Shown one piece after another: positions 1 through 64,000 of a stretch of 64,000 nt of DNA. The stretch lies in NCBI GenBank assembly GCA_010015585.1, contig ML975153.1; one strand, written 5' to 3'. The translations under genes were made by a program, and so were the position numbers. How positions within the stretch are numbered: the stretch's first letter is position 1; every line of letters begins with the position of its first letter. Below the pieces are notes generated by a model, which saw only the letters and a list, made by a program, of their open reading frames with translations, did not search any database and was not told the origin of the DNA. Source of the DNA: Eremomyces bilateralis CBS 781.70. Its lineage: Eukaryota.

Positions 1-451
1 GACGTCGGGGTTAATGGATGTAGTTTAAAAACCGAGGAGAATCTGGAGGTGGTAAAGCAGATTCCGCTGGAAAGACTGCAGATTGAAACCGACGGACCAT
101 GGGTATTTATGCCGTAGTCGTCGAAGGATACGGAATGGCTAACCAATCCAATAGTGTGAGATGCGACCATCGCATGCATCAGCAGTGCTTCTGAAAGACG
201 CGCCTGTATTGCCCAAGTCGGTAAAGAAGGAGAAGTGGGTTAAAGGGGCAATGATCAAGGGACGCAATGAACCAGTCAGCATTCCGCGTGTCGCGCTGGC
301 CATTGCGAAAATAAAAGGGATATCCGTTGAGGAGGTTTGCAAAGTGTAAGTGAATGCCGCGACGATACAAGATCTCATGCTAATCTAGGGCATCGTACTC
401 CGTAGATCATCGGCCAACTCGATTCGAATGTTTGGATTAGGACAGTCGTAA
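1..451 (+). CDS. TatD-family DNase, 3' part (5'-truncated by the window edge; 2 introns)
   Basis: Frame 1 reads [34 protein letters not shown], then an intron (103 to about 153), then CEMRPSH...KGRNEP, ending [11 protein letters not shown] at TAA 449-451. GCSLKT, ETDxPW and GRNEP are TatD hallmarks. Confidence 0.9.
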
Positions 452-1353
452 CATAGTCAACGTTATTCGAGTCCAAAACTAGCGGATGGTACCGCTCGCC
501 GCATTCTGCTCGAGGCTTCAAGCTGCACTATGGATATAGCATAGATATTGTGTCACGAATAAAACCTGTTTATTCAAAGACCCGATGTAAATCCAAAGGA
601 TGGTTACCTAGTGGAACATGCTTGTCATTCATTTCATGTCCTACTATGTAGACTAGAGGTGGGGGTTATCGCATAAACTTGGAACAAAACTTCAATGTTC
701 TCCATCCGAAATATTGTTCCTAGATCGTAGTTACTCGCAAATTACAGGCTTACGAGTTACGTACCACAGATGATCACCAGGCCCAGATTCCAGAGACCAG
801 AACGATCGGATCCAAAACGCGTCAACGGAAGCGGATCGAGGGCCAATCGGCGGAGGATTTGGAGATGGGGAATCCGTTGCTCCTCCACAGTAAACGCCAC
901 CATAACACCCGTTGCCCCCGACAACGCGCCCCGCAATAACGCAAAACAGAGCGACACCCGCACCATTCTAGGTGTAATTCCGGATAATCCGATTGTTGTG
1001 GATGCTATTCAGATAAGGTTCGCTCATCCGGAGTGGTCCCCGAGCGGCTTGTATTCAGATCAACTGCCTAGCGTGATTTGCTGCGGCCAGAAAACCGACC
1101 GTCGTCTGGCGAAACGAGCTGCATACCTGGAATTGTGATTGCGCATTCTCTTCTTCGACTTTCTTCGCATCTAGGACATTTCACCAACACATTAGCCCTC
1201 AAGTTCTTATTTCGGTTCTATCCATCATTCATTGTGAAATTATTTGTTTTCTCTCTTTCTCTCCCCAGCTCCGTGGACCGCATGATGCGGCGAGTCAACT
1301 GGAGTCGCACACCCCCACAGTGCACTACCAAACTCCCGTCATAGGGCGACAAG

Positions 1354-4300
1354 ATGAGACGACACGGCCCATTCGGCTGTTCTTTCATACTGATTGCGCT
1401 GGTGTCCTTGGCTGGAGCCCGCCAGCTACCGTACAATCCAGCCAAAATTCTTCGACCTCCTCAGCGAGAGGAGCTCGCATATGTGTTCCGTCCCTCTTCA
1501 GACGGGGAGCAGTTCGAGTTCACCTCAATCGACTTAACCTCGAACATTCAATCTTCAGACCTCCGAGAATCCGTGCTATACTCAACGTTGCCATTTCTCA
1601 CCAGCCGACATGACGGCTTCACAACGGCAATGGGAGAGGACGGGGAGATCACAGTTGTGTCAGGAAATTGTCTCTCTCCAACTGGGCCGCAAATCTGGAA
1701 GTTTTCCCCGGACGAGAACTCAAGAGAAGGGAACGGCACATGGATAAAGCAATCTCTCACGACGCATAATCTAGATCCAGTGGCAGGCGTAGCACCAGTC
1801 CCCTACTACCTAGCGTCGGGGATAAGTTTCACGTCATTACTAGGCGAGGCCACTGGAACGGACGACACCTCGACGACTTATATCTTTGGCGGGATGTGCT
1901 CCAAATCCGAGTCGACCGAAATATCAACGTGGCAGTCTGATGCGACATACAGCAATACCATGTTCAAGATCGATCGAGAGGCCGACGCTTCCAGGCTCGC
2001 AATTAGCGCCTCGAGCAGTCGAGGTCCTCCCATTGCGGAAGCTGGATTCAGCATGACAAGTCTTTTACCTACGTTCTCTAATAACTCTGATGGATCGAGC
2101 AACCAGCAACGAGACTACGTTCTCGTCGGTGGCCATACAGCATCAGCTTTCATCAACATGAGCCAAGTGGCGCTTTTCTCTTTGCCGCAGGAAACATGGA
2201 CGTTTCTTCCAGTCTCACAGTCTACAGCTGGCCGAACCGACTTGGCACTCAAAAGAGACATAGAGGAAGTCGAACCTCGAAGCGGCCACACGGCTATTTT
2301 GTCAACAGACGGAACCAAAATTATCGTCTTCGGAGGATGGATTGGCGACATAGATACTCCAGCCGCACCTCCGCTAGTGGTGCTGACGCTGGGAGAAGGT
2401 TATGGTGGTAAAGGTCGGTGGACATGGAGTATACCAATTGCTCCTAGCCCGCTACCGGGGTCAATAAGCATCTATGGACACGGCGCTGCCTTACTTCCAG
2501 GCGATATTATGATGGTTCTCGGTGGCTACCGGATTGGAGAGTCAATCCAACAACGGATCCGAGCAAGACAGCGCCAGGCGAGCGAAATCAATACGAAGGC
2601 CTTCTTCTTCAACGTCTCTTCCTCTACCTGGCTCGAAGAATACACACCACCAGAGAGCTGGAGCTCGGCTGCCCAGCACAACGGACCTCTCTCCTCAACG
2701 TCTCAAAAGGCGGGACTTGGCGCGGGTCTCGGAATTGGCGGTGCCATTGTCCTTGGACTCGCCGTCTTCTACCTGTTCTTCACGAAACACCTGAGACGTC
2801 GACGCGAAACGCAAGAACGCGAGGTCGAAGAACTTGAGAAGGCCGCCCACCGAGACCATATGCGCGAAATGTCATGGCGAGGTCCTCCGGGACACACGGC
2901 AGTGGATACTCTCGACGGCGCTTACGATCCATTTTTGTATGGAGACCACGTTGAGAGTCCGTACGATGTCCTTCAAACACGGCGACCGTTCACTGTTCAA
3001 GACGCGGAACGGACGGGTCTCTTGTTGGATGTACCCAGCCCAACCCGAGGGTTGCGGCGGAGCCTGGCGAGACGCTCCCACCCACAAGGTGTGGGCAAAC
3101 ATGTTTCACGACATTCAGGCCACATCCATCCAATTGAGGAGAGAGAGGAGGAAGAATCTCTCGCAAGCAACGAGCATGACGTCCAACCCGGAGAATGGAC
3201 GGCGAGTGGTGAAATGAGTGAAATCAAAACACTTCACCGTCCTCAGCCAAATGTCAGGACGGGTTTGACACCGCTCGGATTTCATCCTGTCCCAACAGAC
3301 TCGGATATAAGAGCGGCAGGTGCAGATGGAGATTTGGACCACATCCCTCGGTCGCCAGCAGAAGAGCGCAAACACGAAGTCCAGTCTTGGGCCGAGGAGT
3401 GGGAGCGCGCAGCTTCGTCAATAATAGGGCCTAGTCAAAATGGGCCACCATCGTCCTCCAACTCTCGACATGCTGGTCGGACCTCGCCCACTAAATCCGA
3501 TCGAACATCGTCCACTCTCTCCGCCAAATCTTGGGTTTCCAATTTATCAACAAACGATGACCAGAACCACTCCTCGTCCAACACCACCATCACCGGAGCC
3601 GTTGCAACCCTTTCGCGAACTCTCTCGGCTCGAATCAACTCCGTCCTGGTCAATCCGTTCGCCACCCCTGAGCCGAGTCCTACACGGGATGGTGGGTTCG
3701 GACTTCCAGAATCGAAGCGTCCTCAAAGAAACAGTCAGGGTGCTACCAGCTTATTAGGGGACCGCTCTTCACAACCGAGTCCGACCAAAACCCTTGAAAG
3801 CTCTGCCGCTGGTGGCGACCCTTCAGATGGAAGTGAACGTGGCTCAAGTGCTGGTAAAGGTGCGGCAGGAGATGCCGAATCATTTTCCACAGCAAAGACA
3901 TCATTTGCCAAACTGCAGTCGGAGGGGGAGGCGTTGCTCGGCGGACCGCGAGCCGCTGGAACGCGATCAACGAAAACGGTCGCAGGACGCCATCCTGAAT
4001 CATCTGTCGAGTCTGGCTCCAAGATCCACCCGGAGGAAGAAGGCTCCCCTGAACGAGCCGGGTTTTGGTCCGGTAGCGTCCGACGAGTCCTAGGAACCAA
4101 GGGTGCGGCCGCTCCAAGCAGGAAGAGCGGCTCGACCATTTCCGCTGTCAAATTACGCCGGGCCCGTCGCAAATCGCTGGTTGATGGTGGCGCGGGTCCT
4201 GAGATGCGGGAGCAGAACCATGGACTTTCTACGGCGATGGGAACGCCCCGACGTGCCGTGTCGGATGCTGGATTCTGGCGTACGCGGAAAGGCGCGAAAG

Positions 4301-4644
4301 ATTGGGATTGGGATGATGACGAGCCAAGTCTGTCAGCCGCTTTTGGTGGAAGACGGAGCGGAGATGATTGGGGAGCACCGGACGATAGTGAGCCGGCTAG
4401 GAATCAGAAGCCGGCGCCGAATGAACCCGACGCCGGGGAACATAAAGGGAGGGAGGAGGATTGGGATGTCGAAGCGGCAGTCGAGAACCGCGTTGTACAG
4501 GTCATGTTCTCGGTGCCCAGGACGAGATTGCGGGTCGTGAACGCGGACGCAGATGAACAGCGGAGCTTGATGAGCGTTGAGGACGACAGCAACCCTCGAC
4601 ATCCGGGTCTAGAGAAGGGTAAAGGGAAGGAACTGGACTGTTGA
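1354..4644 (+). CDS. Type I membrane protein with an extracellular kelch/galactose-oxidase-like beta-propeller and a long disordered cytoplasmic tail
   Basis: Intronless 1096-aa ORF with a signal peptide, kelch-type motifs (YIFGG, PRSGHTA, IIVFGGW, YGHGA), one TM helix (GLGAGLGIGGAIVLGLAVFYLFF) and a C-terminal DWDVEAAVENRVVQVMFSVP motif. Confidence 0.85.
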   Translation: MRRHGPFGCSFILIALVSLAGARQLPYNPAKILRPPQREELAYVFRPSSDGEQFEFTSIDLTSNIQSSDLRESVLYSTLPFLTSRHDGFTTAMGEDGEITVVSGNCLSPTGPQIWKFSPDENSREGNGTWIKQSLTTHNLDPVAGVAPVPYYLASGISFTSLLGEATGTDDTSTTYIFGGMCSKSESTEISTWQSDATYSNTMFKIDREADASRLAISASSSRGPPIAEAGFSMTSLLPTFSNNSDGSSNQQRDYVLVGGHTASAFINMSQVALFSLPQETWTFLPVSQSTAGRTDLALKRDIEEVEPRSGHTAILSTDGTKIIVFGGWIGDIDTPAAPPLVVLTLGEGYGGKGRWTWSIPIAPSPLPGSISIYGHGAALLPGDIMMVLGGYRIGESIQQRIRARQRQASEINTKAFFFNVSSSTWLEEYTPPESWSSAAQHNGPLSSTSQKAGLGAGLGIGGAIVLGLAVFYLFFTKHLRRRRETQEREVEELEKAAHRDHMREMSWRGPPGHTAVDTLDGAYDPFLYGDHVESPYDVLQTRRPFTVQDAERTGLLLDVPSPTRGLRRSLARRSHPQGVGKHVSRHSGHIHPIEEREEEESLASNEHDVQPGEWTASGEMSEIKTLHRPQPNVRTGLTPLGFHPVPTDSDIRAAGADGDLDHIPRSPAEERKHEVQSWAEEWERAASSIIGPSQNGPPSSSNSRHAGRTSPTKSDRTSSTLSAKSWVSNLSTNDDQNHSSSNTTITGAVATLSRTLSARINSVLVNPFATPEPSPTRDGGFGLPESKRPQRNSQGATSLLGDRSSQPSPTKTLESSAAGGDPSDGSERGSSAGKGAAGDAESFSTAKTSFAKLQSEGEALLGGPRAAGTRSTKTVAGRHPESSVESGSKIHPEEEGSPERAGFWSGSVRRVLGTKGAAAPSRKSGSTISAVKLRRARRKSLVDGGAGPEMREQNHGLSTAMGTPRRAVSDAGFWRTRKGAKDWDWDDDEPSLSAAFGGRRSGDDWGAPDDSEPARNQKPAPNEPDAGEHKGREEDWDVEAAVENRVVQVMFSVPRTRLRVVNADADEQRSLMSVEDDSNPRHPGLEKGKGKELDC

Positions 4645-4932
4645 TGTGGATGTTCGTCGCATATAGGGCTTTTATATTTGGATCTTTGCGCTGGCGCTGG
4701 TCAGACGGCGGTCACGCCTGGGTTTGGGTTATGGTTCGAATGGGCGGAACGTTACGATAACATGGCTATAATCGAGAAGTATCTGTATTTGTAAATCTCG
4801 TCTTCTAGCTGAGCGGTTTCATGAAGATCCCTTCATGGCCGAAGATCTGATATATAACGGATCGAGCGGCCGTTGTGTGCGACATCCATTGGCGACATAA
4901 ACGCCAATTTACGACCTTCCATTCTCGTGCAA

Positions 4933-6762
4933 CTATTCATCATCTTCAGCGCTCTGCTCGCCACCATCCCCAGGCCAATTGTCATCGTGTTCGTCTAACA
5001 ATCGTGCTAATGCATTGTAATCGCCTGGGGAAACATCGACGTTTCGGTTTGAAGAGTTCATATATCCAGGTTCGTTGTCCGCTGGCGGTAACGGGTCACC
5101 CATCCCTCCTAGGTTGTCCCGGTATTGTTCCGGAATCAATTTAAGAAGCCTTGCATCTTCTTCCAGTATGACAAGTCGCGAAATATTTTCAGGCACAACC
5201 ATGGGTTCCCCTCCAGTAATGTCAGACCAATTGCGCGGAGTTAGGTCATCTCGAGTCAATCCATCCGCCACTGAGCTGAGCAACGATTTCACCTCGGGAC
5301 TTGCCCATAGGTCTTTACTGTTCGAGACATAATGGGCAGTCAGCAGTTCGTCGTAGGTGGTATTAGGCAGAGCCCCCCATACTGCCATTGGGACGGGCGA
5401 AATGTCCTGCTCTTTAATCAGGGCATGCGCAATGAACGGCCACAGTTTAATGGCATCGGAGAGTGACTTTCGGGCTGCGTCAACATCGCCCAGGCCCATC
5501 TGAGCCAAAGCTCGGCTGTATCTGATGTGCGGATACTTCCACCAGCCTGTGTCTTCCAAATGATCATGTGTGGACATGTCCAAGAGTGCGGAATATTGTT
5601 TTGCTCTCAATGCATGCTGGTCGATGGTCATGAGCATTGCATACGGATCATCAGAAGGATCGAGCATTAGAAGCAGCTTTGCCCACTCATAAATAGTTCG
5701 ATAAACCCCACGCATCCGCAGGTTCTTCATATACATGACGGCCGTCAAATAGAATTGACGGTTTTCCTGAAACCGGAAAGGGAGGCGGGCCTGCCCTTTT
5801 GAGGCTGCGTTTGGGAACGAAGAGTTGAGCGCCCGACCGAACGTGAAGAGTGCCCGTTGGAGGAGTTTTCCGGCAAGTGTAAAGTCTCTGCCGTGAGCAA
5901 CAATGAGAGAGGCTTGAAGAATGGTTGAAATATGCGTTGGATTGAATCTCAGCAGCATGAGGATTCGTTCAGGGTCCATGCTTGACACACAGTCCTCGAA
6001 TTGGAGCTGGACATCTCGATATGCGGGAGCATGGACAAATCGATATCGTACAGTGCCATCGTCTGTTTCGGGAAGGACTTCCATTGCGAGGCCGGTAGAA
6101 ACTCCAGGAGGAGCGGTTTCATTCGGCTGGAGCTGGACAAGAAATGTTTTTCGCCGTGCCTCGTTCAAAGGCGTGTTACGCCGCTGCCCACGTTGGACCT
6201 GTTGCATCAACCGGCGCTGCCTTCGACCTGCCTGAGCAGCGGGATCCAGCTCATCGTCATTTGCCTCATTTGTGTCCAGGGCAGCCCGTCCAAACAGCCG
6301 ACGAACCTCGTTCTCGATGTGTAAATGGTCCGAGTTGATGGACAAGACGCTGAAGTCCTGCGACTTCCGTCTGTGGTGCTTGCTGCCACCATCGGCCGCC
6401 GGAGGTATTGATAAATCTCTCAAAGCCACGTCAATCTCATCCAGTCCATTCAAGTTGGTCTCTTTCGCCACTTCCTTGGCTTGTTTTCTCTTCTCTCGGG
6501 CTTTATTTTTCTTCTTTCCCTTCTTGGAGGATTTTGTCGGAGGCATATCCTCTAGCTCCTTTACTTCAGGGCTTCCATCCCCTTCTTCAAGATCGGCACC
6601 CGCTTCTTCCTCATTCTCTGACTCCGGTTGGTCGAGGAGTGCGAACAAGCTCGATTTCGGACCACCCCGGGAGCTTTGTGCCTTGGAAATTGACTCTTCG
6701 TCGCTCGCATTGCCATTGACCTCGCGCTCACGCTGAGCACGTCGCAGAGCCCGCGAAGACAT
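4933..6762 (-). CDS. RQC1: Ribosome quality-control protein Rqc1 / TCF25 (Nulp1) family
   Basis: Likely start MSSRALRRAQ at ATG 6762; poly-Lys/acidic N-terminus; motifs NEVRRLFG, PTHISTILQ, ENRQFY, EWAKLLLMLDPSDDP. Confidence 0.88.
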   Translation of the reverse strand: MSSRALRRAQREREVNGNASDEESISKAQSSRGGPKSSLFALLDQPESENEEEAGADLEEGDGSPEVKELEDMPPTKSSKKGKKKNKAREKRKQAKEVAKETNLNGLDEIDVALRDLSIPPAADGGSKHHRRKSQDFSVLSINSDHLHIENEVRRLFGRAALDTNEANDDELDPAAQAGRRQRRLMQQVQRGQRRNTPLNEARRKTFLVQLQPNETAPPGVSTGLAMEVLPETDDGTVRYRFVHAPAYRDVQLQFEDCVSSMDPERILMLLRFNPTHISTILQASLIVAHGRDFTLAGKLLQRALFTFGRALNSSFPNAASKGQARLPFRFQENRQFYLTAVMYMKNLRMRGVYRTIYEWAKLLLMLDPSDDPYAMLMTIDQHALRAKQYSALLDMSTHDHLEDTGWWKYPHIRYSRALAQMGLGDVDAARKSLSDAIKLWPFIAHALIKEQDISPVPMAVWGALPNTTYDELLTAHYVSNSKDLWASPEVKSLLSSVADGLTRDDLTPRNWSDITGGEPMVVPENISRLVILEEDARLLKLIPEQYRDNLGGMGDPLPPADNEPGYMNSSNRNVDVSPGDYNALARLLDEHDDNWPGDGGEQSAEDDE

Positions 6763-7480
6763 GATTTGCGAGCAACTTGAACTTCGGCCCAACCCCCCTT
6801 TCTCCAAAGCCACTGTTCCGGAAAAGAGTTCGTGGAGGCGCGCAGAATGACTAGAGCGAGCAAGGCGAAACAAATAGAACAATATTATACACCGTCGAGA
6901 CGTAAAAGAGTTTGCCTTCGAAGGATTGCCGGCCTGACATGAATTCGTAGCCCCAACTTTAAGTGATTGGAGGGACAAGAGGTGACTAACATTACAGGCG
7001 ATGAGCCACACTAATATGTCCTAGCCCAAAGCATTTGCCACCTACCTCAGTGGAAGTGTGTGCAAGTTGAATGCAAGGTCTTAAGGAACGAAGACCTTGC
7101 TGGTTTATATCCATGATGGTTCCTGTATGGTTATTGGTTCCTAACTCCCGGGTGACTGGCGACCGCATTGTGGTCACAAAAAAATTGCTGGTTGTTGGTG
7201 CCTGACAAGGCATCAATATTCCCGATCCATTCCCTTAATAGTGTAGCCTGATTGGTGATTCAAATACCACAGTGGAGCCGGGATTGTAACAATACACTCA
7301 TGTTAGGTAAGGGCATGGCACTCCGAGCATTTAGATTACATACTAGAAAGTCTGGCATATCCTCTTAATGTACCTGATGAAAAGATCTTATAGATCAGCT
7401 ATAAGCCATTCGTGTACCAGCATCACACTTTCACCTCCTAGTATGCGAAGGAAGTCTATTCCCACCACACTCAGACCATT

Positions 7481-8861
7481 TCAATGCCTCCTTGCTCCAT
7501 CGAATCGCCTCCACAAGCCGTGTACTTGACCGGCCCCAGAGCTGTAGACAGATACGATTGCACTGCTCGTTCCAGAAGCAATCGCAGATGCGGTAGAGGA
7601 GCCAGGTATGCCCCCTGAGGGAGGGCCACCAGGACCGCCAGAACCACCAGGACCGTCAGGACCACCAGGACCGCCACCCATACCCGAATTGGGATTCTCG
7701 TGGCCACCATCCTCGGCCAGATAAGATGCCCAAGATGCAGAGGAGCTATGATTGGCGGATGTATCGATCCCGATTTCGATCCAACCCAATAAGCCAGCCG
7801 TGATATCATCAGCATCAAGATAAATGTACTGCATGAAAGGATCGTTGTTGTTGTCGGCCTGAGATTGAGCAATCATATCCTCATCATTCGTAGTCCTCGG
7901 CGCATCGTTCGTGCTGTACGGGCTGGTTGCCTCTACCGCATCGATGAGGGTTTCCTCAAAGAACAGTTGACCGATATGCGAGAACTCTCCTCCACTGAAG
8001 GAGCCGTTCGGAAGCAAAGTTGTGCCAGTGTGGACTGCTAGGTGCTCGTGCGTAGCTCGTCCCTGGTAATGGCCGGGAAATAGGGTGTCAAACTCGACGA
8101 CCCCATCTGACGAAGATTGTTGGAGGCCCCGAAGGAAAGTTTCATTGAGAGTACCTTCACTGGTAACTCCCGAATATGTCCCGGTTGCATTGCACTAGTG
8201 AACTGTCAGCTTCAGCGCATACTTAAAATTGTTGGTCTCCTTACACTCCAGATGTCTACCAGAAGATCTTCGACGGGCTTGCAGGTATTGACATCGATGA
8301 ACTGCATTTCCAAATGCAGTGGAACTCCTGCCCGTCCATCTGTAAGGTCTTGCCTGACCAGCTCACCGAGGACATAGTAGGGACCAATGGTCACCTCGGG
8401 GGCCAAAATACAAGATGTATTGGCAGAGAAGATGGAAGATGGATCACTGTAGTTGATGGATCCCGTAGCGTTGTGGTCGACTTCCTCAAACGCTTGGAGA
8501 GACGCAAGGTCTCGTCTATGCAATACTGGAGCTGTCGGTCCAAACAATTAGCATCGTTTTATCTTTCTCCTTCGACCTGTTGACGATTGGGCAGTGCCTT
8601 ACCGTTGATAGACCGCGCTCCCTGCAAAGACTGAGCAGTAGCAAGCCTGCGTGACAATGCACGCTCTCTTAACGCTCGCGCGGAGGGATTATTGGAACAT
8701 TTCTCCAATAATTTGGTGGACCGACTGGCAAAGGTCTGGAGGTGCTTGACCTCGCGGCGAATTGCGGCGTGGTTATGTTCTTCCCCTGGATGGGCTTGGC
8801 CAGTCGGCAGAACGGCGAGAAGCCCTAGGAGGGCTAAAGACAGAGATTTAACCACTACCAT
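7481..8861 (-). CDS. Secreted intradiol ring-cleavage dioxygenase-like protein
   Basis: Signal peptide followed by AHPGEEH; CILAPEVTIGPYY; VDIW; FPGHYQGRATHEH (about 8041-8080); HIGQLFF; Gly/Pro/Ser-rich tail. About 2 introns. Confidence 0.88.
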
Positions 8862-10408
8862 CTTGAACGAACGATGGACGTGGACGATGGACTCAACAGT
8901 AAAATATAAAAGACAAGACTGGAGACAACTTCAATCAACTGGGCGACTTATAGGTACTATGGGTAGACGGCGATCTCTTATATAAATCTCCTCGTCTGCC
9001 GACCTATCCATGTGGGGAAACGATTGCTCTTGACTTGTCCCTCCTGGGCTCCTAAGGGGCAACGGCTCCAAACTGGCGGCGAGGGGATAAACCATCCATT
9101 CTTACTCCAGGAGATGGACCCACTCTACATTAGCGCGATGGTCAAGATATCAAGGTTTTCTCTTCGCCCTTTATGATCCGCTGTGATGACGATCCGGACC
9201 TGGACTTGTTAGTTTACCGGAACCCGGACGCATAAAGGGACGCGGAGGCAAGACGCGAATTCGATAGCCCACTCCATCTCGAGCCAGAGCTCGTTGGCTA
9301 AGGTTCGGTTTCAAATCTGCGTCTCTTGATTGGTGTATAGTACACCAGGCACTTTGGACAACAAGCCTTGGGTGCCGTTGTTTCACGTGGTACGTTGCAA
9401 CTTGTAAGGTTCCCTCGGCTAGAGTATACATATTATACAAAATATAAACTGGGGAGTGGGAAGCCAGGCGCAGCTGGGACAAGCTTTTTCGGACGTACCG
9501 TAGTCTTCGTAAGTGGGTCCGATATGCTGAAGTAGTAGTTCACGAACTTCGAAGACTAATAGTTACTTTCAACGATCGGGCAACCGGTGGAGCGAAGAGT
9601 GAAACCGTGACGTGGCCTCGTTACTACGGTCCGCGCCCGACTATTCTGGCTGCATGTGTAAACCGTGAGGGGTGACGCGGCCAAACAGGCGCAAGATGAA
9701 GCGCCATGATGCGAAACAATTGCTCTTCAATTCGTCGCTTCAGAGTTCAAACGCTTTGCCAAGAGAAGCTAGTCTCGGCTTAATTCATGTTTCCCCAAAA
9801 CGCAAATGCTTGGTTTCCTCCTCCGTTAACTTTGAGAGCTACAATAGGAATCTGGAACACCATATTCCGTACTCCCTCTCAACTAGTTTTATCAGTCCGA
9901 GCTTCTATGAAACGATATGCGAATAGTGCGCGTCTCTGGACCACTGGTTAATATGAAGTGCTCGGATGTGCTTTCATCCGATCCAGACCAGTTCTACTCG
10001 TGATACCGTACACACCGGGGGCGTGATATCGCCAGAGTCGGTGAAGAGCAAGAGAATGCTACGGCCTTTGCGATCCATATTATTGAAAATAGTGCCTGTT
10101 TCGAAAGAAGGAGAAAGAGCGGAAATTGGGGCTCAAAATCGTCCGCACCGTCCGCCACTCATCTCCTGGCTCCTGCCGGCTATCAAAGAGCCCAGTTTTC
10201 TGGATCCTTGCTTACATAAGTTATGCCATGACGACATTTCACTAAGTCCCCTCAGGGGGTCAGAATTGTCATCTGTCCCCCAGAGCCATGCGGTCCATGG
10301 TACGACCTTCCAACCAACCAAATTGAAGATCGAAACCCCCGAGCGAAAATGGATTCAAAACCAGGATACATAAGAACCTCCTCTACCAACCTACTCTCCA
10401 GCAATGAT

Positions 10409-11263
10409 ATGATGAGCCGGCCCCTCGAAGGCCAGCTGGGCATTGTGACCGGTGCCTCGCGGGGCATTGGTGCCGCCATATCAGCAAATCTGGCTGCCAA
10501 AGGCTGCAATCTCGTTCTGAACTTCACGTCGGATGCGTCGGCGCTGCGGACCGGCGATCTGGCCAAACGGCTCTCCGACGAGCATGGCATCCAAGCATTG
10601 CCGGTACAGGCGGATATGGGATCGGTGGGCGGACCGAAGCATATCGTCAGCATCGCCAAGAACCATTTCTCGCATCCGAAAACGGGGAAGTTCACGATTC
10701 ATGTCATCGTCAACAATGCCGGTGTGTCCAAGAACCTGTCCATCGAGGAATGCACGGCAGAGGACTTTGCTTGGCAGTACAGCGTCAACGTTCAAGGACC
10801 GTTGCTCTTGATACAAGCAGCGCTTCCCTACTTGCCGACAGATCGTTCGGGGCGGATTATCAACGTGTCATCCGTCAGTTCGACGCTTGGCTACATTGGA
10901 CAGAGCGTCTACGGAGGTACCAAGGCTGCACTAGAGTCAATGACGCGAACGTGGTCCCGCGAACTGGCTGAGCGTGCAACGGTCAACGCCATCAATCCCG
11001 GCCCGGTAGCCACAGAGATGTACGGAAGCACGAGCAAGGACTTCCAGGCGAGGAATCGGCCGTTCATCGAGAATGCGCCCTTAGCACGGGCGAGAGAAGG
11101 AATCGATGATCCGGAGACCGTGCAGAGAGCGACGCAAGATGGTGGACGAGCGGCGTACGATTGGGAGATTGCGGGGGTTGTAGGGATGCTTTGCTCGAAA
11201 GAGTCGGCTTGGTGCACGGGGAGCGTGATCTGTGCGAATGGAGGGATGAAGTTCGGCTTCTGA
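10409..11263 (+). CDS. Short-chain dehydrogenase/reductase (3-oxoacyl-ACP reductase-like)
   Basis: TGASRGIG, NNAG, catalytic YGGTK and NAINPGPVAT motifs; intronless. Start ATG at 10409 or 10412. Confidence 0.92.
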   Translation: MMSRPLEGQLGIVTGASRGIGAAISANLAAKGCNLVLNFTSDASALRTGDLAKRLSDEHGIQALPVQADMGSVGGPKHIVSIAKNHFSHPKTGKFTIHVIVNNAGVSKNLSIEECTAEDFAWQYSVNVQGPLLLIQAALPYLPTDRSGRIINVSSVSSTLGYIGQSVYGGTKAALESMTRTWSRELAERATVNAINPGPVATEMYGSTSKDFQARNRPFIENAPLARAREGIDDPETVQRATQDGGRAAYDWEIAGVVGMLCSKESAWCTGSVICANGGMKFGF

Positions 11264-11578
11264 GTTGCGAGGAGGAAAGTCAAGATCCCCATTGTATAGT
11301 TCTCATCCGAAACTAGAAGGACAGTCTAGGAATCATGAATGGAGTTCGTAAGATAGCATCGCAATAGAACCCTGATCGCCAGTTCGACCACCTGTTCCCA
11401 GTTGTGTATGGCCAACATATTCCCCTAAACGCCGAGCTATGCCGAATTCTATGCAAAAGTTAAGTCCAGGTAGACTGTAGTTCGGCAAACCGGATCTGCC
11501 GAGACGCAGCAATCTATTGTTCAAAATGAACCATGCCCCAGGGGCAAAAATATGACAGACCGAACCCAGCCTACATCT

Positions 11579-12193
11579 TTATTGTCCCGAGTCCGCGCGC
11601 TTTTTCCCACTCTTTCCCGAGCCGGATGGCTTAGGCATCTTCTCATACGCGTTTGGACTTGGCCTCCGCCTTGATCGTCTCGGTGGTGGGTGTTGATGTG
11701 CCTCGTCGTGGTGGGATCCTTCGCCCTCTTCCTCACCCCCCTGGTGGTGGTGGTGCTCCTCGTCATGTCTCCGTGGGCGGTAGCCTCTGCCGCGTCCGGC
11801 CGGCCTGGCCGTGCTATTATCCGGTTCCGAATCCGAGTCGCTGGAGGAGGAATCCGACGTATCTTCAGACGACGACTCGCCGACTTCTCGAGGTTTGTGA
11901 TATATGCAGCATACTGTTGAAAAGGGTCAATATCGTGGACCTAAGGGGGAACTTTTCTAACCACCTTTGGAGGATTTCTTGCCCATTCCCTCGTTGTCTA
12001 CCACGTCTTCTGCCCATTGTATGTGTCTACTCTCTCGCTGAGCCGGAGATCCATCCACAGCTCGTAATCGTAACGTCCTTAAAGGAAGGGCGGGTGTGTG
12101 AGTGGATGTGGTGGTGGTGGTGGTGGTGGTGGTGGTGGCGGTCGTCCTAGAGGATGTTGTTCGGGGAACTTGTTGAGGTGCAGAGGGTGGCAT
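11579..12193 (-). CDS. YPI1: Protein phosphatase 1 regulator Ypi1 (inhibitor-3)
   Basis: [20 protein letters not shown], intron, [17 protein letters not shown]...[10 protein letters not shown]; stop TAA at 11579-11581. Confidence 0.93.
12108..12137. repeat. (GTG)10 microsatellite encoding poly-Thr in YPI1
   Basis: Ten perfect GTG units read directly from the sequence. Confidence 0.95.
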
Positions 12194-13162
12194 TGTTGCC
12201 AGCGCGGACTCGTCGCCTCCGGACGATGGAGTACTAGCCCAAGAAATTCTAGAGACAAAGGGATTTCTCGCGGAGGAGAGATAGAGAATCGGTTTTCAGT
12301 ATCGCAAGGTCGTCAGAACTCGGGTCCGAGGCGAATGAAACAGATGTAGGTCGGAGGTCTTATGATTGGAAGCGGGCGTACGGAAATTTCGGGATGACAG
12401 CGTGGACGTGTAGACCAAGCGCAACGGTTTTATGGGAGATAGGTGATGTGTTTCTTTATGGTGTAGGATGGATGTTCAAGTGGCGTCATGCAGTAAGAAT
12501 GGAAGCGGAACTACTTGGAGGGATGGACTACAAAAGGTCCAGGCCTGCCAAGGTGGGGTGATATCATTTCACCGCTCCGTACCACCTAGACGTCTCTCCG
12601 TCACATAACTGTACACTCTACCTATATTACCCCTAACCCCTAACGCAGAACACATATACTTCATAAAAACGGAATGCTAGATCCGTATGCACACTTCCTG
12701 CGGCTTCTGCACGTCAGAGGTATGCCTGGATAGAAAGATGGACGTCGACATTCTATGGTCTCTACAGCAGCCTTACACTCACACGTATTCCACGCTTTAT
12801 CTCCCATACAGGTATTGTTGCCGCAGAAGTTGTGGACTCGATTCATCGAATTACAATCTCTATATCGATCCCTTCCTCGACGATGCAAGGGATTCATGAA
12901 TCCTGAGAAACATGACGCCTCTTTTCGCAATCAAGTCGAGTGAGCGCATCCAGCTATTGTGTAAACAAGCCATGCCAACGCCAGATCTGGTACATCTCAG
13001 CAATGACACCAATTATTGTTGCTCATATTCCTTCGCATGAACCCAGACCGCTCAAAATTATTCCTATTGACCCCCAGACGCCATAGATGACGAACGGTCG
13101 GCGTATTCTTTCAAACAATCGCTCCCCAACTATGACAAGCTCGAGACCAGGCATCCAGACAT

Positions 13163-15176
13163 TCAAAGTCCCGGAGGTGGCTTCTCCGACGCCGGCGAAT
13201 TGTGAGCGGTGCTGGGTCTCCGTGACCGATTCGACCCCTCCTGCGCCTCTCGTTCCAAGAAGTCGGACCACAGCTCCGCCAAACTTTCCTTGCTGGGCGA
13301 ATGCGTGCCCTGGAGGGATGCGTCGGTGAGGGATGGGATACTCGACGTCCGTCGGAACGGGGACATGGGGACCCGGAGGGTGGAGTTCGATGCACCGGGT
13401 CGGGAAAGACCGGCTCGCTCCCGTTGTTCTGAGACGCTCCGTCAGTAGAGCACATATGTATAGAGATATTCCACTTACCATCATCCCAGCAAAGAATAGC
13501 TGCTGTCAACTGAAGAACTTGGAACTTCTTGGGGTCCGATCGATCGAGGGCGAGGAACTGTAGAAAATGATTGGTAACAAGTTGTCTTCATCATGTTAGA
13601 GATCCAGATCGTATCAACAATATATCGACCACGTACCTATCCACCATGTCTTCCGGCTTCCGCTGCTTAAGGAACCGGAGGGCTTTCGTCAAATGGTCGT
13701 TCAAGATCACTGCCTCATGGCGAAGCTTGCCGATCAAGAGATTCTTTTCCTTTACTTCCTTCTCGAACGGAGTGGCACGTTCGAGCTCTTTGGTCGTCCG
13801 GTCCAACTCCTGCTTCGCCACCTTGGCTTCCTCTTCCGCCAATTCGTGCTGCTTGCGCAACGCTCCCAGTTGGGTTTCCGATTGTTCAACCATTTCACGC
13901 AACTCCTTCTTCCGGGCTACACGACATCAGTTTCGTTCTGGCAATCTCCGCGATGTGACAAACCTTCTTGTATGTCTTTCAATGCTCGTTGGAGACTCTC
14001 GACGGTTTGAGACTGGCTATCTCGGTCGGCTGCTGCCCTATCATACGCCTCCCTTTGAGTGCCGAGTTGCTCCTCGAGCTCTCCCACTCGATCGGCGAGG
14101 CTTTCTTTTTTAGATCGTTCCTCCGTCGCTAATATTTCCCAGTCGAGCATGGCTTGTCTGGCCGTCTCGAACTCCTCCCGAGCATATGCCTCCCGGCTGA
14201 TCAACTCGTCGCGTTCCTTGATCCAATTCTGCTGCGAGAGGCTCGCGCGGTTTCGGAGGTCGGCGATCTCTTCGGACTGGCGTTTATTATCATTCGAAGC
14301 CGTCTGAAGGTCCTCGCGGAATCCATCGGCCGAACTCTCCAGTTCCTCGTTCCTCTCTTCCAACTCCTTGATCTTCTCTTGAGCCTGGGCCAGTTCTTCC
14401 TGTATGATCTGTAAGCAACTTCATGACAGAACGCATATATTCTCACATACCGCATCGCCTTTCAGTCGCTCCGTGAGCTGCGAACGGATCGTATTCACTT
14501 TGCCCAACAATTTCTGATATTGCGACTCGGCATGCTCCCGAGCCGACTGAGACTCCTCAAGTTCTTCTCGGATACCACCGAGATCTTCTTCGTGTTTCTT
14601 GTGTATCGACTCCAATGATTCGCGCAAATCAGCCACCATCGCCTTCAGATCGTCTCGTTCCCTCGCCATTGCTTCCAGACGGCTCTCGGTATCGTCTTCC
14701 CCCGACTCCGTTGCTTTGGTGGTATGGGTATGGAGTCCATTGCTGAGTTCGGTGGGAATTACCGTATCGGAAGGCTGTACGGGATCTCCACTCGGTGGCA
14801 ATTTTTCTTCGCTGTCTCCGTTCACGTCTATTGGAGTGTCCTGCGCCGAGACGTTAATACCATAGCCTATGTGGAAATTGTATTGTTCATACAGCAGGGG
14901 AACCCGGCGGCCCCGTATCCTCATCATCTGGCTCTAAAAATTCCGGCGCTTTATTCGCGTGTCCATCGATCGCGGCATTATCCTGGTTCCCTGGCTTCGG
15001 ACCTCCTCCCTTCTTCTTCTTGTTTTTCTTCTTGGATTTGGGGTTTGGGCCTGCATCGGAGCAAGTCAATTGAGCAGTTCGGATTCGAAGCGGCACGTAT
15101 ACCGTCCGTCAACAAAGAGGAATGTAATAGACGTACCAGTCGATTGGACCGGGTCGGACATAGTTTTGGTCGACAT
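13163..15176 (-). CDS. RUD3: Golgin Rud3 / GRAB-domain coiled-coil Golgi matrix protein (about 6 introns)
   Basis: Coiled-coil exons; KEKNLLIGKLRHEAVILNDHLTKALRFLK...VDR, QLVTNHFLQFL...DPKKFQVLQL, and C-terminal SLAELWSDFLERE. Confidence 0.88.
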
Positions 15177-16701
15177 GCCCAGTTCGATTCCGAGAGCGGG
15201 TATCGAGAATGGTGATGCGATGCTATTGATCGGCCGTTGAGGAATGGCAACAATAAACTGCAAAAGGCGTGGTCTCCCGTGGTAGGTCGAGATATGATTC
15301 CATGTCAGACCGGGCGACAATAATGTATGAACGTATGAGGGTAAGCAACAGTCCTCAGTGCCTGTCTGAGTCTCTCCCTCTCATGCTACACTCACTGAGC
15401 TCAGGTTGCAGTTGGTGTCACTCCAAATAGAAGTCGATGGCGGTCGGCGTGGATCTTGAAACGTCAAGTGAACAGGGGGGTTGCATGCTCTGATTGGTCA
15501 TTCGTTCGCGTTCCACATGGGCGCCACCTGCAGCCACACTTTCCTTCCTGTCATCTGAATCACGTGAATATTGTGTTTAATATTTGACACCTCAGGCATA
15601 AAATAGGAGATTCCCCACACATCACGTGTATCCCCAACCACACTGTGCCTATTTCTTCGCGCTCCGATCCTTTTTTCTTTCCAATCTTTACATATTATAC
15701 CAGTCTCTGTATCTTAAGGATGTTTTGGATATTAATAGACCATTCTTATCGTTATGAGACTCAGAGTGATCAAACCCTTTCTAATCCTGCTGTCTTTACG
15801 ACTACTTAGTCGCGCGAGGCAGCAGATTTCGCTTTGGGCTGACATTTCATGCTTCACAATTCTCTATCGTGTGCCCATCCTTAGTCAAGGCGATTTCCGA
15901 GAAAGCCTGCCATTGGGAACGCGTTCATCCCTTTCCGTCAGCTGAGTGGCTTTTTGGCCCTGGAGCATGTTGAAGATTTGATGGTTTTGCCGTAAATTGC
16001 CACCCAGGCACGTCGAATTTCGTCACGACTCTGCTGCGCAAGACGGCCTGAACCCCTTTAACAGACCTGTCTTTATTTTCGCGTGATGATTCACATAATG
16101 GCTTCGGAGTCCTAGCCGTGGCAATTTTTGCCAAGTAGTGTCTCAGGAGCTCATTGCTGTGACTCGGCCAGAATGTCTGCATCTTAACTTCGCTCTTCGC
16201 GGCGAGCAGTGCTGTCGTATTGTGCAGTGTCATGGAGAAACTGGATATGGTTTACATCCTGCAAATAGCAGTTGAGAGCTCAACTACTCCTGTCTTTAAT
16301 TTGCTACGGTGCCAATCCTGCTCTTCTCGGCCCATCGCCAGTCTAACATCGAACATAAATGTAATCGGGTTGCCAAAGGATCATATTCTATTGGGTAGTT
16401 TCGTTCATGCATTGTTCGTCCCAATATGAGTGGATCTACAATAACACGATTCAGCAAGTTCGATGTAAATCCTGCCCCAATTCAGATTCCGAGGCAGTTC
16501 TGGTTCTCTCAAATCTCTTCAACCGTTAACGGACTCCGTCCTCGTCCAGCTCTTCCAAACTGCTTGTCGCTGGTAACCGGGCTCCAGCCATTCCCCCAGC
16601 ACCGAGCGGCAAGATATGCCTTGGTATGCTTTGATATGTCTTAATATGCCTTCGCAGATCCTATAACATGAATCACAGCCTATATGGGGGACCTTGCTAG
16701 G

Positions 16702-18754
16702 CTACGGATCAGAAGGACCTCGTCCGAGTAAGCGTTGAGGGCTTCTGCCCGCAAAGAACAACCCATCTTCGCTGCTCGCCCATCGCTTCTCGTGTGCGTC
16801 ACTAATAGAATCCAAGTCGCCCTCGTGGATATGGCCATAGTCGAAGACAATCGAGCCATTTACTGCCAATACATGCCGCTCGTATAACGTCTCTGCAGGC
16901 TCGGAAATGATGGAATCGTCATGACTAGCTGGAGGTTTCGCACGATCAATCATCAACTGCATGTCGTTCAACCAGGGAACGCTGGCAGGATGTGTGCTAC
17001 CGGCAGTGAATCGTAGTTGGTGTTCTGTAGCACCGTTGCTGAAGGATCGTGATTCAGCTGGGTCCGAACGATAGGATGCTGAGCCATTCTGTCTCGAGTA
17101 TAGAACTGTTCTGGGGAAATTCCCGTATCCCATGACTTCTTTTGATGCCTCAGGAACTAAAGATCGTGCTCCGTTCGAAAAGATACCGTGTCCGGAAATG
17201 GATACATGCTTTGTACGGTCCAATTTCGCTTGGATGGTGAGACTTCCGCTTCCCTGATCAACGTGGTAATCGGAGTCTACCCAAAGTGGGTAAGAAAACG
17301 AGCGTGAATAGCCGTTAGATGACTTCTCGTACCCCCAGCTGATCTGCTTTGTGATTTGAGCGCAACCATGATCGGAAAAATTGCCAGTGGTCGAAAAATG
17401 GAGCGACTGCTCCCAGGATGCGATCCGCTCGCCTTCTGATGTGGAGATGGTTGCTGCACTTGAGATATATCGGTGGACTTCGACATGATAATCAAGGGTA
17501 GTGTTTGTCCCGTTCGAGTCTTTTCCCAGTTTAGATGATACCGACATCTGGGGAGAACGTTGGAATATCCTCGGAGACATTCCTGTTGTTATCGAGCCCT
17601 CGACATCCAGCCACAAGAAGATCTTTCCGGAGAGGACCCAGTATGATCCGAGTTTGTCGGTAATGGTCGCTGTTCCATTGCCATCGTCCGAGATCCCTAT
17701 GACTTTGAGTCCAAAATCGTGCGGTTGTCCGTCGCACAGTGTTCCAAGCCAAGGAGTGATATCAATCTCATCTTCTTGCAAGTCAAATGCATCAATACCG
17801 ACAATCGGCCTCCAAAAACCTGGTGCGATGCCTCCTGTGAATATGATAGGGAATGGAGACGATACGCCTGCTAAGACACCGTCAATCTGTAGCTGCAGTT
17901 CACGGAATGGGGAGCTGCCGTATAAACGGCCCACGTCCGGAAAGGTCCCCGTATTTGAATCGAGTGTATTGGCCCACCAGAACTCTTCTTCCATTTGGCC
18001 GACCGCAGATATTGAGAATATTGCTTTCTTAATATTCCTTGGCAACGTCAAAGAGCTGGTAACATTGAAGTCATCTGCATGGAGTGAGCCGGGATTTTTC
18101 CAGGTCGCTCCCTTCCCAGAAACGGGAATGATAACATCTGCAGGAGGGTCCACGTTCGCACGATTGTAGAAGATGGCGGCAAGAGTCGTATTGAAAGTCC
18201 CGGTATATGTCTCATCCACGAGGTTCCCCAAGTCGAAGGTAAGGGTCTGGGGCTGTTTGAACAAGGATAGGTAGGGCGTCATATCTTTCATGTAAGTCCA
18301 TAGGATGCCTGCCTGCGTCGGTTCCGCTGTGGACGTTCGAAATATTTCAGTATTCCCGAAATACGCCGCTCCCAGTCGATCAAACTGCCGTCCAGCCGAT
18401 GTGACGGTTAAGTTGAACGCCACGGCATTATATTCGCAGTCAGGTGGCTGATATATGCCTATAGCACCTCTGGTATCAGCGTTGGGCCAACCACAGGAAT
18501 AACATCAGTGTCATTAGTAGACGAGAGAAAATTCCAGGCGCACGAAACTTGAGACGTTCCGGAGGTCCGGACATTGAGAAACTCCAAAACTTACCGACAA
18601 ATGGATGACCATAGCTAAAAGCGAAAGTGTGCGTCATAAGCACCGCAGTGCAATCACATTCGCCCGGCAACACCATAGGTGGGTTTACTTGGAAACATAA
18701 GAGCCATGTTGCGGACAGAAACTGCTGTACAAATCCTGGCATATAACGCATCAT
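16702..18754 (-). CDS. Peptide-N4-(N-acetyl-beta-glucosaminyl)asparagine amidase A (PNGase A)
   Basis: HTFAFSYGHPFVG, intron, GRQFDRL, FRTSTAEP, EEFWW, PFREL, FTGGIAPGFWRPIVGIDAFDL. The start codon is uncertain (ATG 18754 or an upstream exon). Confidence 0.88.
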
Positions 18755-19234
18755 CGCGATAACGGAGGAAGTCGACCTGCTGGATTGACGTATGAAGCCC
18801 CAAGTTTTCAAGCTCGTCTCTAGTGCGCGTCGGTATCTCGGGACGAGGAAGATCCGATACAGAGCCAAATAAGGCCCCGTTGGTCAGGGGGCTCGGTTTT
18901 CTTCTCCAAGAATGGGTTCGGTTCGATGCTGGATCCAATATACTTATTGTCTCCCGCACCCCACTCTTGATTATATTGTTCCTCGACGTCGAAGTCGTTC
19001 AAGGAGAGTATTAGGCAGGTCGATGCAGGAGCAAGAGTAAACCCTGGTGTAAGCATTCGAAAAGAATAGCTTTTGCTGGGCTTTGGATTATGCCAAGATA
19101 CGAGCACTCATATTGAAATGAGCTTGAGTGAATATAATGGTCCGAGAGCCTGGATGAAAGTCAGAATTAAACGTTGCCGAAGTGCGAAACTAGGCCGCAG
19201 TTGACCTTGACAGTGAAGGAAACCCCAAGGATGC

Positions 19235-19540
19235 TCAATCGGATCCCTCGTACTGATCCCAAAAGCGTTGGATGGCCCTTCGGGCCACAACAGAACTAGC
19301 AAAACGAGCGCGGAAGAAGTTAAACAAGGCGAACTCGTCCTTAGAGAGAACGTAAGAGTCTGGCGCAGCTTGAACACGGCTCCAAACTTGACCGAGATGT
19401 CGCTCAAGGTATTCGCCGATTGAAGGATCGACGGAACTTTCACAATTCCGAGCCACCTCAAGAGCTCGTTGGATTGTGAGATAGCTGTTAAGCTGATTGA
19501 CGTCTGGGGGACAGTTACCACCCATGATGGATAAAGACAT
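19235..19540 (-). CDS. Small conserved fungal hypothetical protein (101 aa)
   Basis: ATG-initiated ORF with LTIQRALEVAR...VWSRVQAAPDSYVLSKDEFALFNFFRARF...AIQRFWD, a pattern I recall from small Pezizomycotina proteins. Confidence 0.7.
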   Translation of the reverse strand: MSLSIMGGNCPPDVNQLNSYLTIQRALEVARNCESSVDPSIGEYLERHLGQVWSRVQAAPDSYVLSKDEFALFNFFRARFASSVVARRAIQRFWDQYEGSD

Positions 19541-22500
19541 TCGGGAGACGTTGATAGAAACACAGGGTTACAGTTGACAAATTGTGGTTATGCGGTGAAG
19601 GGAAATAATGGAGACTAGACAGAGCATCGGAACGCAAAGAAGAACATTGACAGCCAGTCGAAATGGGATACCGGTAGGTTATGTACCCTTAGCTTGAAGC
19701 GCCATCACCAACAATCCATGCTTAATGAATCATTCTAAAATCAAGGATGTAACATGAATTTCTCTTACCTGGGAAGCGAGGACTGCGGATGGAGGGAACG
19801 GTGTTTCCTCGGTCTCTATTTCCAAACCCAAAGAGTAGAGAAGTCCCAAACCAGTTGTTGAGCCCGAAAATCACCACCTTGGGCGCCTTGTCGTCCAATT
19901 CCAAGAAAGCACCGTGCAAGGGTATCCTCCTAGGGGAGGGGGAATGGTGAATAATGCCGGATCAGTGATACAGGGCACAGGATATCATGCACCTGCGATG
20001 AGGGGAGGACGGGAGCTTGGGCACTAGACCAGTCTCCCTGGTTCGAACGAGTGGAGAGGATGATGTCTTCGAAGCACTTTGGAGTCTACCAGGCGCGGGG
20101 ATGCGTGCCCCAGAAACGTGGGAGAATGAGGTGATGGAGCAGGGTGTCATATACAACACACAGCTGTGACCACTGTCACCCTGCTTGGACCACTTTAGTA
20201 GACAAGGAAATTTGACAACGAGCGCAAGTGGAGAAATACAGAACCGTGTCCAAACTAATACAGTCGAATGGATCAGGTCCTGAAGTCGACAGCAAAGAAA
20301 TCCCAGAATAACTGGGCGTCGGTTAGAGGACAGACGACAGACGGATAGGGAAACGAGACCCCTAAGACATCTAGGGCACTTAGGATTATTTCTGGCGCCG
20401 AGCAAGGCACTGTTGCCGTTGAGTATATCACTGGCGGAGCGTAACTCAATCGGTATTCATGTCGCCCAGGACATGAAGTCGATTGTATATTGAGTTTCGC
20501 GGAATAGAACAGAGAAGCTCGAATCACTTCTGGGCCTTGCGCAGGTGGATCGCCTAGATTCTCAAACCCGATGAGCGGCTTAACGCGCTCGGGATATTAG
20601 ACCACAGTAGACAGGGGTGTGAGGCTAAGAAATCACGTTCGACCGTCGTAGCTTATATTCCTCGAAATGCAGGTCCAGAGCTCCCCTGCCGTAATACAGT
20701 AATAGGTGGCGTTTCGTGCGGAGTAGAGGCGGTCAATCAGATGAATCTCTCCGATGGAATTGGATGACGGTATTAGGATACGGTGAAGGAAGAGCCAAGG
20801 AAGTTGTTATTGGTAGCAGGGTGCTGTAGATTGGAAAATGAAGCTCAATGTCGACCAGCAGCTGGGAGCTGAGATGGGAATGCCGCCGGGAATAGCACAA
20901 ATCGCCTGTATATCCCTGAAGGCAACAACTGCGCTAGGCAAGAGATTAACATCCGAAGCAGAAGACTCGAGAAACTAAAAAGCCTAAGAAATGTCTCAAG
21001 ATCAGAGCCAGGCCGCTTGAGAACCTTCACAGTGGACAGCGAGGTGCTAAGAGATGGGATGTGAAGGTGAAGCAGGTTGCCTGTGCTTGATTTCAAGGAA
21101 TAGAGCGTTGACATGGATGAGGGATGATGTTACAGGTGCCATAACCCAACGCATTCTTACGGTCAACGATACAGCGTACGGTACGGAGTAACTACTGATT
21201 GTATCAGAACTCTATCAGATTGGCGATTGGAAGGAAATTCATATATTTTCATAACTTGACCAGGTCTCAGGCGTAGCCGAAAGTCCCCCCTCCTTTGCGA
21301 ATCTACCTATCAGATAAACTATCCTTGTGAGAATCCACGGTCCCCTTGCTCCCTCGGACACTCAGAAAAGCGGCAGACATGCCTGGTCCTGGCATGAGCC
21401 TCTCAAGTGGAGGTCGAGATATCCAGGAACCGACCCTTGGACAGTGAAGGGCATGCAGGTATGTGTTGCGTACGTACCTAACTAATGTGGTATCGATCAC
21501 TTGCTTCGGCAAACTGCTTCGGCTGTATACTGGTTTCGTTGAACAAGACGAACTGCCGGCCTTCAACCTTGCCATGGTTCTCGGTTAACGAGGAACGGTA
21601 CGCTCCGCAAACGCAAACCGTGTCGGGTCAACGCAGTTGACTACACGTCCGCTTCCTTATCGGTCTAGCAGCCGCTACAGTGGAGGTAGTTCGCACAATT
21701 TACGACCCCCCACGACTACTTTAGATGTGAGACGCTGGCGCTTGGTGACCAAAGAACGAGAAACGATGGCCAGGTTGTGATCCTTCCTGTTCTCCGCGCA
21801 ATCAACCGGCCATTAAGAGGGATAACTAACGGCCGACAGGCTATCCAACGCCATCGTCAAGTCCAAACCAACCCGGTCAATCGCGGCCGATGAACTTGTA
21901 TCAGAACTTGAATGTGGCGCTTGATCGACCACGCCTCACGCGCAGAATGGTGTGCCTGCAGTGGACAGATAATCATTACTTTATATTTATGACGTTCACA
22001 GAGCTTGGTCAATTTAGTCAAAGCTTCAGTTTCCTTCTATCAAAGTCAGACTTCACTACGAGCCTTTAACTTGAGCCTGAGTTCTTCACAAACAATGGTC
22101 TCACCAGTCATCATCGAGTCAATCCGAGTCATGACACAGTGACAGTCCGGGAAAGCAAGCTAAATGTCGCAATCCGCTCTATTTTCCCGTCAAGCTTGTC
22201 AATCTTGCAATTGTCAAGGAATCCTCGTTTATCGATCGGGCGCGATTTGCGGGGCCTGTGAAGATGCATACATATTACATTTTTTATTATTTATTAGGGC
22301 TCGCAAGTCGCGAATCGCAATGGCCTCATACCCACAAAAGCTGCAAATGTCGCCATGCAGTTCTAAGGTCTTAGCTCGACACGCAGGCCTCCGCCACGCG
22401 CCACGCGAAGCGTTGATCTGTGATCACCGACAGCCAGCGGGTGACAGGGGAGCATGCATACAGGCGGGTGCAAAGTACTCGACAACACGCTTGATACGCA

Positions 22501-24511
22501 GAACTCGCTGCTGAAGCCACTTGCAATCCGGGACCAGAAGGAACAAACCGTTCTGACTGACGCGTGTGGTAGGGGTTGCTCAGAGGGGTATGTTAAGAAA
22601 AGGCATATAGGCAATCTTTGATCAATATCAGTTATGTCGAATCTTCCCATGCCTGTCCCACATTCATCTACCGCTTCATAGCCCCCGGATATCCTTCACT
22701 TCCGTCTTTGGCTTCAATATCCGGAGTCACGATTAACCAGGATGTCGGTTCTTGTTCGATCCAGCGCATGTCCCTATTTGCAAGGGTCCTTGCAAGTACG
22801 GTACGGTGTGCGCTTCTATCTCAAGTCGTGACGTTTGATAGTCATCCAAAAGCTAGGGAGATGGCTCAGTACTACCTAGAGCCCTAACCAAGTTCCCCAA
22901 ATATGAAAATTCCCTTCACTTAAGTACTGATTCGTCAGAAAAAGATCATAGGAGAGGTCGTTGATGAGAGTACCGCCTTGGCAGGCAACCAGTATAGCTG
23001 CATTTTGACAAGAATCTGGCGACTAGGTGAATGGATATGGGGATCCGGGGTCGTAGCATAACCGATTTTAGGCCCCTCGAGGCCTTGAAAGGGGGAAAGA
23101 CCAACGATGAGCCGATAGCAACACACGACTGACTGTTGTGTAACGTATTGGCTTACAACGTTCCGAACTTCTCATGAGGGGTTGAGCGGAACTAGTTGCT
23201 GATCTAGGTCTGCGTCCCAATTAGAAGCAGCCTGGATAACCGCATTTAATTGAAGGGGTGACAGAAGTTGGCAACGCAACAGCTCGTGTCAGAGCCTCCT
23301 GCACTGGTTTCTCATCCTCTAGTTCTTATGTGCTCCCTTTTGCACATATATACCAGCATACCCTTCCGAGACGTGCATAGATTCATCACCCCGCTTCATA
23401 TCTGTGAGTGTGATAAGTCAATGTTGCTCTTTGATTCATGGATGCTGCTACACTGAAGACTCGCTTACAGGATGCATGAACACTATCGATCCACCGGCTC
23501 TAGACCAGCCCCATTGGCTGACCCATCGACTCGCTTTTCAAGCTTTCTCCTCAGATTGCACTTTTCGGCCAGTCCTCTCGGCAGGTAATGATCCCAAATT
23601 TGGGTATTTAGCTACATTGAGAAAGGGCCGTCATAACGCCGAGTACCTGCAAGTCCAGGTCGATGTACATGTGCTTCCGAGTCGAAATACCGCTCCAGTG
23701 GATCCATAGATTGAGTTCCTCGTACTCCTGGTGGCCAGTGCGACATTGCCAAAATACCGGTACCAGATCCATGCTTGACTGCCTGCTTCTTCCTGTGTAA
23801 CCAATGCTGCCTTTTAATGAGGATTGAAGACATGCTTCAGAACACAACTATCGATAAAGGTGGAGCCATAGCATCAATTTTATGGTCCAGTTGGGTACTC
23901 TATTGTGCCCTTGCGCAGGAAGGGACGCACTCCGGTCTAATCAGTGATCGTAGATTACGTTTCCCAAATCCATTTACTAAGGAAGCAGTAAGGAAAGGTG
24001 GTAGCTTGGAGGGATATGGCGTATCCTTAGTCCCGAGATTGGCCTTGCCAGACTCATATAAAATACAATTCTAGTCCGCAGTGGTCGATATCTGACGCTG
24101 GTTGGGGGCTATGTTTACAGGAGAACGCTGCTCAATGTTCGGAAAACATGAAAGACTCGACTGGTTCATAAAGACTGACTCGAAAAATGAATCTTGTAAA
24201 TCGCAGGAAACCGCATTATGATGGTGCACAACCCGCCAGCAGTAGAGAGAGGTGACCGGAATTTGAATCGTTTAGAATCCAGTCGGGTTTAGGAAGGATG
24301 GACACATCTAACGGATATCAATCCGACCAGTGGAAGATCATTTGTTAAATTACCTATTCGACCTCTCGTGAACAACCTTACAAACCACTCGAATCAAGCT
24401 AAACGCACCGAACTTAACATATCTCCTCTCAACTCTCTTTCCTACCTTCGATTATTCAGATATTAAATCCACCGCTAGATCCAAAAGCCACCATATCTCG
24501 TGAAAGCAAAA

Positions 24512-25326
24512 TTAGAACTGTGCCACCACTCCCATAAGGGCAGCGAAGAGTCCCCCAGCAGCCGGTACAGTAATGGCACCGGCGGCACCGGTGCTGCTGG
24601 AATCCGCAGCAGATGCGGAAGCCGAAGAGGGCCGGGAAGTGGGTTTTCTCGCCGACGTTTCGGCTCCGGACTCCACCGTGGACTCGACCGTGGACTTGGC
24701 GGTGGTTGCAGTGGCCTTGGTAGGCTTAATGCTGGAGGTCAAGGCATTTAAGGAGGATTGACTATCATCGGATCATATGTGAACACCAGGCCGGGAAGAA
24801 TTCAGAGTGGAAGGGTGTGACTTACCCGTCGGCAGCGTTGCAGTAGGAAACCTTCTGTGATTCGGCTCCGGAGCGGTTCGGGTCACCGGGACAGGAGTCG
24901 TAGCAGCTGTGATTGGAGAAACGCGTCAGTATACACCATTGAGATGCTGAAATGGCTGCATCCTCCGGCAACAGTATGCGTCATGGGACATATCGACCAC
25001 CAACCCCCAAGGTACCGGACTCCAGGCTGTAATAATAGAAAACTTACGTCAAAACGACGGTATAGGCATCACATAGGCAGCGCCAGTCCTGGACTGTGCA
25101 GGCTGAGACCTGGAGCCCGGTGGTGGACTTGCAGGCTTCAACAATACTGTAACGGTGCGTGTTAGCTTCAGAGTTCGCCAGGAACGCGTCACTAGAATGG
25201 GCAATGAGCTCACTTCTGTGCGGCACAGGATGATGATTGCTGAGGCCCTGCAGCAGACCCAGTGGCAGTCTGGGCGGCAGCGTAGCCAAAAGTAGCGGCA
25301 AGGGTAAAGACGACGGAGAAACGCAT
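24512..25326 (-). CDS. GPI-anchored Ser/Thr-rich cell-surface protein with a Cys-rich N-domain (3 introns)
   Basis: Signal peptide MRFSVVFTLAATFGYAAA; CAAQN|IVEACK...WRCLC..Y..VLT|CYDSCP...YCNAA; Ser/Thr stalk; hydrophobic GPI signal GGLFAALMGVVAQF. Confidence 0.85.
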
Positions 25327-26647
25327 CTTGGGTGGTTTACTGAGAAATGGTGAAAGGTATTAAGGCGTATACTTTGGTAAACAAAGGCCAAACGAGAGAG
25401 TCCGAATAAAATACCCCGAAGCGACTGATGGGGTATCCAATCAATTAGCGGTGGGGAATATCAAATTTGATACTGCGGACTTGTAGAGAGAAAAGGAAGG
25501 GAAGATGGGGATATCAGGACTCAGGAGATCAAAGAACGGACGTAACGACTGAAGAGGCATTTGAGGACTCGGGAAGAAAAGAATGAAGCATTAAACAAGG
25601 GGGTCACAGACACCTGCCCATTACGTACCAGCAGGTAATTCGGTATTGTTATTGATACGACGTTTCGAAGGCCCAGACACGACCGCGCCATCGAAATGTG
25701 GAAGCCGGAAGCCAGGGGTCAGAGCCAGAATATGTCTCTGTCACGGCACCACCGTAACACCAGACTGTGGTAGTAATATCTTGATGGTACGAGTATTAGC
25801 ACTATTAGCATTGTTGTTAGCAATCCTATCACGGATTATGCAAGATTGATGCATCTGGCCGGTTGGTCCTCTGGTGAAGGTGAATGTGCAACATTGTCGT
25901 TGTTACGTTGGAGATTCGACTTTTGATGCTTGAATTTGCAACTCAGGTGGCGGCGTCCCAGTTCCCGCTCGTCATACCAGAGTGCCAGGGGCTATATGGC
26001 AGTGTCATACTAAATTGGGTTTCGTGTCGATGTTGGCTTCTCCAATTATACATTCCCGCCCTGAAGCCATAGTCGATTCTGGACTCGGGCAAATGAGCGA
26101 ATCACTTCATTCGAAGTGAGGAAATTGCTCCAGGCTCCCTCCGTCGAGCCGGACGTGTCACAAGTGCCACCCGGTTTCGCCGTACTACCATGGTCGAGAC
26201 GACGATATGCAATGATATCGTCAATTCGTCCTATCGAGCTTCGTACTATGGACTCCTGGACGTTGGTCCCCAAGGGATTCTAGTTCATCCGAAGTATGCG
26301 CTGACTATTCAATGACAAACGCGGTTGTGTAGTCCAGCTCTGCGCCAGTTCGACCTCAGCGAGAGCACTATTGTGGTACAAGAAGCGTCAAGTTTGTGAA
26401 ATGATTTCGACAGGGTTAACGGTCAACAAACTGTGAACGACAACAATAGATTTGGCACATCTGGTAATAATAACTGACTTGCAAGAAGGAGGCAGGAATG
26501 CTGCACGCTGCATGCATAGGTTGATTGATAGAGAAGGTGACGGATACAATGTTTCTCACGTAATTCGGTTCGAAGTCGCTCTCCGAGTCCACTCTCCAAC
26601 GGTTGCCAACTCTTTTCATTTGCGCCGAAGCAGCCTCCAATTTTCCT

Positions 26648-27577
26648 TTAAGTTTGCGATGCCTGGCCTAGTTCCTTGGCCGCGGTCAACATTCGTTCTC
26701 TTGTGAGCATGACCAGATCATCAACGTCGTGCTCAGTCATCCCGGAGGTTGGAATCGGATCGAGCACTATCGGAGGTTCATTGGTTTGGTTCATCTGTTC
26801 GATAGCTGTTGGGATACACTCACCTTTCAAAACGACTCGGCCCCTCTTGAATATTGTCCGGTCCTTGTCGAGCAGGTTCGAATAGTTCTGAATCACCACC
26901 GGCACGATCGGCACTTGGGCCTGGATAGCGAGGTGAAAGGCGCCCTTCTTAAACGGAAGCATTCCTGGCTCTTGCATATATGACCGTTGTCCTTCGCAGA
27001 AGAGATATGCGCTCGTTCCTTGTTGCCGTATCTGCTCCCCTGCAGCCCGGAAGGATCTCAGTGTCTTTGCGGGGTTCTTCCGATCGATGAAGAGTGCATC
27101 GTGAAGCACAAGATTCCATCCAAGCAACGGTACAGTCTTCAGCTCTGCTTTGACGGTGATGGTGCAATACTTGGGAAAGCCACAGCTGAGTATATAGATG
27201 TCGAACTCGGTCAGGTGGTTCGCAACAAAGACTCTCCCCTCTCCTTTGCCGCGCCGCAGTTGTTCAACTCTTCCAGACTTGACCACAGCAATGCCGGTGA
27301 CTGTTCGAACCAAGGTTTCAAACAAAATTCCACTGAAGTACAGGCTAAGACCCGACAGCCCAAGGTGACTTAGCACGACCGAAATAAATCCAGAGATGAA
27401 CAACGTGATCATCAGTACCAAGCCACCGATGACGAGTTTCGTATAGTATTCAACAATATCAGGTAGGAAGCTCAAAAAGGTTGGCGTTGAATATATGAGG
27501 AGAAGGGGTATCGCAATTCTTCGAGTTGATAGGGAAATGAGATGGAATAGGTAAAGATTGAGTGATAGGTTAGCCAT
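26648..27577 (-). CDS. 1-acyl-sn-glycerol-3-phosphate acyltransferase (Slc1-like)
   Basis: NHLTEFD (NHx4D), FIDR, EGQRS, PFKKGAFHLA, PIVPVV; N-terminal TM helices; 57-nt intron at 26767-26823. Confidence 0.9.
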   Translation of the reverse strand: MANLSLNLYLFHLISLSTRRIAIPLLLIYSTPTFLSFLPDIVEYYTKLVIGGLVLMITLFISGFISVVLSHLGLSGLSLYFSGILFETLVRTVTGIAVVKSGRVEQLRRGKGEGRVFVANHLTEFDIYILSCGFPKYCTITVKAELKTVPLLGWNLVLHDALFIDRKNPAKTLRSFRAAGEQIRQQGTSAYLFCEGQRSYMQEPGMLPFKKGAFHLAIQAQVPIVPVVIQNYSNLLDKDRTIFKRGRVVLKGECIPTAIEQMNQTNEPPIVLDPIPTSGMTEHDVDDLVMLTRERMLTAAKELGQASQT

Positions 27578-28442
27578 GGTTGAAATATTCGTTTTCCGAT
27601 TGAATGATCGTGATTTAGCCAACGACTGGAGGATGCTGATACCGAGGGAATTCAACTTTATGAATATGCAGTAGATAGTGAGTTTGGAATGAATCTCGAT
27701 ATGTGGCCCAGCAAAGTAATGTACGTACGGTCCAACCATTTGTAATGACGGAGTATCTAGTTAGTACCGTGGTCGAAGCCTAGAGCAGTCGCAGTCTGGA
27801 TGCGTGGTAGGAGTTGGAGCACAGTAATCGGAGACTGCCATTCCTGATTCCTACAATCAGTAGTTCTGGAAAGGACACAGGAAATGCACCTCATCTGCTT
27901 CCACATACCAATCAGGTCAGATACGATCGACGGGGTGCAAAGAGCTTGTCTTGCTCGAATTACAAGGCGTTAATAAGGTGCATCCCTGATGAATAGCGAT
28001 ACATGATTTTAAATCACGCAATCACGTATCTTGCGCCTCGTCAATCCCATCAGGTAGAATTGAACACTGGCAGGAAGTTGCGTTTTATCATGGCGCCAAC
28101 GACTTTCGAAACAATGGAAGGTACCAGTGGAAAGTGAGGAGGTCCGAGATGTCGCGAGTGGTCTCTTGCGTGTTAATATGGTGCTGAAAGCTTTGGTACC
28201 CATGGTTGGCTTTGGTTGATTCATCACAGTTGCCCATGGACCATAAATTCCGGGAAGTTCTCGAGACTCTGACGCCACACATATCGCCAATAACGACCGG
28301 ATAGAACGGAGCCTTCAGAAAAGATGGCCATCTCATTCCCCTACAGATATCTGTTGGAGTACATGACAATATCTTAACTCCTCGAAAGCACCACGCAATT
28401 CTTCATTGGCCATCATTCATTCCTTCATCACCGTCCCCAGAC

Positions 28443-28771
28443 TCAAGTGGCGGCAACTTCGATCGACCTGGGTTCTCCATCCGCTTCACCAGTATTGATC
28501 TTCTTTCCTGTCTTCTTGATTGTTTTGAGGACGGTGTCGTAGGTGAGAGTGTCGTCCACCGTGGTTACATCGGCAGTCTGGTTCTCGAGGGAAACGTTGT
28601 ACTCTTTGACGCCTACAAAGTTCCAAACGTTAGCAGATTCCCTTGATCTAAGGCTTCTGAAGCCAGCCGCCACGGGTTCATACCATCAAGCCTTTTCAAG
28701 ACTCTGTCAATGGCGCCGGAGCAACCACCGCAGGTCATGACAACGTTGAACTTGTAGACGTGTTCGGACAT
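28443..28771 (-). CDS. ATX1: Copper chaperone Atx1 (HMA domain; 1 intron)
   Basis: MSEHVYKFNVVMTCGGCSGAIDRVLKRLD, intron, GVKEYNVSLE...KKTGK; the MxCxxC and KTGK motifs are present. Confidence 0.95.
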
Positions 28772-30181
28772 GGTGCCGACTTAGTGATTGGGAGTCTGGG
28801 TGTAAAAGTCTCCTTTGAGGGGATTGTTGTAGGTCACAAGGGTCGGCGTGCTTAAGTGGAGGATGAAAGTGGATTGGAACGTAGCGTGGAGAGCGAGAAT
28901 GGAGGAAGTGGCTCAGCGGCCGTCTTATGCGTAGATATAGCTGGGGTTACGGAATGCGGGAATGTAGCCAAGCCTTGCCTCGGTCCTAAAACTATTATTA
29001 CGGACGTACTGGTATCGGATGGTGAAATAATTAATCTAAGAAGAGAATGGGATTGCGTGATGAGGCATGTTTGGCCCCTTAATCTTAGCAGGTGCGTCGA
29101 GCCAGCGACTCTTTCGTTGCGTAATGGTGTGAAGAGAAAAGGTGTCGTGTGAAGCTGAATATGAGCATGTTACAAATCCATTCAACTTGCTCCTCATCTT
29201 GAGGCTTGAACCCTGATATTTGTTGGATTCATTGATTGATCACCCAGCCTCCCGCCACAGCGCAGACTTAGTTCGCAGTTGTATCCGGGGATCGCTGCAA
29301 GGATAGTACCTAGTCATTGGGCGACTGGCACGCAAGTGAACGTAGATGCAACGTGTTTCAAGGCTCTAAATTAAATTCATAACTACTCGATATTGTTCTC
29401 GGTGCCCATCAATACTGCTTCGTTTGAAGTATCACCTGCTCAGGATACGATAAGGGCCCTTGGTCCCCGCTACTCCATGTCCAAGCAATCCCCACAGCGC
29501 TGGTACATCATCAAGATGGAGCACAAGTCGGGTATTCGGCATCCCAATACCTGTATCTGTACAGTATGTCGATATATACCTGGCCCAGATTCTGGTATGT
29601 ACGTATATCAAGATGATTAAGGAACAGTTGAGACTCGAGAGACGCATCACGGGATGTGGTGAACGAGCAGAGCAAGATGATGTCACTCTTCATAGTTTGT
29701 TTACATAAGGTATTTGATGCCTTGCCGACTCAGGCATGATGTCACATTATGTGCCTAGCCTACGCCGCACGTGGTTGGCCAGTCTACCTGAGTTGGCTCT
29801 AATATTCACTGATTTAGGTGTCGTCCCCATGCCGACGCACGTGCGGACCTGCGGGGCATCACAGGAGGACATTTGAAATAAGGCCACAAGGCCCAATAAG
29901 GCACCTAGCTAGACCCAGACGTCACTCCCTCGAATTGTTTTGAAGCAGATGGAGCAGTTAGTCCAGTCCAAGCTCACACATGTACCGACACTGGCCAGTA
30001 TCTCCGCATATTTTATGTGTATAACGGTCTTCATTGTGTATAGTCTCTGCCCTGGAATATGTACCTATAGTTTGCGAGACAATCTTCCTTCAAGCCCCTC
30101 CCTGAGATCGAAGGAACATTGAACTGCTACCGAAGCATCGTGTGAACGTCCGCCCGTCCCATCGACAATAGCGCTGCAACA

Positions 30182-32985
30182 ATGGCTTCGTAAGAACCAT
30201 GAAGCTCAAATATATATTGCTATATTTCTAACGATATATAGCAATATCCTCGCTGTCCCTTTTCGCCGCACCCATTCCGTCTCACTCTCCGATGCGATCA
30301 AAGAATACATCTCCTCCAAATATGATCAGCACCCCGATATGTTCAAGCAGGATCTCGAGACGATCGATTATCTTCGAACGGCGGCGGTACAGGCGATTGA
30401 TCCCCATATCACCGGGATCAAGAAACTGCAGTCATACGCTGCTCAGCTCATTTGGTTGGGCGGGAAGTTTCCAATAGACGTATGAGACAGAGAACGTTGG
30501 GTGCAGATCCTCGCTGACGGTACCATTCAGATCGGCGTGGACTTTTCATGGTATCCCGCCCTGGGTTACAATCTCCAACGGCCTGGTTTGTCTTCCTCAG
30601 ATCGGAGTTTGCTGCTTGCCAACTGACGATCTTCCAGTTTCGCAGAATAATGTCAGGTTCGAACTGGCGAACGTCCTTTTTAATCTCGCCGCCATGTATT
30701 CGCAGTTGGCTGTATCGCTCAATCGAACCACGTCCGACGGACTCAAGACCGCATGCAACTACTTCTGCCTCTCAGCAGGAGTCCTCTCCTACCTTCGCAC
30801 TGACATCATCCCCGACATGCGAGCCTCACCCCCTGACGACATGGACACCTCGACGTTGGAGTGCGTGGAACAATTGATGCTTGCCCAAGCTCAGGAATGC
30901 TTTTGGCAGAAGGCCGTCAAGGATGGGCTCAAAGACGCGTCCATTGCGAAGTTGGCTGCGAAGGTGTCGGACTTGTATTCCGATGCTGTAGAGTGTGGCG
31001 TCAAGTCTGACACTATAAGCAGCGAATGGATCCATCATATGAATGCGAAGCATCATCATTTTGCTGCTGCTGCTCAATATCGCGCTGCGTGCGACTGCTT
31101 GGAAAAGCGCAAGTACGGTGAAGAAGTCGCAAGACTCATCGATGCTGTCAGTTGCGTCAACGAGGCTCTGAAAGAAGCCCGTTACGTAAATAAGACAGTG
31201 CTGGGGGACCTGAATGGCATAAAAAACCGGGTACAAGAGGACCTGAAGAGGGCCGAGAAAGATAACAACATGATATATCTACGTGAGTGTCTTTTAAGTA
31301 CTCCCCACTCATCTCATTGACATGAAAACAGTGCCGGTGCCTCCAAAGAGCGAGCTTAAAACCCTTGACCGGGCGACCATGGTGTCCTCAAAGGTGCCAA
31401 AGGAGATATTCGAAGCCACATCTATGCTGGGAGAGAACAGCGACCTTGGTCATCCCTTGTTCAGCAAGCTTGTCCCTTACTCGGTTCATGTTGCTGCGAG
31501 TATATATGCAGACCGAAGGGACCGGTTGGTGAACCACGACATCGTGGACCAATTAGAAGATATGACAAATGCGATTCATCGGTATGTAGGATTTCTCTAA
31601 CATCGATGTTCGCGGCTTACTCGATAATCAGCGAGCTGAGTTCCTTAAACCTACCGGGCTCCCTCCAGGCGTTGGAAAAACCGCTTGGTCTGCCTTCAAC
31701 TCTGCTCTCGCATGCCGAAGAGATTCGGCAGCAAGACGGCGTGGTTCGACTACGGAGATCCATTGCTGAGACCGAGAAGCTAAGACATGGTGACCGGGCA
31801 GTATTCCAAGAAGGCGTGGATCTGCTCCGTGGCGAGATCGAGGAAGATGAGAGGGCTCGGCAAAAGCATGGCACAGTTCGATGGACACGACCAACGTCAG
31901 AACTTGCCGTCCCTAAGCTTTACGGGCAAATACAAGAGATCGATGGATACTTCTCGGCGGCAAATAGTAGCGATACCCTCATCACGTCGAAGTTGAAGGA
32001 GAACGAACGTTTACTGAATCTGCTGAGCGGAACTGATTATGACTTGGAGAAATTCGTACCGAGCAGTCGAAGGGTCGTCATGACACCGGCAGTCGAGCGA
32101 GAGTCCAGCAATCTTCGTGCATGCTTAAACGATTTGACCCGCTTGGAAAGCAGAAGGAGACGAAAGATCGAAGGGCTCCGTTCAAAGGCCAAACAGGACG
32201 ATATAAGTGGGTTCCGCCTGATATATGATGATAATCGGACACTAATTCATATAGACACCGACCTCCTCCGTGAAACTGCACGTTTGGAGCGTGAATACCC
32301 GATGCAGAAGATCGAAGCCGTCCAATTCGAAGGCCTCTTCGAGAAACGACTTCGCTTATACGATTCTGACAAAGCCGCAGTCGAGACTGAACGCGAGGAG
32401 CAGGATGGCCTCCTGAAGAACCTACATGCGACGAACCAAGCCTTTGTCAATGCGAGACGAGGGGAAAACTCGACCAAGACGCGAGAAGATGCATTGCAAA
32501 GCCTTGAGAATGCGTTTTACAAATACAAGGAGATCATATCGAACCTCCATGCGGCCCGAAAATTCTATAACGATCTCGCCAAGATTGTAACTAGGTTTCG
32601 AGACGACTGCAAAAACTTTGCATATCAAAGACGAATGGAAGCGTCAGAAGTGGAAGGGTATGTCAGCGTTGTCTCAGTACCTTTTATCAGCAGCACAGCA
32701 GCTAACGGTTACAGCGATCTGGCCAATGCCATGTCCGGCATAAACCTACAACAAGCTGCCAATTTGCAAAACGAACGGCTAGCCGAGGCGCAGGCTCCTT
32801 CGTACCGCCAGCGACCACCGACCGAGAATCAGATTCCAGCACCACAGCCCACCCGGACGACCCTGATCCCGACGCCAGGCGTCTGGACGCCTGAGATGCC
32901 GATACGATTCGGGCAAAATAGCAGTACGTCAGGAAATACGAAGGATGGAAGATGGGATCCTGCTCAGGGGGTGAAGTTTTCATAG
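30182..32985 (+). CDS. palA: pH-response regulator PalA/Rim20 (BRO1 and ALIX V domains; about 7 introns)
   Basis: MAS|NILAVPFRRTH...; FELANVLFNLAAMYSQLA; MLAQAQECFWQKA; KDNNMIYL; LNLPGSLQALEKPLGLP; RKFYNDL. Confidence 0.93.
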
Positions 32986-33623
32986 GGCGTCGAAGATTGA
33001 AGGACAAATCTAACTGGACGCATGTACGAGGGGCGATGGTTGAGCGAAAGCCGGTCCGAACTCCGAGAGCAAGCCTCTTGAATCAATTGAATTCTCCTCG
33101 GCAAGATATCAATTCCTGAGTGCCTTCATTCTTGAGACACTCGACGACCTCGTCGCAATATTTAGATCTTGGAATAACAGATTCGGTAAGGTGGAAAGGA
33201 CCAATGTACAGTTCCTGCCCTTCATCTCTATGCATATCCACATCACCTCTCACTGACCGATCCTCTGCTTGAACTATTGGGTCCACATGTTCGACTGCAT
33301 TATTGAGGGAACCGGCGCATTTATCAGTGTAATCCATCCACGAATGAACCTTCTTGGGACCGCCCATGCCTTTGCCGATATCCGTTCTCCGGGTTGCAAC
33401 AGTCGTTGACCTTCATTAGTTTTGAACGCTTCAGCGTTACCAGGCCTGCGTCGCGGTGGATTGGTGGCTGATCATTCTGAAGGTCAATGACTCCATTGGC
33501 AGCGACCCTGACCGCTCGTATAAACGGTACAATGGAAACTAAATGTAACCCCTAACGCCTATGGTGCCTTCAAATCAGTGCAGTCCAGGGGTATAAACGC
33601 GTCCCCTCGTCGCCCTCGAACGC

Positions 33624-35280
33624 TCATTGAGGCTTAAGCGAAAGAAAATCCCTCAATTCGGTGTTGGTGGAAATGAAAATCAAATGATTATACTTCGTGC
33701 TCCACTGCGGAATGGCCGTCGGGTGCAAGACGACGTTACGCCGGATTGACTTGGATTGGAATATCGCCCAACCAGCAAACCAGGCAACGAGTTCATCCGT
33801 ATCAGTCACCTGCTGTTCAGTTCTTGGCTCGGTTAGACGCTGCTTCCCTCCATTGTTCCTCCGGGGTAAAGGGACTCCCACAAAACAACAATCAGGATGG
33901 TGGATATCGTGTGGTGGTTGCTTCTCATGGTCCGGGTCATATTCAATCTGCAATTCTCGGATGCGCTTGATGAGCTCGTTCATGCTTGACTTTGGTTAGG
34001 GAGCCGATGGCTTAGATACTCAAGCGGAGACTTACTTCGAGGGGTCTCTCGTCGCGGTGCGGCTATGCTGGATTAGCCAGGGAATGACACCAGCTCGAAA
34101 AACGAGTTTCGGCACGGAATACTGCGCGGCTTCTATCCTTGCAGCCCGGGTTTCTTTCTGCGCGGCTTCTTTCTGTGCAGCTCCTTTCAACGCAGCCGCT
34201 ATTTCCGCATCCTCTTTCTCTTCGACTGCACGTTTATATTTCCACACCCTCTTGTGCTTGTCGTGGATTGAATTGATCATGAGAAGCGCCTGTTCCGGGT
34301 CCGCCGTGAGCATTTCATCTGTCATCAACATTGACTGGCCTTTCTTGAACAGCCGATGGATACCCTGATATCGGATCATAGGGCTTGCGCCGAATTGCCA
34401 GATATTGAAGCTTCTCTTAAGAAAATCCCGGAAGTCGGGTATCGCACCGACTTGCCCGACGTATTCCGCTTGGATCTGGTCGATTCAGCATGAGAAACGG
34501 CCGGCCTGTGTTCAATACTCACGATGATGACACCGCTTCTGTAGTGATTGGAAAACCATCGCCAAGATCCGGGCCTCGCAAGGCTATAAACTTCAAGGTC
34601 AAGAGAATGAAGAGCGCTGATCACAGGTTCAAATTCCTTTTCATTCTGCGGGTGCATAAAGAGGAAAATCACTCGGTTTAGCCCCGTCCCAACCGGCCAC
34701 TCCAGAAGACGTTTCAGGGGAAACTTGAACTGCTCGGTGAAAGTGCGGAGGTTGAAGAGCGTGTCGCCTTTTGTTTGCGGTCGCTTGATAGAAGGGCTCG
34801 TAGGCGGAGCCGGTGCTGTCAACAAAGTTTGGATAGTTGGCCATTCAGCTTGGAGTGCGGCGGCCTTGGAGCTCGAGAAGTCGGATTGCTCATTAGACAT
34901 CCAGTCATGGGGCTGGATGCCATTCAAGAAGGAGTTTGAACTAGTATCTTCAATAAGCCACATGCCAGTCTAAAATATGCAACACGCCCTCTTACAAGTA
35001 CTCCTTCTGGAGTTTTACAGCCTGTTCCACAGCATTCGCTGCGTTTTCGGGTCTCGCAAGCTCTGAGTCGGCATGGTCGATATATGGCATATCACTTTTG
35101 AAACAGCATGAGTATAAAGATATAGGTAGTCGAGCACCAATAACTCACCAAACATCGTTGTCAACTAGTGCCTGGATAATACAAGTAAGCTTTAGTGCCG
35201 CGGAAGGTTAGAAACTAGAAACTCACAGCATCAAAGAGGACACGAGTCGGAGCAGGTATGTCCTGGCCAGGATCTGCCAT
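33624..35280 (-). CDS. Hypothetical protein resembling the C-terminal region of fungal Chp1-like chromodomain proteins (about 5 introns)
   Basis: Spliceable exons run from ATG 35280 (MADPGQDIPAPTRVLFDA) through PGSWRWF, RLFKKGQSMLMTDE and DELVAWFAGW...RRNVVL. The family call is from memory only. Confidence 0.55.
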
Positions 35281-35602
35281 GCAGGCAACTTAAGAGCTTC
35301 TATAATAGGCGGTGATTACGATCTTACTTCAGCCTCTAAAGAGTGCTACTCATTGAATGTTGAGTGCTGGGGATGGGTGAGGGCGATGGGTGTGGGTTAG
35401 GTGTAGGTGTTGAGAAGTATATAGATTGGGGAGAAGGGTGAGGGAAGATGAACTTATCACATCATAATGTATGGTATCCAAGAAAGCTAATCAAGTGACA
35501 TTTTCATTCATACATCATCTTCTGTTCACATGAATATGTGATTACAGTATCTTACATGGTTTCGTCGCCTAAGCTGTCTCATTACGTGTATTCTAGACAT
35601 CA

Positions 35603-36850
35603 TCAGGATGACGAGCCCTTTCGGGTCGATCGAGAACTCAGATGTATCTTTCCAAGCGACGATATCTGCTTGCCGCCAACCTTTTGCACCTGCGCCACCG
35701 CGTCGCCCAAAAGGACCCGAATTGCGCCTTCTAGCCGCTTGTCCTTTCGTTGTCGCATCCATATCAAGACAATCCACAGGATCGCCAGATCAAACACCAT
35801 GTGCTTGACCACTGCCCAAAAACCCCGCCACACCCAGCGAAGCACCCGTTGGTGCTTCGACACTCCGAAAACTCTTCTCGATTCTAGCTGCTCGCGCAAT
35901 GCTGCCACTTCTGCCGTTAACCGGACCAACGCTTGCTCCACTCGCCGTCGCCATTTCTTGTCTCCAGGGTCGAGGTTGGGCCGTGGTGGTCGAGGCGATT
36001 CCCCTTCGGGGGACCTTCGATCCTCATCTTCTTCTTTTTCTCGTGTGGTGTAGTTGTACTGTGAATCCGGCGCATCGACAAATTCATCGCCATCGTCCAA
36101 GTCGTCCTCCAACTCTTGCGACACCGGACTGACAACTCGCATCGCTTGCCTATCTCTCCGTTCGTCCTGCGTTCTATACCCTCCCATCAGCTCCGGCGAA
36201 TTCAGCGACGGATAGGAAGGCGGGTTTTGGAGGCCGGTTGGCAACCCGAGGGTTTGTAGGGGCGAGGAGGATGAGGAGGACGGGACGTTCGATTTGACCT
36301 GGTCCCAGACGAATTCGAGCTCCGCCACCAGTTCTCGGGTATCGTCGCTGGGGTCGGCGAACTTGTGAAGGGCTTCGATCAAAGTCGATATGTACCGTCG
36401 TTTCGCCTCGGTTCGCGAAAGGCTGCTCTGTGATTTCCATGCTTCCCTTGGATCGTGTTAACGCGGCTCGCGGCAATGGCAATTCGCGGGGCTGTGGCTG
36501 CCCTACCATTTTTCCCTTGCGCGCTGGGCTTCCTCCGTTTTTCCTTCGGGTCGATCCATGATCCCGTCCACGTCCCCTTCTAGAGTATCATCAGTAACCT
36601 AGCTTCATGCAGTGGTGCTTAGGACGGCCGATGCGTACCCATTGCTTGCTTATAAAGTCCATAGAGCCTCAATCGCGTGGCAACCGGCGGTTTCCCCCCC
36701 CCCGTGTGGACTTTATTAACGGTATTAAGAGCATAACTAAATACCCTATCTTTTCGTAAACAAAATTATCTCAGTCAGTCGTCAGATCTAGGCGTTGGAG
36801 GGGATAGCTATGCTCGCGTGCTTCTACTACTTACCTACGGAGTCGGACAT
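35603..36850 (-). CDS. Membrane-anchored acyl-CoA-binding protein (ACBP/ACBD5-like; 3 introns)
   Basis: MSDSV|DRVF...RLRLYGLYKQAM|EGDV...EKW|EAW...EAKRRYISTLIE; coiled coil WRRRVEQALVRLTAEVAALREQ; C-terminal TM helix. Confidence 0.9.
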
Positions 36851-37587
36851 GATAACATCAAGATAGAAGATCGCTTATGAGTGGCTGCGCTCTGCGGGGC
36901 AACACACTCTGGCAGCAAAGCAAGAGATCCCTTGAAATCCAAAAACGATGGCATAGATATCGATGATTTTCGAAAAAGTTGAATACTCATCATGCCGCGA
37001 CTGGCGACCTGGAGTATCGGCTTTCACGGGTGATACCCCAAGATTACCGCGGTTCTTCGACCCTGGTCAGTTGGACCCTGAGCCGCGTTGGCAGTGGATG
37101 ACCATCCGCCACCGACCGATATGATTAAGATTGTATTCAAGGCGAACTCGCCTTAGAAACTAATCAAGTATGGTACGTAAAGAGTACATACATCATAGTT
37201 CGGAGATTTGCCATGCGGACATGCACGACCCCCCGGATGCGAACACCGAGGAAATCAGCGATGCAAGAGGACAAGACTAGGTGGAGCCTTAAGAGTCTTG
37301 ACTAAAGCACACACATATAGACGTTATACTGCCTTGTTCGGGAATCAAGATGGGTCGGCGCATATATCCGTTCATTGTTACAGTGTTGATGACTTGGAGT
37401 TTAGGATATTCGTTCCGGTTTTAGCCTTAAATGTACAAGAAATTGGTGCATGAGCCACACTCTCGGTGATTAGAAAGAAACCCAGGGGCCTGCTTTACGC
37501 ATCGGGCTGAGAATTAAAGGATATATGTGTCGGTATCGACATGAGAAACAGGTCAATCCAAGAAGATACAACCATTAACGAAAGCTT

Positions 37588-39035
37588 TCACTCGGTATCG
37601 GCACCCCCATTCGCAAGTCGTGAGGACCGTCGGCCCCGCTCCATATCTTTCGGGCTTGTGGCTCGCGAGCTGTCTTCATCACCGCTTTCGGGACTTGACT
37701 GCCGAGTATCGTTAAGCGTCCGACGACTCCGCGCCATCTATATGAACGCCGGTTAGTGGTTGACGCTTCTAAATCAATCGACGGGACTTACCCATGACCT
37801 CACTCCGCCGATCAACCCCAGGCTATAGCCCGCTGCGAAATCCGAAGAATTGGTCGACGGGGTTCCGGTCGGAGACTTCGGAATGTCCAGGTGGCTCAAA
37901 TGAGCCACAGCAGAGGCCGATGGAACGTTCGACAGCCTCGGAGAAAGGTTTGGCTCGTCCCTACTCGACCGAGCCGGGCTTGCTGGCCTGCTGCCGTTGG
38001 CTTGCCACATCTGTCGCAACTCCTTCCCCAGTTCCTGTCCGGTGGTGGTCCAGTTGGTTCGGATGTTGTCGCGCAACTCGGCCACGGTACGCTTGATATC
38101 GAGCTCATTTTTCTTCAACCAGGAGACGTTGAGCTCCTGTCGGGACGTTCCTCGCTTGAGTTGCCGGGTAATGTATTGATCATAGTCGCGAATAATCCTG
38201 TAACAGTTTTAATGAGAGGCCGGTCAACCAGCACGGGAAGACATACTTTGAAATGATGCCAGTCGTAGATACGCCCTCGGTTCTTTGAGTGACCAGGAAT
38301 TTCCCTTGTTCCTTAATCGGGGAGTAGATGTCGTCCCCTTCGTCCGCACCATAGGGAATATCGTCGTGGGCAACGTAGTCAATTTGATATTTCTCGATGA
38401 ACTCGGGAGTATCGGTGATGATCCATGGGCAGTCTTCCACGACCTCGTCCACCCACTTGCAGTGCCGGACACTCTCCGCCCTCTCCTTCCCTGACAGGAC
38501 GGTGAGACCTTTTCTTCGATGGGTTTCCTTGTCACCCGTGACACCGACAATGAGGTATACGTCCGGGAAAGCCTGCTTCGCCTGTTGCAATTGTCTCATA
38601 TGCCTAGTCCCAGTTAGCAGTTACCTCCCAGCCGGTGGAAAGCATTGCATACCCCAAGTGGAAGAGGTCGAACACGCCATCCGCGTACACGCGGACCGGA
38701 CGCCCTTCAGGCGGAGGATTGGTATGATATCCTTTCGGATCGACCAGTCCCGCGCGTGGGGGCTCCTCCATCCTCATTTTCCCCCTTTCACCCCCTTCAC
38801 CATGTTCGAGGGCTTCTTCGACATCGAGGTCGCTGTCCGTGGAATCCGCTCGTCCGTTGGCTGGTCGCGAGCGTTTCGCCGCCGGCTCGGGCGACTTACT
38901 TCCCGAAGAGTCCTCGTTTTGAGACGTGGATTCTCGGGCATCGTCGCCGGACGCATCGTTCAATGGTGACCGGGTAGTGTCGAGGGTAAGATCGGTCGAG
39001 GAGCCGTTTGGCGTACGCTTTCGCTTCGGAGGCAT
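37588..39035 (-). CDS. PCT1: Choline-phosphate cytidylyltransferase (3 introns)
   Basis: RPVRVYADGVFDLFHLG|HMRQL, HCKWVDEV, DYVAHDDIPY, TQRTEGVSTT; last exon ends at TGA 37588-37590. Confidence 0.95.
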
Positions 39036-39493
39036 GGTGAGGTGTGCGAAGGCTGTGGTGGGGTTGGTTCCAGAGCCCGTGAGGAACTATATCAGTAGGG
39101 AGATGGACGGTGAGGTTTACTCGACCGAAGTCCTGAGACGGGGTGCGAATCTCGAGATGAAATGCGGATTGCGGAAGGCTTGCTCAGAGGAACGATGGAA
39201 ATTTTATGGGGACGCAACAGCATATATAGATGAATTGCTAGGTGGTGTTACCTGGCGGGTGTTAGGGAGAGGGGAACACACAGGTGAGAAGCCGAAATGA
39301 TGGACAGTATTAAAGTACTTCGGTATGATCAATGATCGCATCGCCGACGTATTAATTCCCCTTGTCCAAAGTTCTGTAGCTTTCGTTGAATCTTTGAATT
39401 CAGGGCAGGCCAGCTCTCGTCATGGATGCCTCGTCGCCTCAGGCATGAAATACTACTGTCCATAATATCTGATTGGCGATTAATTACAGACTG

Positions 39494-39510
39494 AATCTGA
39501 GGACCTGTGA
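39494..39510 (+). repeat. Left terminal inverted repeat AATCTGAGGACCTGTGA
   Basis: Exact reverse complement of 55353-55369; begins after a 5-nt spacer inside the left ATTACA. Confidence 0.93.
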
Positions 39511-40028
39511 AATTGCCGTCGAAAAGGCCGGTTTATGACGCTGTTTTTGGCAGCATTTCCACATGACCTGGTCATGAAAATCAACCCTTCTCCTCCCCAA
39601 ACACCCCGTAATGCCAAGTGCACGTGACTTTGTCTATCAGTTTCGTGAGTTTCATGAAAGTCACTGAATTTAGAAACAGGAGATGCGAACCCGCAAGCGG
39701 GTTTCACTGAAAGAGAGCCTGGAGGAACGAAGCTAGAGTTTGCAGTTTTCGAATCTCCCCCCCAAAAATAAGAGCTCGAATTATATTCAATAGAAGCATC
39801 ACAAAAGGATTGAAATTCCGTTAGTGTTCTGGGGTTGGCTTTATGGTAGTACGGAAGGCTAGTTTAGTGATTGGTTGCTCCGCTGAACTCAAATTCGATC
39901 AAGTATCAATATCGTTTAGTCTACAAGGTCTGCAAATACTTATTCCATTCAAGCTAAACTAAAGAAGAAGAGGAGAGGAGGAAATCTCTCTCTATTATAC
40001 GGGAGATGAACCTTTCCTCTACTTCGTG

Positions 40029-40058
40029 AACACGTCTATCAACACGTCTATTAACACC
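40029..40058. repeat. 12-bp tandem repeat AACACGTCTAT(C/T), about 2.5 copies
   Basis: Read directly; lies upstream of the helicase relic. Confidence 0.8.
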
Positions 40059-40399
40059 TAACTGCCTCCTGATAATCCTCTCACCACATCTAGCCTCATC
40101 CACACATATATCGGGCACAGATCACAGGCCTCGGACCATAACAAGTGATACGATATTCGTCGGGTAGGGAAAAGAGTCAGTACTAATAGCAAAAGTAAAG
40201 TAATGAGTAGATCCTTTACAATGGCTGGAGGGCTTTTTTGTCAGTAAGGTATAGTTTAGTTTGAATATCTCTGCGACCTACGTCTTGAAGCGCTCGAGTT
40301 CATTCGCCATATTCTACGAGATCTTGTCACGATTGAAGGACAAGCCGTACCAGAAGAGACTGAATATATTCATCAATTGTCTTTCCACTACAGCCTGTA

Positions 40400-41668
40400 G
40401 GTCACAGCGACCTCGGAAGCGGCGGCAGCCAATATCAATGGGGTCACCATCCATTTCACTTACAGGTTCTTCAAAGATATAACTCGGTCGGCGGGTCGGT
40501 ATGCGGATCTAGAGAGCTTTACGCCGAACAATTTAACCAGCCTCCGCATCGATAGACGAAGCCAGGCCGAGTGGCAGGAAAAGGTCCGACTTATCATCGA
40601 TAAGATTAATATACTGGGTACTTAGACGCAGTACGTAGTGAACGAACAGCTGTGCTGACTGCAACGGAGTATAGACGACTTTGGCAGGATCCCGATTATT
40701 GTCTTCTGCGGGGATTTCTACCAATTTCGTCCGGAACAGAGGCGGTCGATCCTTGTCCCTAGCCATGCTACTGTATAGACCGACGATACATCGTTCCGAG
40801 CAGAGTAAAGGCACTAGCACGATAAGGCGCACGCGCTGTAGAATAAGTTTAACACGGTCGTGATGCTCGACGAATAGGTCCCGTACGGCTAGAGACCCAC
40901 GACTCCAGCAACTCCTCAGGCGGATCCGGCACAGCGTTCAAGATCAGTCCGATATGGATTTCCTGAACCAGACGTGCTACTAGGAAGGTCGACGTATCCT
41001 ATAGGAGTCTAGCATCACGGTTATTACGCTGCTGAATCGGAACCGCTGGAATCTGAACGTCGAAGCTATGCTATCCTTCCAACGCCAAAGGCAAGGCGTG
41101 CTTCGGATTTTCATGTCCAAGCATAAGTAGAAAGATGGCCAGCCTATAGAGGAAGAGGCCCTAATACTGTTAAGTTAGGGAGACGACAGCGCCGTCCTCG
41201 TCCCCGCCATCTTCATGTTCGTCCCGGGGATGTCCATAGCTTTAAATTAAAACACCCACTAAGGCCTGAAGCTGGTCAATGGCGCCCGCTACACGGCGTT
41301 AGACGTCGTCCTCGACCAGACACCCCCCGGGCATCGCGTTAACGCCGATACCATACTCCACCTCGGGCCTCCGGCCGGGATCGTGCTGGCGTCCGAGACG
41401 ACGAGAGACTGCGACTTCGTCAGCATGCCAGCCGGCACCGTCCTCCTGGCGCCCGTCAGCATCAAAATCGACTGCTAAAGACAGCGGCCGTGGCAGATGC
41501 ACGACGTTAGCTAGCGAGGATTACCGTTCGCAGCGGCGTTCGCCTGCACGGATTACAAGGTGCAAGGAAAGACGTTGGGCCGAGTGGTGCTGGAACTTCG
41601 CGGTGCGAGGACGATAAAAATCGATAGGATTATGCTCCTGTCTCGAGCGCGGGAAAGGGACATTATTG
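40400..41668 (+). pseudogene. RIP-mutated PIF1-type helicase fragment (Helitron-like transposon relic)
   Basis: Degenerate motifs VTATSEAAAANINGVTIH, LIIDKINILG (from LIIDEISMLG), FGRIPIIVFCGDFYQFRP, LNRNRW, LVNGA, AFACTDYKVQGKT. At least 9 TAG/TAA stops in the helicase frame plus frameshifts. Confidence 0.9.
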
Positions 41669-41740
41669 TTATGGTCCCAAGCCTGTGGCCTGGGCACTTG
41701 AGTATGGCTGAAGCCACAGGGACGTGGCTAAGTGGATAGC

Positions 41741-41779
41741 ACAAAGGAGATAGGCACAAAGGAGATAGGAACAAAGGAG
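41741..41779. repeat. 15-bp tandem repeat ACAAAGGAGATAGG(C/A), about 2.6 copies
   Basis: Read directly; lies between the helicase relic and the 3' end of the transporter gene. Confidence 0.85.
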
Positions 41780-41936
41780 GTATCTTCTATATCTCGCGCG
41801 CAGAGGCGTTGGGAGGTTTCTTCCTTCTCTCTCTTCAGTTTAGATTAATGGAACTTGGTAATCGTAGACCTTGCGCATCCAAACCGTGTCAGCCTTGTCG
41901 ATCGTTGTTACAGATGGTGACGCTTCTTTCTCACAG

Positions 41937-44825
41937 CTATATAGTCCGGCTCGTTTCACCCTCTCCATGCTGTAGATTGTTGATGTCCAGTCGCTCGTTG
42001 CGGGTGACCCGACCAAATATGGCTGCAAGCTCCTTTCGTGACTCGAATAGCGGCCACTAGTAGTCAAGTATTAGTCGCCGTCACTGTTAGATATAAGGGG
42101 GATACTCACAAAAAGGATGAGAATCAAACTAATGAACACAAATGTTGCGGCTGCGACACACTGTAGCACGAAGAGGCCTCTTGGGTAGACGACGGCGGTG
42201 CCAGCAAGTGGGGCAGGAATAAGGACGACTGAGTAATTTGTAAGCCATAGCTAGGATAAATGTGGAATTGATACTCACGGATGACGAGAAGAAAGAGTCC
42301 GGTGATGATGCGGAAATGAGTCTGCGATGCCTCGAGCTTGGCCACTTCTTTGGCATACTGCGCCTCGGTCGCCGTGGTTCGGCCTCCACCTTCCACCGCG
42401 TAAAGAGCAGGCTCATATGTCAGATCTTTTGACCCAGCGAAGTGACTCTGGCTATGTTGAGGGACCTTTTCGGTTGACCCGGTCGATTCGGTCGACACGG
42501 TCGCTGATTCTGGAACGGCCACGCCACGACCGATGGCTCGGGTGAGCTCAAAATCGAAAGAAGCGGGTTTTATGAGAGACAGCAGTATAGATATGATAGC
42601 GCCACTCCCCAAGGCCGACAGCGAACCCGAGAGGATGACCTTGCTGTCGGTCAGGGTCGTGATAGATACTATCCCCTTGGTGGTAACCGCGGTGACCAGC
42701 CAAGCCACGAAGCCCATGACCAAACCGCCAAGGACCCCCAGGACGGCGCCGGCCTTGTTCAGTCGGGTCCAGCACATCAACAAGCCGATTGGGAAAACGG
42801 CGCCGGAGGTGCAGACGGCCATGAGGTAGAAGAGGAAGTTGAGGTCGAGACCGATGTACGCAAATGCAGTGTCGATGCCAGCGAGGAAGATGGCCCAGCA
42901 GATAACCACTTGGAGAAATCAGTCATGAACGAAGGCGGCCGGGGGAGGACTCACCGGCATGGTTGATTCTCATCATCTGGACATTTGTTGCGGACTTGTT
43001 CACATACTCACGATAGCTTTGAAGATCAGCAAGGGTTTTCCGAGTGTGGGGTGATGTGCTTACATGTCGTAAGAGAAAATGGTCGACACCGCAACCAGTT
43101 GAGCGGACAGCGCGGAAGTCGTTGCCTTAAAATTTTGGTCAGCAAGTGCAACTCAAAGGACATTTCAGACGAACCATGAACGCAATTATGGTATACATGA
43201 CTGGCCCTGCTTTGCCGAGTATTGTCACGCTTGCAAACGGCCCAGCGAGTCCTCTATAAGATGAAAAGTCAGAATGATGCGGTGGAATGGACATAAGAGG
43301 GCACTTACGCGCCAATCTGTGCGAGAGAAAGTCCATTGGGGTAGGTCGGGAAGGCGGGATTCGTTACCAGCGCCCTTGCGGCCAAACCCATCGATGATCC
43401 GATACCAAAGGCGACTATACCGCGGCGTGAGTACGTTGTCATGACCTAGTCTCGAGGGACGTACCTGAGAAGAAGAAACAGCCTGCGAAGATGAAGGCCT
43501 TGCTGGTCCCGGCCGGTCGAGCCGCGATGCTTCGCTGCCAATATGACCTGGTGTCTGCAGTTAGCCTCTTTCCGAGGACTCGAATTGCGGGCCTTACTGG
43601 TCACAAAAGGACAATCCGAAAAAAGACGTGGCCGCCGTGACAGCGTAATCTGTTCCTTTGTCAGTTCAGTCGATGTGGACGGGTGGGCTGGGCCACATAC
43701 ACATGCCGCCTTCACTCCGGAAGGAGAGATAGGACTCATGCCCGTTACCTAGTGCTGGGGCTTCCTATTGCGCGTCAGCCGTCGAATACACCCCTCTAGA
43801 GCATTCTGGAAAGTATTCACCTTGGAAGCTTGGAGGAGAAGGTCGTACAGCTTGCCAGGTGACCCAATGACGTCGCCTCGTGTGTAGGTTGCCAAAACGA
43901 GAACGAGGAGGCACGAAAAGAGTATGCAGCAGTGGAGATAGTCCGCTCTGTGAGTCCTGGTCAGTATCCGCTGGCATTCACGGAGAATAGACGACATACA
44001 CGAAGGTGGCTCGAAGACCACCAGTCAGGACTGTTTAGGTGTCAGTGATGGTTAGACTGGGGTGGTTCGTTGCGGACCGTAGACAACGACTACCAGCGGA
44101 AGCAGCCAGATGGCAGCGTATTCGCTGATACCCGTCAGACCAGCGATGACTCCAGACCCGCCGATGAGAATCTCGCTGCCCACCACAAAGTTGGCAACGA
44201 GGGCGGCGAACATATACGCCAGATGACCAAGAGTGCCGAAGCGGACTTTCGCCACTTGAAGATATCTGCCAACAAGGATGAGTTTGGAACTTGGTATCTC
44301 AGAACTGGCCAGGGGCTTACGTTGAGGCGCCGCTGGCGTTTACCTTGATCTTTGAGGAGATAAATGCGAAAGCTGCGATCTCTGCCTCGTTGTCAGTCGT
44401 CACCTCTTGAGTCCACTTCAACGGCTCCAAACTATACCGACGAAGCCTCCCATGCCAAACCACCAGGGCACCGAGATGCCATAGAGGTAGGTGAGCGTCC
44501 CCGTTTGTAGAAAGACCGCTGCCCACACCCAAGCAGACGTGATACCCACTGACATCCTGCTTGTGCGTCAGTTGCGAGCATCTCGGAAGAAGACAAGTTT
44601 TGACATACATTCCCGTCTTGACGGACCTGGAAGCTGAGGAGAACTCCTCCACCTTCCGGGGGTCAAAGCTGGTGTATCGTTTCTGTACCCAAGTGATACC
44701 GTTCATGAGTACCGCGAAGAACGCACCGCCGACCAAGACTGCATATGGTCAGATATCTCAACTGCGCACCGGGAGAGAGAAAGCTTACTGGTCGCGTATC
44801 CGGCGCTTTGAGGTAGCAGTGACAT
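41937..44825 (-). CDS. DUR3/UreA-like urea active transporter (sodium:solute symporter family; roughly 15-17 introns)
   Basis: MSLLPQSAGYA; EEFSSASRSVKTG; AKVRFGTLGHL; IGSPGKLYDLL; SAQLVAVSTIFSYD; C-terminal WPLFESR...; stop TAG at 41937-41939. Confidence 0.88.
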
Positions 44826-44975
44826 GGTGTTTGATCGTTTTCCACCACAGACTCATTGCAATTTTGATTCTTTGGCTCGTCTCGGAGCCCCATCCTGTAG
44901 ATACTCAAAAGTTATATAGATCAAGAAGAGCAATTGCGCGAGAGATTGTCAGCAAGTTGCAATTCTACACTAAGC

Positions 44976-45069
44976 TCGGCCATCCGAAACACTAATAGAG
45001 TTCGAGACGCAGGGACGAAGAGCCACGCGAGCGGAGCGAAAAGCTTAAGCACTTCTGCCGGCGATCCGA
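44976..45069. promoter_or_regulatory. Two CGG-N4-CCGA inverted-triplet sites in the transporter/TF divergent promoter
   Basis: TCGGccatCCGA at 44976-44987 and CGGcgatCCGA at 45059-45069. CGG triplet pairs are typical Zn2Cys6 binding sites. Confidence 0.55.
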
Positions 45070-45804
45070 GCGCCCCTGCGAAAGGAGTCACCGAGTCAGA
45101 CGCCTTCAATACCATCACCTCAACTTTTGAACTGGAACTGAACAGTGACCATCGATCCGTTCTACTTCAAGTTTGAACACCGAACTCTATAGGATACCAA
45201 TCTCATACAGACCATGCCACTTTGGAGGGTGCTTTTCTCTAGATAATTTTTCTTTATTGTCTTCCTTTTTCCAGGATATGTCTTCGTCTTAGGCTATCGC
45301 ATTGCTAAGGGTAAGACCACAGGCTGTCAGCTTCTTGAAATATAAAACAAGTTGCTGTTCTTGCACAATTTTGTGCAAATTTTGTGCTTAAAGTCAGCAT
45401 TCTTCTTGGGCTACTGTATCCCGTTGTGGTGCCTCCTGAGGGTCTACTTGTCGACTTTAGATTCCCATCGCTGTAGCATCATAATAACATGATTAAAACT
45501 TTTGAGAGCAGCAAGAGCCTTTTGATTGGGGTACTCATTGCAGAGCAACTCCTTTTTGAAGTTGTATATGGTACTAAGTTTGAGTAGGATGGCTCGGACC
45601 AATATGTGAGTCCTCCTGTTGTGGAGCCTATGCCCTCTAGCAAAAAGTAGGCCCGCATAGTCAAAATGACGAACCATTCGCCGATACGCACGCCATCATA
45701 AGATATGGTACCTGGGCGAGGAGTTGAGCTTCGGCCTGATATCTCTTGCCATCTTCTATACGTCGTGGATATGCCTTGTTGGGCTGTGTTACCCGTGTCT
45801 TACC

Positions 45805-48720
45805 ATGTCACAAAACGAGGAGCATGACGAGGTGGTGGACCTGTCCGAGATCCGGTGGAAGATGCTGGTTGCCTGCGATATCTGCAGGCGACGAAAGGCG
45901 CGTTATTGGTTGCTTCTCATATGTATGGTCCTGGCGCTGAATCTTTATTCCTTTATAGGTGCGGTGCGACGGTGAGAGACCGTGTTTGAGATGCAGCAAA
46001 GGTGGAAAGAAATGTAGCTTCTCGACGCGGTAAGTGGCGACGACACCCGCTGCGTATATATCGACTATGATCTGAATACCAGCGACAGAAGACGAGTCGT
46101 GATAAACCCCGAGGACATACGGTGAGCAACGGTTATCTTTACAGTAGTGACCCCCAGCACTGAGGACCGAGACAGGGCCGTGAAGCGGCCTCGAACAACC
46201 CCTTTGTCCCCGGATCACTTGTCCTCGAAGCGGTCGATCTCAAACGTCTCGTCGCCGAGACCTGTATCCTCGTCTGAGCCTTCAAGGGTTCCAACGGGGA
46301 AGGACAGATTAAAGCCAGATGTAAGCAAGTCCTTCTCCTAATCTCGTTCAGGATCGCTGAAAAACGGAACCAGCGGCGAGAGGCCGCTCCCTCCACGCCA
46401 GGCAAAGAGCATCTTCTGCTCATCGACTCGGATGACCAGATCGTCTATTCTGGACCATCGACGGGAATGTCCTTGTTCGCTCGCCTCGGCTTGCTTCACA
46501 CTGTCGAAGTATCTGAGAGCGACAGGACTGTGACGTCTTTTGCGTCTCACTCTGTAGGCGCCTTGGGCATAACGGGAGCCACCACCTCTTCCAGCGACTA
46601 CTTAGATCTTTGCCTGCAACATTGCCCGCAGGAACTCATGTTCAAGTTGATAAACTATCATCTGGGCACTCGTCAGTCCCGTCTTATTTCGGTACTTGAC
46701 TGTCACTGAACAACCTTCTCTTACAGCGATCTTCTTTCCACTACTTCACGCTCCTTCGTTCTTATCTGTAAGGCCACGAATCCATCTAGGCAACAGAGCT
46801 GATCGCTTGTGCAGGAATTTGTCGCCGTAACCCAACGCCGCCTTCCATGTACTGCTCAATATGGTGCACTCCTGATGAGCATCTTTGCTGTGACGGCGCG
46901 TCTGGTCGAAGGTGCCAGAGCCCTCCTTCCAGCGTCGGAGCGCGACCAAGCTGGCGAGAGGTATTTTGAGCTTGCTCAAGACCTTATCAGAACCAGCAGA
47001 AATAAGCTCGACATCCGGCACATTCTCGCTCTTTACCGTTGGTGTGGTCACTGCGTTTCCCATTTCAACTTGGCTGACTCGATGCGTAGACCTTGCATTG
47101 TATGCCGAAGGTTGCACCAGTTCTGCGAGTCAGTTATTGCTCTAGACCGGTAAAGGTGTATTGTTGACAAAGTTCACAGGCTCCGTCTCTAGCTTCGTTG
47201 CAGAAGCAGTTGGTCTGGCCTTTACCACGGGGCTTCACCGTAGTACGAATGAGTTCAAGATGGACCCGGTGACGCTACAGGTGAGCCCTCCGCCCCCTCG
47301 CGAGGCAAGTAAGATGCTAAGCGGCAGGTCCGTACCCGCCTATTTTGGGCCTTATATACGCTAGATACCTCCCTAACCTATTCTCAAGGGCGGCCACCAC
47401 TCATCAGGTTGTCAGAGTGTAAGTCCGCCGATGTCTCGTGCCGCACCGTGGAGTAGCTGAGTAAAAATAGGCAGCGTCGACCTTCCTGTCATTGTCGACA
47501 ACGAATACATAAAAAAAACGGAGATTCTTCCCCAGCCCGAGGGAAATCCGCCACTGGCGATGGCCGCAGCTGTCAAGATGATCGAGATATACATCGCCCT
47601 CGAACAGGTGCGTTGTGATCCCATGCTATTGGATCTCATACTAAGCTGTGCTGTAGGTGCTGTCTGCAATCAACACCCCATCAAGAACACCTGCCGCGGC
47701 CTTTTCTCTGAACGACCCTCCGCTTGACCGCAGCGACCTCCTAAAACGGGCGCAGAAACGACTGGACGAGGTACGTATTTGGCCACGGGGCGAGGAGAAG
47801 ACTGAGGTTGAGCATTGTTAATGGACTGGTTTGCACAGATTGAACGAGATCTCCCGCCATATTTATCGCAAGTCCTTGTGACAGCCGATCCGGCCTCAAG
47901 CTTCTTCTACTCTTGCCGCGTCCGGACGGTCCTCCAATTTGTTCGGACTCTTATTGCCCGTCAAGCCCTCATTGACGAACTAGAGACGAGTCCGATGTCC
48001 TCCAAGAAAGAGACTAGCTTCGCCACATCGGAAGCCTGCGGCCTCTCGGTAGACACCGTGAAGACGTATTCACGCTTACGGCACTTGGGCCTTCTTCGCT
48101 TTTGCGGGTTCCACGCGATATCCCACGTCATTGCCGCTGCGCATACGCTGATCGCGTGTATGTTGAGGAGCTTCGATCTCGCCTTTGAGCATCGACCTGA
48201 CCTGCTGACCGCCATTGACATCCTGCTCGTCTTCTCATCTACATTTCCGAACGTCGAGACGGTCGTCCAGCTCCTTTTTCAGTTGTCTCACAGTTTGGAT
48301 CACAACTATGGTTCGAATAGCAAGAGCGAGGCCATTGCCGTCCGAGTCCTCGCTTCGAAAATGGCGCGGCCCGCTTCGAGAGTCGAGCAGCCTCTCTTGA
48401 AGCCAGCATTTTCCTGGCAGTCCTGGAATGGTAATTCTACTCAATGGGTTGATCCTGAACACCCGTCCAAGCACATTGTCGGGACTGGGACGTCTCACGC
48501 CTCCTCTAGCTACACTCAACTATCTGTCTCGGACACTGACTTTTCGCCTACTCCTCGGGAGGACACATCGGCCTTCAGCACGACTAATGACGCTTCTGCT
48601 TGGCTTTCTCTAATAGCTACGGGGCCAGTCGAACCCGAATGGACATATAATGATTCAGATCATGCGGTGTGGGGGGACAGCTTTTCATTTCTAAACGACG
48701 GATTGATTAGCAAATGGTAG
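45805..48720 (+). CDS. Zn(II)2Cys6 transcription factor with a fungal TF middle-homology region (about 12 introns)
   Basis: ACDICRRRK|VRCDGERPCLRCSKGGKKCSF; AFTTGLHR; RTRLFWALYTLD...QGRPP; long last exon ending at TAG 48720. Confidence 0.88.
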
Positions 48721-48947
48721 GAGCTTCTAATATATCATAACCAATTGCTTCATACTCGTTTTAGCCAATCCACTGTCGTTGTCTAAAAACTCGGAACTTC
48801 TTCGTTTCCCATGACCCATGAAAACTCATACTGCCCTTGCAACCCACTACCATGCTACAGCGCAGAATCTCTGACCGAGATACGTATGAACAGTGGGCAG
48901 ATGTAATAATGGAATTGAACACTCATCGTGCCTTACCGAGACGGTTT

Positions 48948-50783
48948 CTAGTCGATAAGCTCCCGAATATGCTGCTTCCAGGCCGGCCACGCTCCCCATC
49001 GCTCTTCAGCGTCAACTTCCTCTGGTCCTCCTTCGCCAATCAGGCTAAGCAACCTCTCAGCATATTCGAATCTGCACGGATGATCAGCTTGAGCACCACC
49101 AAAACCACGGCAGACTTACTCTCCCGGATGGCCGAGAATCAAGGTCGAATGCGAATCTGACTCCTCTTCTAGATGAGGTGTCAGCTCGAGTGGCGTACCC
49201 GACCAGTAGGCCGCTATTGCTCGAGCTTGCATCTCGGAAAACGGCCAGGGGATGGCTTCGGCGTGGAGCAGTAAGAATGCGAGTGTGGGATCCGGTAGGT
49301 AGAAGATCTGGTGTGCATCGAGATGATGAACGCCTTCTTTCGGGTCAGTGCCGGATGCGTACTTCATTGAGGGGACTCACGGTGCCCGCCTTCCAGAGTA
49401 GCCTGACCCACCAAGTTCTTTGGTGGTCGGCGATGCTCTTGAGGGACATACGGGTCCCTCAGCAAGGGTGCTTTATCGAATGGAGAGTCCGACGGGAGGC
49501 AGAACTCAAAGCGGAAAAGGAATCCGGTAGCAAATACAATCACCTATGGTTGTCAACTCTGCAGGTAGACTAAGTGCCGCGGGAAAGATCTCACGTCCAC
49601 GTCATCCAGAATCTCTTCCGAGACAGTGATGATCCTACCAGTACCGGAATCGAGAGAGGGTGGCTCGACGGTCCGTATTGGTGCAACATTCTTGATATAT
49701 TCGGTCCATCCTTTCTCGCGTTCGGTGTCATACCGAGGCTTGCTTCTGAGAGAACGGTACACTCGGCGTGGTGCCAGGGGCGACTCTTCGACACAAAGCA
49801 TGCCGAATTCTCGCACAAGATCCGCACCTGCATTGTTAGCGGAGACGACAAGGACGAGAAAGGTTGCTCTCACTCGAGGGTCCGGCGCCCATCACCATCA
49901 CGGTCTATCCATTTTTCAGCTTGCAGTCGCGGGAAAGATGCGGAGATGGACTTACCTTTCCAGCAAACGCTTTCGCCTGTCGGTACCATCTTGAGTGCAA
50001 AATTTCCCCTTTCCAGGCCCACAGGTTGTCAATCCATGGGATGAATGGCCTAGAATCCGATCCGTTCGCGACAACGATATTGTCAAACTCTTCTTCAAAG
50101 ATCTTTCCCACATCTGGCGACTTGCTGGTCGCAGATGGCGACCACTCTATGAGCCATCTTTTGCTTGAAGCACGATCAGGGGGTGTATGCCGTACCCGAG
50201 TGACCACCCGGTTGAGTTTGATGTGACTGGCGTAGGTGGCGGCGTGGTTTTGTTGATACCGATAGATAACGTCATACGTTGGAGACTCTGCTGTGCCTTG
50301 GGCATAAGGGTGCGAGCGATATGGCATGATATCCTTGACAAGCCAACAGTGAGCACGAATTTTGCAGAAAGCACTTATTGACACTCACTCGAGGCGTGTT
50401 GGCCGTGACGCCAGCATATATAGGGGTTGGAGCCGGCGCTGGCTTACCAGACCGTTCCAGGTCTGTCAGAGCAACGGCATGGCCAGCCTCGTCGAAAGAG
50501 ATTCGGCATGGTGGCGGCGTTGGGTCAAAGTTCCTGTATAAATCTCCGTCAGCGCAAGGGGTCCCAAGCAAATCATTCGAGTGCGACCCGACTCACCAGA
50601 GACCACCTACACTGTCGCGTGCCTCGTACGCCACGACATCGAAACCTTTACGCTTGAACTGCTCAATGGCTCCCAGACCTCTTCATTTCGACATCAGCTC
50701 TTGTTTTGTGAATTTCACCAAAGTTGCACTCACGCGGGGCCGCAACCTATGATGAGGACCGAAGGTCGCATTTTGACGGTCAT
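48948..50783 (-). CDS. Flavin-containing monooxygenase (class B, Fmo1/thiol-specific monooxygenase-like; about 8 introns)
   Basis: FAD motif IIGCGPA|GL, VGGLW, FMO fingerprint WKGEILHSRWY, NADPH motif VMGAGPSS, FATGF, FYLPDPTLAF, PWPFSEMQARAIA; stop TAG at 48948-48950. Confidence 0.9.
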
Positions 50784-50949
50784 CGCTGGTGGTCGTATCC
50801 CAAGTCGGGTTGCTCGCAAACATGGCACTGAAGATATAGCTGGAAGAGCCTCGAGGCATGCACATTATTATCCGATCCACTGCTCCAGGTAAAATCCCGT
50901 CCGTCTACTACCACAAGCTCCACAGTTCAGCTTGTCGTGATCGTGAGCT

Positions 50950-50997
50950 CGGCAGAGCCGAAGCACGCAACTGCCCGCCTGCCCTCGGATCACCGAG
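50950..50997. promoter_or_regulatory. CGG-N5-CCGA and CTCGG-N4-CCGAG sites in the FMO/rhodanese divergent promoter
   Basis: CGGcagagCCGA at 50950-50961 and CTCGGatcaCCGAG at 50984-50997. Confidence 0.55.
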
Positions 50998-51161
50998 ATG
51001 GCAACGAATTCTTGCGACTGGCAAGGCGCTTTGGCGGCTTGTCCTTTATTGACAATATTGTCATTGGTATTTATGAGATAGCAATTCTCAGAAGCGGCCA
51101 TTGATGGTTATTTTTCTTTTCTGTGTCTTGAGACGTGACAACTAATTATCGAGGCTAGTAA

Positions 51162-52333
51162 ATGACAACGAAGTTCAGCATGCCAGTACCACTCATTATC
51201 CCCCCAACGTCCTCTCTTATCGCTGAGCCCGATGCCATTGTCCTAGACGCGTCGTGGCTTTATGAGCCCGATCCACCAACACGGAACGCTTATGAAGAGT
51301 TTCAATCAGGTCCTCGTTTCCCAAACGCGCGATTTTGGGACCTGGACGCGGTGTCTGAGCCTCATCCCGATGGGTACGCCCTGATGCTCCCTTCACCAGA
51401 ACGATTCGCCGCGTTTGCAGGCAAGTACGGAGTCACGAAGGATTCGCATGTCATCGTGTACGACGGCGAAGGCCTCTTCGCCGCTCCCCGGACAGCATGG
51501 ACGTTCAAGGTCGGTTACCTGCGACCAAGAACATGAGAGCTCACTGACCTGTTGACTGGATGGAACAGGTTTATGGGCACGAGAAGGTGTCAGTGATTAA
51601 TGGTGGCCTACCGCGCGCGAAGAAGGAGGGTGTCAAGCTCGAGACCGGGCCGCCAAAACCCGTCGAAGTACGTCAGCCTGCACCACTTTGAGGCTCGGCT
51701 AAAGGATCGATGTGCACAGGAGACCAAATATCCCGTCCCAACCGTGGACCACAATGCTGTTGTCCGTAAGTGTTGCGTATCATATGTATGGACCGGACTG
51801 ACCACCATGTAGAGTTCGACGAGGTGTTAAGGCTCACCCACCGAGCGTCACCCTCAGCCGACAGCACTTTGCTGATAGATGCGAGGCCTGTGTCATCCTA
51901 CCAGGACGGCCACATACCCACGTCTCTCCTTCTGGATTTTCCCTCCTCCTTGCTTCAGGACCCAGCCAATTTCACGTATCTCCGAAGCCCCGGAGACCTG
52001 AAGGAGTACATAGCCGAACAGCTTGGTCAAGACAAGTTGGATCAGATCCTCTCTCGCGAAGTGACAGTCGTCAACAGTGAGTTCGAGCATTTCAAAGAAT
52101 TGTATCATTGAGCACGAGTGCTGACAAGGGTGACTAGCTTGCGGAGGTGGCCTCTCGGCGGCGATAAACTGGTTGTCTCTCATGTCCCTTGGAGTAGATT
52201 CTCGACTCTATGACGAAGTGAGCAACTTTTGTCCAATTTCGTTGCGATATAAACTGATCGATTCCTGTAGGCTTGGGGTGGCTATTCCGCCCGGCAGGGT
52301 ACTCCTACAGTATCAGGCCCAAGTCCTTTGTAG
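51162..52333 (+). CDS. Tandem-domain rhodanese / 3-mercaptopyruvate sulfurtransferase-like protein (5 introns)
   Basis: VLDASW, RFPNARFWDLD, MLPSPERF, APRTAWTFK|VYGHEKVSVINGGLP, LIDARP, GHIP, catalytic loop TCGGGLSAA, LYDE|AWGGY. Start at 51162 or 51180. Confidence 0.9.
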
Positions 52334-52350
52334 AGCTCACAGCTCCTGCA

Positions 52351-52822
52351 TCAAGCGTCATCCACAGTCTGCGCCTCCCAGATTCCAGTCACAATAGGCT
52401 TCCCATCCCTCTCTTCCACCTTTACGATCGTCGTCGCGCTCTGCTTAAGTTCCTTCCCATCTTCCTTCCCCTTGGTCACGTAAGCCGTCCATTGCCCAAC
52501 AACACCTGTAGAGCCGGAGTCGTTTCTAGTCACAATGTTGAGGTCTTTGATCTTGACAATAGCTGCGGTGAAGGCGGAGCGAAATTGGGTGGTAATAAGT
52601 GTGACAAATTCGGAACTAGTCAGGGGAGTGCCGTTGATCTAGATAGACAGATGACCTGAGCATAGGCGCAGGTGACGCAACGGAAAGGAAGCAACGTACA
52701 TTAATGTTGGCATCTGCGGCAAGCTCAGTGGCTAGCACTGACGCTGCAAGGATATCGTCGGCCTGGAAGAGGGTGCGGGTGAAGAAGGAGTCAACAAAGT
52801 CGGCGACTGCGGGTCGAGACAT
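52351..52822 (-). CDS. Small (about 136 aa) hypothetical protein, possibly SnoaL/NTF2-like fold (1 intron)
   Basis: MSRPAVADFVDSFFTRTLFQADD...ANIN|INGTPL...GVVGQWTAYVT...IVKVEERDGKPIVTGIWEAQ. N-terminal helices followed by beta-strands; the fold is an inference. Confidence 0.7.
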
Positions 52823-52983
52823 CTCTCAAGGTAGTGGACGGTGGCTATCGCTGTTGCAAGCAATGACAAAGATTGATGTTGTTTAACCCGTAACGTGTGT
52901 ACGTAGGGCGATAAAGCCATTTAAGCCGATTGCTATTCTTGCGTGATTCTGTGAAATTAGCCCGATGCAATGGTGGCTACTGG

Positions 52984-54100
52984 TCAAGTTCGGATGGCCG
53001 AAGTCGTACGTAATGTCAAAGACCGATGGTACAACAAGGCCGAATGACAGCTCGAGGGATGGTAGGTCCATAGTACCTGGAGCCGACCGTGGGCGAGGAC
53101 CTTCTCTACCCTAGCTATCGGAGGCTGATCGCCGTCCTCCTCGCCTTCGCATGTGACGACAATATAGTCTCCAACACGGACCTCTCTCCCATCACCTGGA
53201 GTTCGGGTTAGTAGGAGAATCGACCGAAGGGCTTCGATAATCACACTTACAATGAACCCGGCCAGTAGCTGCTTTTCGACGGCCACTGTTCGCGCTTACC
53301 TGTAAGGTTGCTTTTAGAAGCCGAGACGATGTCATTGTCATCGTCGCTGGAAACGATCGGTAGCTTTCCTTTCCCCAAAGATCCGGGAACGTCAGCGACA
53401 GAGAGCGGTTCAGGCGCAGACCGAGTTATGCTGGCTAGCCCGTCGTCATCATCACGACGTGGCATGTACGCAGCGCAGAGGCTGTCACTTAACTCTGTCG
53501 TGGGGCTGCGTGCGCAGAAGTCATCGCCGGATTGCTCTGCCCCGTCTTCTATGTCTGGCACGATCAGTCCCGGCCAAGGACCGCCAGTAGCGCCCAGCCC
53601 ACTACCATCTCTAATATTTTCGTGTCTAGGAGCGCGATCGCCATCTAGGCTTCCGTTTCCTTTGTGTTCCTGATGCGCTGGGCTTGCTGCCCGTCGAATG
53701 CGATCGGGACGGTCTGCAGCAATCGCCCCTCGAGACATCCTAAAGAGTTCTTGGGGGGTGGGGGAGTCATCTCCATCGCTGCTGCTGGTCTCGACGCCTT
53801 CAGTATGACCGCTGGCCCCTCGAGCCGCTTGATCACTGTTCTGCGCAGAAGCGGGAGCTGCCGCCAATAAACCTTCTTCTGTTAGCACTACCAACCGATT
53901 ACTCTTAATGGACCGATGAACTCACCATGGCCCCGGATTGGGCTACCTGTAGCCGGCCGGCGCGCTGAGCAATCGTCTTCGCCACTGTCGCCTTCGGTAA
54001 GGCCTATAATTTCCACGCTACCCAGGCGGACTCAACGGCTCTCCGTAGGGTGCCGACCTTGCTTATAAGCTGTTGAGATCTGCGGAAGATCGGAAGCCAT
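52984..54100 (-). pseudogene. Degenerate gene with a low-complexity N-region and a BAH-like C-terminal domain
   Basis: ATG at 54100 with an in-frame TGA at 54032-54034; spliceable exons lead to GDGREVRVGDYIVV...PPIARVEKVL..GRLQVLWTYHP. Confidence 0.45.
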
Positions 54101-55352
54101 AGGAGCGTCGTTCCGCAGAGGTTGGTAAGGGACGAAAATAGTCATGGGAGAGATTGCCATAGATAGGGCAAAGTGCAGAGATGGGCTACGGTAGAGGTTT
54201 GTAGGAGGAGCGGGGGAATTGAATTAAGGATTTCATGGGAGCAGGAATGGCGGCCCTTAAGCATCCGGCACCGGTGCGGTGCAAGATCCTCCTCACCCGC
54301 CCTCTCATCGCCATGGATCAACCGATCCGCTGCTTGCATGCGCAACCCCAGCATCTACCACTGATTTTGCCTCGCCGCTCTTGTTGTCAGTCCGCAATTT
54401 GCAAGAGTGTGTGTATTCTGCATCCAAGGCATGAATATGCACTCCTGTCTTTCTTAGTGTGCCGTCAGGGATATTAGGGGTTATCCTAAAATAACGGGAG
54501 GTGAAGAGGCGGTGGGTTAACGTTAACAAGTTCTGCTTAAGCAGCTTTCATTTCCTTTCACTTTTCTATCCACGATCAGTAAGGGTTCAGATGTGATATG
54601 CGACGACACTATCGCTTCCATCCACACAGTCAAAGTTTGAAGAAAAAGTGATCCGCGGTTCCAAAAACCTATCGTCGCTGGATTTGAGATCGTATGTACC
54701 ACCCTTAACCAGAAGATAAAGGGGAGGCTGCGTCTGTGGGAGCGCAAGGCCGTGAGGAGAAGGATTGGGGTGGAGGCAATCTCAATGGCCGTGCTAGGAC
54801 GCTAACCTCGGGCAGTCAGAGAGAGGAACGCAAAGCCTAAAATTGACGCAGGCCAAGGGCTTCGGTCAGTGGTTCGTCACGCGGAGAAGTTCAGCTGGTC
54901 ATGTCCAGTGAGGATCATGTTAGAATACGACAGCGGAATCCTCCATCCAGCTGAGGGGAAATGCAAAATGACAGGGACGATCGAGACAAGGGGTAAAACT
55001 GCTCACCATCGGCATGAAAGGGCCTTTAAGAGGGGAGAACAGTCAGGTCGCATGAATCGAATGAAGGGGGTAGGCGGGGTGGCCGCTGCGAGGAACTATC
55101 CGGTGGATCGTCAACGCTCCTCACGCGGGCAGACATAGGTCACAGGGGCGAAAGTGGGCAGAATGGGCCGACAGAAATGAAGGGGGGAGACAAGGAAGGC
55201 GGACGGGAAATGAATTGGTGAATGGGAAAAGATGGAGGAGAGCGGGTTGGCGAGAGGGGGGGATAGAGGTATTTATGTTTGAACGTTTTGGGAGGGTTGA
55301 AAACGGAAAAGTGCGCTAACCCCGAACCGGCACGCTAATCCAAAAGAGGCAG

Positions 55353-55369
55353 TCACAGGTCCTCAGATT
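55353..55369 (-). repeat. Right terminal inverted repeat TCACAGGTCCTCAGATT
   Basis: Exact reverse complement of 39494-39510; overlaps the right ATTACA direct repeat. Confidence 0.93.
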
Positions 55370-55979
55370 ACATTATTAATAACCACCAATAGTTACAGTA
55401 TGTTTGTACGGAATAAACGAGACTGGAATCTGGATCAGACCATGGCGACATCACCAGACATCCAGACTATTTATCCAATCAGTCCTGGAAGAGTTGTACA
55501 TGTATATATTAGGATCCTGGAGCATAACCTTCTATCGATGGTGACAAAGACCGTGCTCAACTACCGTATAAACCTTTCCATACAAACCCTTAACACTCCC
55601 CCATCAATGCCCTTCGTTTATGAACACAGGAAGGGATGACAGGATCCCACATCTTTTTCTTGAGAGGGGCCAATGGAATAGCTGAAACCGAAAACACACT
55701 AACACACTAACACACTCACAACAGACATTCCCATATGACGGACATGTACGGAGGCGGCATACGGAAAGAACTTTCTTCGATAGGTATAATCTCTCGAAAC
55801 CACGCCCGCTCAACCCTCAACAGAACCCATGGTCGGCCCCGCATTCCCAGGCACACATCGCCGCCGCATATTCAGATTCGACCTGTGCATTGCAACCAAC
55901 CCTTGGCACCCAATCCGTTTCCAAATGTCGCGTGATTCGGGTATGTGCAGGATGCTAGTAAATGTCCAGTGACTGACGC

Positions 55980-57762
55980 TTAAGATGATGCCTCCTTCTT
56001 CGTCTCCGTGCTGGATGGCGCGGCGCCAGTCTCCGTCGTCGATGACGGCGCAGATTGGTCTTTCTCGGCTGCCGGAGCGCCAGTGGGAGCAGGGGTGTCT
56101 TCTCTCTGTGCTCGGGTCGCGTCCGACTCCTCCGGCAACTCGGTGATCCTCTCAGTCCGATGGATCTGTTCTTCAAGGTCCTTGTCTTCGTCGATGTGGT
56201 CGAACATTTCCGAATCGCCCGCTTCGTTGGACAGCTCGGTCCCATCGCCTAGAAGAATGATGCGGCCCCCGAGCGCTCGAGCCAGCTGGCCGAGACCTTG
56301 CGAGCGATGGTTTTCCATGTCCATGTCGTAGTCGTCTTGCGCATCCTCGCTCCGGTGATGCATGCCGGGCCCTCGGAGTTCAGCTGTAGGACTCAAGTAT
56401 TAGTCGCCATCCGTAATGGAACTTCGCGCGGTGGAAAACGGGAGGGACTTGCCATATTCGGGAGGTGCGCAAGGCCCGTCTCCGTTGGCCACTCGCTCGG
56501 CAATTTCATTATACCACTCCTCCTTGCTTCGCCCGTTCAGAAGGCCAACGATGACTACCGTCATGTTGTCACAGCCCACGCCGCCAGTGTCGCAGTTGGC
56601 AGCAAGGCAATTGTCCATCAGGTTTTCACAGATCACATGGAGCTCCTGCTTGGCCGCAATGCCTCGGCGGACAAATTCAATGACCGCCTGTGAGCTCTGA
56701 CAGTCCCAGATACCTAAAGTCATCGATTAGCTTCCGCGACACATCGGAGAGCAAAAGGCACTTACCATCACAAGCCACGACTAGAAACTCGTCATCCGCC
56801 GAAATGTCATGAACTGTAACATCGGGGAAGGCAGTGACGATTTGCTGCTCAGGTGGTAAATCGGCGCTTTTCTTAAACTCGAAGTCGCCAATAGCCCGCG
56901 AGAGAGCCAGATTCCCATTGACTCGCCCAAAATCAACGAATCCGCCGGCTGCGACAATCCTCGCTTTTTCGCCTGTCAAAATGTCAGCCTTGTTCTGTTA
57001 ACTTTAGGGGTGAAAAATGCCTACCTTCGTTCTGCGGCTTATGATCAAACGATAAGGGCTTTGCCCGCCCTTTTATGCCTAGAACTGACCGTGAATCCCC
57101 AGCATTGCCCTAACAGGTTAGAGGATGGCCTGATGCGAAGTGGTGCAGTACATACGACGTAGATCTTATCACTGGATATGATACCAACAGAGGAGGTGCA
57201 GCCGGAAACTTCCTCTTCATATTTCGGGTCTGAGTTGTGTTAGCTTGCATTGCCAGTGGAACCATTGGATTCCCATTACCACTCAATATGGCCCGGTCGG
57301 TTGCAAGGAAACCATCCTTCAAGGCTTGCTCGATGTCCCCATTACGAAAAGAATTCTGCTTCGCAATGATCCTGTGCAGATTATCCCCGGTGTATATGGC
57401 AACCTTATCGCCGCCGTGCCCGTCGTATACACCAAAGTAACTTAAGCGCTGTTTACTCGGCGATAGCTTCTTGTCCTTGGTATCGGCTTTCAGATCCAGC
57501 ACGCACGCATGCGCATCTTCCATGCTTATACGCCATCCTTGCATGGACGAAAGTCCATATATGACTCGGTCGTCCTGTCCACTGTCCGATTTCTATACAC
57601 CATGGTCAGAAAATTTTCCATCGTATGGAGAATTGTGAGCGGCCAAGGTAGACAGCACGGTGCTTGCATCGTATTGGATGCTGCACATCGTGCGTGCCCA
57701 CGGCCGCTGGGTCGCAGTGGACTTACTTTCTCCACCACTGGCTCGGATAGTGTCTGTCCCAT
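55980..57762 (-). CDS. PTC2: Type 2C protein phosphatase Ptc2/Ptc3
   Basis: MGQTLSEPVVEK, MQGWRISMEDAH, VYDGHGG, GNAGDSR, GRVNGNLALSRAIGD, ACDG|IWDC, GCDNMT. Confidence 0.95.
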
Positions 57763-58891
57763 GATTCAAATCTTCCACGTCTCGGGAATCAGATACTCTC
57801 AGGAGGAGAAGATCGGTCGATGTTGCAACGGCTCCAGAAATCGCATAGGGGTGGGGTGAGATCGGAGGCGGGCGGTCAGGTTGGACGCGGGTTCAGTCCA
57901 ACGTGCAAAGAGCGAAAGGAATCCGAGTCGAGTGAACTTGCACGGCAGAGGACGATGATGAGCGAGGAGCGGAGGCGGAGTTGAGCGAGGGAATGCCCAC
58001 TGCAGGAATTGCGCGATATATGGAGAGGGGGCGGAGTTGTCGTGGAGAGAAGGAAAAGGATAAGCGGGAGAAAACAGAACAACGGATCTCAAGGCTCTGG
58101 AGCCTAGATGGAGAGTCGAAGTGGCGCTTCGGGAGAACAACTGGGAAATGAGCACTGAGAAGGCTTGGAGGGGGAGTTGGAGAGTCGACTGAGCAAGTGA
58201 GTTGCGCGTTGTCGTCGATGTGAAGGCTGCCGAGCAGAGTCTGGCTGGACGCCGTTGGTGGGCTGTGGCGGCCCCAGGCTGCAAGGCTCCAATCTCGCCA
58301 TTGAGGCCATTATACAAACGTGTAACACGTGAGGTTGATCGTGTATTCTGATATAATTATTTGATATTTTTATACAAAACAGTAACTCTACGCTCTAACA
58401 TAACTGAACACGATATCAGTCGATAGTCATATATGGCTGGCTTCTAGCAAATTAAGCTGCTGCTTGACACACAAAAGACTGGCTGTTAATAAGTTTGATC
58501 TCATCTCTCTGGGCAATAGCCTATGTACCGTACCCGCCACAGGTATGACCCCTACGGGTAAGTTTATAAATTGATTTATTAAGGCAATCTTTGGTTGAGT
58601 AGGAACTCTCGGATAGTTTGCCACTATGTCCTTGTATATGGAGGTTCGGATTGAGACTGAATGTATTTTCTATATACCAGTGTCTATATACAACGTAACG
58701 GGAAGGGGGAAGGCAACTGATTGACGTTTTACCTTTGAGTCCTCCTCCAGCCTGCGTCTAGATAGAGGAATCAAATGCCGAACCCCAACATCTCAAGCTC
58801 GTTCTTCATGCTTCCAGACCTTTGTACATGGCCATCTTCGACCCGTCAACGTTTGGGGGCCTTGACAATCCAGCTACGACCTTCTGGAGTA

Positions 58892-60157
58892 CTACGTACC
58901 CCTTTGAATTGACCACATTTTGACCTCTCCGTCATCACCAGTACTGATGAGCACCTCTTCGCCCTCATTTGATCTTCCCCGATCCGCTCGGACCGTCCAG
59001 CAAACGTGGTTCACCTCGAAGATATCATGCGCATTCTCGACCTCGGCGACAACCTTCCACTCCCGTGATGTCTCCGTTGGAGGACCTTCCGACCGCACTT
59101 CATCTTGATCATGACTGTCTCGCCAAAACTCCTGATACACGACGATCTTACCATCGCTACCAGTGCTGGCGATCAGTCCGGATTTGGGGCTCCAGGCGAC
59201 GGAATATATGGCTCGCTCGTGCCGTTTCGGGAGGCATGCGTCCTCCAACCATTCTTCGTCGACGTTGTTGGTGCGGATGATGCTTGGGATTCGATCTCGG
59301 AGAGGCTTGTCCTCTGCACCGCCTTTGGGAGTCCTCCTCCATATGCGAATCGTTAGGTCATCAGAACATGATGCCAATCTTGGACCAGATTTCTCCAGCT
59401 CCTGCAGGTCCTTCTGGCGAGCCGCATCTGGGCCGACGCTGTCTATGAGCGATGGGTTCTTGGGAGGTTCGAAATCGAGACTCCAGACGGTGGCTTGGTG
59501 GGCGTCGATGGTGGAAACGCAGATCCAATCATCCACGTCCTCCCGGTAGAGTCGAATCGTGTCATCGTATCCCGCGCTCGCTAAAAGGTCCTCTTCTGGG
59601 TGCCAGCGGACGTATTTGATGTCTCCATCATGCTCTTGAAGCACCGCTACGGTCTCGAAGTTATCATCTTCCATCTCTTCCCAGATCCATACGCTCTTAT
59701 CGCGGCTGCAGGTGGCAAGAAACTGACCACCTGCGCTCCAAGCAACGGACTTGATTTCAGATTCGTGGCCGTCGAGGATCACTGCAAACCGCCAATCGTC
59801 GTCTTCATCTTCAGATCGATCGTTTTTGCTTTCCTCGTTGTGAGCCTCGTTCGAGCCGGGATGGTCGTCATGTCTCCAGATCCCAGCACTGGCATCGAAT
59901 GATCCGGTAGCTAGAACCGACTCGTTTCGCGTTCCCGGCTTCCACGCACACGATCGTATGCTACGCTTGTGACCACCTGTTATTGAGGAGAGCTGTCGGA
60001 ATGTAGTGAGGGAGAATATTTTGACAGTCTTGTCGGCGGATGCAGTCGCGAGAATTGGTAGCTTTGGGTGAGGTGCCGTCATCCAAGCCCGAGTGTTGAG
60101 GGACGGTTGGAAGGATGCGATAGGCTCCAAGGTGGGAACCTCCGAATCTGAATTCAT
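58892..60157 (-). CDS. CIA1: Cytosolic Fe-S cluster assembly WD40 protein Cia1
   Basis: GHKRSIRSCAW, LATGSFDA, GHESEIKSVAWS, LATCSRDKSVWIWE, AHDIFEVNHVCW; intronless. Confidence 0.95.
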   Translation of the reverse strand: MNSDSEVPTLEPIASFQPSLNTRAWMTAPHPKLPILATASADKTVKIFSLTTFRQLSSITGGHKRSIRSCAWKPGTRNESVLATGSFDASAGIWRHDDHPGSNEAHNEESKNDRSEDEDDDWRFAVILDGHESEIKSVAWSAGGQFLATCSRDKSVWIWEEMEDDNFETVAVLQEHDGDIKYVRWHPEEDLLASAGYDDTIRLYREDVDDWICVSTIDAHQATVWSLDFEPPKNPSLIDSVGPDAARQKDLQELEKSGPRLASCSDDLTIRIWRRTPKGGAEDKPLRDRIPSIIRTNNVDEEWLEDACLPKRHERAIYSVAWSPKSGLIASTGSDGKIVVYQEFWRDSHDQDEVRSEGPPTETSREWKVVAEVENAHDIFEVNHVCWTVRADRGRSNEGEEVLISTGDDGEVKMWSIQRGT

Positions 60158-60834
60158 ATTGAACTTGCACACGACAATTCGCGAAATCGCGAAGAGGGTG
60201 GTGGAGAGTCGAGCAGCGGAGATGACGCCTTATGTCATTTTTCCACACTGGGAAAAAATGGCGATTTCCGTGATTTAAACCACCTAAGACCGATTTTTAT
60301 ATGTAAGTATTACTTCAAGTACCCGTTCACACGACAATCGTTTCCCGCTCCCGTGTTGCTGGTGTAAATGGACGGTTTTGTTCAATTTTGCAGTGGCCAA
60401 GGCGGATGATGTCAATCTCTGCCCAGAATCGAGGGAATGTTCAAAACTCCCCGGTGAAGACTCGGACTTTGTGGATGGACTATCACTATCCGTTCTGTTG
60501 GGTCTATATGAAGGATCCAAAAAAAAATCTCGATATGATATGCGAGTATTCCGTACTCTGTATCGGATCTGTTTGAGTTGGCTGTGCTATTGATAAGGGA
60601 CGTGGTTGGCTCAGGGTCTCTGGCTTCTCCAATTCCTAGTCGTATTTATGGAACCCCCAAAGTCGTATGGAAGCATCAACATCCGCGTCGATGATACCGC
60701 AGCAAGGTTTTATATCGCATTCTGGAGAAGAGAATTCGGAAGAATTTAGCAAAGATTCGACCGACGAACCCGCACATTATACTGTAAACGATTTAACCCA
60801 TCCCAGATATGCCAGTTGATGTTAGAGTCTCACC

Positions 60835-62444
60835 ATGCATCGTCCCTCCACAGTCCGCCGGCTCCTGCACTTGGTAAATCGGGTGGCTCAAGCAGACCAG
60901 AAGTCCATTCCCTGGACGCAACAGAAAAGCAGACAGTTTCATGTCCAGACCAAGCTCAACACCGATGGCGTGTTTAAAGAGCTTACAGAACAGCGGGTTC
61001 TCACTCCATGGATCACGGCGCTTCGAAGCAGGCAGGCTCAAGACGGGAAAGGAGCCGAACCCAGCGAGCCAGGAAAGCCCATGAGACGGACCCTCGAACC
61101 CAAAAGGATGTCGGACAGCTATCATAGAGTGGTATGGAATCTTTGAGGGATGCGGTGCGTGTGCGGATGGGTTGACCTTGGTTGTTTAGATTCTTCCGCT
61201 GGCAAAGGATCCTTGGCTGTCAGATACGTATCTCAATGCGGACGGTCATATCAGGTGCTTCATGCGTCCCCATGTTAAGGGAAATGCTAACAACTAGTCA
61301 GGTTGGGGGCTATATTTATGGATTTGGATGCTCTTTCTGGAGTGATTGCTTACAAGCATACCGGTTGGTCTTCATCACCCGCCCAGTCTTCGACATACGC
61401 TTAACGGTTCCGGTATGCAGGGGATTCGGTGACCACCGTCACGGCAGCTTTCGATCGAATAACCATCAAGCACCCGTTGACTGAGATATGTGATCTTGAA
61501 TTGAGCGGTCAGGTCACGTATGCCACAGGAAGAAGTAGTATGGAGATCTCCCTCCAAGTGGCCAAAGACCCTGGTCCGGATGGAGTAAGGGGCGAAGATG
61601 ATATTCTACTGAATTGTAACTGTACCATGGTCTCCCTTGACCCCGTCACTCGCAAACCGACCAACATCCATCCTTTGACCATTGAGACGCCGGAGGAGCG
61701 ACGGTTGTACGAGAGAGGAGAGCAAAATTCCCAGCGCCGACGGGAGCAAGCCAATACATCGTTGGTCAAGTACACCCCCAACGATGAGGAGAGCGACTTG
61801 ATCCATAATATATGGCAAAAGCATATCGAATTCGATGGCAAGTTGATTGAGTCATCGCCATGACTGGAAACGCCCTGCTAACTTGATCGATAGACCCGAA
61901 CAATCTGCTGACGAAACCGGGGAACGTGCACTTCATCGAATCAACGCGGATCCAAACGACCCAAATTATGCAGCCTCAGTATCGGAATCGACACAACTTC
62001 ATGGTATTCGGCGGTTTCCTTCTGAAACAAGCATTCGAGCTGGCCTTTTGCTGTGCGGCCTCCTTTTCGCACCAGCGACCGTCCTTCCTTTCCCTGGACC
62101 CTTCGACCTTTGAAAATCCGGTTCCCGTGGGGTCGGTGCTATATCTTTCGGCTCGGGTGGTGTACACCGATCCGCCGCTTGTCCCTGGGGTGGGGGAAGT
62201 GGCCGAGCAAGACAGTTCTCGGACTCGGCTACACGTTCGAGTGGATTCCAAGGTCCGCGACGTTGCGCACGGTGCGACCAAGCCGACCGGAACTTTCAAT
62301 TACACATTTGTCGTGGACAGGGATATCAAGGTCATGCCGAGGACCTACACCGAATTCATGATGTACATCGACGCGAGGCGGCGGCTGAAGAAAGTTGACC
62401 GCACGCTTGTTGATATTCGGACCAAGGGCAACGTAACAGAATAG
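60835..62444 (+). CDS. Mitochondrial double-hotdog acyl-CoA thioesterase (ACOT9-like)
   Basis: KRMSDSY, DPWLSDTYLNADGHIR, VTAAFDRI, GRSSMEI, MQPQYRNRHNFMVFGGFLLK; about 4 introns. Confidence 0.9.
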
Positions 62445-62692
62445 AGCAACATCGTGACCCTATGTACAAAAAAATCATCCGCAATACGTGGACAATCCAT
62501 GAGCGACACCATGCGATGCAAATGATTTGAAGGAGACCACAACTGACAAAAGCATCTGCGCTTGGCGACCGGGACGGAAGCCCTCATCGCCGTACCATCT
62601 AGGCGGCGTGGTTTCCAAATGCAGCCTCCCGTTTCCAACACATAGATATTGACCATTTTAACCCCAGAGACATGCCCGTTGATTCGAGCCTT

Positions 62693-63272
62693 TCAAACCG
62701 CAATCCACATGACGGTCAGCACGACGTCCATGCCCTTTGCCTCACCACCTTCGTATTTGGTGCTCCACATGCCATCCTTCTCGCTGTTCCAGAATGCCGC
62801 GGCGGCGCTGTGCATGCCTCGCCGGCCGGCTTTGGAGTGGGCCGCCTCCTGGTCTGGCTCCTGGGTGGTCTCGGATACGAGAGGCGCCGTATGCTGGATG
62901 ATGGTGCTGTTCACCGCAAACTTGTAGGGAGACGGGCCGTCCTTAACGGAGGTGTCGGAAACCACGGACTCGAGGATCTTATGCTGCCATGGGAAAGGGC
63001 GGTTAACTCTGCGCTGGGTTGACAAGGCTGAAAACGGGGGGTTGGCGTACAATGATCCCCTCGTTCCATTTGGCGCATGAGGTATGGTCGTAGGCGGTAG
63101 CGGAGGACAGAGCAGCATCGCACGCCTTCATAATGGTCAGTTAGTGGATTGATGAGTTCAGGAGCGACGCACTTGATCTGCGATCTCTTTCAGACGCTGT
63201 TCTGGGACGGGCTGAGCAAGTTAGTTAGGTGCAAGATGTAGGAGCGCAGTGGACGAAGCGTACTGGAGCCAT
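62693..63272 (-). CDS. Dynein light chain, Tctex-1 family (about 3 introns)
   Basis: YKFAVNSTIIQH, GRRGMHSAAAAFWNSEKDGMWS, DVVLTVMWI; ATG at 63272 followed by micro-exons. Confidence 0.88.
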
Positions 63273-63898
63273 TTTATTTTGAGATGAACGTGGACGGGTT
63301 CTAAGATATTGTATGGAGCTTTGTGTGTAATTCAATCCAAGCACAGTTTCTTTAGGAGTCTCTTACTTCACTCCAAGATGTCTTACTATCAACATTGAGT
63401 GTTGTGATGGAGAGAGCACTTTCGACATCAACAGTTCCTAACGTGCGCCGGATAAAAACACCCAATCGTGCCAATCCAATTCATGTGATCAACAACAACT
63501 CTGTATCACGTGCTTTATTGATTACATGTGCAGCTCTTCTCGTCCGCTGGATCATTCCGTCACATTGCTTCATCTTCACCTTGATTCCTCGAGTTGATAT
63601 CAAGCTATTATCATATGCCGTCCCAAATGCAGTGCCGGTAATTACGGTACCGGCATTATCATGGTTTATGCCTTTTTGGACTTGAATGTTTCTACCACTA
63701 CTTCAATTGAAAGTGCCAAACGTTAAAGTCCTCAATTGAGTCTTCGTGTCTGTGTCTATCCCCCACAGTAGCATCAGTCTTCAACCCTTCCACCGTCCAA
63801 TCTGACGGGTGGAGAGAGCAATTGGTTGCCACAACGTCAAGATCACGGGCTTTTCCCTTCCTCTAAACCCCCAAACACGCATATCCTCGACCTCCATC

Positions 63899-64000
63899 AT
63901 GTCTAGCCAGCCGCTTCTTCAGCAAGCCGCAGGTAAGCTCCCCCGCAATCACCCATACTGTTCCACCACAACCAATCCCCTCCCACCTTAACTACCGTAC
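63899..64000 (+). CDS. VTC1: First exon of probable vacuolar transporter chaperone Vtc1 (runs off the window edge)
   Basis: MSSQPLLQQAAG followed by a GTAAGC donor, resembling the MSTQPLLQTAPG start I recall for fungal Vtc1. Only about 11 codons are visible. Confidence 0.55.

Follow-up and report, generated by a model that had tools for sequence, protein, structure and literature searches.

Gene Content of the Locus

Within the window, i.e., the whole 64-kb stretch of DNA that was analysed, a block of accessory genes is located between two host genes, encoding a PCT1-like cytidylyltransferase and a PTC2-like PP2C phosphatase. The features distinguished at this locus (window coordinates, strand) are as follows:

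37777-39086 (-), PCT1-like cytidylyltransferase gene, left flank, host (PF01467, E 1.7e-19)
39483-39488 (+), left direct repeat ATTACA, TTAC being the direct-repeat core of the Hephaestus family
39493-39519 (+), left terminal inverted repeat GAATCTGAGGACCTGTGAAATTGCCGT, with the exact arm at 39494-39510 and the family's 5-nt spacer from TTAC
39484-39590 (+), conserved left terminal region of ~100 nt (alignment with 8 metagenome left ends; blastn)
39591-39892 (+), remaining 5' leader, of which ~39616-39803 is repeated in the source genome
39893-41891 (+), decayed transposon relic at the usual place of the captain gene (repeat search, self-alignment, PF05970, contig pile-up)
41940-44825 (-), cargo gene 1, SSS-family solute:Na+ symporter, urea-transporter-like, 689 aa, many introns (PF00474; extent from tblastn)
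45805-48717 (+), cargo gene 2, Zn(2)Cys(6) fungal transcription factor, 755 aa (PF00172 and PF04082; 100% identical to P152DRAFT_512783)
49908-50592 (-), cargo gene 3, flavin-containing monooxygenase, seen exons only (PF00743, E 2.9e-4; solved FMO structures, E 4e-5)
51162-52111 (+), cargo gene 4, two-domain rhodanese, thiosulfate/3-mercaptopyruvate sulfurtransferase-like (PF00581; rhodanese/sulfurtransferase structures, E 6e-18)
52984-53921 (-), gene 5, acidic, Ser-rich protein with a BAH-like C-terminus (weak, E 0.2), recognized from ORFs
55048-55372 (+), right terminal region, repeated in the source genome, holding the inverted repeat (55353-55369) and ATTACA (55367-55372)
55983-57544 (-), PP2C phosphatase gene, PTC2-like, right flank, host (domain and protein search)

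Three proteins encoded in the window, the product of cargo gene 1 among them, show 100% identity to proteins of Eremomyces bilateralis CBS 781.70; for cargo gene 1 the match is an NCBI protein. At least five genes are carried in 15,884 nt, which falls within the known Starship size range, the smallest element in the available part of PMC11162782 being 15,020 nt. All accessory genes are confined between the two ends described below, as had been claimed in an earlier, sequence-only reading of this DNA. No RNA family was found by Rfam in the 36-59 kb region and no tRNA by ARAGORN in the whole window.

Boundaries and Terminal Repeats of the Element

The element is bounded by ATTACA direct repeats, identical at 6/6 positions, at 39483-39488 (left; TTAC core at 39484-39487) and 55367-55372 (right). 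The repeat search also gave an exact 17-nt inverted repeat, with arms at 39494-39510 and 55353-55369 (17/17, 100% complementary) that lie 15,842 nt apart. The left junction reads ...gattaATTACAgactgAATCTGAGGACCTGTGAaattg... and the right one ...cagTCACAGGTCCTCAGATTACAttattaat...; on the right, the inverted-repeat arm and ATTACA overlap by 3 nt, on the left they are separated by a 5-nt spacer, and TTAC-N7-A is readable at both ends. The ATTACA repeats, the reverse-complement 17-mers 15.9 kb apart, their asymmetry and the TTAC-N7-A motif were all noticed in the sequence-only reading, and they were found in the sequence exactly at these positions. Its description of the inverted repeats as 17-bp structures applies to the exact match, but conservation reaches further, since similarity to other ends of the family covers ~95 nt on the left side and ~60 nt on the right side. 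The interpretation of TTAC as a target duplication was not retained: according to the available part of PMC10104507 by Urquhart et al. 2023, Hephaestus targets TTAC(N7)A, and the TTAC repeats reflect homology of the element terminus with the target and not a target-site duplication.

With one repeat copy counted, the element is 15,884 nt long. Its deletion in silico leaves ~1.0 kb from the top of the PCT1-like ORF (39086) to position 55983, where the PP2C gene has its 3' end, in agreement with the ordinary ~1-kb PTC2-PCT1 spacer expected previously. The reconstructed empty site, TTAC-ATTATTA-A, fits TTAC(N7)A, although an A alone is expected there in ~1 of 4 cases by chance, which makes this fit weak by itself.

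When up to 3 mismatches were allowed, the 64-kb window contained the 17-mer at these two positions and nowhere else (shuffle mean 0.18), and two matches were reached in 1 of 100 shuffles. The 17-nt repeat alone is only mildly unlikely, and it stands above chance because of its match to the published ends of the family. Alignment of the left and right terminal 350 nt revealed no similarity outside the inverted repeat, and blastn found no further copy of either end region within the window. Both ends comprise sequences that recur in the source genome. In the left leader, unique contigs break off at 39616 and start again at 39803, with many extra contigs stacked between, and in the right terminal region they end at 55077 and restart at 55343, with three other contigs, of different letters, over 55087-55173. 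Runs X1 and X2 probably represent the source of the window itself and are hence not independent of it, and summed contig depth is not equivalent to copy number.

Similarity to the Ends of Hephaestus-Family Starships

Family 2 of the Starship recombinases is that of Hephaestus, its type element, described in Paecilomyces variotii (Urquhart et al. 2022/2023), and TTAC is the universal direct-repeat core of this family, as stated in the available part of PMC11162782. A 40-nt Hephaestus circular-junction string is given in the accessible portion of bioRxiv 10.64898/2026.09.21.753150. Its right-end 19-mer, searched with up to 3 mismatches, matched the window once, at 55353-55371 (0.01 expected); this right end, TCACAGGTCC-N5-TTAC, is identical to that of the present element at 16/19 positions. 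For the left 22-mer, the best match (15/22 at 39484-39505) was tied with a chance site at 11284 and is weak alone. The Hephaestus left end, TTAC-N5-GAAT...GGACCTGTGA, has the same register (TTAC-N13-GGACC), and in both elements the repeat touches TTAC on the right and is set back from it on the left.

Repeat strings with the core GGACCTGTGA / TCACAGGTCC are listed in starfish Table S7 for elements of Aspergillus, Penicillium, Talaromyces and Paecilomyces, and all of the published elements sharing this core that were checked (6/6) belong to family 2. The left register pattern TTAC-N13-GGACCTGTG gave two matches in the window (0.04 expected) and the right one, CACAGGTCC-N5-TTAC, gave one (0.11 expected), in both cases only at the two ends of the element. 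By our own count, the left repeat agrees at 23/27 bases with the "TIR up" entry that starfish Table S7 gives for an Aspergillus family-2 element. Against the strings printed for the starfish family-2 element aspcal2_s00748, with direct repeats of the tttaca type, the identity is 23/27 on the left and 19/27 on the right. When the left end was aligned with 8 such ends from metagenomes, identical columns numbered up to 39/50 and then ~24/47, blastn of the left end against the best metagenome loci gave E-values of 1e-8 to 2.6e-10, and the last 60 nt of the right end show 75% identity with the right end in metagenome locus L003. In sequence and spacing, the ends therefore match published family-2 ends, which substantiates the likeness to Hephaestus that had been proposed. 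As the element has no captain, its membership in family 2 is read from its ends alone.

Captain Gene and Transposon Relic

No DUF3435 captain was found among 26 + 133 ORFs of at least 55 aa in the 39300-55700 region, in read-through translations of both end regions or in the remainder of the window. A tblastn search with the captain of metagenome locus L002 gave nothing better than E 0.087, and that match was outside the element. The element is thus captain-less, as claimed before.

In four of the six published family-2 relatives, the captains begin ~442-450 nt from the GAAT of the repeat, which by our own arithmetic corresponds to ~39935-39943 here. This place is occupied by the relic, which is composed of two ~225-nt units in inverted orientation, at 39920-40144 (-) and 41666-41891 (+), with a stop-riddled remnant of a PIF1-like helicase between them (~40527-41650, +; PF05970, E 0.012). 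Diverged contigs stack up over the relic, mostly with transition differences, and loose contig ends are present at 41667 and 41891; its other copies diverge from the relic by more than 10%. ORF scans of 39300-55700 revealed no transposase domain.

Comparison with a Related Fungus and Origin of the Cargo

The only related genome compared was that of organism B (run X4), a distant relative with flanks of ~80% identity (287 mismatches in 1,464 nt of flank pieces). Its contig record 22 (24,010 nt) spans PCT1-PTC2 with 1,926 nt, vs 17,418 nt in the window, so that in this one relative the two genes are adjacent without an insert, at kilobase resolution; the intergenic DNA is too diverged for reading a single ATTACA. 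The interior genes are present in organism B on another contig, and not between PCT1 and PTC2: the block 41896-53019 is found on record 23 (65,398 nt), where its 11,124 nt show 765 mismatches and 113 gaps, i.e., ~92-93% identity, which is much higher than that of the flanks. Gene 5 lies outside this common block, which ends at 53019, and several short organism-B contigs match 53051-53208. The coverage of run X4 does not include 39.5-41.9 kb and 53.2-55.4 kb, and these parts were not counted as absent from organism B. The gap between PCT1 and PTC2 in organism B fits either an insertion here or a clean excision there, and the polarity may be read either way.

Eremomyces bilateralis belongs to Dothideomycetes, and the best non-self matches of the flanking PP2C protein, among 854 matches, are from Dothideomycetes (75-79%). 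For the cargo, 25 (transporter) and 20 (regulator) matches were obtained, the best non-self ones being from Exophiala/Capronia (63-82%), so the nearest other relatives of the cargo are in another fungal class; this narrow distribution may partly be a search artefact, since the protein search finds only relatives with exact shared 5-residue words. Judged by these protein similarities, the small gene cluster of the element seems to come from a distant fungal group. In the cargo tree, the Eremomyces protein is placed in an unresolved polytomy, hence no donor can be named. We infer that the cargo came into this lineage by horizontal transfer on a Starship.

Origin and State of the Element

Taken together, the region 39484-55371 is very probably a derivative of a Hephaestus-family (family 2) Starship, which has no captain, keeps both recombination ends and carries a four-gene cluster with one or more further genes. 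According to this scenario, the element would be inserted at TTAC(N7)A, with the host gene PCT1 on one side and PTC2 on the other, and its cargo, presumably brought to the lineage horizontally, would consist of the SSS transporter, the Zn2Cys6 regulator, the flavin monooxygenase and the rhodanese, plus the additional gene(s). A decayed helicase-type transposon takes the captain's place, and the element would be unable to move by itself. The captain may have been lost through transposon insertion and deletion, either at the present site or before arrival, and the element could still be excised and reinserted, via its intact ends, by a family-2 captain from another part of the genome.

The time of the captain loss separates two versions of this history. 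In the first, which we consider evenly poised between right and wrong, an autonomous Starship was inserted here and its captain was lost later on the spot by transposon insertion and deletion, leaving a fixed and immobile element. The start of the relic at the position where captains start in the four family-2 elements (~442-450 nt from GAAT) and the many transition differences between the relic and its other copies speak for this version. Moreover, captain-gene loss and RIP are already named as routes of Starship decay in the available parts of PMC13439237 and PMC11162782. On the other hand, neither end is damaged and both agree with the family consensus, which means that nothing visible would block action in trans, and, as no captain fragment is left, a clean deletion of ~2.6-2.9 kb would be needed.

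In the second version, which is possible yet less probable than the first, the element was already captain-less when it transposed to this site, as a true non-autonomous unit served in trans by a family-2 captain, and the relic was part of the moved DNA. This would agree with the perfect state of the repeats (17/17 and 6/6), while the cargo is ~7% different from its organism-B copy and the relic more than 10% different from its other copies, although such short repeats are a small mutational target. Seven distinct metagenome loci combine the same left end with 1.5 kb or more of downstream sequence, and five of them lack DUF3435 (one has a truncated and one a full copy). These loci could, however, be lone left ends: within the stored DNA no right-end motif was found, except for the junction in L003 and, in L007, a look-alike without TTAC. 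The right terminal ~300 nt recur in other contigs of the source genome, but neither a second copy nor another insertion site is present within the 64-kb window.

This second version also gains from what is known of the captain. As described in section 6 of PMC10104507, HhpA acts in trans, i.e., it restored the excision of an engineered miniHephaestus with a frameshifted captain. Published tables contain 15 Starship recombinase genes from the genome of Eremomyces bilateralis CBS 781.70, with no delineated elements. Two of these genes are of family 2, namely erebil1_463208, on scaffold 1 at 155491-157951, and erebil1_490075. On the basis of the Hephaestus experiment and of these two genes, mobilisation of the present element in trans by a family-2 captain appears plausible.

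Helitrons encode a Rep/helicase protein and have 5' TC and 3' CTRR ends with a subterminal hairpin and no inverted repeats. In the present element, the outer ends are inverted repeats adjoining TTAC, and only a helicase remnant was identified, inside the nested relic, so a Helitron was rejected as the candidate. A cut-and-paste DNA transposon generating a target-site duplication was rejected as well: GACTG vs ACATT directly outside the repeat arms indicates no fixed-length target duplication, and no transposase domain was detected in the ORF scans. In a wider sense, the block might have been moved by another kind of transposon, either a gene-capturing Helitron or a composite of two cut-and-paste elements, of which the helicase relic would be a remnant. 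The PIF1-like helicase remnant in the left part (E 0.012) could be viewed in this way, and gene capture by Helitrons is generally known (also mentioned in the available part of PMC13439237). Nevertheless, this is very improbable, as the relic is delimited at 39920-41891 by ~225-nt inverted units of its own and is nested well within the outer ends, the latter are Starship-like and not Helitron-like, and the left and right terminal regions share only the repeat.

The view that the repeats arose by chance in ordinary intergenic DNA, the interval being an accessory region of old age and vertical descent, could appeal to a 17-nt inverted repeat being not very rare in 64 kb (shuffle mean 0.18 with up to 3 mismatches), but is hardly credible given that the published family-end patterns match these two sites only, that independent sequences are similar over ~95 nt at the left end and 60 nt at the right one, and that the relative has no insert between PCT1 and PTC2 and carries the cargo elsewhere.

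Relation to Known Starships and Possible Significance

The probable Hephaestus-family derivative described here shares with Hephaestus itself the TTAC at both ends, the TTAC(N7)A target and the presence of cargo. In Hephaestus, the captain HhpA is located ~445 nt inside the left end, the cargo confers metal resistance and the repeats are ~77 kb apart (starfish table), whereas the present element is 15.9 kb long, has no captain, carries different cargo and resides in a Dothideomycete. Family-2 elements in the starfish dataset, from Aspergillus, Penicillium and Talaromyces, were found via their DUF3435 captain and are of Eurotiomycete origin, while the present element could not be seeded by a captain search. 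The miniHephaestus (PMC10104507, section 6) likewise has ends and cargo with no working captain, and its excision was rescued by HhpA in trans, but it is a laboratory construct (3.8 kb + 1.9 kb of native flanks), whereas here a 5' leader of ~400 nt precedes foreign transposon DNA. Degraded or "derelict" Starships (the term is used in PMC11162782, and captain loss is mentioned in PMC13439237) show similar captain loss and signs of transposon invasion and RIP-like change; in the available parts of these papers they are described as rearranged or unrecognisable, in contrast to the intact and precisely defined ends of the present element. Phrase searches of the literature yielded no description of captain-less Starships with intact ends. 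It is also worth mentioning that, in the available part of one Starship-captain paper, the term "non-autonomous" refers to the ToxTA transposon.

Starships are currently found via the captain gene, and the present case is a Starship element recognisable from its two ends alone. It exemplifies how both ends can stay perfect in a copy that has no captain and bears an apparently functional gene cluster. The sequence-only reading had predicted that such an element would be missed by captain-based screens; the published element count of zero fits this claim, but that screen also depends on having two genomes per species, and only one was available. If captain-less copies move in trans as the engineered Hephaestus does, Starship-borne DNA would be underestimated in surveys, as would the routes by which genes are transferred between fungi. 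One may further speculate, with more doubt than confidence, that captain-less elements with intact Hephaestus-type ends form a natural and widespread non-autonomous "cargo-only" class, which is moved in trans by family-2 captains, ferries gene clusters between fungal classes and is invisible to captain-anchored tools. The present element would then be its first delimited example, and the captain-less metagenome left ends (5/7 loci) would be further members. The combination of TTAC-N13-GGACCTGTG and CACAGGTCC-N5-TTAC provides a simple genome screen for more such elements. Run X3, an air metagenome, yielded short pieces only, including 49 nt at the left end, which are one more example of the left end of this family.

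Termini of the element

The left terminus of the element reads gattaATTACAgactgAATCTGAGGACCTGTGAaattg and the right one reads cagTCACAGGTCCTCAGATTACAttattaat in the window sequence, with the following repeats.

Terminal repeats of the element
39483-39488 and 55367-55372: direct repeat ATTACA, left and right copy (window sequence)
39494-39510 and 55353-55369: 17-nt inverted repeat, arms perfectly reverse-complementary and separated by 15,842 nt (repeat search)

The pattern TTAC-N7-A is satisfied at both termini, and the inverted repeat overlaps ATTACA on the right and lies 5 nt inside it on the left; all these features, including the ATTACA pair and the exact 17-mers, had been described in the sequence-only reading and were confirmed in the sequence. 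Outside the two termini, no further copies of the 17-mer (at most three mismatches) were found in the 64-kb window; in the shuffle control at the same threshold the mean was 0.18, and two matches were reached in 1 of 100 shuffles. The reconstructed empty site, TTAC-ATTATTA-A, agrees with TTAC(N7)A, given as the Hephaestus family target in a passage of PMC10104507. The earlier interpretation of the TTAC repeats as a target duplication is contradicted by the relevant passage of the same paper (Urquhart et al. 2023), which explains them by homology of the element end to the target, and not by target-site duplication.

Similarity to the Hephaestus (family 2) ends

The circular junction of Hephaestus is printed over 40 nt, as right end, TTAC and left end, in one section of a preprint (bioRxiv 10.64898/2026.09.21.753150). 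The right-end 19-mer taken from it has a single match in the window at up to three mismatches (55353-55371, 16/19 identical; 0.01 expected), and the top match of the left 22-mer is located at 39484-39505 (15/22), tied by one chance site elsewhere. The same core, GGACCTGTGA / TCACAGGTCC, recurs in repeat strings that Table S7 of the starfish study (PMC11162782) gives for Aspergillus elements (A. calidoustus, A. fischeri, A. lentulus, and other species) and for elements of Penicillium chrysogenum, Talaromyces, and Paecilomyces variotii. All six published elements sharing this core that were looked up are assigned to family 2, which is named Hephaestus in Table 1 of that study and for which TTAC is the direct-repeat core in the part of the text concerned. 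By manual count, the "TIR up" of the A. calidoustus element is identical to the left repeat of the window at 23/27 positions and its "TIR down" to the right repeat at 19/27, and the end spacing is equal in the window element and the published family-2 elements. Searching for TTAC-N13-GGACCTGTG (at most one mismatch) gave two window matches against 0.04 expected, one at 39484-39509 and one on the other strand at the right end that contains a single mismatch, while the sole match of CACAGGTCC-N5-TTAC was 55354-55371 (0.11 expected). The proposal of Hephaestus-like Starship ends is therefore borne out, since the published family-2 repeat core and spacing were recovered at both termini. Judged by the sequence of its ends, the element is a member of the Hephaestus family; judged by gene content, it fails the defining feature of that family, the captain (the DUF3435 tyrosine-recombinase gene of Starships).

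Missing captain and the transposon relic

DUF3435 was not found by the Pfam scan of 26 + 133 stop-to-stop ORFs of at least 55 aa (39300-55700), nor in six-frame read-through translations (stops as X) of 39483-42001 and 52900-55376. The tblastn with captain proteins that had been proposed for the end regions was run with the ORFs of L002, a metagenome captain locus, and gave nothing significant in the window (best E 0.087 at 24.3 kb) and no match below E 3.7 in 39.4-42 kb; these searches uphold the description of the element as captain-less. The remainder of the window carries ordinary housekeeping genes.

In four family-2 elements (A. calidoustus, A. fischeri, aspper1, and P. variotii), the captain starts approximately 442-450 nt from the left-repeat GAAT, as worked out from published element coordinates. 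The corresponding position in the window, ~39935-39943, is occupied by a decayed transposon relic (39893-41891).

Features of the relic
39920-40144 and 41666-41891: repeat units of ~225 nt in inverted orientation
between the units: stop-riddled PIF1-like helicase remnant, a pseudogene (PF05970, E 0.012)

Within the probable source sample of the window (runs X1/X2), unique contigs end at 39616 and resume at 41835, and between these positions many diverged contigs are stacked, differing mostly by transitions. This block is repeated in the genome; nothing beyond repetition is claimed, since copy number cannot be read from summed depth. Extra contigs are by far most numerous at 41804-41891, and many loose contig ends occur at 41667 and 41891, suggesting that a short repeat family is very abundant in the source genome.

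A captain-less Starship with intact ends was not described in the literature searched, which covered few papers; an earlier account may therefore have been published. Captain loss and RIP are named as routes of Starship decay in passages of PMC13439237 and PMC11162782, and the term "derelict" is already in use for Starships in the latter.

Empty interval and cargo at another locus in a related fungus

Organism B, a related fungus (run X4), was compared with the window. Its record 22 (24,010 nt) contains pieces of the left host flank gene PCT1 (37990-38785) and of the right host flank gene PTC2 (56204-57397). Between window positions 38785 and 56204 there are 1,926 nt in this record and 17,418 nt in the window itself, 1,534 nt being expected for the window minus the element; this comparison rests on one relative, whose intergenic DNA is too diverged for a single ATTACA to be read. 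Clean excision in organism B instead of insertion in the window would look the same.

The insert of the window includes the following genes.

Cargo genes of the element
41940-44825, minus strand: SSS-family symporter (tblastn extent)
45805-48717, plus strand: Zn2Cys6 regulator
flavin monooxygenase
two-domain rhodanese
52984-53921, minus strand: gene with a weak BAH-like end (gene 5)

Window positions 41896-53019 are held by record 23 of organism B (65,398 nt, depth similar to record 22), at a different locus. Over these 11,124 nt there are 765 mismatches and 113 gaps (~92-93% identity), whereas the six flank pieces (1,464 nt in total, 287 mismatches) are ~80% identical, so that the 11-kb stretch, introns and spacers included, is far more alike than the adjoining conserved exons. 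This contrast, together with the different locus, is what a shared mobile element or horizontal transfer would be expected to leave. The shared block begins 5 nt past the relic and ends at 53019, so record 23 lacks the relic as well as gene 5 and the rightmost 2.3 kb. Gene 5, just outside the shared block, encodes an acidic, Ser-rich N-terminal part, and 53051-53208 is matched by several short organism B contigs, as if repeated there.

Related ends and possible mobility in trans

According to section 6 of PMC10104507, a frameshifted miniHephaestus was excised again with HhpA, the Hephaestus captain, supplied in trans. The 5' leader of the window element is ~400 nt. The starfish tables (PMC11162782) list 15 Starship recombinase genes in this Eremomyces genome, two of them of family 2 (erebil1_463208 and erebil1_490075), and no element delineated. 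In the probable source sample, three further contigs that differ in sequence cover 55087-55173, and the unique contig picks up again at 55343. As contigs of this sample overlap by 30 nt, the 30-mer ending at 55372 would be common to other copies that diverge directly after ATTACA, and from these contig breaks we infer related right ends elsewhere in the genome. In the same sample, summed contig depth is ~2x baseline at 54100-54763, within otherwise unique sequence.

Public metagenome contigs scanned for GAATNTGAGGACCTGTGAAAT gave 10 loci, two of them duplicates (e.g., L005 = L010) and 8 distinct. TTAC is located exactly 5 nt upstream of GAAT in 6/10, and a left terminal sequence of ~95 nt is conserved in all. 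The left end of the window element agrees with them at up to 39/50 and then ~24/47 aligned positions (blastn E down to 2.6e-10). A contig of an air metagenome (run X3) matches 39493-39541, preceded by ...TTTTACAGCTA and followed by the same conserved leader. On the right, the terminal 60 nt of the element share 75% identity with the right end in L003 (E 9e-4). In this 1,293-nt contig (~271-335, stored strand), the family right end caattcacaggtccaccgTTTAC is followed by 2 nt (TA) and the family left end GAATCTGAGGACCTGTGAAAT..., so that the spacer is 3 nt short of the usual TTAC-N5-GAAT; the layout resembles that of a circular junction or of elements in tandem or end to end.

The captain check covered seven distinct loci that extend 1.5 kb or more past the left end. 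A full DUF3435 gene follows in L002, and the one in L007 is truncated (positions 3-158 of the 418-position profile); none was found in the next 1.6-4.5 kb of L001, L004, L005, L006, and L008 by scans of ORFs of at least 90 aa and read-through translations. In these five, an F-box ORF, a Zn2Cys6 regulator, or an unknown ORF together with a Ras gene comes after the leader. As no right ends occur within the available sequence of these loci, they may be lone ends, and captain-less left ends in metagenomes are a lead, not a result. L001, L006, and L008 belong to a single assembly, with similar coverage, and their upstream flanks and post-leader genes differ.

Relatives of the host and cargo genes

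Three proteins encoded in the window match NCBI entries of Eremomyces bilateralis CBS 781.70, a Dothideomycete of uncertain placement, at 100% identity. The flanking PP2C gene (PTC2) has 854 relatives, the best non-self ones being Dothideomycetes at 75-79%. The symporter has 25 and the regulator 20 (word-based search, by which distant relatives may be missed); their top non-self matches come from Exophiala and Capronia, both Chaetothyriales; next are Talaromyces, Geosmithia, Stylonectria, and, among basidiomycete yeasts, Kwoniella and Cryptococcus depauperatus. Symporter and regulator locus tags are adjacent in at least seven other genomes (e.g., PV11_06649/06650 and A1O3_04678/04679). This neighbour pair occurs in Chaetothyriales, Eurotiales, Hypocreales, and basidiomycete yeasts of the genus Kwoniella; its distribution is thus patchy and crosses phyla.

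The symporter tree comprised 21 of the 25 matches (P0004, P0005, P0020, and P0021 were omitted as variants of the same genes). The window protein falls within an unresolved ascomycete clade of 12 rows, and the cargo donor cannot be named from this tree. A symporter labelled "Aureobasidium melanogenum, partial" is separated by zero branch length from that of Exophiala dermatitidis (P0002/P0003), and one labelled "Elasticomyces elasticus" clusters closely with Exophiala sideris (P0007/P0022) and is named Exophiala sideris in one source; both records are possibly mislabelled or contaminated.

Follow-up and report, generated by a model that had tools for sequence, protein, structure and literature searches.

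A five-gene block shared among unrelated fungi: probably an undescribed route for handling a small compound that contains sulfur or nitrogen

The window, the whole 64-kb stretch of Eremomyces bilateralis CBS 781.70 DNA analysed here, held five intact, intron-rich genes between positions 41937 and 52822. They encode a DUR3-family symporter, a Zn2Cys6 regulator, a class B flavin-containing monooxygenase (FMO), a tandem rhodanese and a 136-aa NTF2-fold protein. This raised the question of whether the genes form a unit and which compound such a unit would take up and convert. Because many unrelated fungi carry the block with its genes in the same order, it probably represents a pathway, not described before, that acts on a small compound containing sulfur or nitrogen. 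No description of the cluster was found in the literature searched. The features of the locus were as follows.

41896..53019, no strand: shared 11.1-kb block, delimited by the X4 contig of another organism
41937..44825, minus strand: DUR3-family (SSS) symporter paralogue, 689 aa, 17 exons, 16 GT-AG introns of 46-56 nt
44826..45804, no strand: divergent promoter region of transporter and regulator, 979 bp, two CGGNNATCCG sites (44977, 45059)
45805..48720, plus strand: Zn2Cys6 transcription factor, 755 aa, 13 exons, carries CDICRRRKVRCDGERPCLRCSKGGKKC
48948..50783, minus strand: class B flavin-containing monooxygenase, 473 aa, 9 exons, spliced translation equal to P0001
50784..51179, no strand: divergent promoter of FMO and rhodanese, 396 bp, one CGGTGATCCG site (50986)
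51180..52336, plus strand: tandem-domain rhodanese sulfurtransferase, 293 aa, 6 exons, active-site loop CGGGLS
52351..52822, minus strand: NTF2-fold protein without cysteine, 136 aa, 2 exons (52700-52822, 52351-52638)
52823..53019, no strand: region upstream of the small gene, reaching the edge of the shared block, CGGCCATCCG site at 52991

An earlier note on this DNA had claimed five intact genes in this arrangement, and the gene models at these positions and strands bore this out. Intactness was judged from exact or homology-guided models for all five genes. Two of the five matched annotated E. bilateralis CBS 781.70 proteins letter for letter, the transporter P0050 ('SSS family solute:Na+ symporter [Eremomyces bilateralis CBS 781.70]') and the FMO P0001. 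Position 41937, the start coordinate in the earlier note, is the stop codon of the transporter. The rhodanese was modelled against P0023 of Exophiala dermatitidis, with which it shared 84.3% identity. Eight of the 12 regulator introns coincided with GT..AG joints of spliced contigs from run X3, and the positions of the remaining four were set by the reading frame; the first intron (45898-45958) reads GC..AG. RNA evidence consisted of spliced X3 contigs covering the regulator and one X3 contig on the transporter. A reading of the short open reading frames as decayed pseudogenes was rejected, since 42 short introns across the five genes account for them. Transporter and regulator are divergent, as are FMO and rhodanese, whose common promoter had been claimed at about 400 bp, close to the measured length. 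Regulator and FMO converge with a spacing of 227 bp, and the convergent rhodanese and small NTF2-fold gene have their stop codons 14 bp apart.

Clustering was also found elsewhere, against the earlier note's condition that its reading would fall if these genes were clustered nowhere else. In 17 other species from both fungal phyla, at least two cluster genes carried locus tags no more than three numbers apart, adjacency being deduced here from gene numbering, not from DNA. Such proximity was present in Kwoniella pini (I206_107327/29/30), K. dejecticola (I303_106912/14/15), Kwoniella sp. B9012 (V866_004700/02/03), K. shivajii (IL334_005768/66/65), Exophiala sideris (PV11_06649/51), Talaromyces atroroseus (UA08_03103/05), Capronia epimyces (A1O3_04678/81), Stylonectria norvegica (g2398/g2401) and Rhodosporidiobolus lusitaniae (JCM8547_002614/16). 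FMO and rhodanese were consecutively tagged in eight species: K. pini, K. dejecticola, K. mangroviensis, Kwoniella sp. B9012, Kwoniella sp. CBS 6097, Cryptococcus sp. DSM 104549, K. shivajii and K. bestiolae. The metagenome contig L001 held all five genes in the order and orientation of the window, with 82-84% nucleotide identity including introns and spacers, and a divergent FMO/rhodanese promoter of 285 bp. Record 14 of run X4 (65,398 nt) aligned with positions 41896-53019 at about 93% identity, with 765 differing letters and 113 gaps, and was unlike the window beyond them. The block borders coincided, with similarity ending at 53004 for L001 and at 53019 for X4, and at 41896 on the other side; the flanks differed in each of the three organisms. 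The claim that the five genes form a unit was thus upheld by the 17 species, L001 and X4, and recurrence of the same block elsewhere speaks against a chance arrangement. Transporter identity between Eremomyces and K. pini, which belong to different phyla, was 79.3%, and such very high identity points to transfer of the entire block. The earlier note had also placed the genes inside a mobile element. The analysis shows a block with coinciding borders in different surroundings in three organisms; no recombinase, transposase or terminal repeat was found, so that 'mobile' is valid in an evolutionary sense only.

Direct reading of the regulator sequence showed the Zn2Cys6 motif and, as its middle-homology motif, 'GRPPLI'. 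All five CGGNNATCCG matches in the 64-kb window fell within the block: four in the three promoter regions and the fifth (49125) in an FMO exon. About 2.6 matches were expected in the whole window, and the observed count is not significant by itself, as at least five matches occurred in 15 of 100 shuffles. The motif was defined post hoc from two inspected promoters, and therefore only the third promoter, whose site at 52991 took no part in the definition, is an independent test. In L001, the orthologous transporter/regulator promoter contained CGGTCATCCG at 11456, the FMO/rhodanese promoter an identical site at 5866, and the counterpart of the 52991 site reads CGGCCTTCCG. A CGG-N4-CCG-type site common to all three promoter regions fits the proposed control of the cluster by its own regulator.

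Membership of the transporter in the DUR3 family was confirmed by its match to the solved AtDUR3 structure 9j7c (E 1.1e-102, residues 3-526); the match to Pfam SSF had an E value of 2.6e-14. It shares family and fold with the urea/H+ symporters AtDUR3, Saccharomyces cerevisiae Dur3 and Aspergillus nidulans UreA. PMC11840088 lists W93, W95, T98, Y117, Q124, N305, Y315, W338 and Y461 as urea contacts of AtDUR3 and E402 as the proposed proton residue. Aligned to these nine contacts, the cluster transporter reads W, W, V, F, E, F, Y, F and F. Three contacts were kept and six replaced (T98V, Y117F, Q124E, N305F, W338F and Y461F), and E402 was changed to Q; W93, W95, Y315, D312 and P474 were retained. 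The complete signature of 12 positions was found in 16 of 25 aligned clade members; the other nine differed or were gapped in at least one position and were mostly truncated models. Urea is unlikely to be the main substrate, because the pocket has lost hydroxyl and amide groups and gained one Glu, and these changes recur across the clade. The remodelled pocket would be compatible with a thiocarbonyl analogue and equally with a small cationic amine, an amidine or a guanidinium. According to PMC9783183 and PMC4077062, 2-thiourea inhibits UreA, and the latter describes three UreA paralogues of unknown specificity in A. nidulans.

The monooxygenase scored 68.8 bits against Pfam FMO-like (cut-off 22) and carried all four class B motifs, GCGPAG (FAD), WKGEILHSRWY (FMO-identifying), GAGPSSAD (NADPH) and ATGF. 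Its closest solved structure was the yeast-type class B FMO of Schizosaccharomyces pombe (PDB 2gv8/1vqw; 2gv8 with E 7e-32 over residues 8-418), a distant relationship. The claimed class B assignment was supported. Unlike the S. pombe enzyme, the cluster FMO always has a rhodanese as its partner and sits in a cluster with transporter and regulator.

The rhodanese likewise corresponded to its description as a two-domain protein with a catalytic Cys: Pfam found two Rhodanese stretches in P0023, and the Cys and the loop glycines were invariant in 18 of 18 aligned homologues. It resembled the tandem rhodaneses Escherichia coli SseA (1urh, the closest solved structure, E 3.1e-28), bovine rhodanese, human MPST, yeast Tum1 and the Yarrowia complex I subunit ST1, with E values from 3e-28 to 9e-23. 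All share two domains with the catalytic Cys in the C-terminal one. The loop CGGGLS presumably resembles the MST-type loop. MSTs have substrate-binding arginines, one of which is probably missing from the cluster rhodanese, because the segment from 'DAR' to 'GHIP' is shorter than in SseA. In contrast to the named tandem rhodaneses, the cluster type is joined with the NTF2-fold protein into a single 476-aa protein in an annotated model of R. lusitaniae.

The small protein had only 25 relatives among 1.84 billion representatives. For the E. sideris orthologue, which is 85% identical, the AF2 model (pLDDT 94.5) matched NTF2, LinA and SnoaL-like proteins in Foldseek with TM 0.6-0.7. Its designation as SnoaL-like therefore stood for the fold only; no Pfam family, SnoaL included, was found for the 136-aa protein, and no catalytic residues were assignable.

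Taken from the sequences, a tentative reading is that the block serves the inducible uptake and conversion of a small, urea-sized soft nucleophile other than urea, most likely a thiocarbonyl or another reduced-sulfur nitrogen compound, for example thiourea. Our first guess is a thiourea-like thiocarbonyl; aminothiols, amidines and thioimidazoles compete with it. The DUR3 paralogue would import the compound through a pocket that lacks the groups holding the urea oxygen and has a gained carboxylate. The FMO would S-oxygenate it to a sulfenic-acid-level intermediate, and the catalytic cysteine of the rhodanese would take the sulfur as a persulfide, so that sulfur would be salvaged and cellular thiols not drained. 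The cysteine-free NTF2-fold protein may offer a pocket for the remaining carbon-nitrogen product or help the rhodanese, and the Zn2Cys6 factor would activate all three promoter regions via CGGNNATCCG-type sites. The hand-over from FMO to rhodanese is our own construction, because we know of no thiourea pathway that uses a rhodanese.

Cysteamine, cystamine or a similar small aminothiol or polyamine-like disulfide is an unlikely substrate. It would need a cation-importing DUR3 paralogue, an FMO acting as thiol oxidase in the manner of yeast FMO and a rhodanese acting on persulfide or thiosulfonate sulfur. Aromatic residues together with Glu are typical of amine-binding sites, and the aromatic pocket, which has gained a Glu where AtDUR3 has Q124, shows this pattern; polyamines are also among the compounds transported by S. 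cerevisiae Dur3. Fission yeast provides the nearest solved FMO, and yeast-type FMOs oxidise cysteamine, cysteine and glutathione. However, the retained DUR3 residues suggest a urea-sized substrate, and the dioxygenase or aminotransferase required for this route is missing from the block. Less probable again is a sulfur-free substrate, an amidine, guanidine or other urea analogue, which the FMO would N-oxygenate while the rhodanese had an accessory or redox role. A planar cation would be well placed in the aromatic pocket with its Q124-to-Glu change. Some FMO homologues showed weak matches to the Lys/Orn N-hydroxylase family in precomputed Pfam results, and P0001 itself matched it with E 0.0093. 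The pairing of FMO and rhodanese in eight species and their shared divergent promoter, here and in L001, argue instead that sulfur transfer is central, and the invariant rhodanese Cys also stands against a sulfur-free route.

Quite improbable is the degradation or desulfurisation of a larger natural thione, ergothioneine or another 2-thioimidazole, to a desulfurised betaine and recovered sulfur. Methimazole, an imidazole-2-thione, is a standard FMO substrate, and an aromatic cage could accommodate a trimethylammonium group; against this, the replacements in the pocket (W to F, Y to F, N to F) bring in residues of matching size and do not open it, and relatives of EanB-type sulfurtransferases were absent among the 22 solved-structure matches of the rhodanese. 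The DUR3 pocket is moreover small and occluded around urea (PMC11840088). Accidental or hitch-hiking neighbours without a common pathway are disfavoured as very improbable, given the conserved order and orientation in L001, the tag adjacency across two phyla, the rhodanese-NTF2 fusion model and the motif common to all three promoter regions.

The five-gene block has an organisational parallel in conserved fungal catabolic clusters such as the nicotinate hxn cluster of A. nidulans (PMC5746545, PMC8478523), where a permease, a pathway-specific zinc-finger regulator and enzymes likewise adjoin and promoters are divergent. The gene set of the block differs from that of the hxn cluster. Fungal catabolic clusters such as hxn and this block are alike in their patchy species distribution.

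The five genes of the block were modelled with their introns as follows.

41937..44825, minus strand: transporter CDS, 16 GT-AG introns of 46-56 nt
45805..48720, plus strand: Zn2Cys6 regulator CDS, 12 introns
48948..50783, minus strand: FMO CDS, 8 introns
51180..52336, plus strand: rhodanese CDS, 5 introns
52351..52822, minus strand: CDS of a small protein of predicted NTF2 fold, 1 intron

The spliced minus-strand models of the transporter and the FMO matched the annotated E. bilateralis CBS 781.70 proteins P0050 (689 aa) and P0001 (473 aa) letter for letter, so that the window derives from this strain or an identical genome. Two gene pairs of the block are divergent, separated by 979 and 396 bp. 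The rhodanese gene and the small gene are convergent, with stop codons 14 bp apart (52337-52350), so that their transcripts must overlap. This arrangement of two divergent pairs and a convergent small gene is exactly the one described in the earlier note. In an initial view of the block region, three stop-to-stop ORFs of more than 170 aa, and no more, were present between 41.9 and 52.8 kb, and Pfam matches were obtained for 2 of the 50 ORFs scanned. A reading as decaying pseudogenes, based on the short ORFs and few Pfam matches, was ruled out by the exact mapping of the annotated proteins. The decayed look results from the high intron density, about 7.05 kb of coding sequence being split by 42 introns, or about 6 per kb. 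Housekeeping genes elsewhere in the window (compared at 1345-7020, 16705-18504 and 30123-32982) were uninterrupted ORFs of 1099, 695 and 600 aa or had about two introns. The high density relative to the flanking genes hints at an origin of the block in an intron-rich lineage. Contigs of the sequencing run X3, a run guessed to be RNA, contained GT..AG joints that show spliced transcripts. At least 8 of the 12 regulator introns matched such joints, among the 15 of 56 X3 joints listed. The first regulator intron (45898-45958) was GC..AG. One X3 joint skipped 108 nt (47281-47388) where the reading frame wants a 47-nt intron (47281-47327). Alternative or aberrant splicing may be involved, since the conserved 'RTRLFWALY...' segment would be lost. 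A 7457-nt X3 contig aligned on 47837-49071 and 53249-54837, on both sides of the rhodanese/small-gene junction.

Single exons of the FMO, rhodanese and transporter genes were used as queries and returned 22, 27 and 25 proteins, respectively. NCBI locus tags within three numbers of each other, read from the numbering, placed cluster genes next to each other in 17 species.

Species with adjacent locus tags of cluster genes
Transporter, FMO and rhodanese: Kwoniella pini, K. dejecticola, Kwoniella sp. B9012, K. shivajii
FMO and rhodanese: K. mangroviensis CBS 8886, Kwoniella sp. CBS 6097, Cryptococcus sp. DSM 104549, K. bestiolae
Transporter and rhodanese: K. heveanensis, Kwoniella sp. CBS 9459, Capronia epimyces, Exophiala mesophila, Stylonectria norvegica
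Transporter and FMO: Cryptococcus depauperatus, Exophiala sideris, Talaromyces atroroseus
Transporter, with a rhodanese/small-protein fusion model two tags off: Rhodosporidiobolus lusitaniae

By the usual tag spacing, one more gene, itself unlisted, would fit between transporter and FMO, which is the place of the regulator in the window. Further same-contig cases were recognised from the matching size of the source contigs in Geosmithia morbida, Exophiala viscosa, Meredithblackwellia eburnea and Plicaturopsis crispa. The metagenome contig L001, the one locus obtained with protein P0076 out of 370 pattern matches, held all five genes in the order and orientation of the window. Its identity to the window was 82-84% in four nearly contiguous alignments from 53004 to 41968, introns and spacers included. 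A 65 kb contig of sequencing run X4, carrying a different organism label, aligned on 41896-53019 of the window with 765 differing letters and 113 gaps, and its ends were unlike the window. The cover of X4 comprised 41896-53208 and short repeat matches beyond, and was not taken as absence of the flanks. Clustering elsewhere, which the earlier note had proposed to search for, was thus found by tags as well as in the DNA of L001 and X4. On the side of the small gene, the two comparisons, which are independent, agreed on the border (53004 and 53019), and the block had different surroundings in all three places. The neighbours of the block in L001 are a DUF2838 gene and an SMC gene; in the window, that place is taken by multi-copy repeats and an expressed gene that is unrelated.

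The cluster had also been called mobile and placed inside an element. The first part holds on the evolutionary scale, on which the block has moved as a unit, with the same block occurring in different contexts in distant taxa. As to the second part, Pfam matches to a recombinase or transposase were absent from the scanned ORFs above the length cut-offs (50, 27, 63 and 49 ORFs), terminal or direct repeats of at least 25 nt spanning the block borders were not found, and no 10-mer was common to both border zones; a look at repeats across the window likewise yielded nothing informative. Housekeeping genes lie on both sides. On these grounds, the block is not shown to be, or to lie within, an autonomous element. 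Between Eremomyces and Kwoniella pini, identities were 79.3% for the transporter, 74.1% for the FMO and 62.7% for the rhodanese; the values for Exophiala dermatitidis were 87.9%, 84.6% and 84.3%, respectively. The cross-phylum identities of the cluster proteins are unusually high. In the FMO tree, all ascomycetes together with Kwoniella and Cryptococcus formed one group (support 96), with Vanrija, two Pucciniomycotina and Plicaturopsis outside. The ascomycetes were one clade in the transporter tree (100), in which Exophiala mesophila grouped with the Hypocreales Stylonectria and Geosmithia (99), apart from the other Exophiala. These quick trees without outgroup paralogues point to transfers, the number and direction of which are not fixed by them. 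A transporter labelled Aureobasidium melanogenum (P0051) was at zero tree distance from that of Exophiala dermatitidis (P0052), which suggests assembly contamination or a very recent transfer.

Multi-copy repeats flank the block on both sides, and the left one abuts the border at 41896. In sequencing run X1, which may be where this DNA comes from, contig depths added up to 440-6600 at 39617-41891 and 55077-55343 versus about 160 in other places, and short contigs and loose ends were numerous. A coding signature was not found in either of these two repeats. Between the block and the right-hand repeat there is a spliced expressed gene (53249-54837, minus strand), the introns of which are near 53871-53923 and 54836-55005. 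No Pfam family matched its ORF of 224 aa, and the gene was absent beside the block in L001 and the X4 contig.

The transporter contained the Pfam SSF domain PF00474 (E 2.6e-14, above the cut-off) and was similar to the AtDUR3 structure 9j7c (E 1.1e-102 over residues 3-526). As proposed before, it belongs to the DUR3 branch of the sodium:solute symporters. Residues of AtDUR3 were mapped onto P0050 via the HMMER alignment.

AtDUR3 residues named in the available text of PMC11840088 and the corresponding residues of P0050
W93, urea contact: W
W95, urea contact: W
T98, urea contact: V
Y117, urea contact: F
Q124, urea contact: E
N305, urea contact: F
Y315, urea contact: Y
W338, urea contact: F
Y461, urea contact: F
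D312, proton site: D
E402, proton site: Q

Three of the nine urea contacts of AtDUR3 are kept in P0050 (W, W and Y), whereas six are changed. All but one of the changes take away a hydroxyl or amide, and the exception brings a carboxylate. D312 and E402 form a titratable pair proposed for proton coupling in the same text; P0050 keeps the former, but has Q in place of the latter. This Q was present in 23 of the 25 aligned clade rows, the other two being one gap and one row without a usable residue. The pocket signature was complete in 16 of the 25 aligned clade members; the other nine, mostly truncated models, differed or were gapped. Judged by these residues, the transporter is a DUR3 paralogue in its own right, for which urea is an unlikely preferred substrate. 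Aspergillus nidulans has three UreA paralogues, for which the available text of PMC4077062 gives the specificity as unknown.

The FMO and rhodanese assignments of the earlier note were confirmed. P0001 scored 68.8 bits against the Pfam FMO-like family (gathering cut-off 22). Class B FMOs are marked by the FAD motif GxGxxG, the FMO-identifying motif [FW]xGxxxHxxx[YF], the NADPH motif GxGxSxx[DE] and ATG[YF]. All four were present, as GCGPAG at 13, WKGEILHSRWY at 200, GAGPSSAD at 225 and ATGF at 312, and the nearest solved relative was the S. pombe FMO. The Exophiala dermatitidis rhodanese P0023, 84% identical to that of the window, comprised two PF00581 stretches. C247, at the catalytic Cys position, G248, G250 and A253 were invariant in 18 of 18 sequences, and the active-site loop of the window rhodanese is the six-residue CGGGLS of the second domain. 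The nearest solved relatives were E. coli SseA, a Yarrowia complex I subunit and bovine rhodanese. MSTs such as SseA and MPST have substrate-binding arginines of their own. The window rhodanese has 'DAR'; compared with SseA, the segment after it is shortened and poorly aligned.

The small protein was cysteine-free and had 25 relatives among 1.84 billion representatives. Its description as SnoaL-like was upheld by the fold and not by family searches. P0075, P0081, P0087 and P0090 matched no Pfam SnoaL, DUF4440 or NTF2 family at E up to 1, chance-level rows aside, and the window exons matched no Pfam family. The AF2 model of the 85%-identical E. sideris orthologue (pLDDT 94.5) showed three helices and a curved sheet. 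Foldseek related it with probability 1.00 and TM 0.6-0.7 to NTF2, LinA, limonene epoxide hydrolase and SnoaL-like proteins, and protein-atlas features pointed likewise to SnoaL/DUF4440. The modelled fold is that of an NTF2/SnoaL-like alpha+beta cone. In Rhodosporidiobolus lusitaniae, the annotated 476-aa protein P0099 (JCM8547_002614) united the NTF2-fold protein with a tandem rhodanese and a presequence-like N terminus, either as a genuine fusion or because two same-strand genes had been merged in annotation.

For the regulator, the expected Zn2Cys6 motif was recovered as CDICRRRKVRCDGERPCLRCSKGGKKC near the N terminus of the spliced model, fitting CX2CX6CX5-12CX2CX6-8C. It is interrupted by the first intron, and single regulator exons, across which the motif is split, gave no match to Pfam Zn_clus or Fungal_trans. 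The two divergent promoters contained the CGG..CCG pairs CGGATCACCG, CGGCCATCCG and CGGCGATCCG, which have CGGNNATCCG in common on one strand. All five occurrences of the CGGNNATCCG pattern in the window fell within the block.

44977 and 45059: CGGNNATCCG sites, transporter/regulator promoter
49125-49134: CGGCCATCCG site within FMO exon 8, kept in L001 at 7700-7709
50986: CGGNNATCCG site, FMO/rhodanese promoter
52991: CGGNNATCCG site, 170 bp upstream of the small gene

A stretch of 64 kb should contain about 2.6 occurrences, and five were reached in 15 of 100 shuffles; the total is therefore unremarkable, and the weight lies on the placement. The site at 52991 is the sole independent test because it was not used in defining CGGNNATCCG. 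L001 had corresponding sites in both divergent promoters and in the FMO gene, and the one-letter variant CGGCCTTCCG at the equivalent of 52991. The site in FMO exon 8 may be conserved merely as coding sequence. Shared k-mers of 8 or more were not found across all four promoter copies.

Taken together, the block encodes a putatively dedicated importer of DUR3 fold with a putative non-urea pocket, a predicted soft-nucleophile oxygenase, a predicted cysteine-persulfide-forming sulfurtransferase always adjoining the oxygenase, an NTF2-fold protein linked with the rhodanese via adjacency and one fusion model, and a probable pathway-type regulator. It appears to be a conserved, horizontally spread cluster of catabolic type, a known kind in fungi, with a transporter that looks clearly re-tuned. 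The substrate would be small and urea-like, with the urea oxygen swapped for a group needing no hydrogen-bond donors and with amino groups that favour a carboxylate. A thiocarbonyl fits this description and also suits the FMO and the rhodanese. After import, the FMO would S-oxygenate the thiocarbonyl and the activated sulfur would be captured on the rhodanese cysteine. FMO-oxidised thioureas give rise to a thiol-consuming redox cycle, which such capture would avoid. The NTF2-fold protein would handle the carbon-nitrogen remainder. This class of explanation, with uptake, S-oxygenation and sulfur capture of a small thiocarbonyl-like substrate, is plausible and falls somewhat short of probable. 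Thiourea-type compounds specifically are a doubtful choice of substrate.

Among the rival substrates, aminothiols or polyamine-like disulfides are unlikely. Non-sulfur amidines or guanidines are quite unlikely. Larger thiones such as ergothioneine are improbable. That the five genes have no common function is hardly credible beside their conservation as a unit. For thiocarbonyl uptake and desulfuration, the furthest-reaching version would be the first eukaryotic pathway dedicated to thiourea-class thiocarbonyls. It would form an 11-kb block passed between ascomycetes and basidiomycetes, with a DUR3 paralogue whose recognition has shifted from C=O to C=S, an FMO activating the sulfur, and a rhodanese that, helped by the NTF2-fold protein, takes it as persulfide. 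This version is offered as a speculative proposal with a rather low chance of being correct.

If the block is a working pathway, the DUR3 family, in which no specificity is known for the fungal paralogues, would gain a new substrate class, flavin monooxygenases would be linked directly to sulfurtransferases at the enzyme level, and the movement of a complete regulated pathway from one fungal phylum to another would be clearly exemplified. The cluster might account for the ability of fungi to tolerate or degrade thiourea-type compounds, among them those formed when dithiocarbamate fungicides break down, and it might reveal a sulfur-scavenging route. Direct tests are feasible, since the cluster is compact, has sharp borders and occurs in yeasts that can be cultured. 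A Penicillium decomposing thioureas was reportedly described in 1970. In the literature covered, which included few subscription journals and so does not prove absence, no description was found of the cluster, of the Cryptococcus neoformans small-protein relative CNAG_06518 or of fungal genes for thiourea use or catabolism. Within that scope, the remark of the earlier note that a characterised fungal cluster of this composition is not known still stands.

The C. neoformans relatives of the small protein (P0078 and P0100-P0110, e.g. CNAG_06518) were 129-130 aa long and 52% identical, with a shortened N terminus. The hit lists for the FMO, rhodanese and transporter of this clade contained no C. 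neoformans member. The small-protein relative in this species may be a remnant of a lost cluster.

What the first reader, a model, noticed from the sequence alone, without database searches (positions are those of the whole stretch)
41937..52333. Cargo genes have foreign, basidiomycete-like intron density: possible cross-phylum horizontal transfer
Seen (counts by eye): about 15-17 introns in the 2.9-kb transporter, about 12 in the 2.9-kb TF, about 8 in the 1.8-kb FMO and 5 in the 1.2-kb rhodanese, with many micro-exons. Host genes outside the element of similar length have 0-7 introns (kelch protein, RQC1, SDR and CIA1 have none). From memory: the rhodanese C-terminal signature LYDEAWGGY resembles the basidiomycete LYDESWTGY type rather than the ascomycete YDGSWTEW type, and the FMO segment GGHRVHHLDAHQIFYLPDPTLAF also resembles basidiomycete FMOs. 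Inferred: a basidiomycete (for example tremellomycete) cluster was captured with its introns and is now carried by an ascomycete Starship-like element.
Basis: inference. Interest (0 to 1): 0.8.

Follow-up and report, generated by a model that had tools for sequence, protein, structure and literature searches.

The report
Basidiomycete gene cluster inside an ascomycete
Four neighbouring genes in this ascomycete (Eremomyces bilateralis) carry four times more introns than their neighbours and match, in sequence, gene order and intron positions, a cluster of basidiomycete yeasts, so they were most likely acquired by transfer between fungal phyla.

Summary
Gene models give 16 introns for the DUR3-like transporter, 12 for the Zn2Cys6 factor, 8 for the FMO and 5 for the rhodanese. 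That is 41 introns in 6.66 kb of CDS (6.2/kb), against 1.5/kb for 16 other genes of the window; none of the 16 reaches the lowest cluster gene.

The window is Eremomyces bilateralis (Dothideomycetes). All four proteins have the same odd relatives: a few scattered Pezizomycotina (Exophiala, Capronia, Talaromyces, Geosmithia, Stylonectria), then Tremellomycetes (Kwoniella, Cryptococcus) and other basidiomycetes. Locus tags show the same gene order in Kwoniella.

Ascomycete copies form one clade that falls inside basidiomycete diversity, by identity and in rooted FMO and rhodanese trees (moderate support). An AU test on rhodanese did not reject the vertical topology (p 0.24).

Intron positions coincide with annotation breakpoints in basidiomycete homologues. 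Nine of the 16 transporter positions recur in a metagenome relative, which has no others.

A basidiomycete origin with the introns carried along is well supported (about 0.85). The Starship part is not: there is no captain gene and no terminal repeats, only flanking multi-copy repeats. An 11-kb block is 93% identical in a second organism that shows no match to this window's flanks.

The parts
41937..44825 (-). DUR3-like sodium:solute-symporter-family transporter, 689 aa, 16 introns (7.7 per kb of CDS)
   Evidence: Exact threading of P0001 (100% identical E. bilateralis protein). Pfam SSF. Plant DUR3 structures match at E 1e-102. An RNA-like contig covers exon 42279-42908.
45805..48720 (+). Zn(2)Cys6 fungal transcription factor, about 755 aa, 12 introns (5.3 per kb of CDS), divergent from the transporter
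   Evidence: Six introns come from spliced contigs. The six-cysteine zinc-cluster motif is seen. The homologue P0074 has Zn_clus and Fungal_trans domains.
48948..50783 (-). Class B flavin-containing monooxygenase, 473 aa, 8 introns (5.6 per kb of CDS), convergent with the transcription factor
   Evidence: Threading of P0024. Pfam FMO-like at 4.2e-19. S. pombe FMO 2gv8 at 7e-32. One RNA-like contig piece (47837-49071) spans the 3' ends of both the transcription factor and the FMO.
51162..52333 (+). Two-domain rhodanese / 3-mercaptopyruvate-type sulfurtransferase, 299 aa, 5 introns (5.6 per kb of CDS)
   Evidence: Read from the sequence. Aligns with 16 homologues, including the CGGGLS active-site loop. 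The closest homologue P0042 matches Pfam Rhodanese in 2 stretches and matches 1urh (SseA) at 3e-28.
52351..52822 (-). Small predicted gene (136 aa, 1 intron), possibly SnoaL/NTF2-like, inside the block shared with organism B; membership of the cluster not shown
   Evidence: Own model. No Pfam hit. Protein-atlas feature hits to SnoaL/DUF4440 clusters score 0.89-0.93, which is only a lead.
41896..53019 (.). Block present at about 93% nucleotide identity in one 65-kb contig of a second organism (B), which shows no match to this window's flanks
   Evidence: record 14 of run X4 has 765 differing letters and 113 gaps over 11.1 kb, with loose ends at 41896 and at 53115-53164. Run X4 has zero depth over PCT1 and PTC2 at the 85% threshold.
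39617..41834 (.). Multi-copy repeat region on the left of the block, where the short-read contigs break
   Evidence: depth in DNA run X1 is up to 7320 against 160 for the block, and the contigs are fragmented. A 30-nt inverted repeat lies at 40115-40144 / 41666-41695. No Pfam domain was found.
55078..55342 (.). Short multi-copy stretch on the right, where the short-read contigs break again
   Evidence: X1 contigs end at 55077 and restart at 55343, and depth rises to 488.
37588..39035 (-). Flanking host gene PCT1 (cytidylyltransferase), 3 introns, of which 2 are RNA-supported
55980..57762 (-). Flanking host gene PTC2 (PP2C), 6 RNA-supported introns; the most intron-dense host gene (4.35 per kb)

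Best explanation
The window comes from the ascomycete Eremomyces bilateralis. The four adjacent genes at 41.9-52.3 kb are a DUR3-like transporter, a Zn2Cys6 regulator, a flavin monooxygenase and a rhodanese-type sulfurtransferase. They form a cluster that arose in Basidiomycota, where the same four genes lie in the same order in Kwoniella and Cryptococcus (Tremellomycetes).

The cluster entered Pezizomycotina as genomic DNA, so it kept the donor's dense intron-exon structure. It then reached a scattered handful of ascomycetes in three classes. In E. bilateralis the introns are still there, and at least six of the transcription factor's are spliced. In an Exophiala-like relative most of them have since been lost.

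Shown here:
- the intron density contrast;
- the phyletic pattern;
- the synteny, read from locus tags;
- the sequence distances;
- the shared intron positions;
- expression and splicing.

Inferred:
- the direction of transfer;
- a single entry into ascomycetes;
- the function, which I take to be a regulated uptake-and-oxidation module for a small urea- or thiourea-like nitrogen/sulfur compound (about 30% confidence).
For: 1. Organism. The transporter exon is 100% identical to an E. bilateralis CBS 781.70 protein.

2. Same relatives for all four genes. For the transporter, 23 hits: ascomycetes at 67-82%, then Kwoniella and Cryptococcus depauperatus at 54-65%, and the next hit only 35%. For the FMO, 18 hits: 9 ascomycete, 9 Tremellomycetes, 2 Pucciniomycotina. 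For the rhodanese, 27 hits: 6 ascomycete, then Kwoniella and Cryptococcus at 70-75%, Meredithblackwellia at 73% and Plicaturopsis at 63%. The last exon of the transcription factor found only 24 representatives among 1.84 billion. Of the 10 I looked up, all 7 whose clusters carry a name are basidiomycetes.

3. Synteny by locus tag. In K. dejecticola the four genes are I303_106912, 106913, 106914 and 106915 (transporter, TF, FMO, rhodanese). K. pini has I206_107327, 107329 and 107330. K. sp. B9012 has V866_004700, 004702 and 004703. Among ascomycetes: Exophiala sideris PV11_06649 and 06651; Capronia A1O3_04678 and 04681; Talaromyces atroroseus UA08_03103 and 03105; Stylonectria g2398 and g2401.

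4. Trees. Ascomycete copies form one clade (SH-aLRT 100, 97 and 98). In the FMO tree, rooted on Pucciniomycotina, that clade sits inside Tremellomycetes (support 89). In the rhodanese tree, rooted on distant outgroups, it sits inside Basidiomycota (supports 92 and 93).

5. Distances. FMO: ascomycete-Tremellomycete 71.1%, against 74.5% within Tremellomycetes and 65.7% Tremellomycete-Pucciniomycotina. Rhodanese: ascomycete-Tremellomycete 63.9%, against 55.9% Tremellomycete-Agaricomycete. TF: window-Tremellomycete 50.2%, against 49.3% within Tremellomycetes. The transporter is 77-79% identical to Kwoniella over its full length.

6. Intron positions. Breakpoints in basidiomycete annotations fall within 3 columns of window introns in 15 of 29 cases for the rhodanese (3.06 expected; 0 of 5000 shuffles reach this; all 5 introns hit). 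For the FMO it is 11 of 24 (2.42 expected; 0 of 5000; 6 of 8 introns hit). Metagenome locus L007 branches as sister to the ascomycete clade in the transporter tree. Its transporter introns lie only at window positions 1, 4, 5, 7, 8, 11, 14, 15 and 16, and its TF shares a 13-aa micro-exon with the window.

7. Background intron density. Kwoniella has 5.6-5.9 introns per gene against an Ascomycota mean of 1.63 (PMC5103461, passages read). Agaricomycotina have 3.28 introns per kb against 0.47 for Pezizomycotina (PMC8476143, table 1 passage read).

8. Not contamination. DNA depth is 160.5 in the block against 167.9 and 159.2 in the flanks. RNA-like contigs from another sample are spliced.
Against: The AU test on the rhodanese does not reject a tree in which all basidiomycetes form one clade outside the ascomycete copies (delta lnL 4.5, p-AU 0.244). 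The nested placements rest on SH-aLRT values of 89-93 in quick trees, and the rhodanese outgroup branch is very long (2.43). Topology alone therefore does not exclude an ancient vertical origin followed by massive loss.

For the transporter, annotation breakpoints did not coincide with introns more than chance (3 of 13, 1.82 expected, p 0.30). Kwoniella intron positions were inferred from annotation discrepancies, not read from Kwoniella DNA, which these tools do not hold.

The three homology searches used single exons and a word index, so 'patchy' is a lower bound on the distribution among ascomycetes.

Codon usage differs only mildly from host genes (chi-square 80.2, 41 df, p 2.4e-4), and GC3 ranges overlap.

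One host gene (PTC2, 4.35 introns per kb) comes near the cluster's range. A loose, doubtful model of another host gene reaches 5.25 per kb.
Confidence: 0.85

Rival explanations
1. Vertical inheritance. The cluster was already in the common ancestor of Ascomycota and Basidiomycota, was lost in nearly all ascomycetes, and the survivors happened to keep the ancestral intron-rich structure.
For: The AU test does not reject basidiomycete monophyly outside the ascomycete clade (p 0.244). The ascomycete copies are monophyletic. The fungal ancestor is reconstructed as intron-rich, at 7.6 introns per kb (PMC8476143, passage read).
Against: Ascomycete-Tremellomycete identities equal or exceed those between basidiomycete subphyla, and for the FMO and the TF they are close to identities within Tremellomycetes. 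The transporter is 77-79% identical across phyla, while the next relative found is 35%. Within the ascomycete clade the branching conflicts with the class tree: the two Sordariomycetes group with Exophiala mesophila at support 97-99. The TF family has only 24 representatives among 1.84 billion proteins.
Confidence: 0.05
2. Transfer in the opposite direction: the cluster arose in Pezizomycotina and moved into Tremellomycetes and other basidiomycetes.
For: Unrooted, the ascomycete and basidiomycete copies sit on the two sides of one branch in the transporter tree. The transporter root is unresolved.
Against: An intron density of 5.3-7.7 per kb is an outlier in the ascomycete host and ordinary for Tremellomycetes (PMC5103461). 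Relatives occur in three basidiomycete subgroups: Tremellomycetes, Microbotryomycetes and, for the rhodanese, Agaricomycetes. Across the four searches the named species include more than 10 Kwoniella. Rooted FMO and rhodanese trees nest the ascomycetes inside basidiomycetes. The Exophiala-like copy L001 is losing introns, as expected for a gene newly arrived in an intron-poor lineage.
Confidence: 0.05
3. The cluster is cargo of a Starship (or another large mobile element), which explains both the cross-species spread and the position between PCT1 and PTC2.
For: The single-copy 13.2-kb contig is bounded by multi-copy repeats on both sides. Organism B carries 41896-53019 at about 93% identity and shows no match to this window's flanks or to PCT1 and PTC2 at the 85% threshold. 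The distribution among three ascomycete classes is patchy.
Against: No DUF3435 captain, transposase or reverse transcriptase was found in any ORF scanned across the window. No terminal inverted or direct repeats link the two flanks. The block is 11-16 kb, which from recall is below the usual Starship size. The window may simply not reach the ends of a larger element.
Confidence: 0.12
4. Assembly artefact or contamination: a contig from a basidiomycete yeast was joined into the E. bilateralis scaffold.
For: Short-read contigs break at both flanking repeats, so no contig here bridges from the block to PCT1 or PTC2.
Against: Read depth in the block equals that of the flanks (160.5 against 167.9 and 159.2). 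An RNA-like run from a different sample and study of the same organism holds the spliced genes. The closest relatives are ascomycete copies at 78-92%, not basidiomycete ones.
Confidence: 0.02

Closest known systems
Inter-species transfers of whole fungal gene clusters (for example the psilocybin cluster among Agaricales; PMC6121855, search listing and abstract only)
   Same: Several adjacent, functionally linked genes have a patchy distribution, conserved order and a gene tree that conflicts with the species tree.
   Different: Here the transfer crosses phyla, from Basidiomycota to Ascomycota. The cluster looks catabolic or detoxifying rather than secondary-metabolic. The donor's intron architecture (41 introns) serves as an independent marker of origin.
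The transporter-TF-FMO-rhodanese cluster of Kwoniella and Cryptococcus (for example K. dejecticola I303_106912 to 106915)
   Same: The same four genes lie in the same order. Protein identity is 77-79%, 46-58%, 69-71% and 63-68% respectively. Intron positions are compatible.
   Different: Host phylum. I found no published description of this cluster in any organism.
Starship giant mobile elements of Pezizomycotina
   Same: Cargo-like accessory genes flanked by repeats, and a block shared between organisms that shows no shared flanks.
   Different: The window shows no captain tyrosine recombinase, no terminal repeats and no target-site duplication.
DUR3 urea/proton symporters (plant structures 9j7c, 9x5u, 9vim)
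   Same: Same family, with residues 3-526 aligned at E 1e-102 and a Pfam SSF hit.
   Different: This is a distinct subfamily. The nearest ordinary yeast urea permease found is only 35% identical over the exon used as query. The substrate is unknown.

Membership tests
Horizontally transferred gene cluster (Basidiomycota to Ascomycota) | Patchy occurrence in the recipient phylum | tested here: met
   Named ascomycete hits come from a few genera in three classes: Exophiala, Capronia, Talaromyces, Geosmithia, Stylonectria, Eremomyces, and Aureobasidium (one partial protein). The exhaustive TF search found only 24 representatives. The word-index searches used single exons, so absence elsewhere is not proven.
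Horizontally transferred gene cluster (Basidiomycota to Ascomycota) | Same genes in the same order in donor and recipient lineages | tested here: met
   Consecutive locus tags in Kwoniella dejecticola, K. pini, K. sp. B9012, K. heveanensis and Cryptococcus spp., and in Exophiala, Capronia, Talaromyces and Stylonectria. Loci L001 and L007 show the divergent transporter-TF pair directly.
Horizontally transferred gene cluster (Basidiomycota to Ascomycota) | Recipient sequences nested within donor-phylum diversity in a rooted tree | tested here: inconclusive
   Nested in the FMO tree (support 89) and the rhodanese tree (92 and 93) in quick trees. The AU test does not reject the alternative (p 0.244). 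Pairwise identities support nesting.
Horizontally transferred gene cluster (Basidiomycota to Ascomycota) | Donor-like gene structure that is foreign to the recipient genome | tested here: met
   6.16 introns per kb against 1.48 per kb in host genes (p 1.3e-9). Intron positions coincide with basidiomycete annotation breakpoints and with the introns of L007.
Horizontally transferred gene cluster (Basidiomycota to Ascomycota) | Genuinely part of the recipient genome, not contamination | tested here: met
   Depth equals that of the flanks, and spliced RNA-like contigs come from a second sample. Physical bridging across the flanking repeats was not seen.
Starship element | DUF3435 tyrosine-recombinase captain at one end | tested here: not met
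   No such Pfam hit among 115, 142 and 93 window ORFs scanned. A captain outside the 64-kb window cannot be excluded.
Starship element | Terminal inverted repeats and/or a target-site duplication at the element ends | tested here: not met
   The repeat finder on 39000-56000 found no repeat pairing the two flanks.
Starship element | Presence/absence polymorphism with an identifiable empty site | not testable with these tools
   No genome of a relative is held. Organism B holds the block but shows no match to this window's flanks; no empty site was seen.
DUR3 / SSS transporter | SSF domain and full-length similarity to DUR3 | tested here: met
   Pfam SSF at 2.6e-14. PDB DUR3 at 1e-102 over residues 3-526.
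Class B flavin-containing monooxygenase | FMO-like domain with two dinucleotide-binding motifs | tested here: met
   Pfam FMO-like at 4.2e-19. GCGPAG and GAGPSS motifs are seen in the alignment. S. pombe FMO matches at 7e-32. Substrate not tested.
Rhodanese / 3-mercaptopyruvate sulfurtransferase | Tandem rhodanese domains with an active-site cysteine loop | tested here: met
   The homologue P0042 has two Pfam stretches. The CGGGLS loop is conserved in the window protein. SseA 1urh matches at 3e-28.
Zn(2)Cys6 fungal transcription factor | Six-cysteine zinc cluster plus a fungal-specific TF domain | tested here: met
   Six cysteines are present in the N-terminal motif of the window model. Zn_clus and Fungal_trans domains are found in the K. 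dejecticola homologue P0074. The window's own spliced protein could not be submitted to Pfam.

The most novel reading that the evidence does not exclude
A complete, regulated four-gene catabolic module moved from a tremellomycete-like basidiomycete yeast into Pezizomycotina as raw genomic DNA. It is expressed in its new host, where at least six of its 41 foreign introns are seen spliced. It has since hopped between ascomycete classes as an 11-kb unit that is 93% identical in a second organism with no detected shared flanks. Recipients are stripping out its introns at different rates: 16 remain in Eremomyces, 9 in L007, and 1 of the first 6 in an Exophiala-like genome. That would make it a natural time series of intron loss after horizontal transfer.
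Probability: 0.45. Interest if true: 0.8.

Novelty: new member of a known kind. Interest (0 to 1): 0.68.

Why it matters
Transfers of gene clusters between fungi are known, but well-documented transfers from Basidiomycota into Ascomycota are few. They usually rest on trees alone. Here the exon-intron structure is an independent marker of origin, and it also shows that the DNA, not a cDNA, was transferred.

The same cluster is present with 16, 9 and very few introns in different recipients. That offers a rare chance to watch how an intron-poor lineage handles a suddenly acquired intron-rich gene, and so to measure rates and mechanisms of intron loss.

The cluster itself (DUR3-like transporter, FMO, sulfurtransferase and a dedicated regulator) has not been described in the literature I searched. 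It occurs in black yeasts and in Cryptococcus relatives, so its substrate is worth finding.

Tried and rejected
- Whole genome. None is held for this window, so genome-wide intron density and a search for a captain gene elsewhere could not be done.
- Gene finder. A codon-usage finder of my own over-predicted or under-predicted until tuned. Codon bias is weak, so the host models are approximate.
- Pfam on raw ORF pieces of the cluster gave almost nothing, because the exons are short.
- Earlier notes of this scan hold nothing for this genome.
- RNA. No run is on record as RNA. X3 is an 'RNA?' guess that does hold spliced contigs. Only 15 of 59 joints were printed, so most FMO, rhodanese and transporter introns are not individually RNA-checked.
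- The careful IQ-TREE run for the transporter did not finish, so quick trees were used.
- The AU test did not reject basidiomycete monophyly.
- Breakpoint coincidence for the transporter was not significant.
- No repeats link the two flanks.
- L007's other 4 kb gave no Pfam hit, so its organism stays unknown.
- The protein atlas gave only weak SnoaL/DUF4440 leads for the small gene at 52351-52822.
- Literature. Six searches found no paper on this cluster or transfer; a seventh was for intron numbers only.
- The spliced window proteins were not sent to Pfam, structure prediction or homology tools, because joined sequences may not be typed. Single exons and the database's own protein ids were used instead.

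Full report
**What is there**

The window is fungal, about 51% GC, with no Ns. A Pfam scan of long ORFs maps ordinary housekeeping genes on both sides of the finding:
- kelch protein
- TCF25/RQC1
- an SDR
- Ypi1
- a GRAB golgin
- PNGase A
- an acyltransferase
- BRO1/ALIX
- the cytidylyltransferase PCT1 (to 39.0 kb)
- the PP2C phosphatase PTC2 (from 56.0 kb)
- CIA1
- Tctex-1

Between 41.9 and 52.3 kb every frame is chopped into short ORFs. Pfam sees only faint FMO and rhodanese signals there.

**Organism and gene models**

The 209-aa exon of the transporter is 100% identical to a protein of Eremomyces bilateralis CBS 781.70, a dothideomycete.

- Transporter and FMO. I threaded that protein (P0001) and the annotated FMO (P0024) exactly onto the DNA. 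This gives 16 introns of 46-56 nt in the transporter (41937-44825, - strand) and 8 introns of 46-63 nt in the FMO (48948-50783, - strand).
- Rhodanese. It reads directly as six exons and five introns, 51162-52333 on the + strand. Its own protein was not among the database hits.
- Transcription factor. It spans 45805-48720 on the + strand and has 12 introns. Six are given by spliced contigs of run X3. The rest come from my model, corrected against homologues.

Exons are as short as 31-41 nt.

**Is the density unusual for this genome?**

Run X3 behaves as RNA. Its contigs skip GT..AG or GC..AG introns in PCT1 and PTC2 on the - strand and in the transcription factor on the + strand. Only 15 of 59 joints were printed.

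PTC2 has 6 supported introns (4.35 per kb of CDS), which is the host maximum. My own models for 16 host genes give 35 introns in 23.6 kb (1.48/kb), against 41 in 6.66 kb (6.16/kb) for the four cluster genes. The binomial p is 1.3e-9. All four cluster genes rank above all 16 host genes (exact p 2.1e-4). This still holds if a doubtful 11-intron model is used for one host gene. Host models outside 38-58 kb are unverified predictions.

Intron length and branch-point motifs look the same inside and outside the cluster. Synonymous codon usage differs mildly (chi-square 80.2, 41 df, p 2.4e-4, with a host-half control at p 0.97), and GC3 ranges overlap.

**Relatives**

All four genes show the same phyletic pattern.

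- Transporter. Of 23 hits, the ascomycetes are Aureobasidium melanogenum, Exophiala, Capronia, Stylonectria, Talaromyces and Geosmithia at 67-82%. Kwoniella species and Cryptococcus depauperatus follow at 54-65%. The next hit is only 35%.
- FMO. Of 18 hits, 9 are ascomycete, 7 are Kwoniella or Cryptococcus, and 2 are Microbotryomycetes.
- Rhodanese. Of 27 hits, 6 are ascomycete at 81-92%. Kwoniella and Cryptococcus are at 70-75%, Meredithblackwellia at 73% and Plicaturopsis at 63%.
- Transcription factor. An exhaustive HMMER search with the 302-residue last-exon reading frame (P0069) found only 24 representatives among 1.84 billion. I looked up 10 of them. All 7 whose clusters carry a name are basidiomycetes: Kwoniella dejecticola, four Cryptococcus lineages, Cryptotrichosporon, Vanrija and Meredithblackwellia.

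**Synteny**

Locus tags put the genes side by side in the same order.

In basidiomycetes:
- K. dejecticola I303_106912 (transporter), 106913 (TF), 106914 (FMO), 106915 (rhodanese)
- K. pini I206_107327, 107329, 107330
- K. sp. B9012 V866_004700, 004702, 004703
- K. heveanensis I317_01675, 01678
- C. depauperatus L203_106448, 106449

In ascomycetes:
- Exophiala sideris PV11_06649, 06651
- Capronia A1O3_04678, 04681
- Talaromyces atroroseus UA08_03103, 03105
- Stylonectria g2398, g2401

Two metagenome contigs (L001, L007) show the divergent transporter-TF pair directly.

**Trees and distances**

Ascomycete copies form one clade in all three trees (SH-aLRT 100, 97, 98). Rooted on Pucciniomycotina, the FMO clade sits inside Tremellomycetes (support 89). 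Rooted on distant outgroups, the rhodanese tree reads Plicaturopsis, then Meredithblackwellia, then Tremellomycetes plus ascomycetes (supports 92 and 93).

These are quick trees, and the rhodanese outgroup branch is long. An AU test does not reject holding all basidiomycetes together (delta lnL 4.5, p 0.244). So topology alone is not decisive.

Distances add weight.

| Protein | Comparison | Mean identity |
|---|---|---|
| FMO | ascomycete vs Tremellomycete | 71.1% |
| FMO | within Tremellomycetes | 74.5% |
| FMO | Tremellomycete vs Pucciniomycotina | 65.7% |
| Rhodanese | ascomycete vs Tremellomycete | 63.9% |
| Rhodanese | Tremellomycete vs Agaricomycete | 55.9% |
| TF | window vs Tremellomycete | 50.2% |
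| TF | within Tremellomycetes | 49.3% |
| Transporter | window vs Kwoniella (full length) | 77-79% |

A vertical history would need these genes to be closer across phyla than within Basidiomycota.

Inside the ascomycete clade the branching ignores class boundaries. The two Sordariomycetes group with Exophiala mesophila at support 97-99. This suggests further spread among ascomycetes.

**Intron positions**

The first is annotation breakpoints. Where alternative or faulty basidiomycete annotations drop, insert or diverge, the breakpoints should mark their exon borders. They fall within 3 alignment columns of the window's introns as follows (the alignments are):

| Gene | Breakpoints near an intron | Expected by chance | Shuffles reaching this | Window introns hit |
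|---|---|---|---|---|
| Rhodanese | 15 of 29 | 3.06 | 0 of 5000 | 5 of 5 |
| FMO | 11 of 24 | 2.42 | 0 of 5000 | 6 of 8 |
| Transporter | 3 of 13 | 1.82 | p 0.30 | 3 of 16 |

Species share some mis-annotations, so the counts are not independent events.

The second proxy is genomic DNA of relatives. L007 is an 8.2-kb contig of an unknown fungus that branches as sister to the ascomycete clade (support 91). Its transporter has introns at window positions 1, 4, 5, 7, 8, 11, 14, 15 and 16 and at no other place. Its TF shares several positions with the window, including a 13-aa micro-exon.

L001 is 97% identical to Exophiala sideris over 212 residues. It keeps intron 1 but lacks introns 2-6. Its TF reads through residues 1-311 in a single frame.

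So the intron positions are homologous. The ancestral gene had at least 16 introns, and recipients have been losing them.

**Background figures from the literature**

- Kwoniella genomes have 5.6-5.9 introns per gene, against an Ascomycota mean of 1.63 (PMC5103461; passages of the table and text read).
- Agaricomycotina have 3.28 introns per kb of CDS, against 0.47 for Pezizomycotina (PMC8476143; passage of table 1 read).

The cluster's structure therefore fits the proposed donor and is foreign to the host.

**Mobile element, contamination and the second organism**

In DNA run X1, which may be the source of the assembly, the block lies on one 13.2-kb contig (41835-55077). Its depth is 160.5, equal to the flanks at 167.9 and 159.2. 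It is bounded by multi-copy stretches at 39.6-41.8 kb (depth up to 7320) and at 55.05-55.34 kb. Equal depth, together with spliced contigs from a different sample, argues against contamination. No contig bridges the repeats, however.

I found no captain, transposase or reverse transcriptase in any ORF scanned. No repeats pair the two flanks. The Starship reading is therefore unsupported within this window.

Run X4 (organism B) holds 41896-53019 at about 93% identity within a 65-kb contig. Its sequence departs from the window at both ends of the match, and nothing at 85% or more covers PCT1 or PTC2. This fits a block that moves as a unit, but the tool's filters and the unknown identity of B leave it unexplained.

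**Function (inferred)**

- The transporter is a DUR3-family symporter (E 1e-102 to plant DUR3 structures).
- The FMO is closest to the S. pombe thiol-oxidising FMO (7e-32).
- The rhodanese is closest to the E. coli 3-mercaptopyruvate sulfurtransferase SseA (3e-28) and keeps the CGGGLS cysteine loop.
- The fourth gene is a Zn2Cys6 regulator.

The likeliest reading, at about 30% confidence, is a pathway-specific regulator controlling uptake and S- or N-oxygenation of a small urea- or thiourea-like compound, with the sulfurtransferase handling the released sulfur. Six searches found no paper describing this cluster or its transfer.

**Verdict**

It is a new, unusually well-marked case of a known kind of event.

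Noticed in passing
window 41896-53019 (run X4): A second organism (B) carries this 11.1-kb block at about 93% identity, introns and spacers included. It shows no match of 85% or more to the flanking housekeeping genes PCT1 and PTC2. Its species label is apparently shared with the window's organism in one listed run.
   Followed up: partly
L001:1405-2123 and L001:30-950: A metagenome contig 97% identical in protein to the Exophiala sideris transporter keeps intron 1 but lacks introns 2-6. Its transcription factor reads through residues 1-311 in one frame. This points to intron loss after the transfer.
   Followed up: partly
L007:3-4297: A contig of an unknown fungus (59% GC) holds the same divergent transporter-TF pair. 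It has 9 of the 16 transporter introns and no introns of its own. The remaining 4 kb has no Pfam hit.
   Followed up: partly
P0002 against P0003: A partial Aureobasidium melanogenum protein has zero branch length to the Exophiala dermatitidis transporter. This is either contamination of that assembly or a very recent transfer.
   Followed up: no
window 56384-56452 (-) and 45898-45958 (+): Two GC-AG introns are indicated by spliced contigs, one in the host gene PTC2 and one in the cluster's transcription factor. The second needs a 2-nt shift of the reported joint.
   Followed up: partly
window 40115-40144 / 41666-41695: A 30-nt inverted repeat (83% complementary) with arms 1.5 kb apart lies inside the multi-copy region left of the block. 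It may mark the ends of a small non-autonomous transposon.
   Followed up: no
window 47837-49071: One RNA-like contig piece runs from the last exon of the transcription factor into the last exon of the FMO. The two convergent genes therefore seem to have overlapping or abutting 3' ends.
   Followed up: no
P0024, P0039, P0040: The FMO is named 'formyltetrahydrofolate deformylase' in three genome annotations. Pfam and PDB matches show it is a flavin-containing monooxygenase, so the name looks like a propagated misannotation.
   Followed up: yes
window 51162-52333: The E. bilateralis rhodanese itself did not appear among the database hits, although orthologues at 92% identity did. It may be missing from, or mis-modelled in, the public annotation.
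   Followed up: no
window 28446-28780 (-): Two adjacent ORF pieces match the heavy-metal-associated (HMA) domain. This is a small metallochaperone-like gene that was not in my gene list.
   Followed up: no
window 18900-26600: About 7.7 kb has no Pfam hit in any ORF of 55 aa or more, and no confident gene model.
   Followed up: partly
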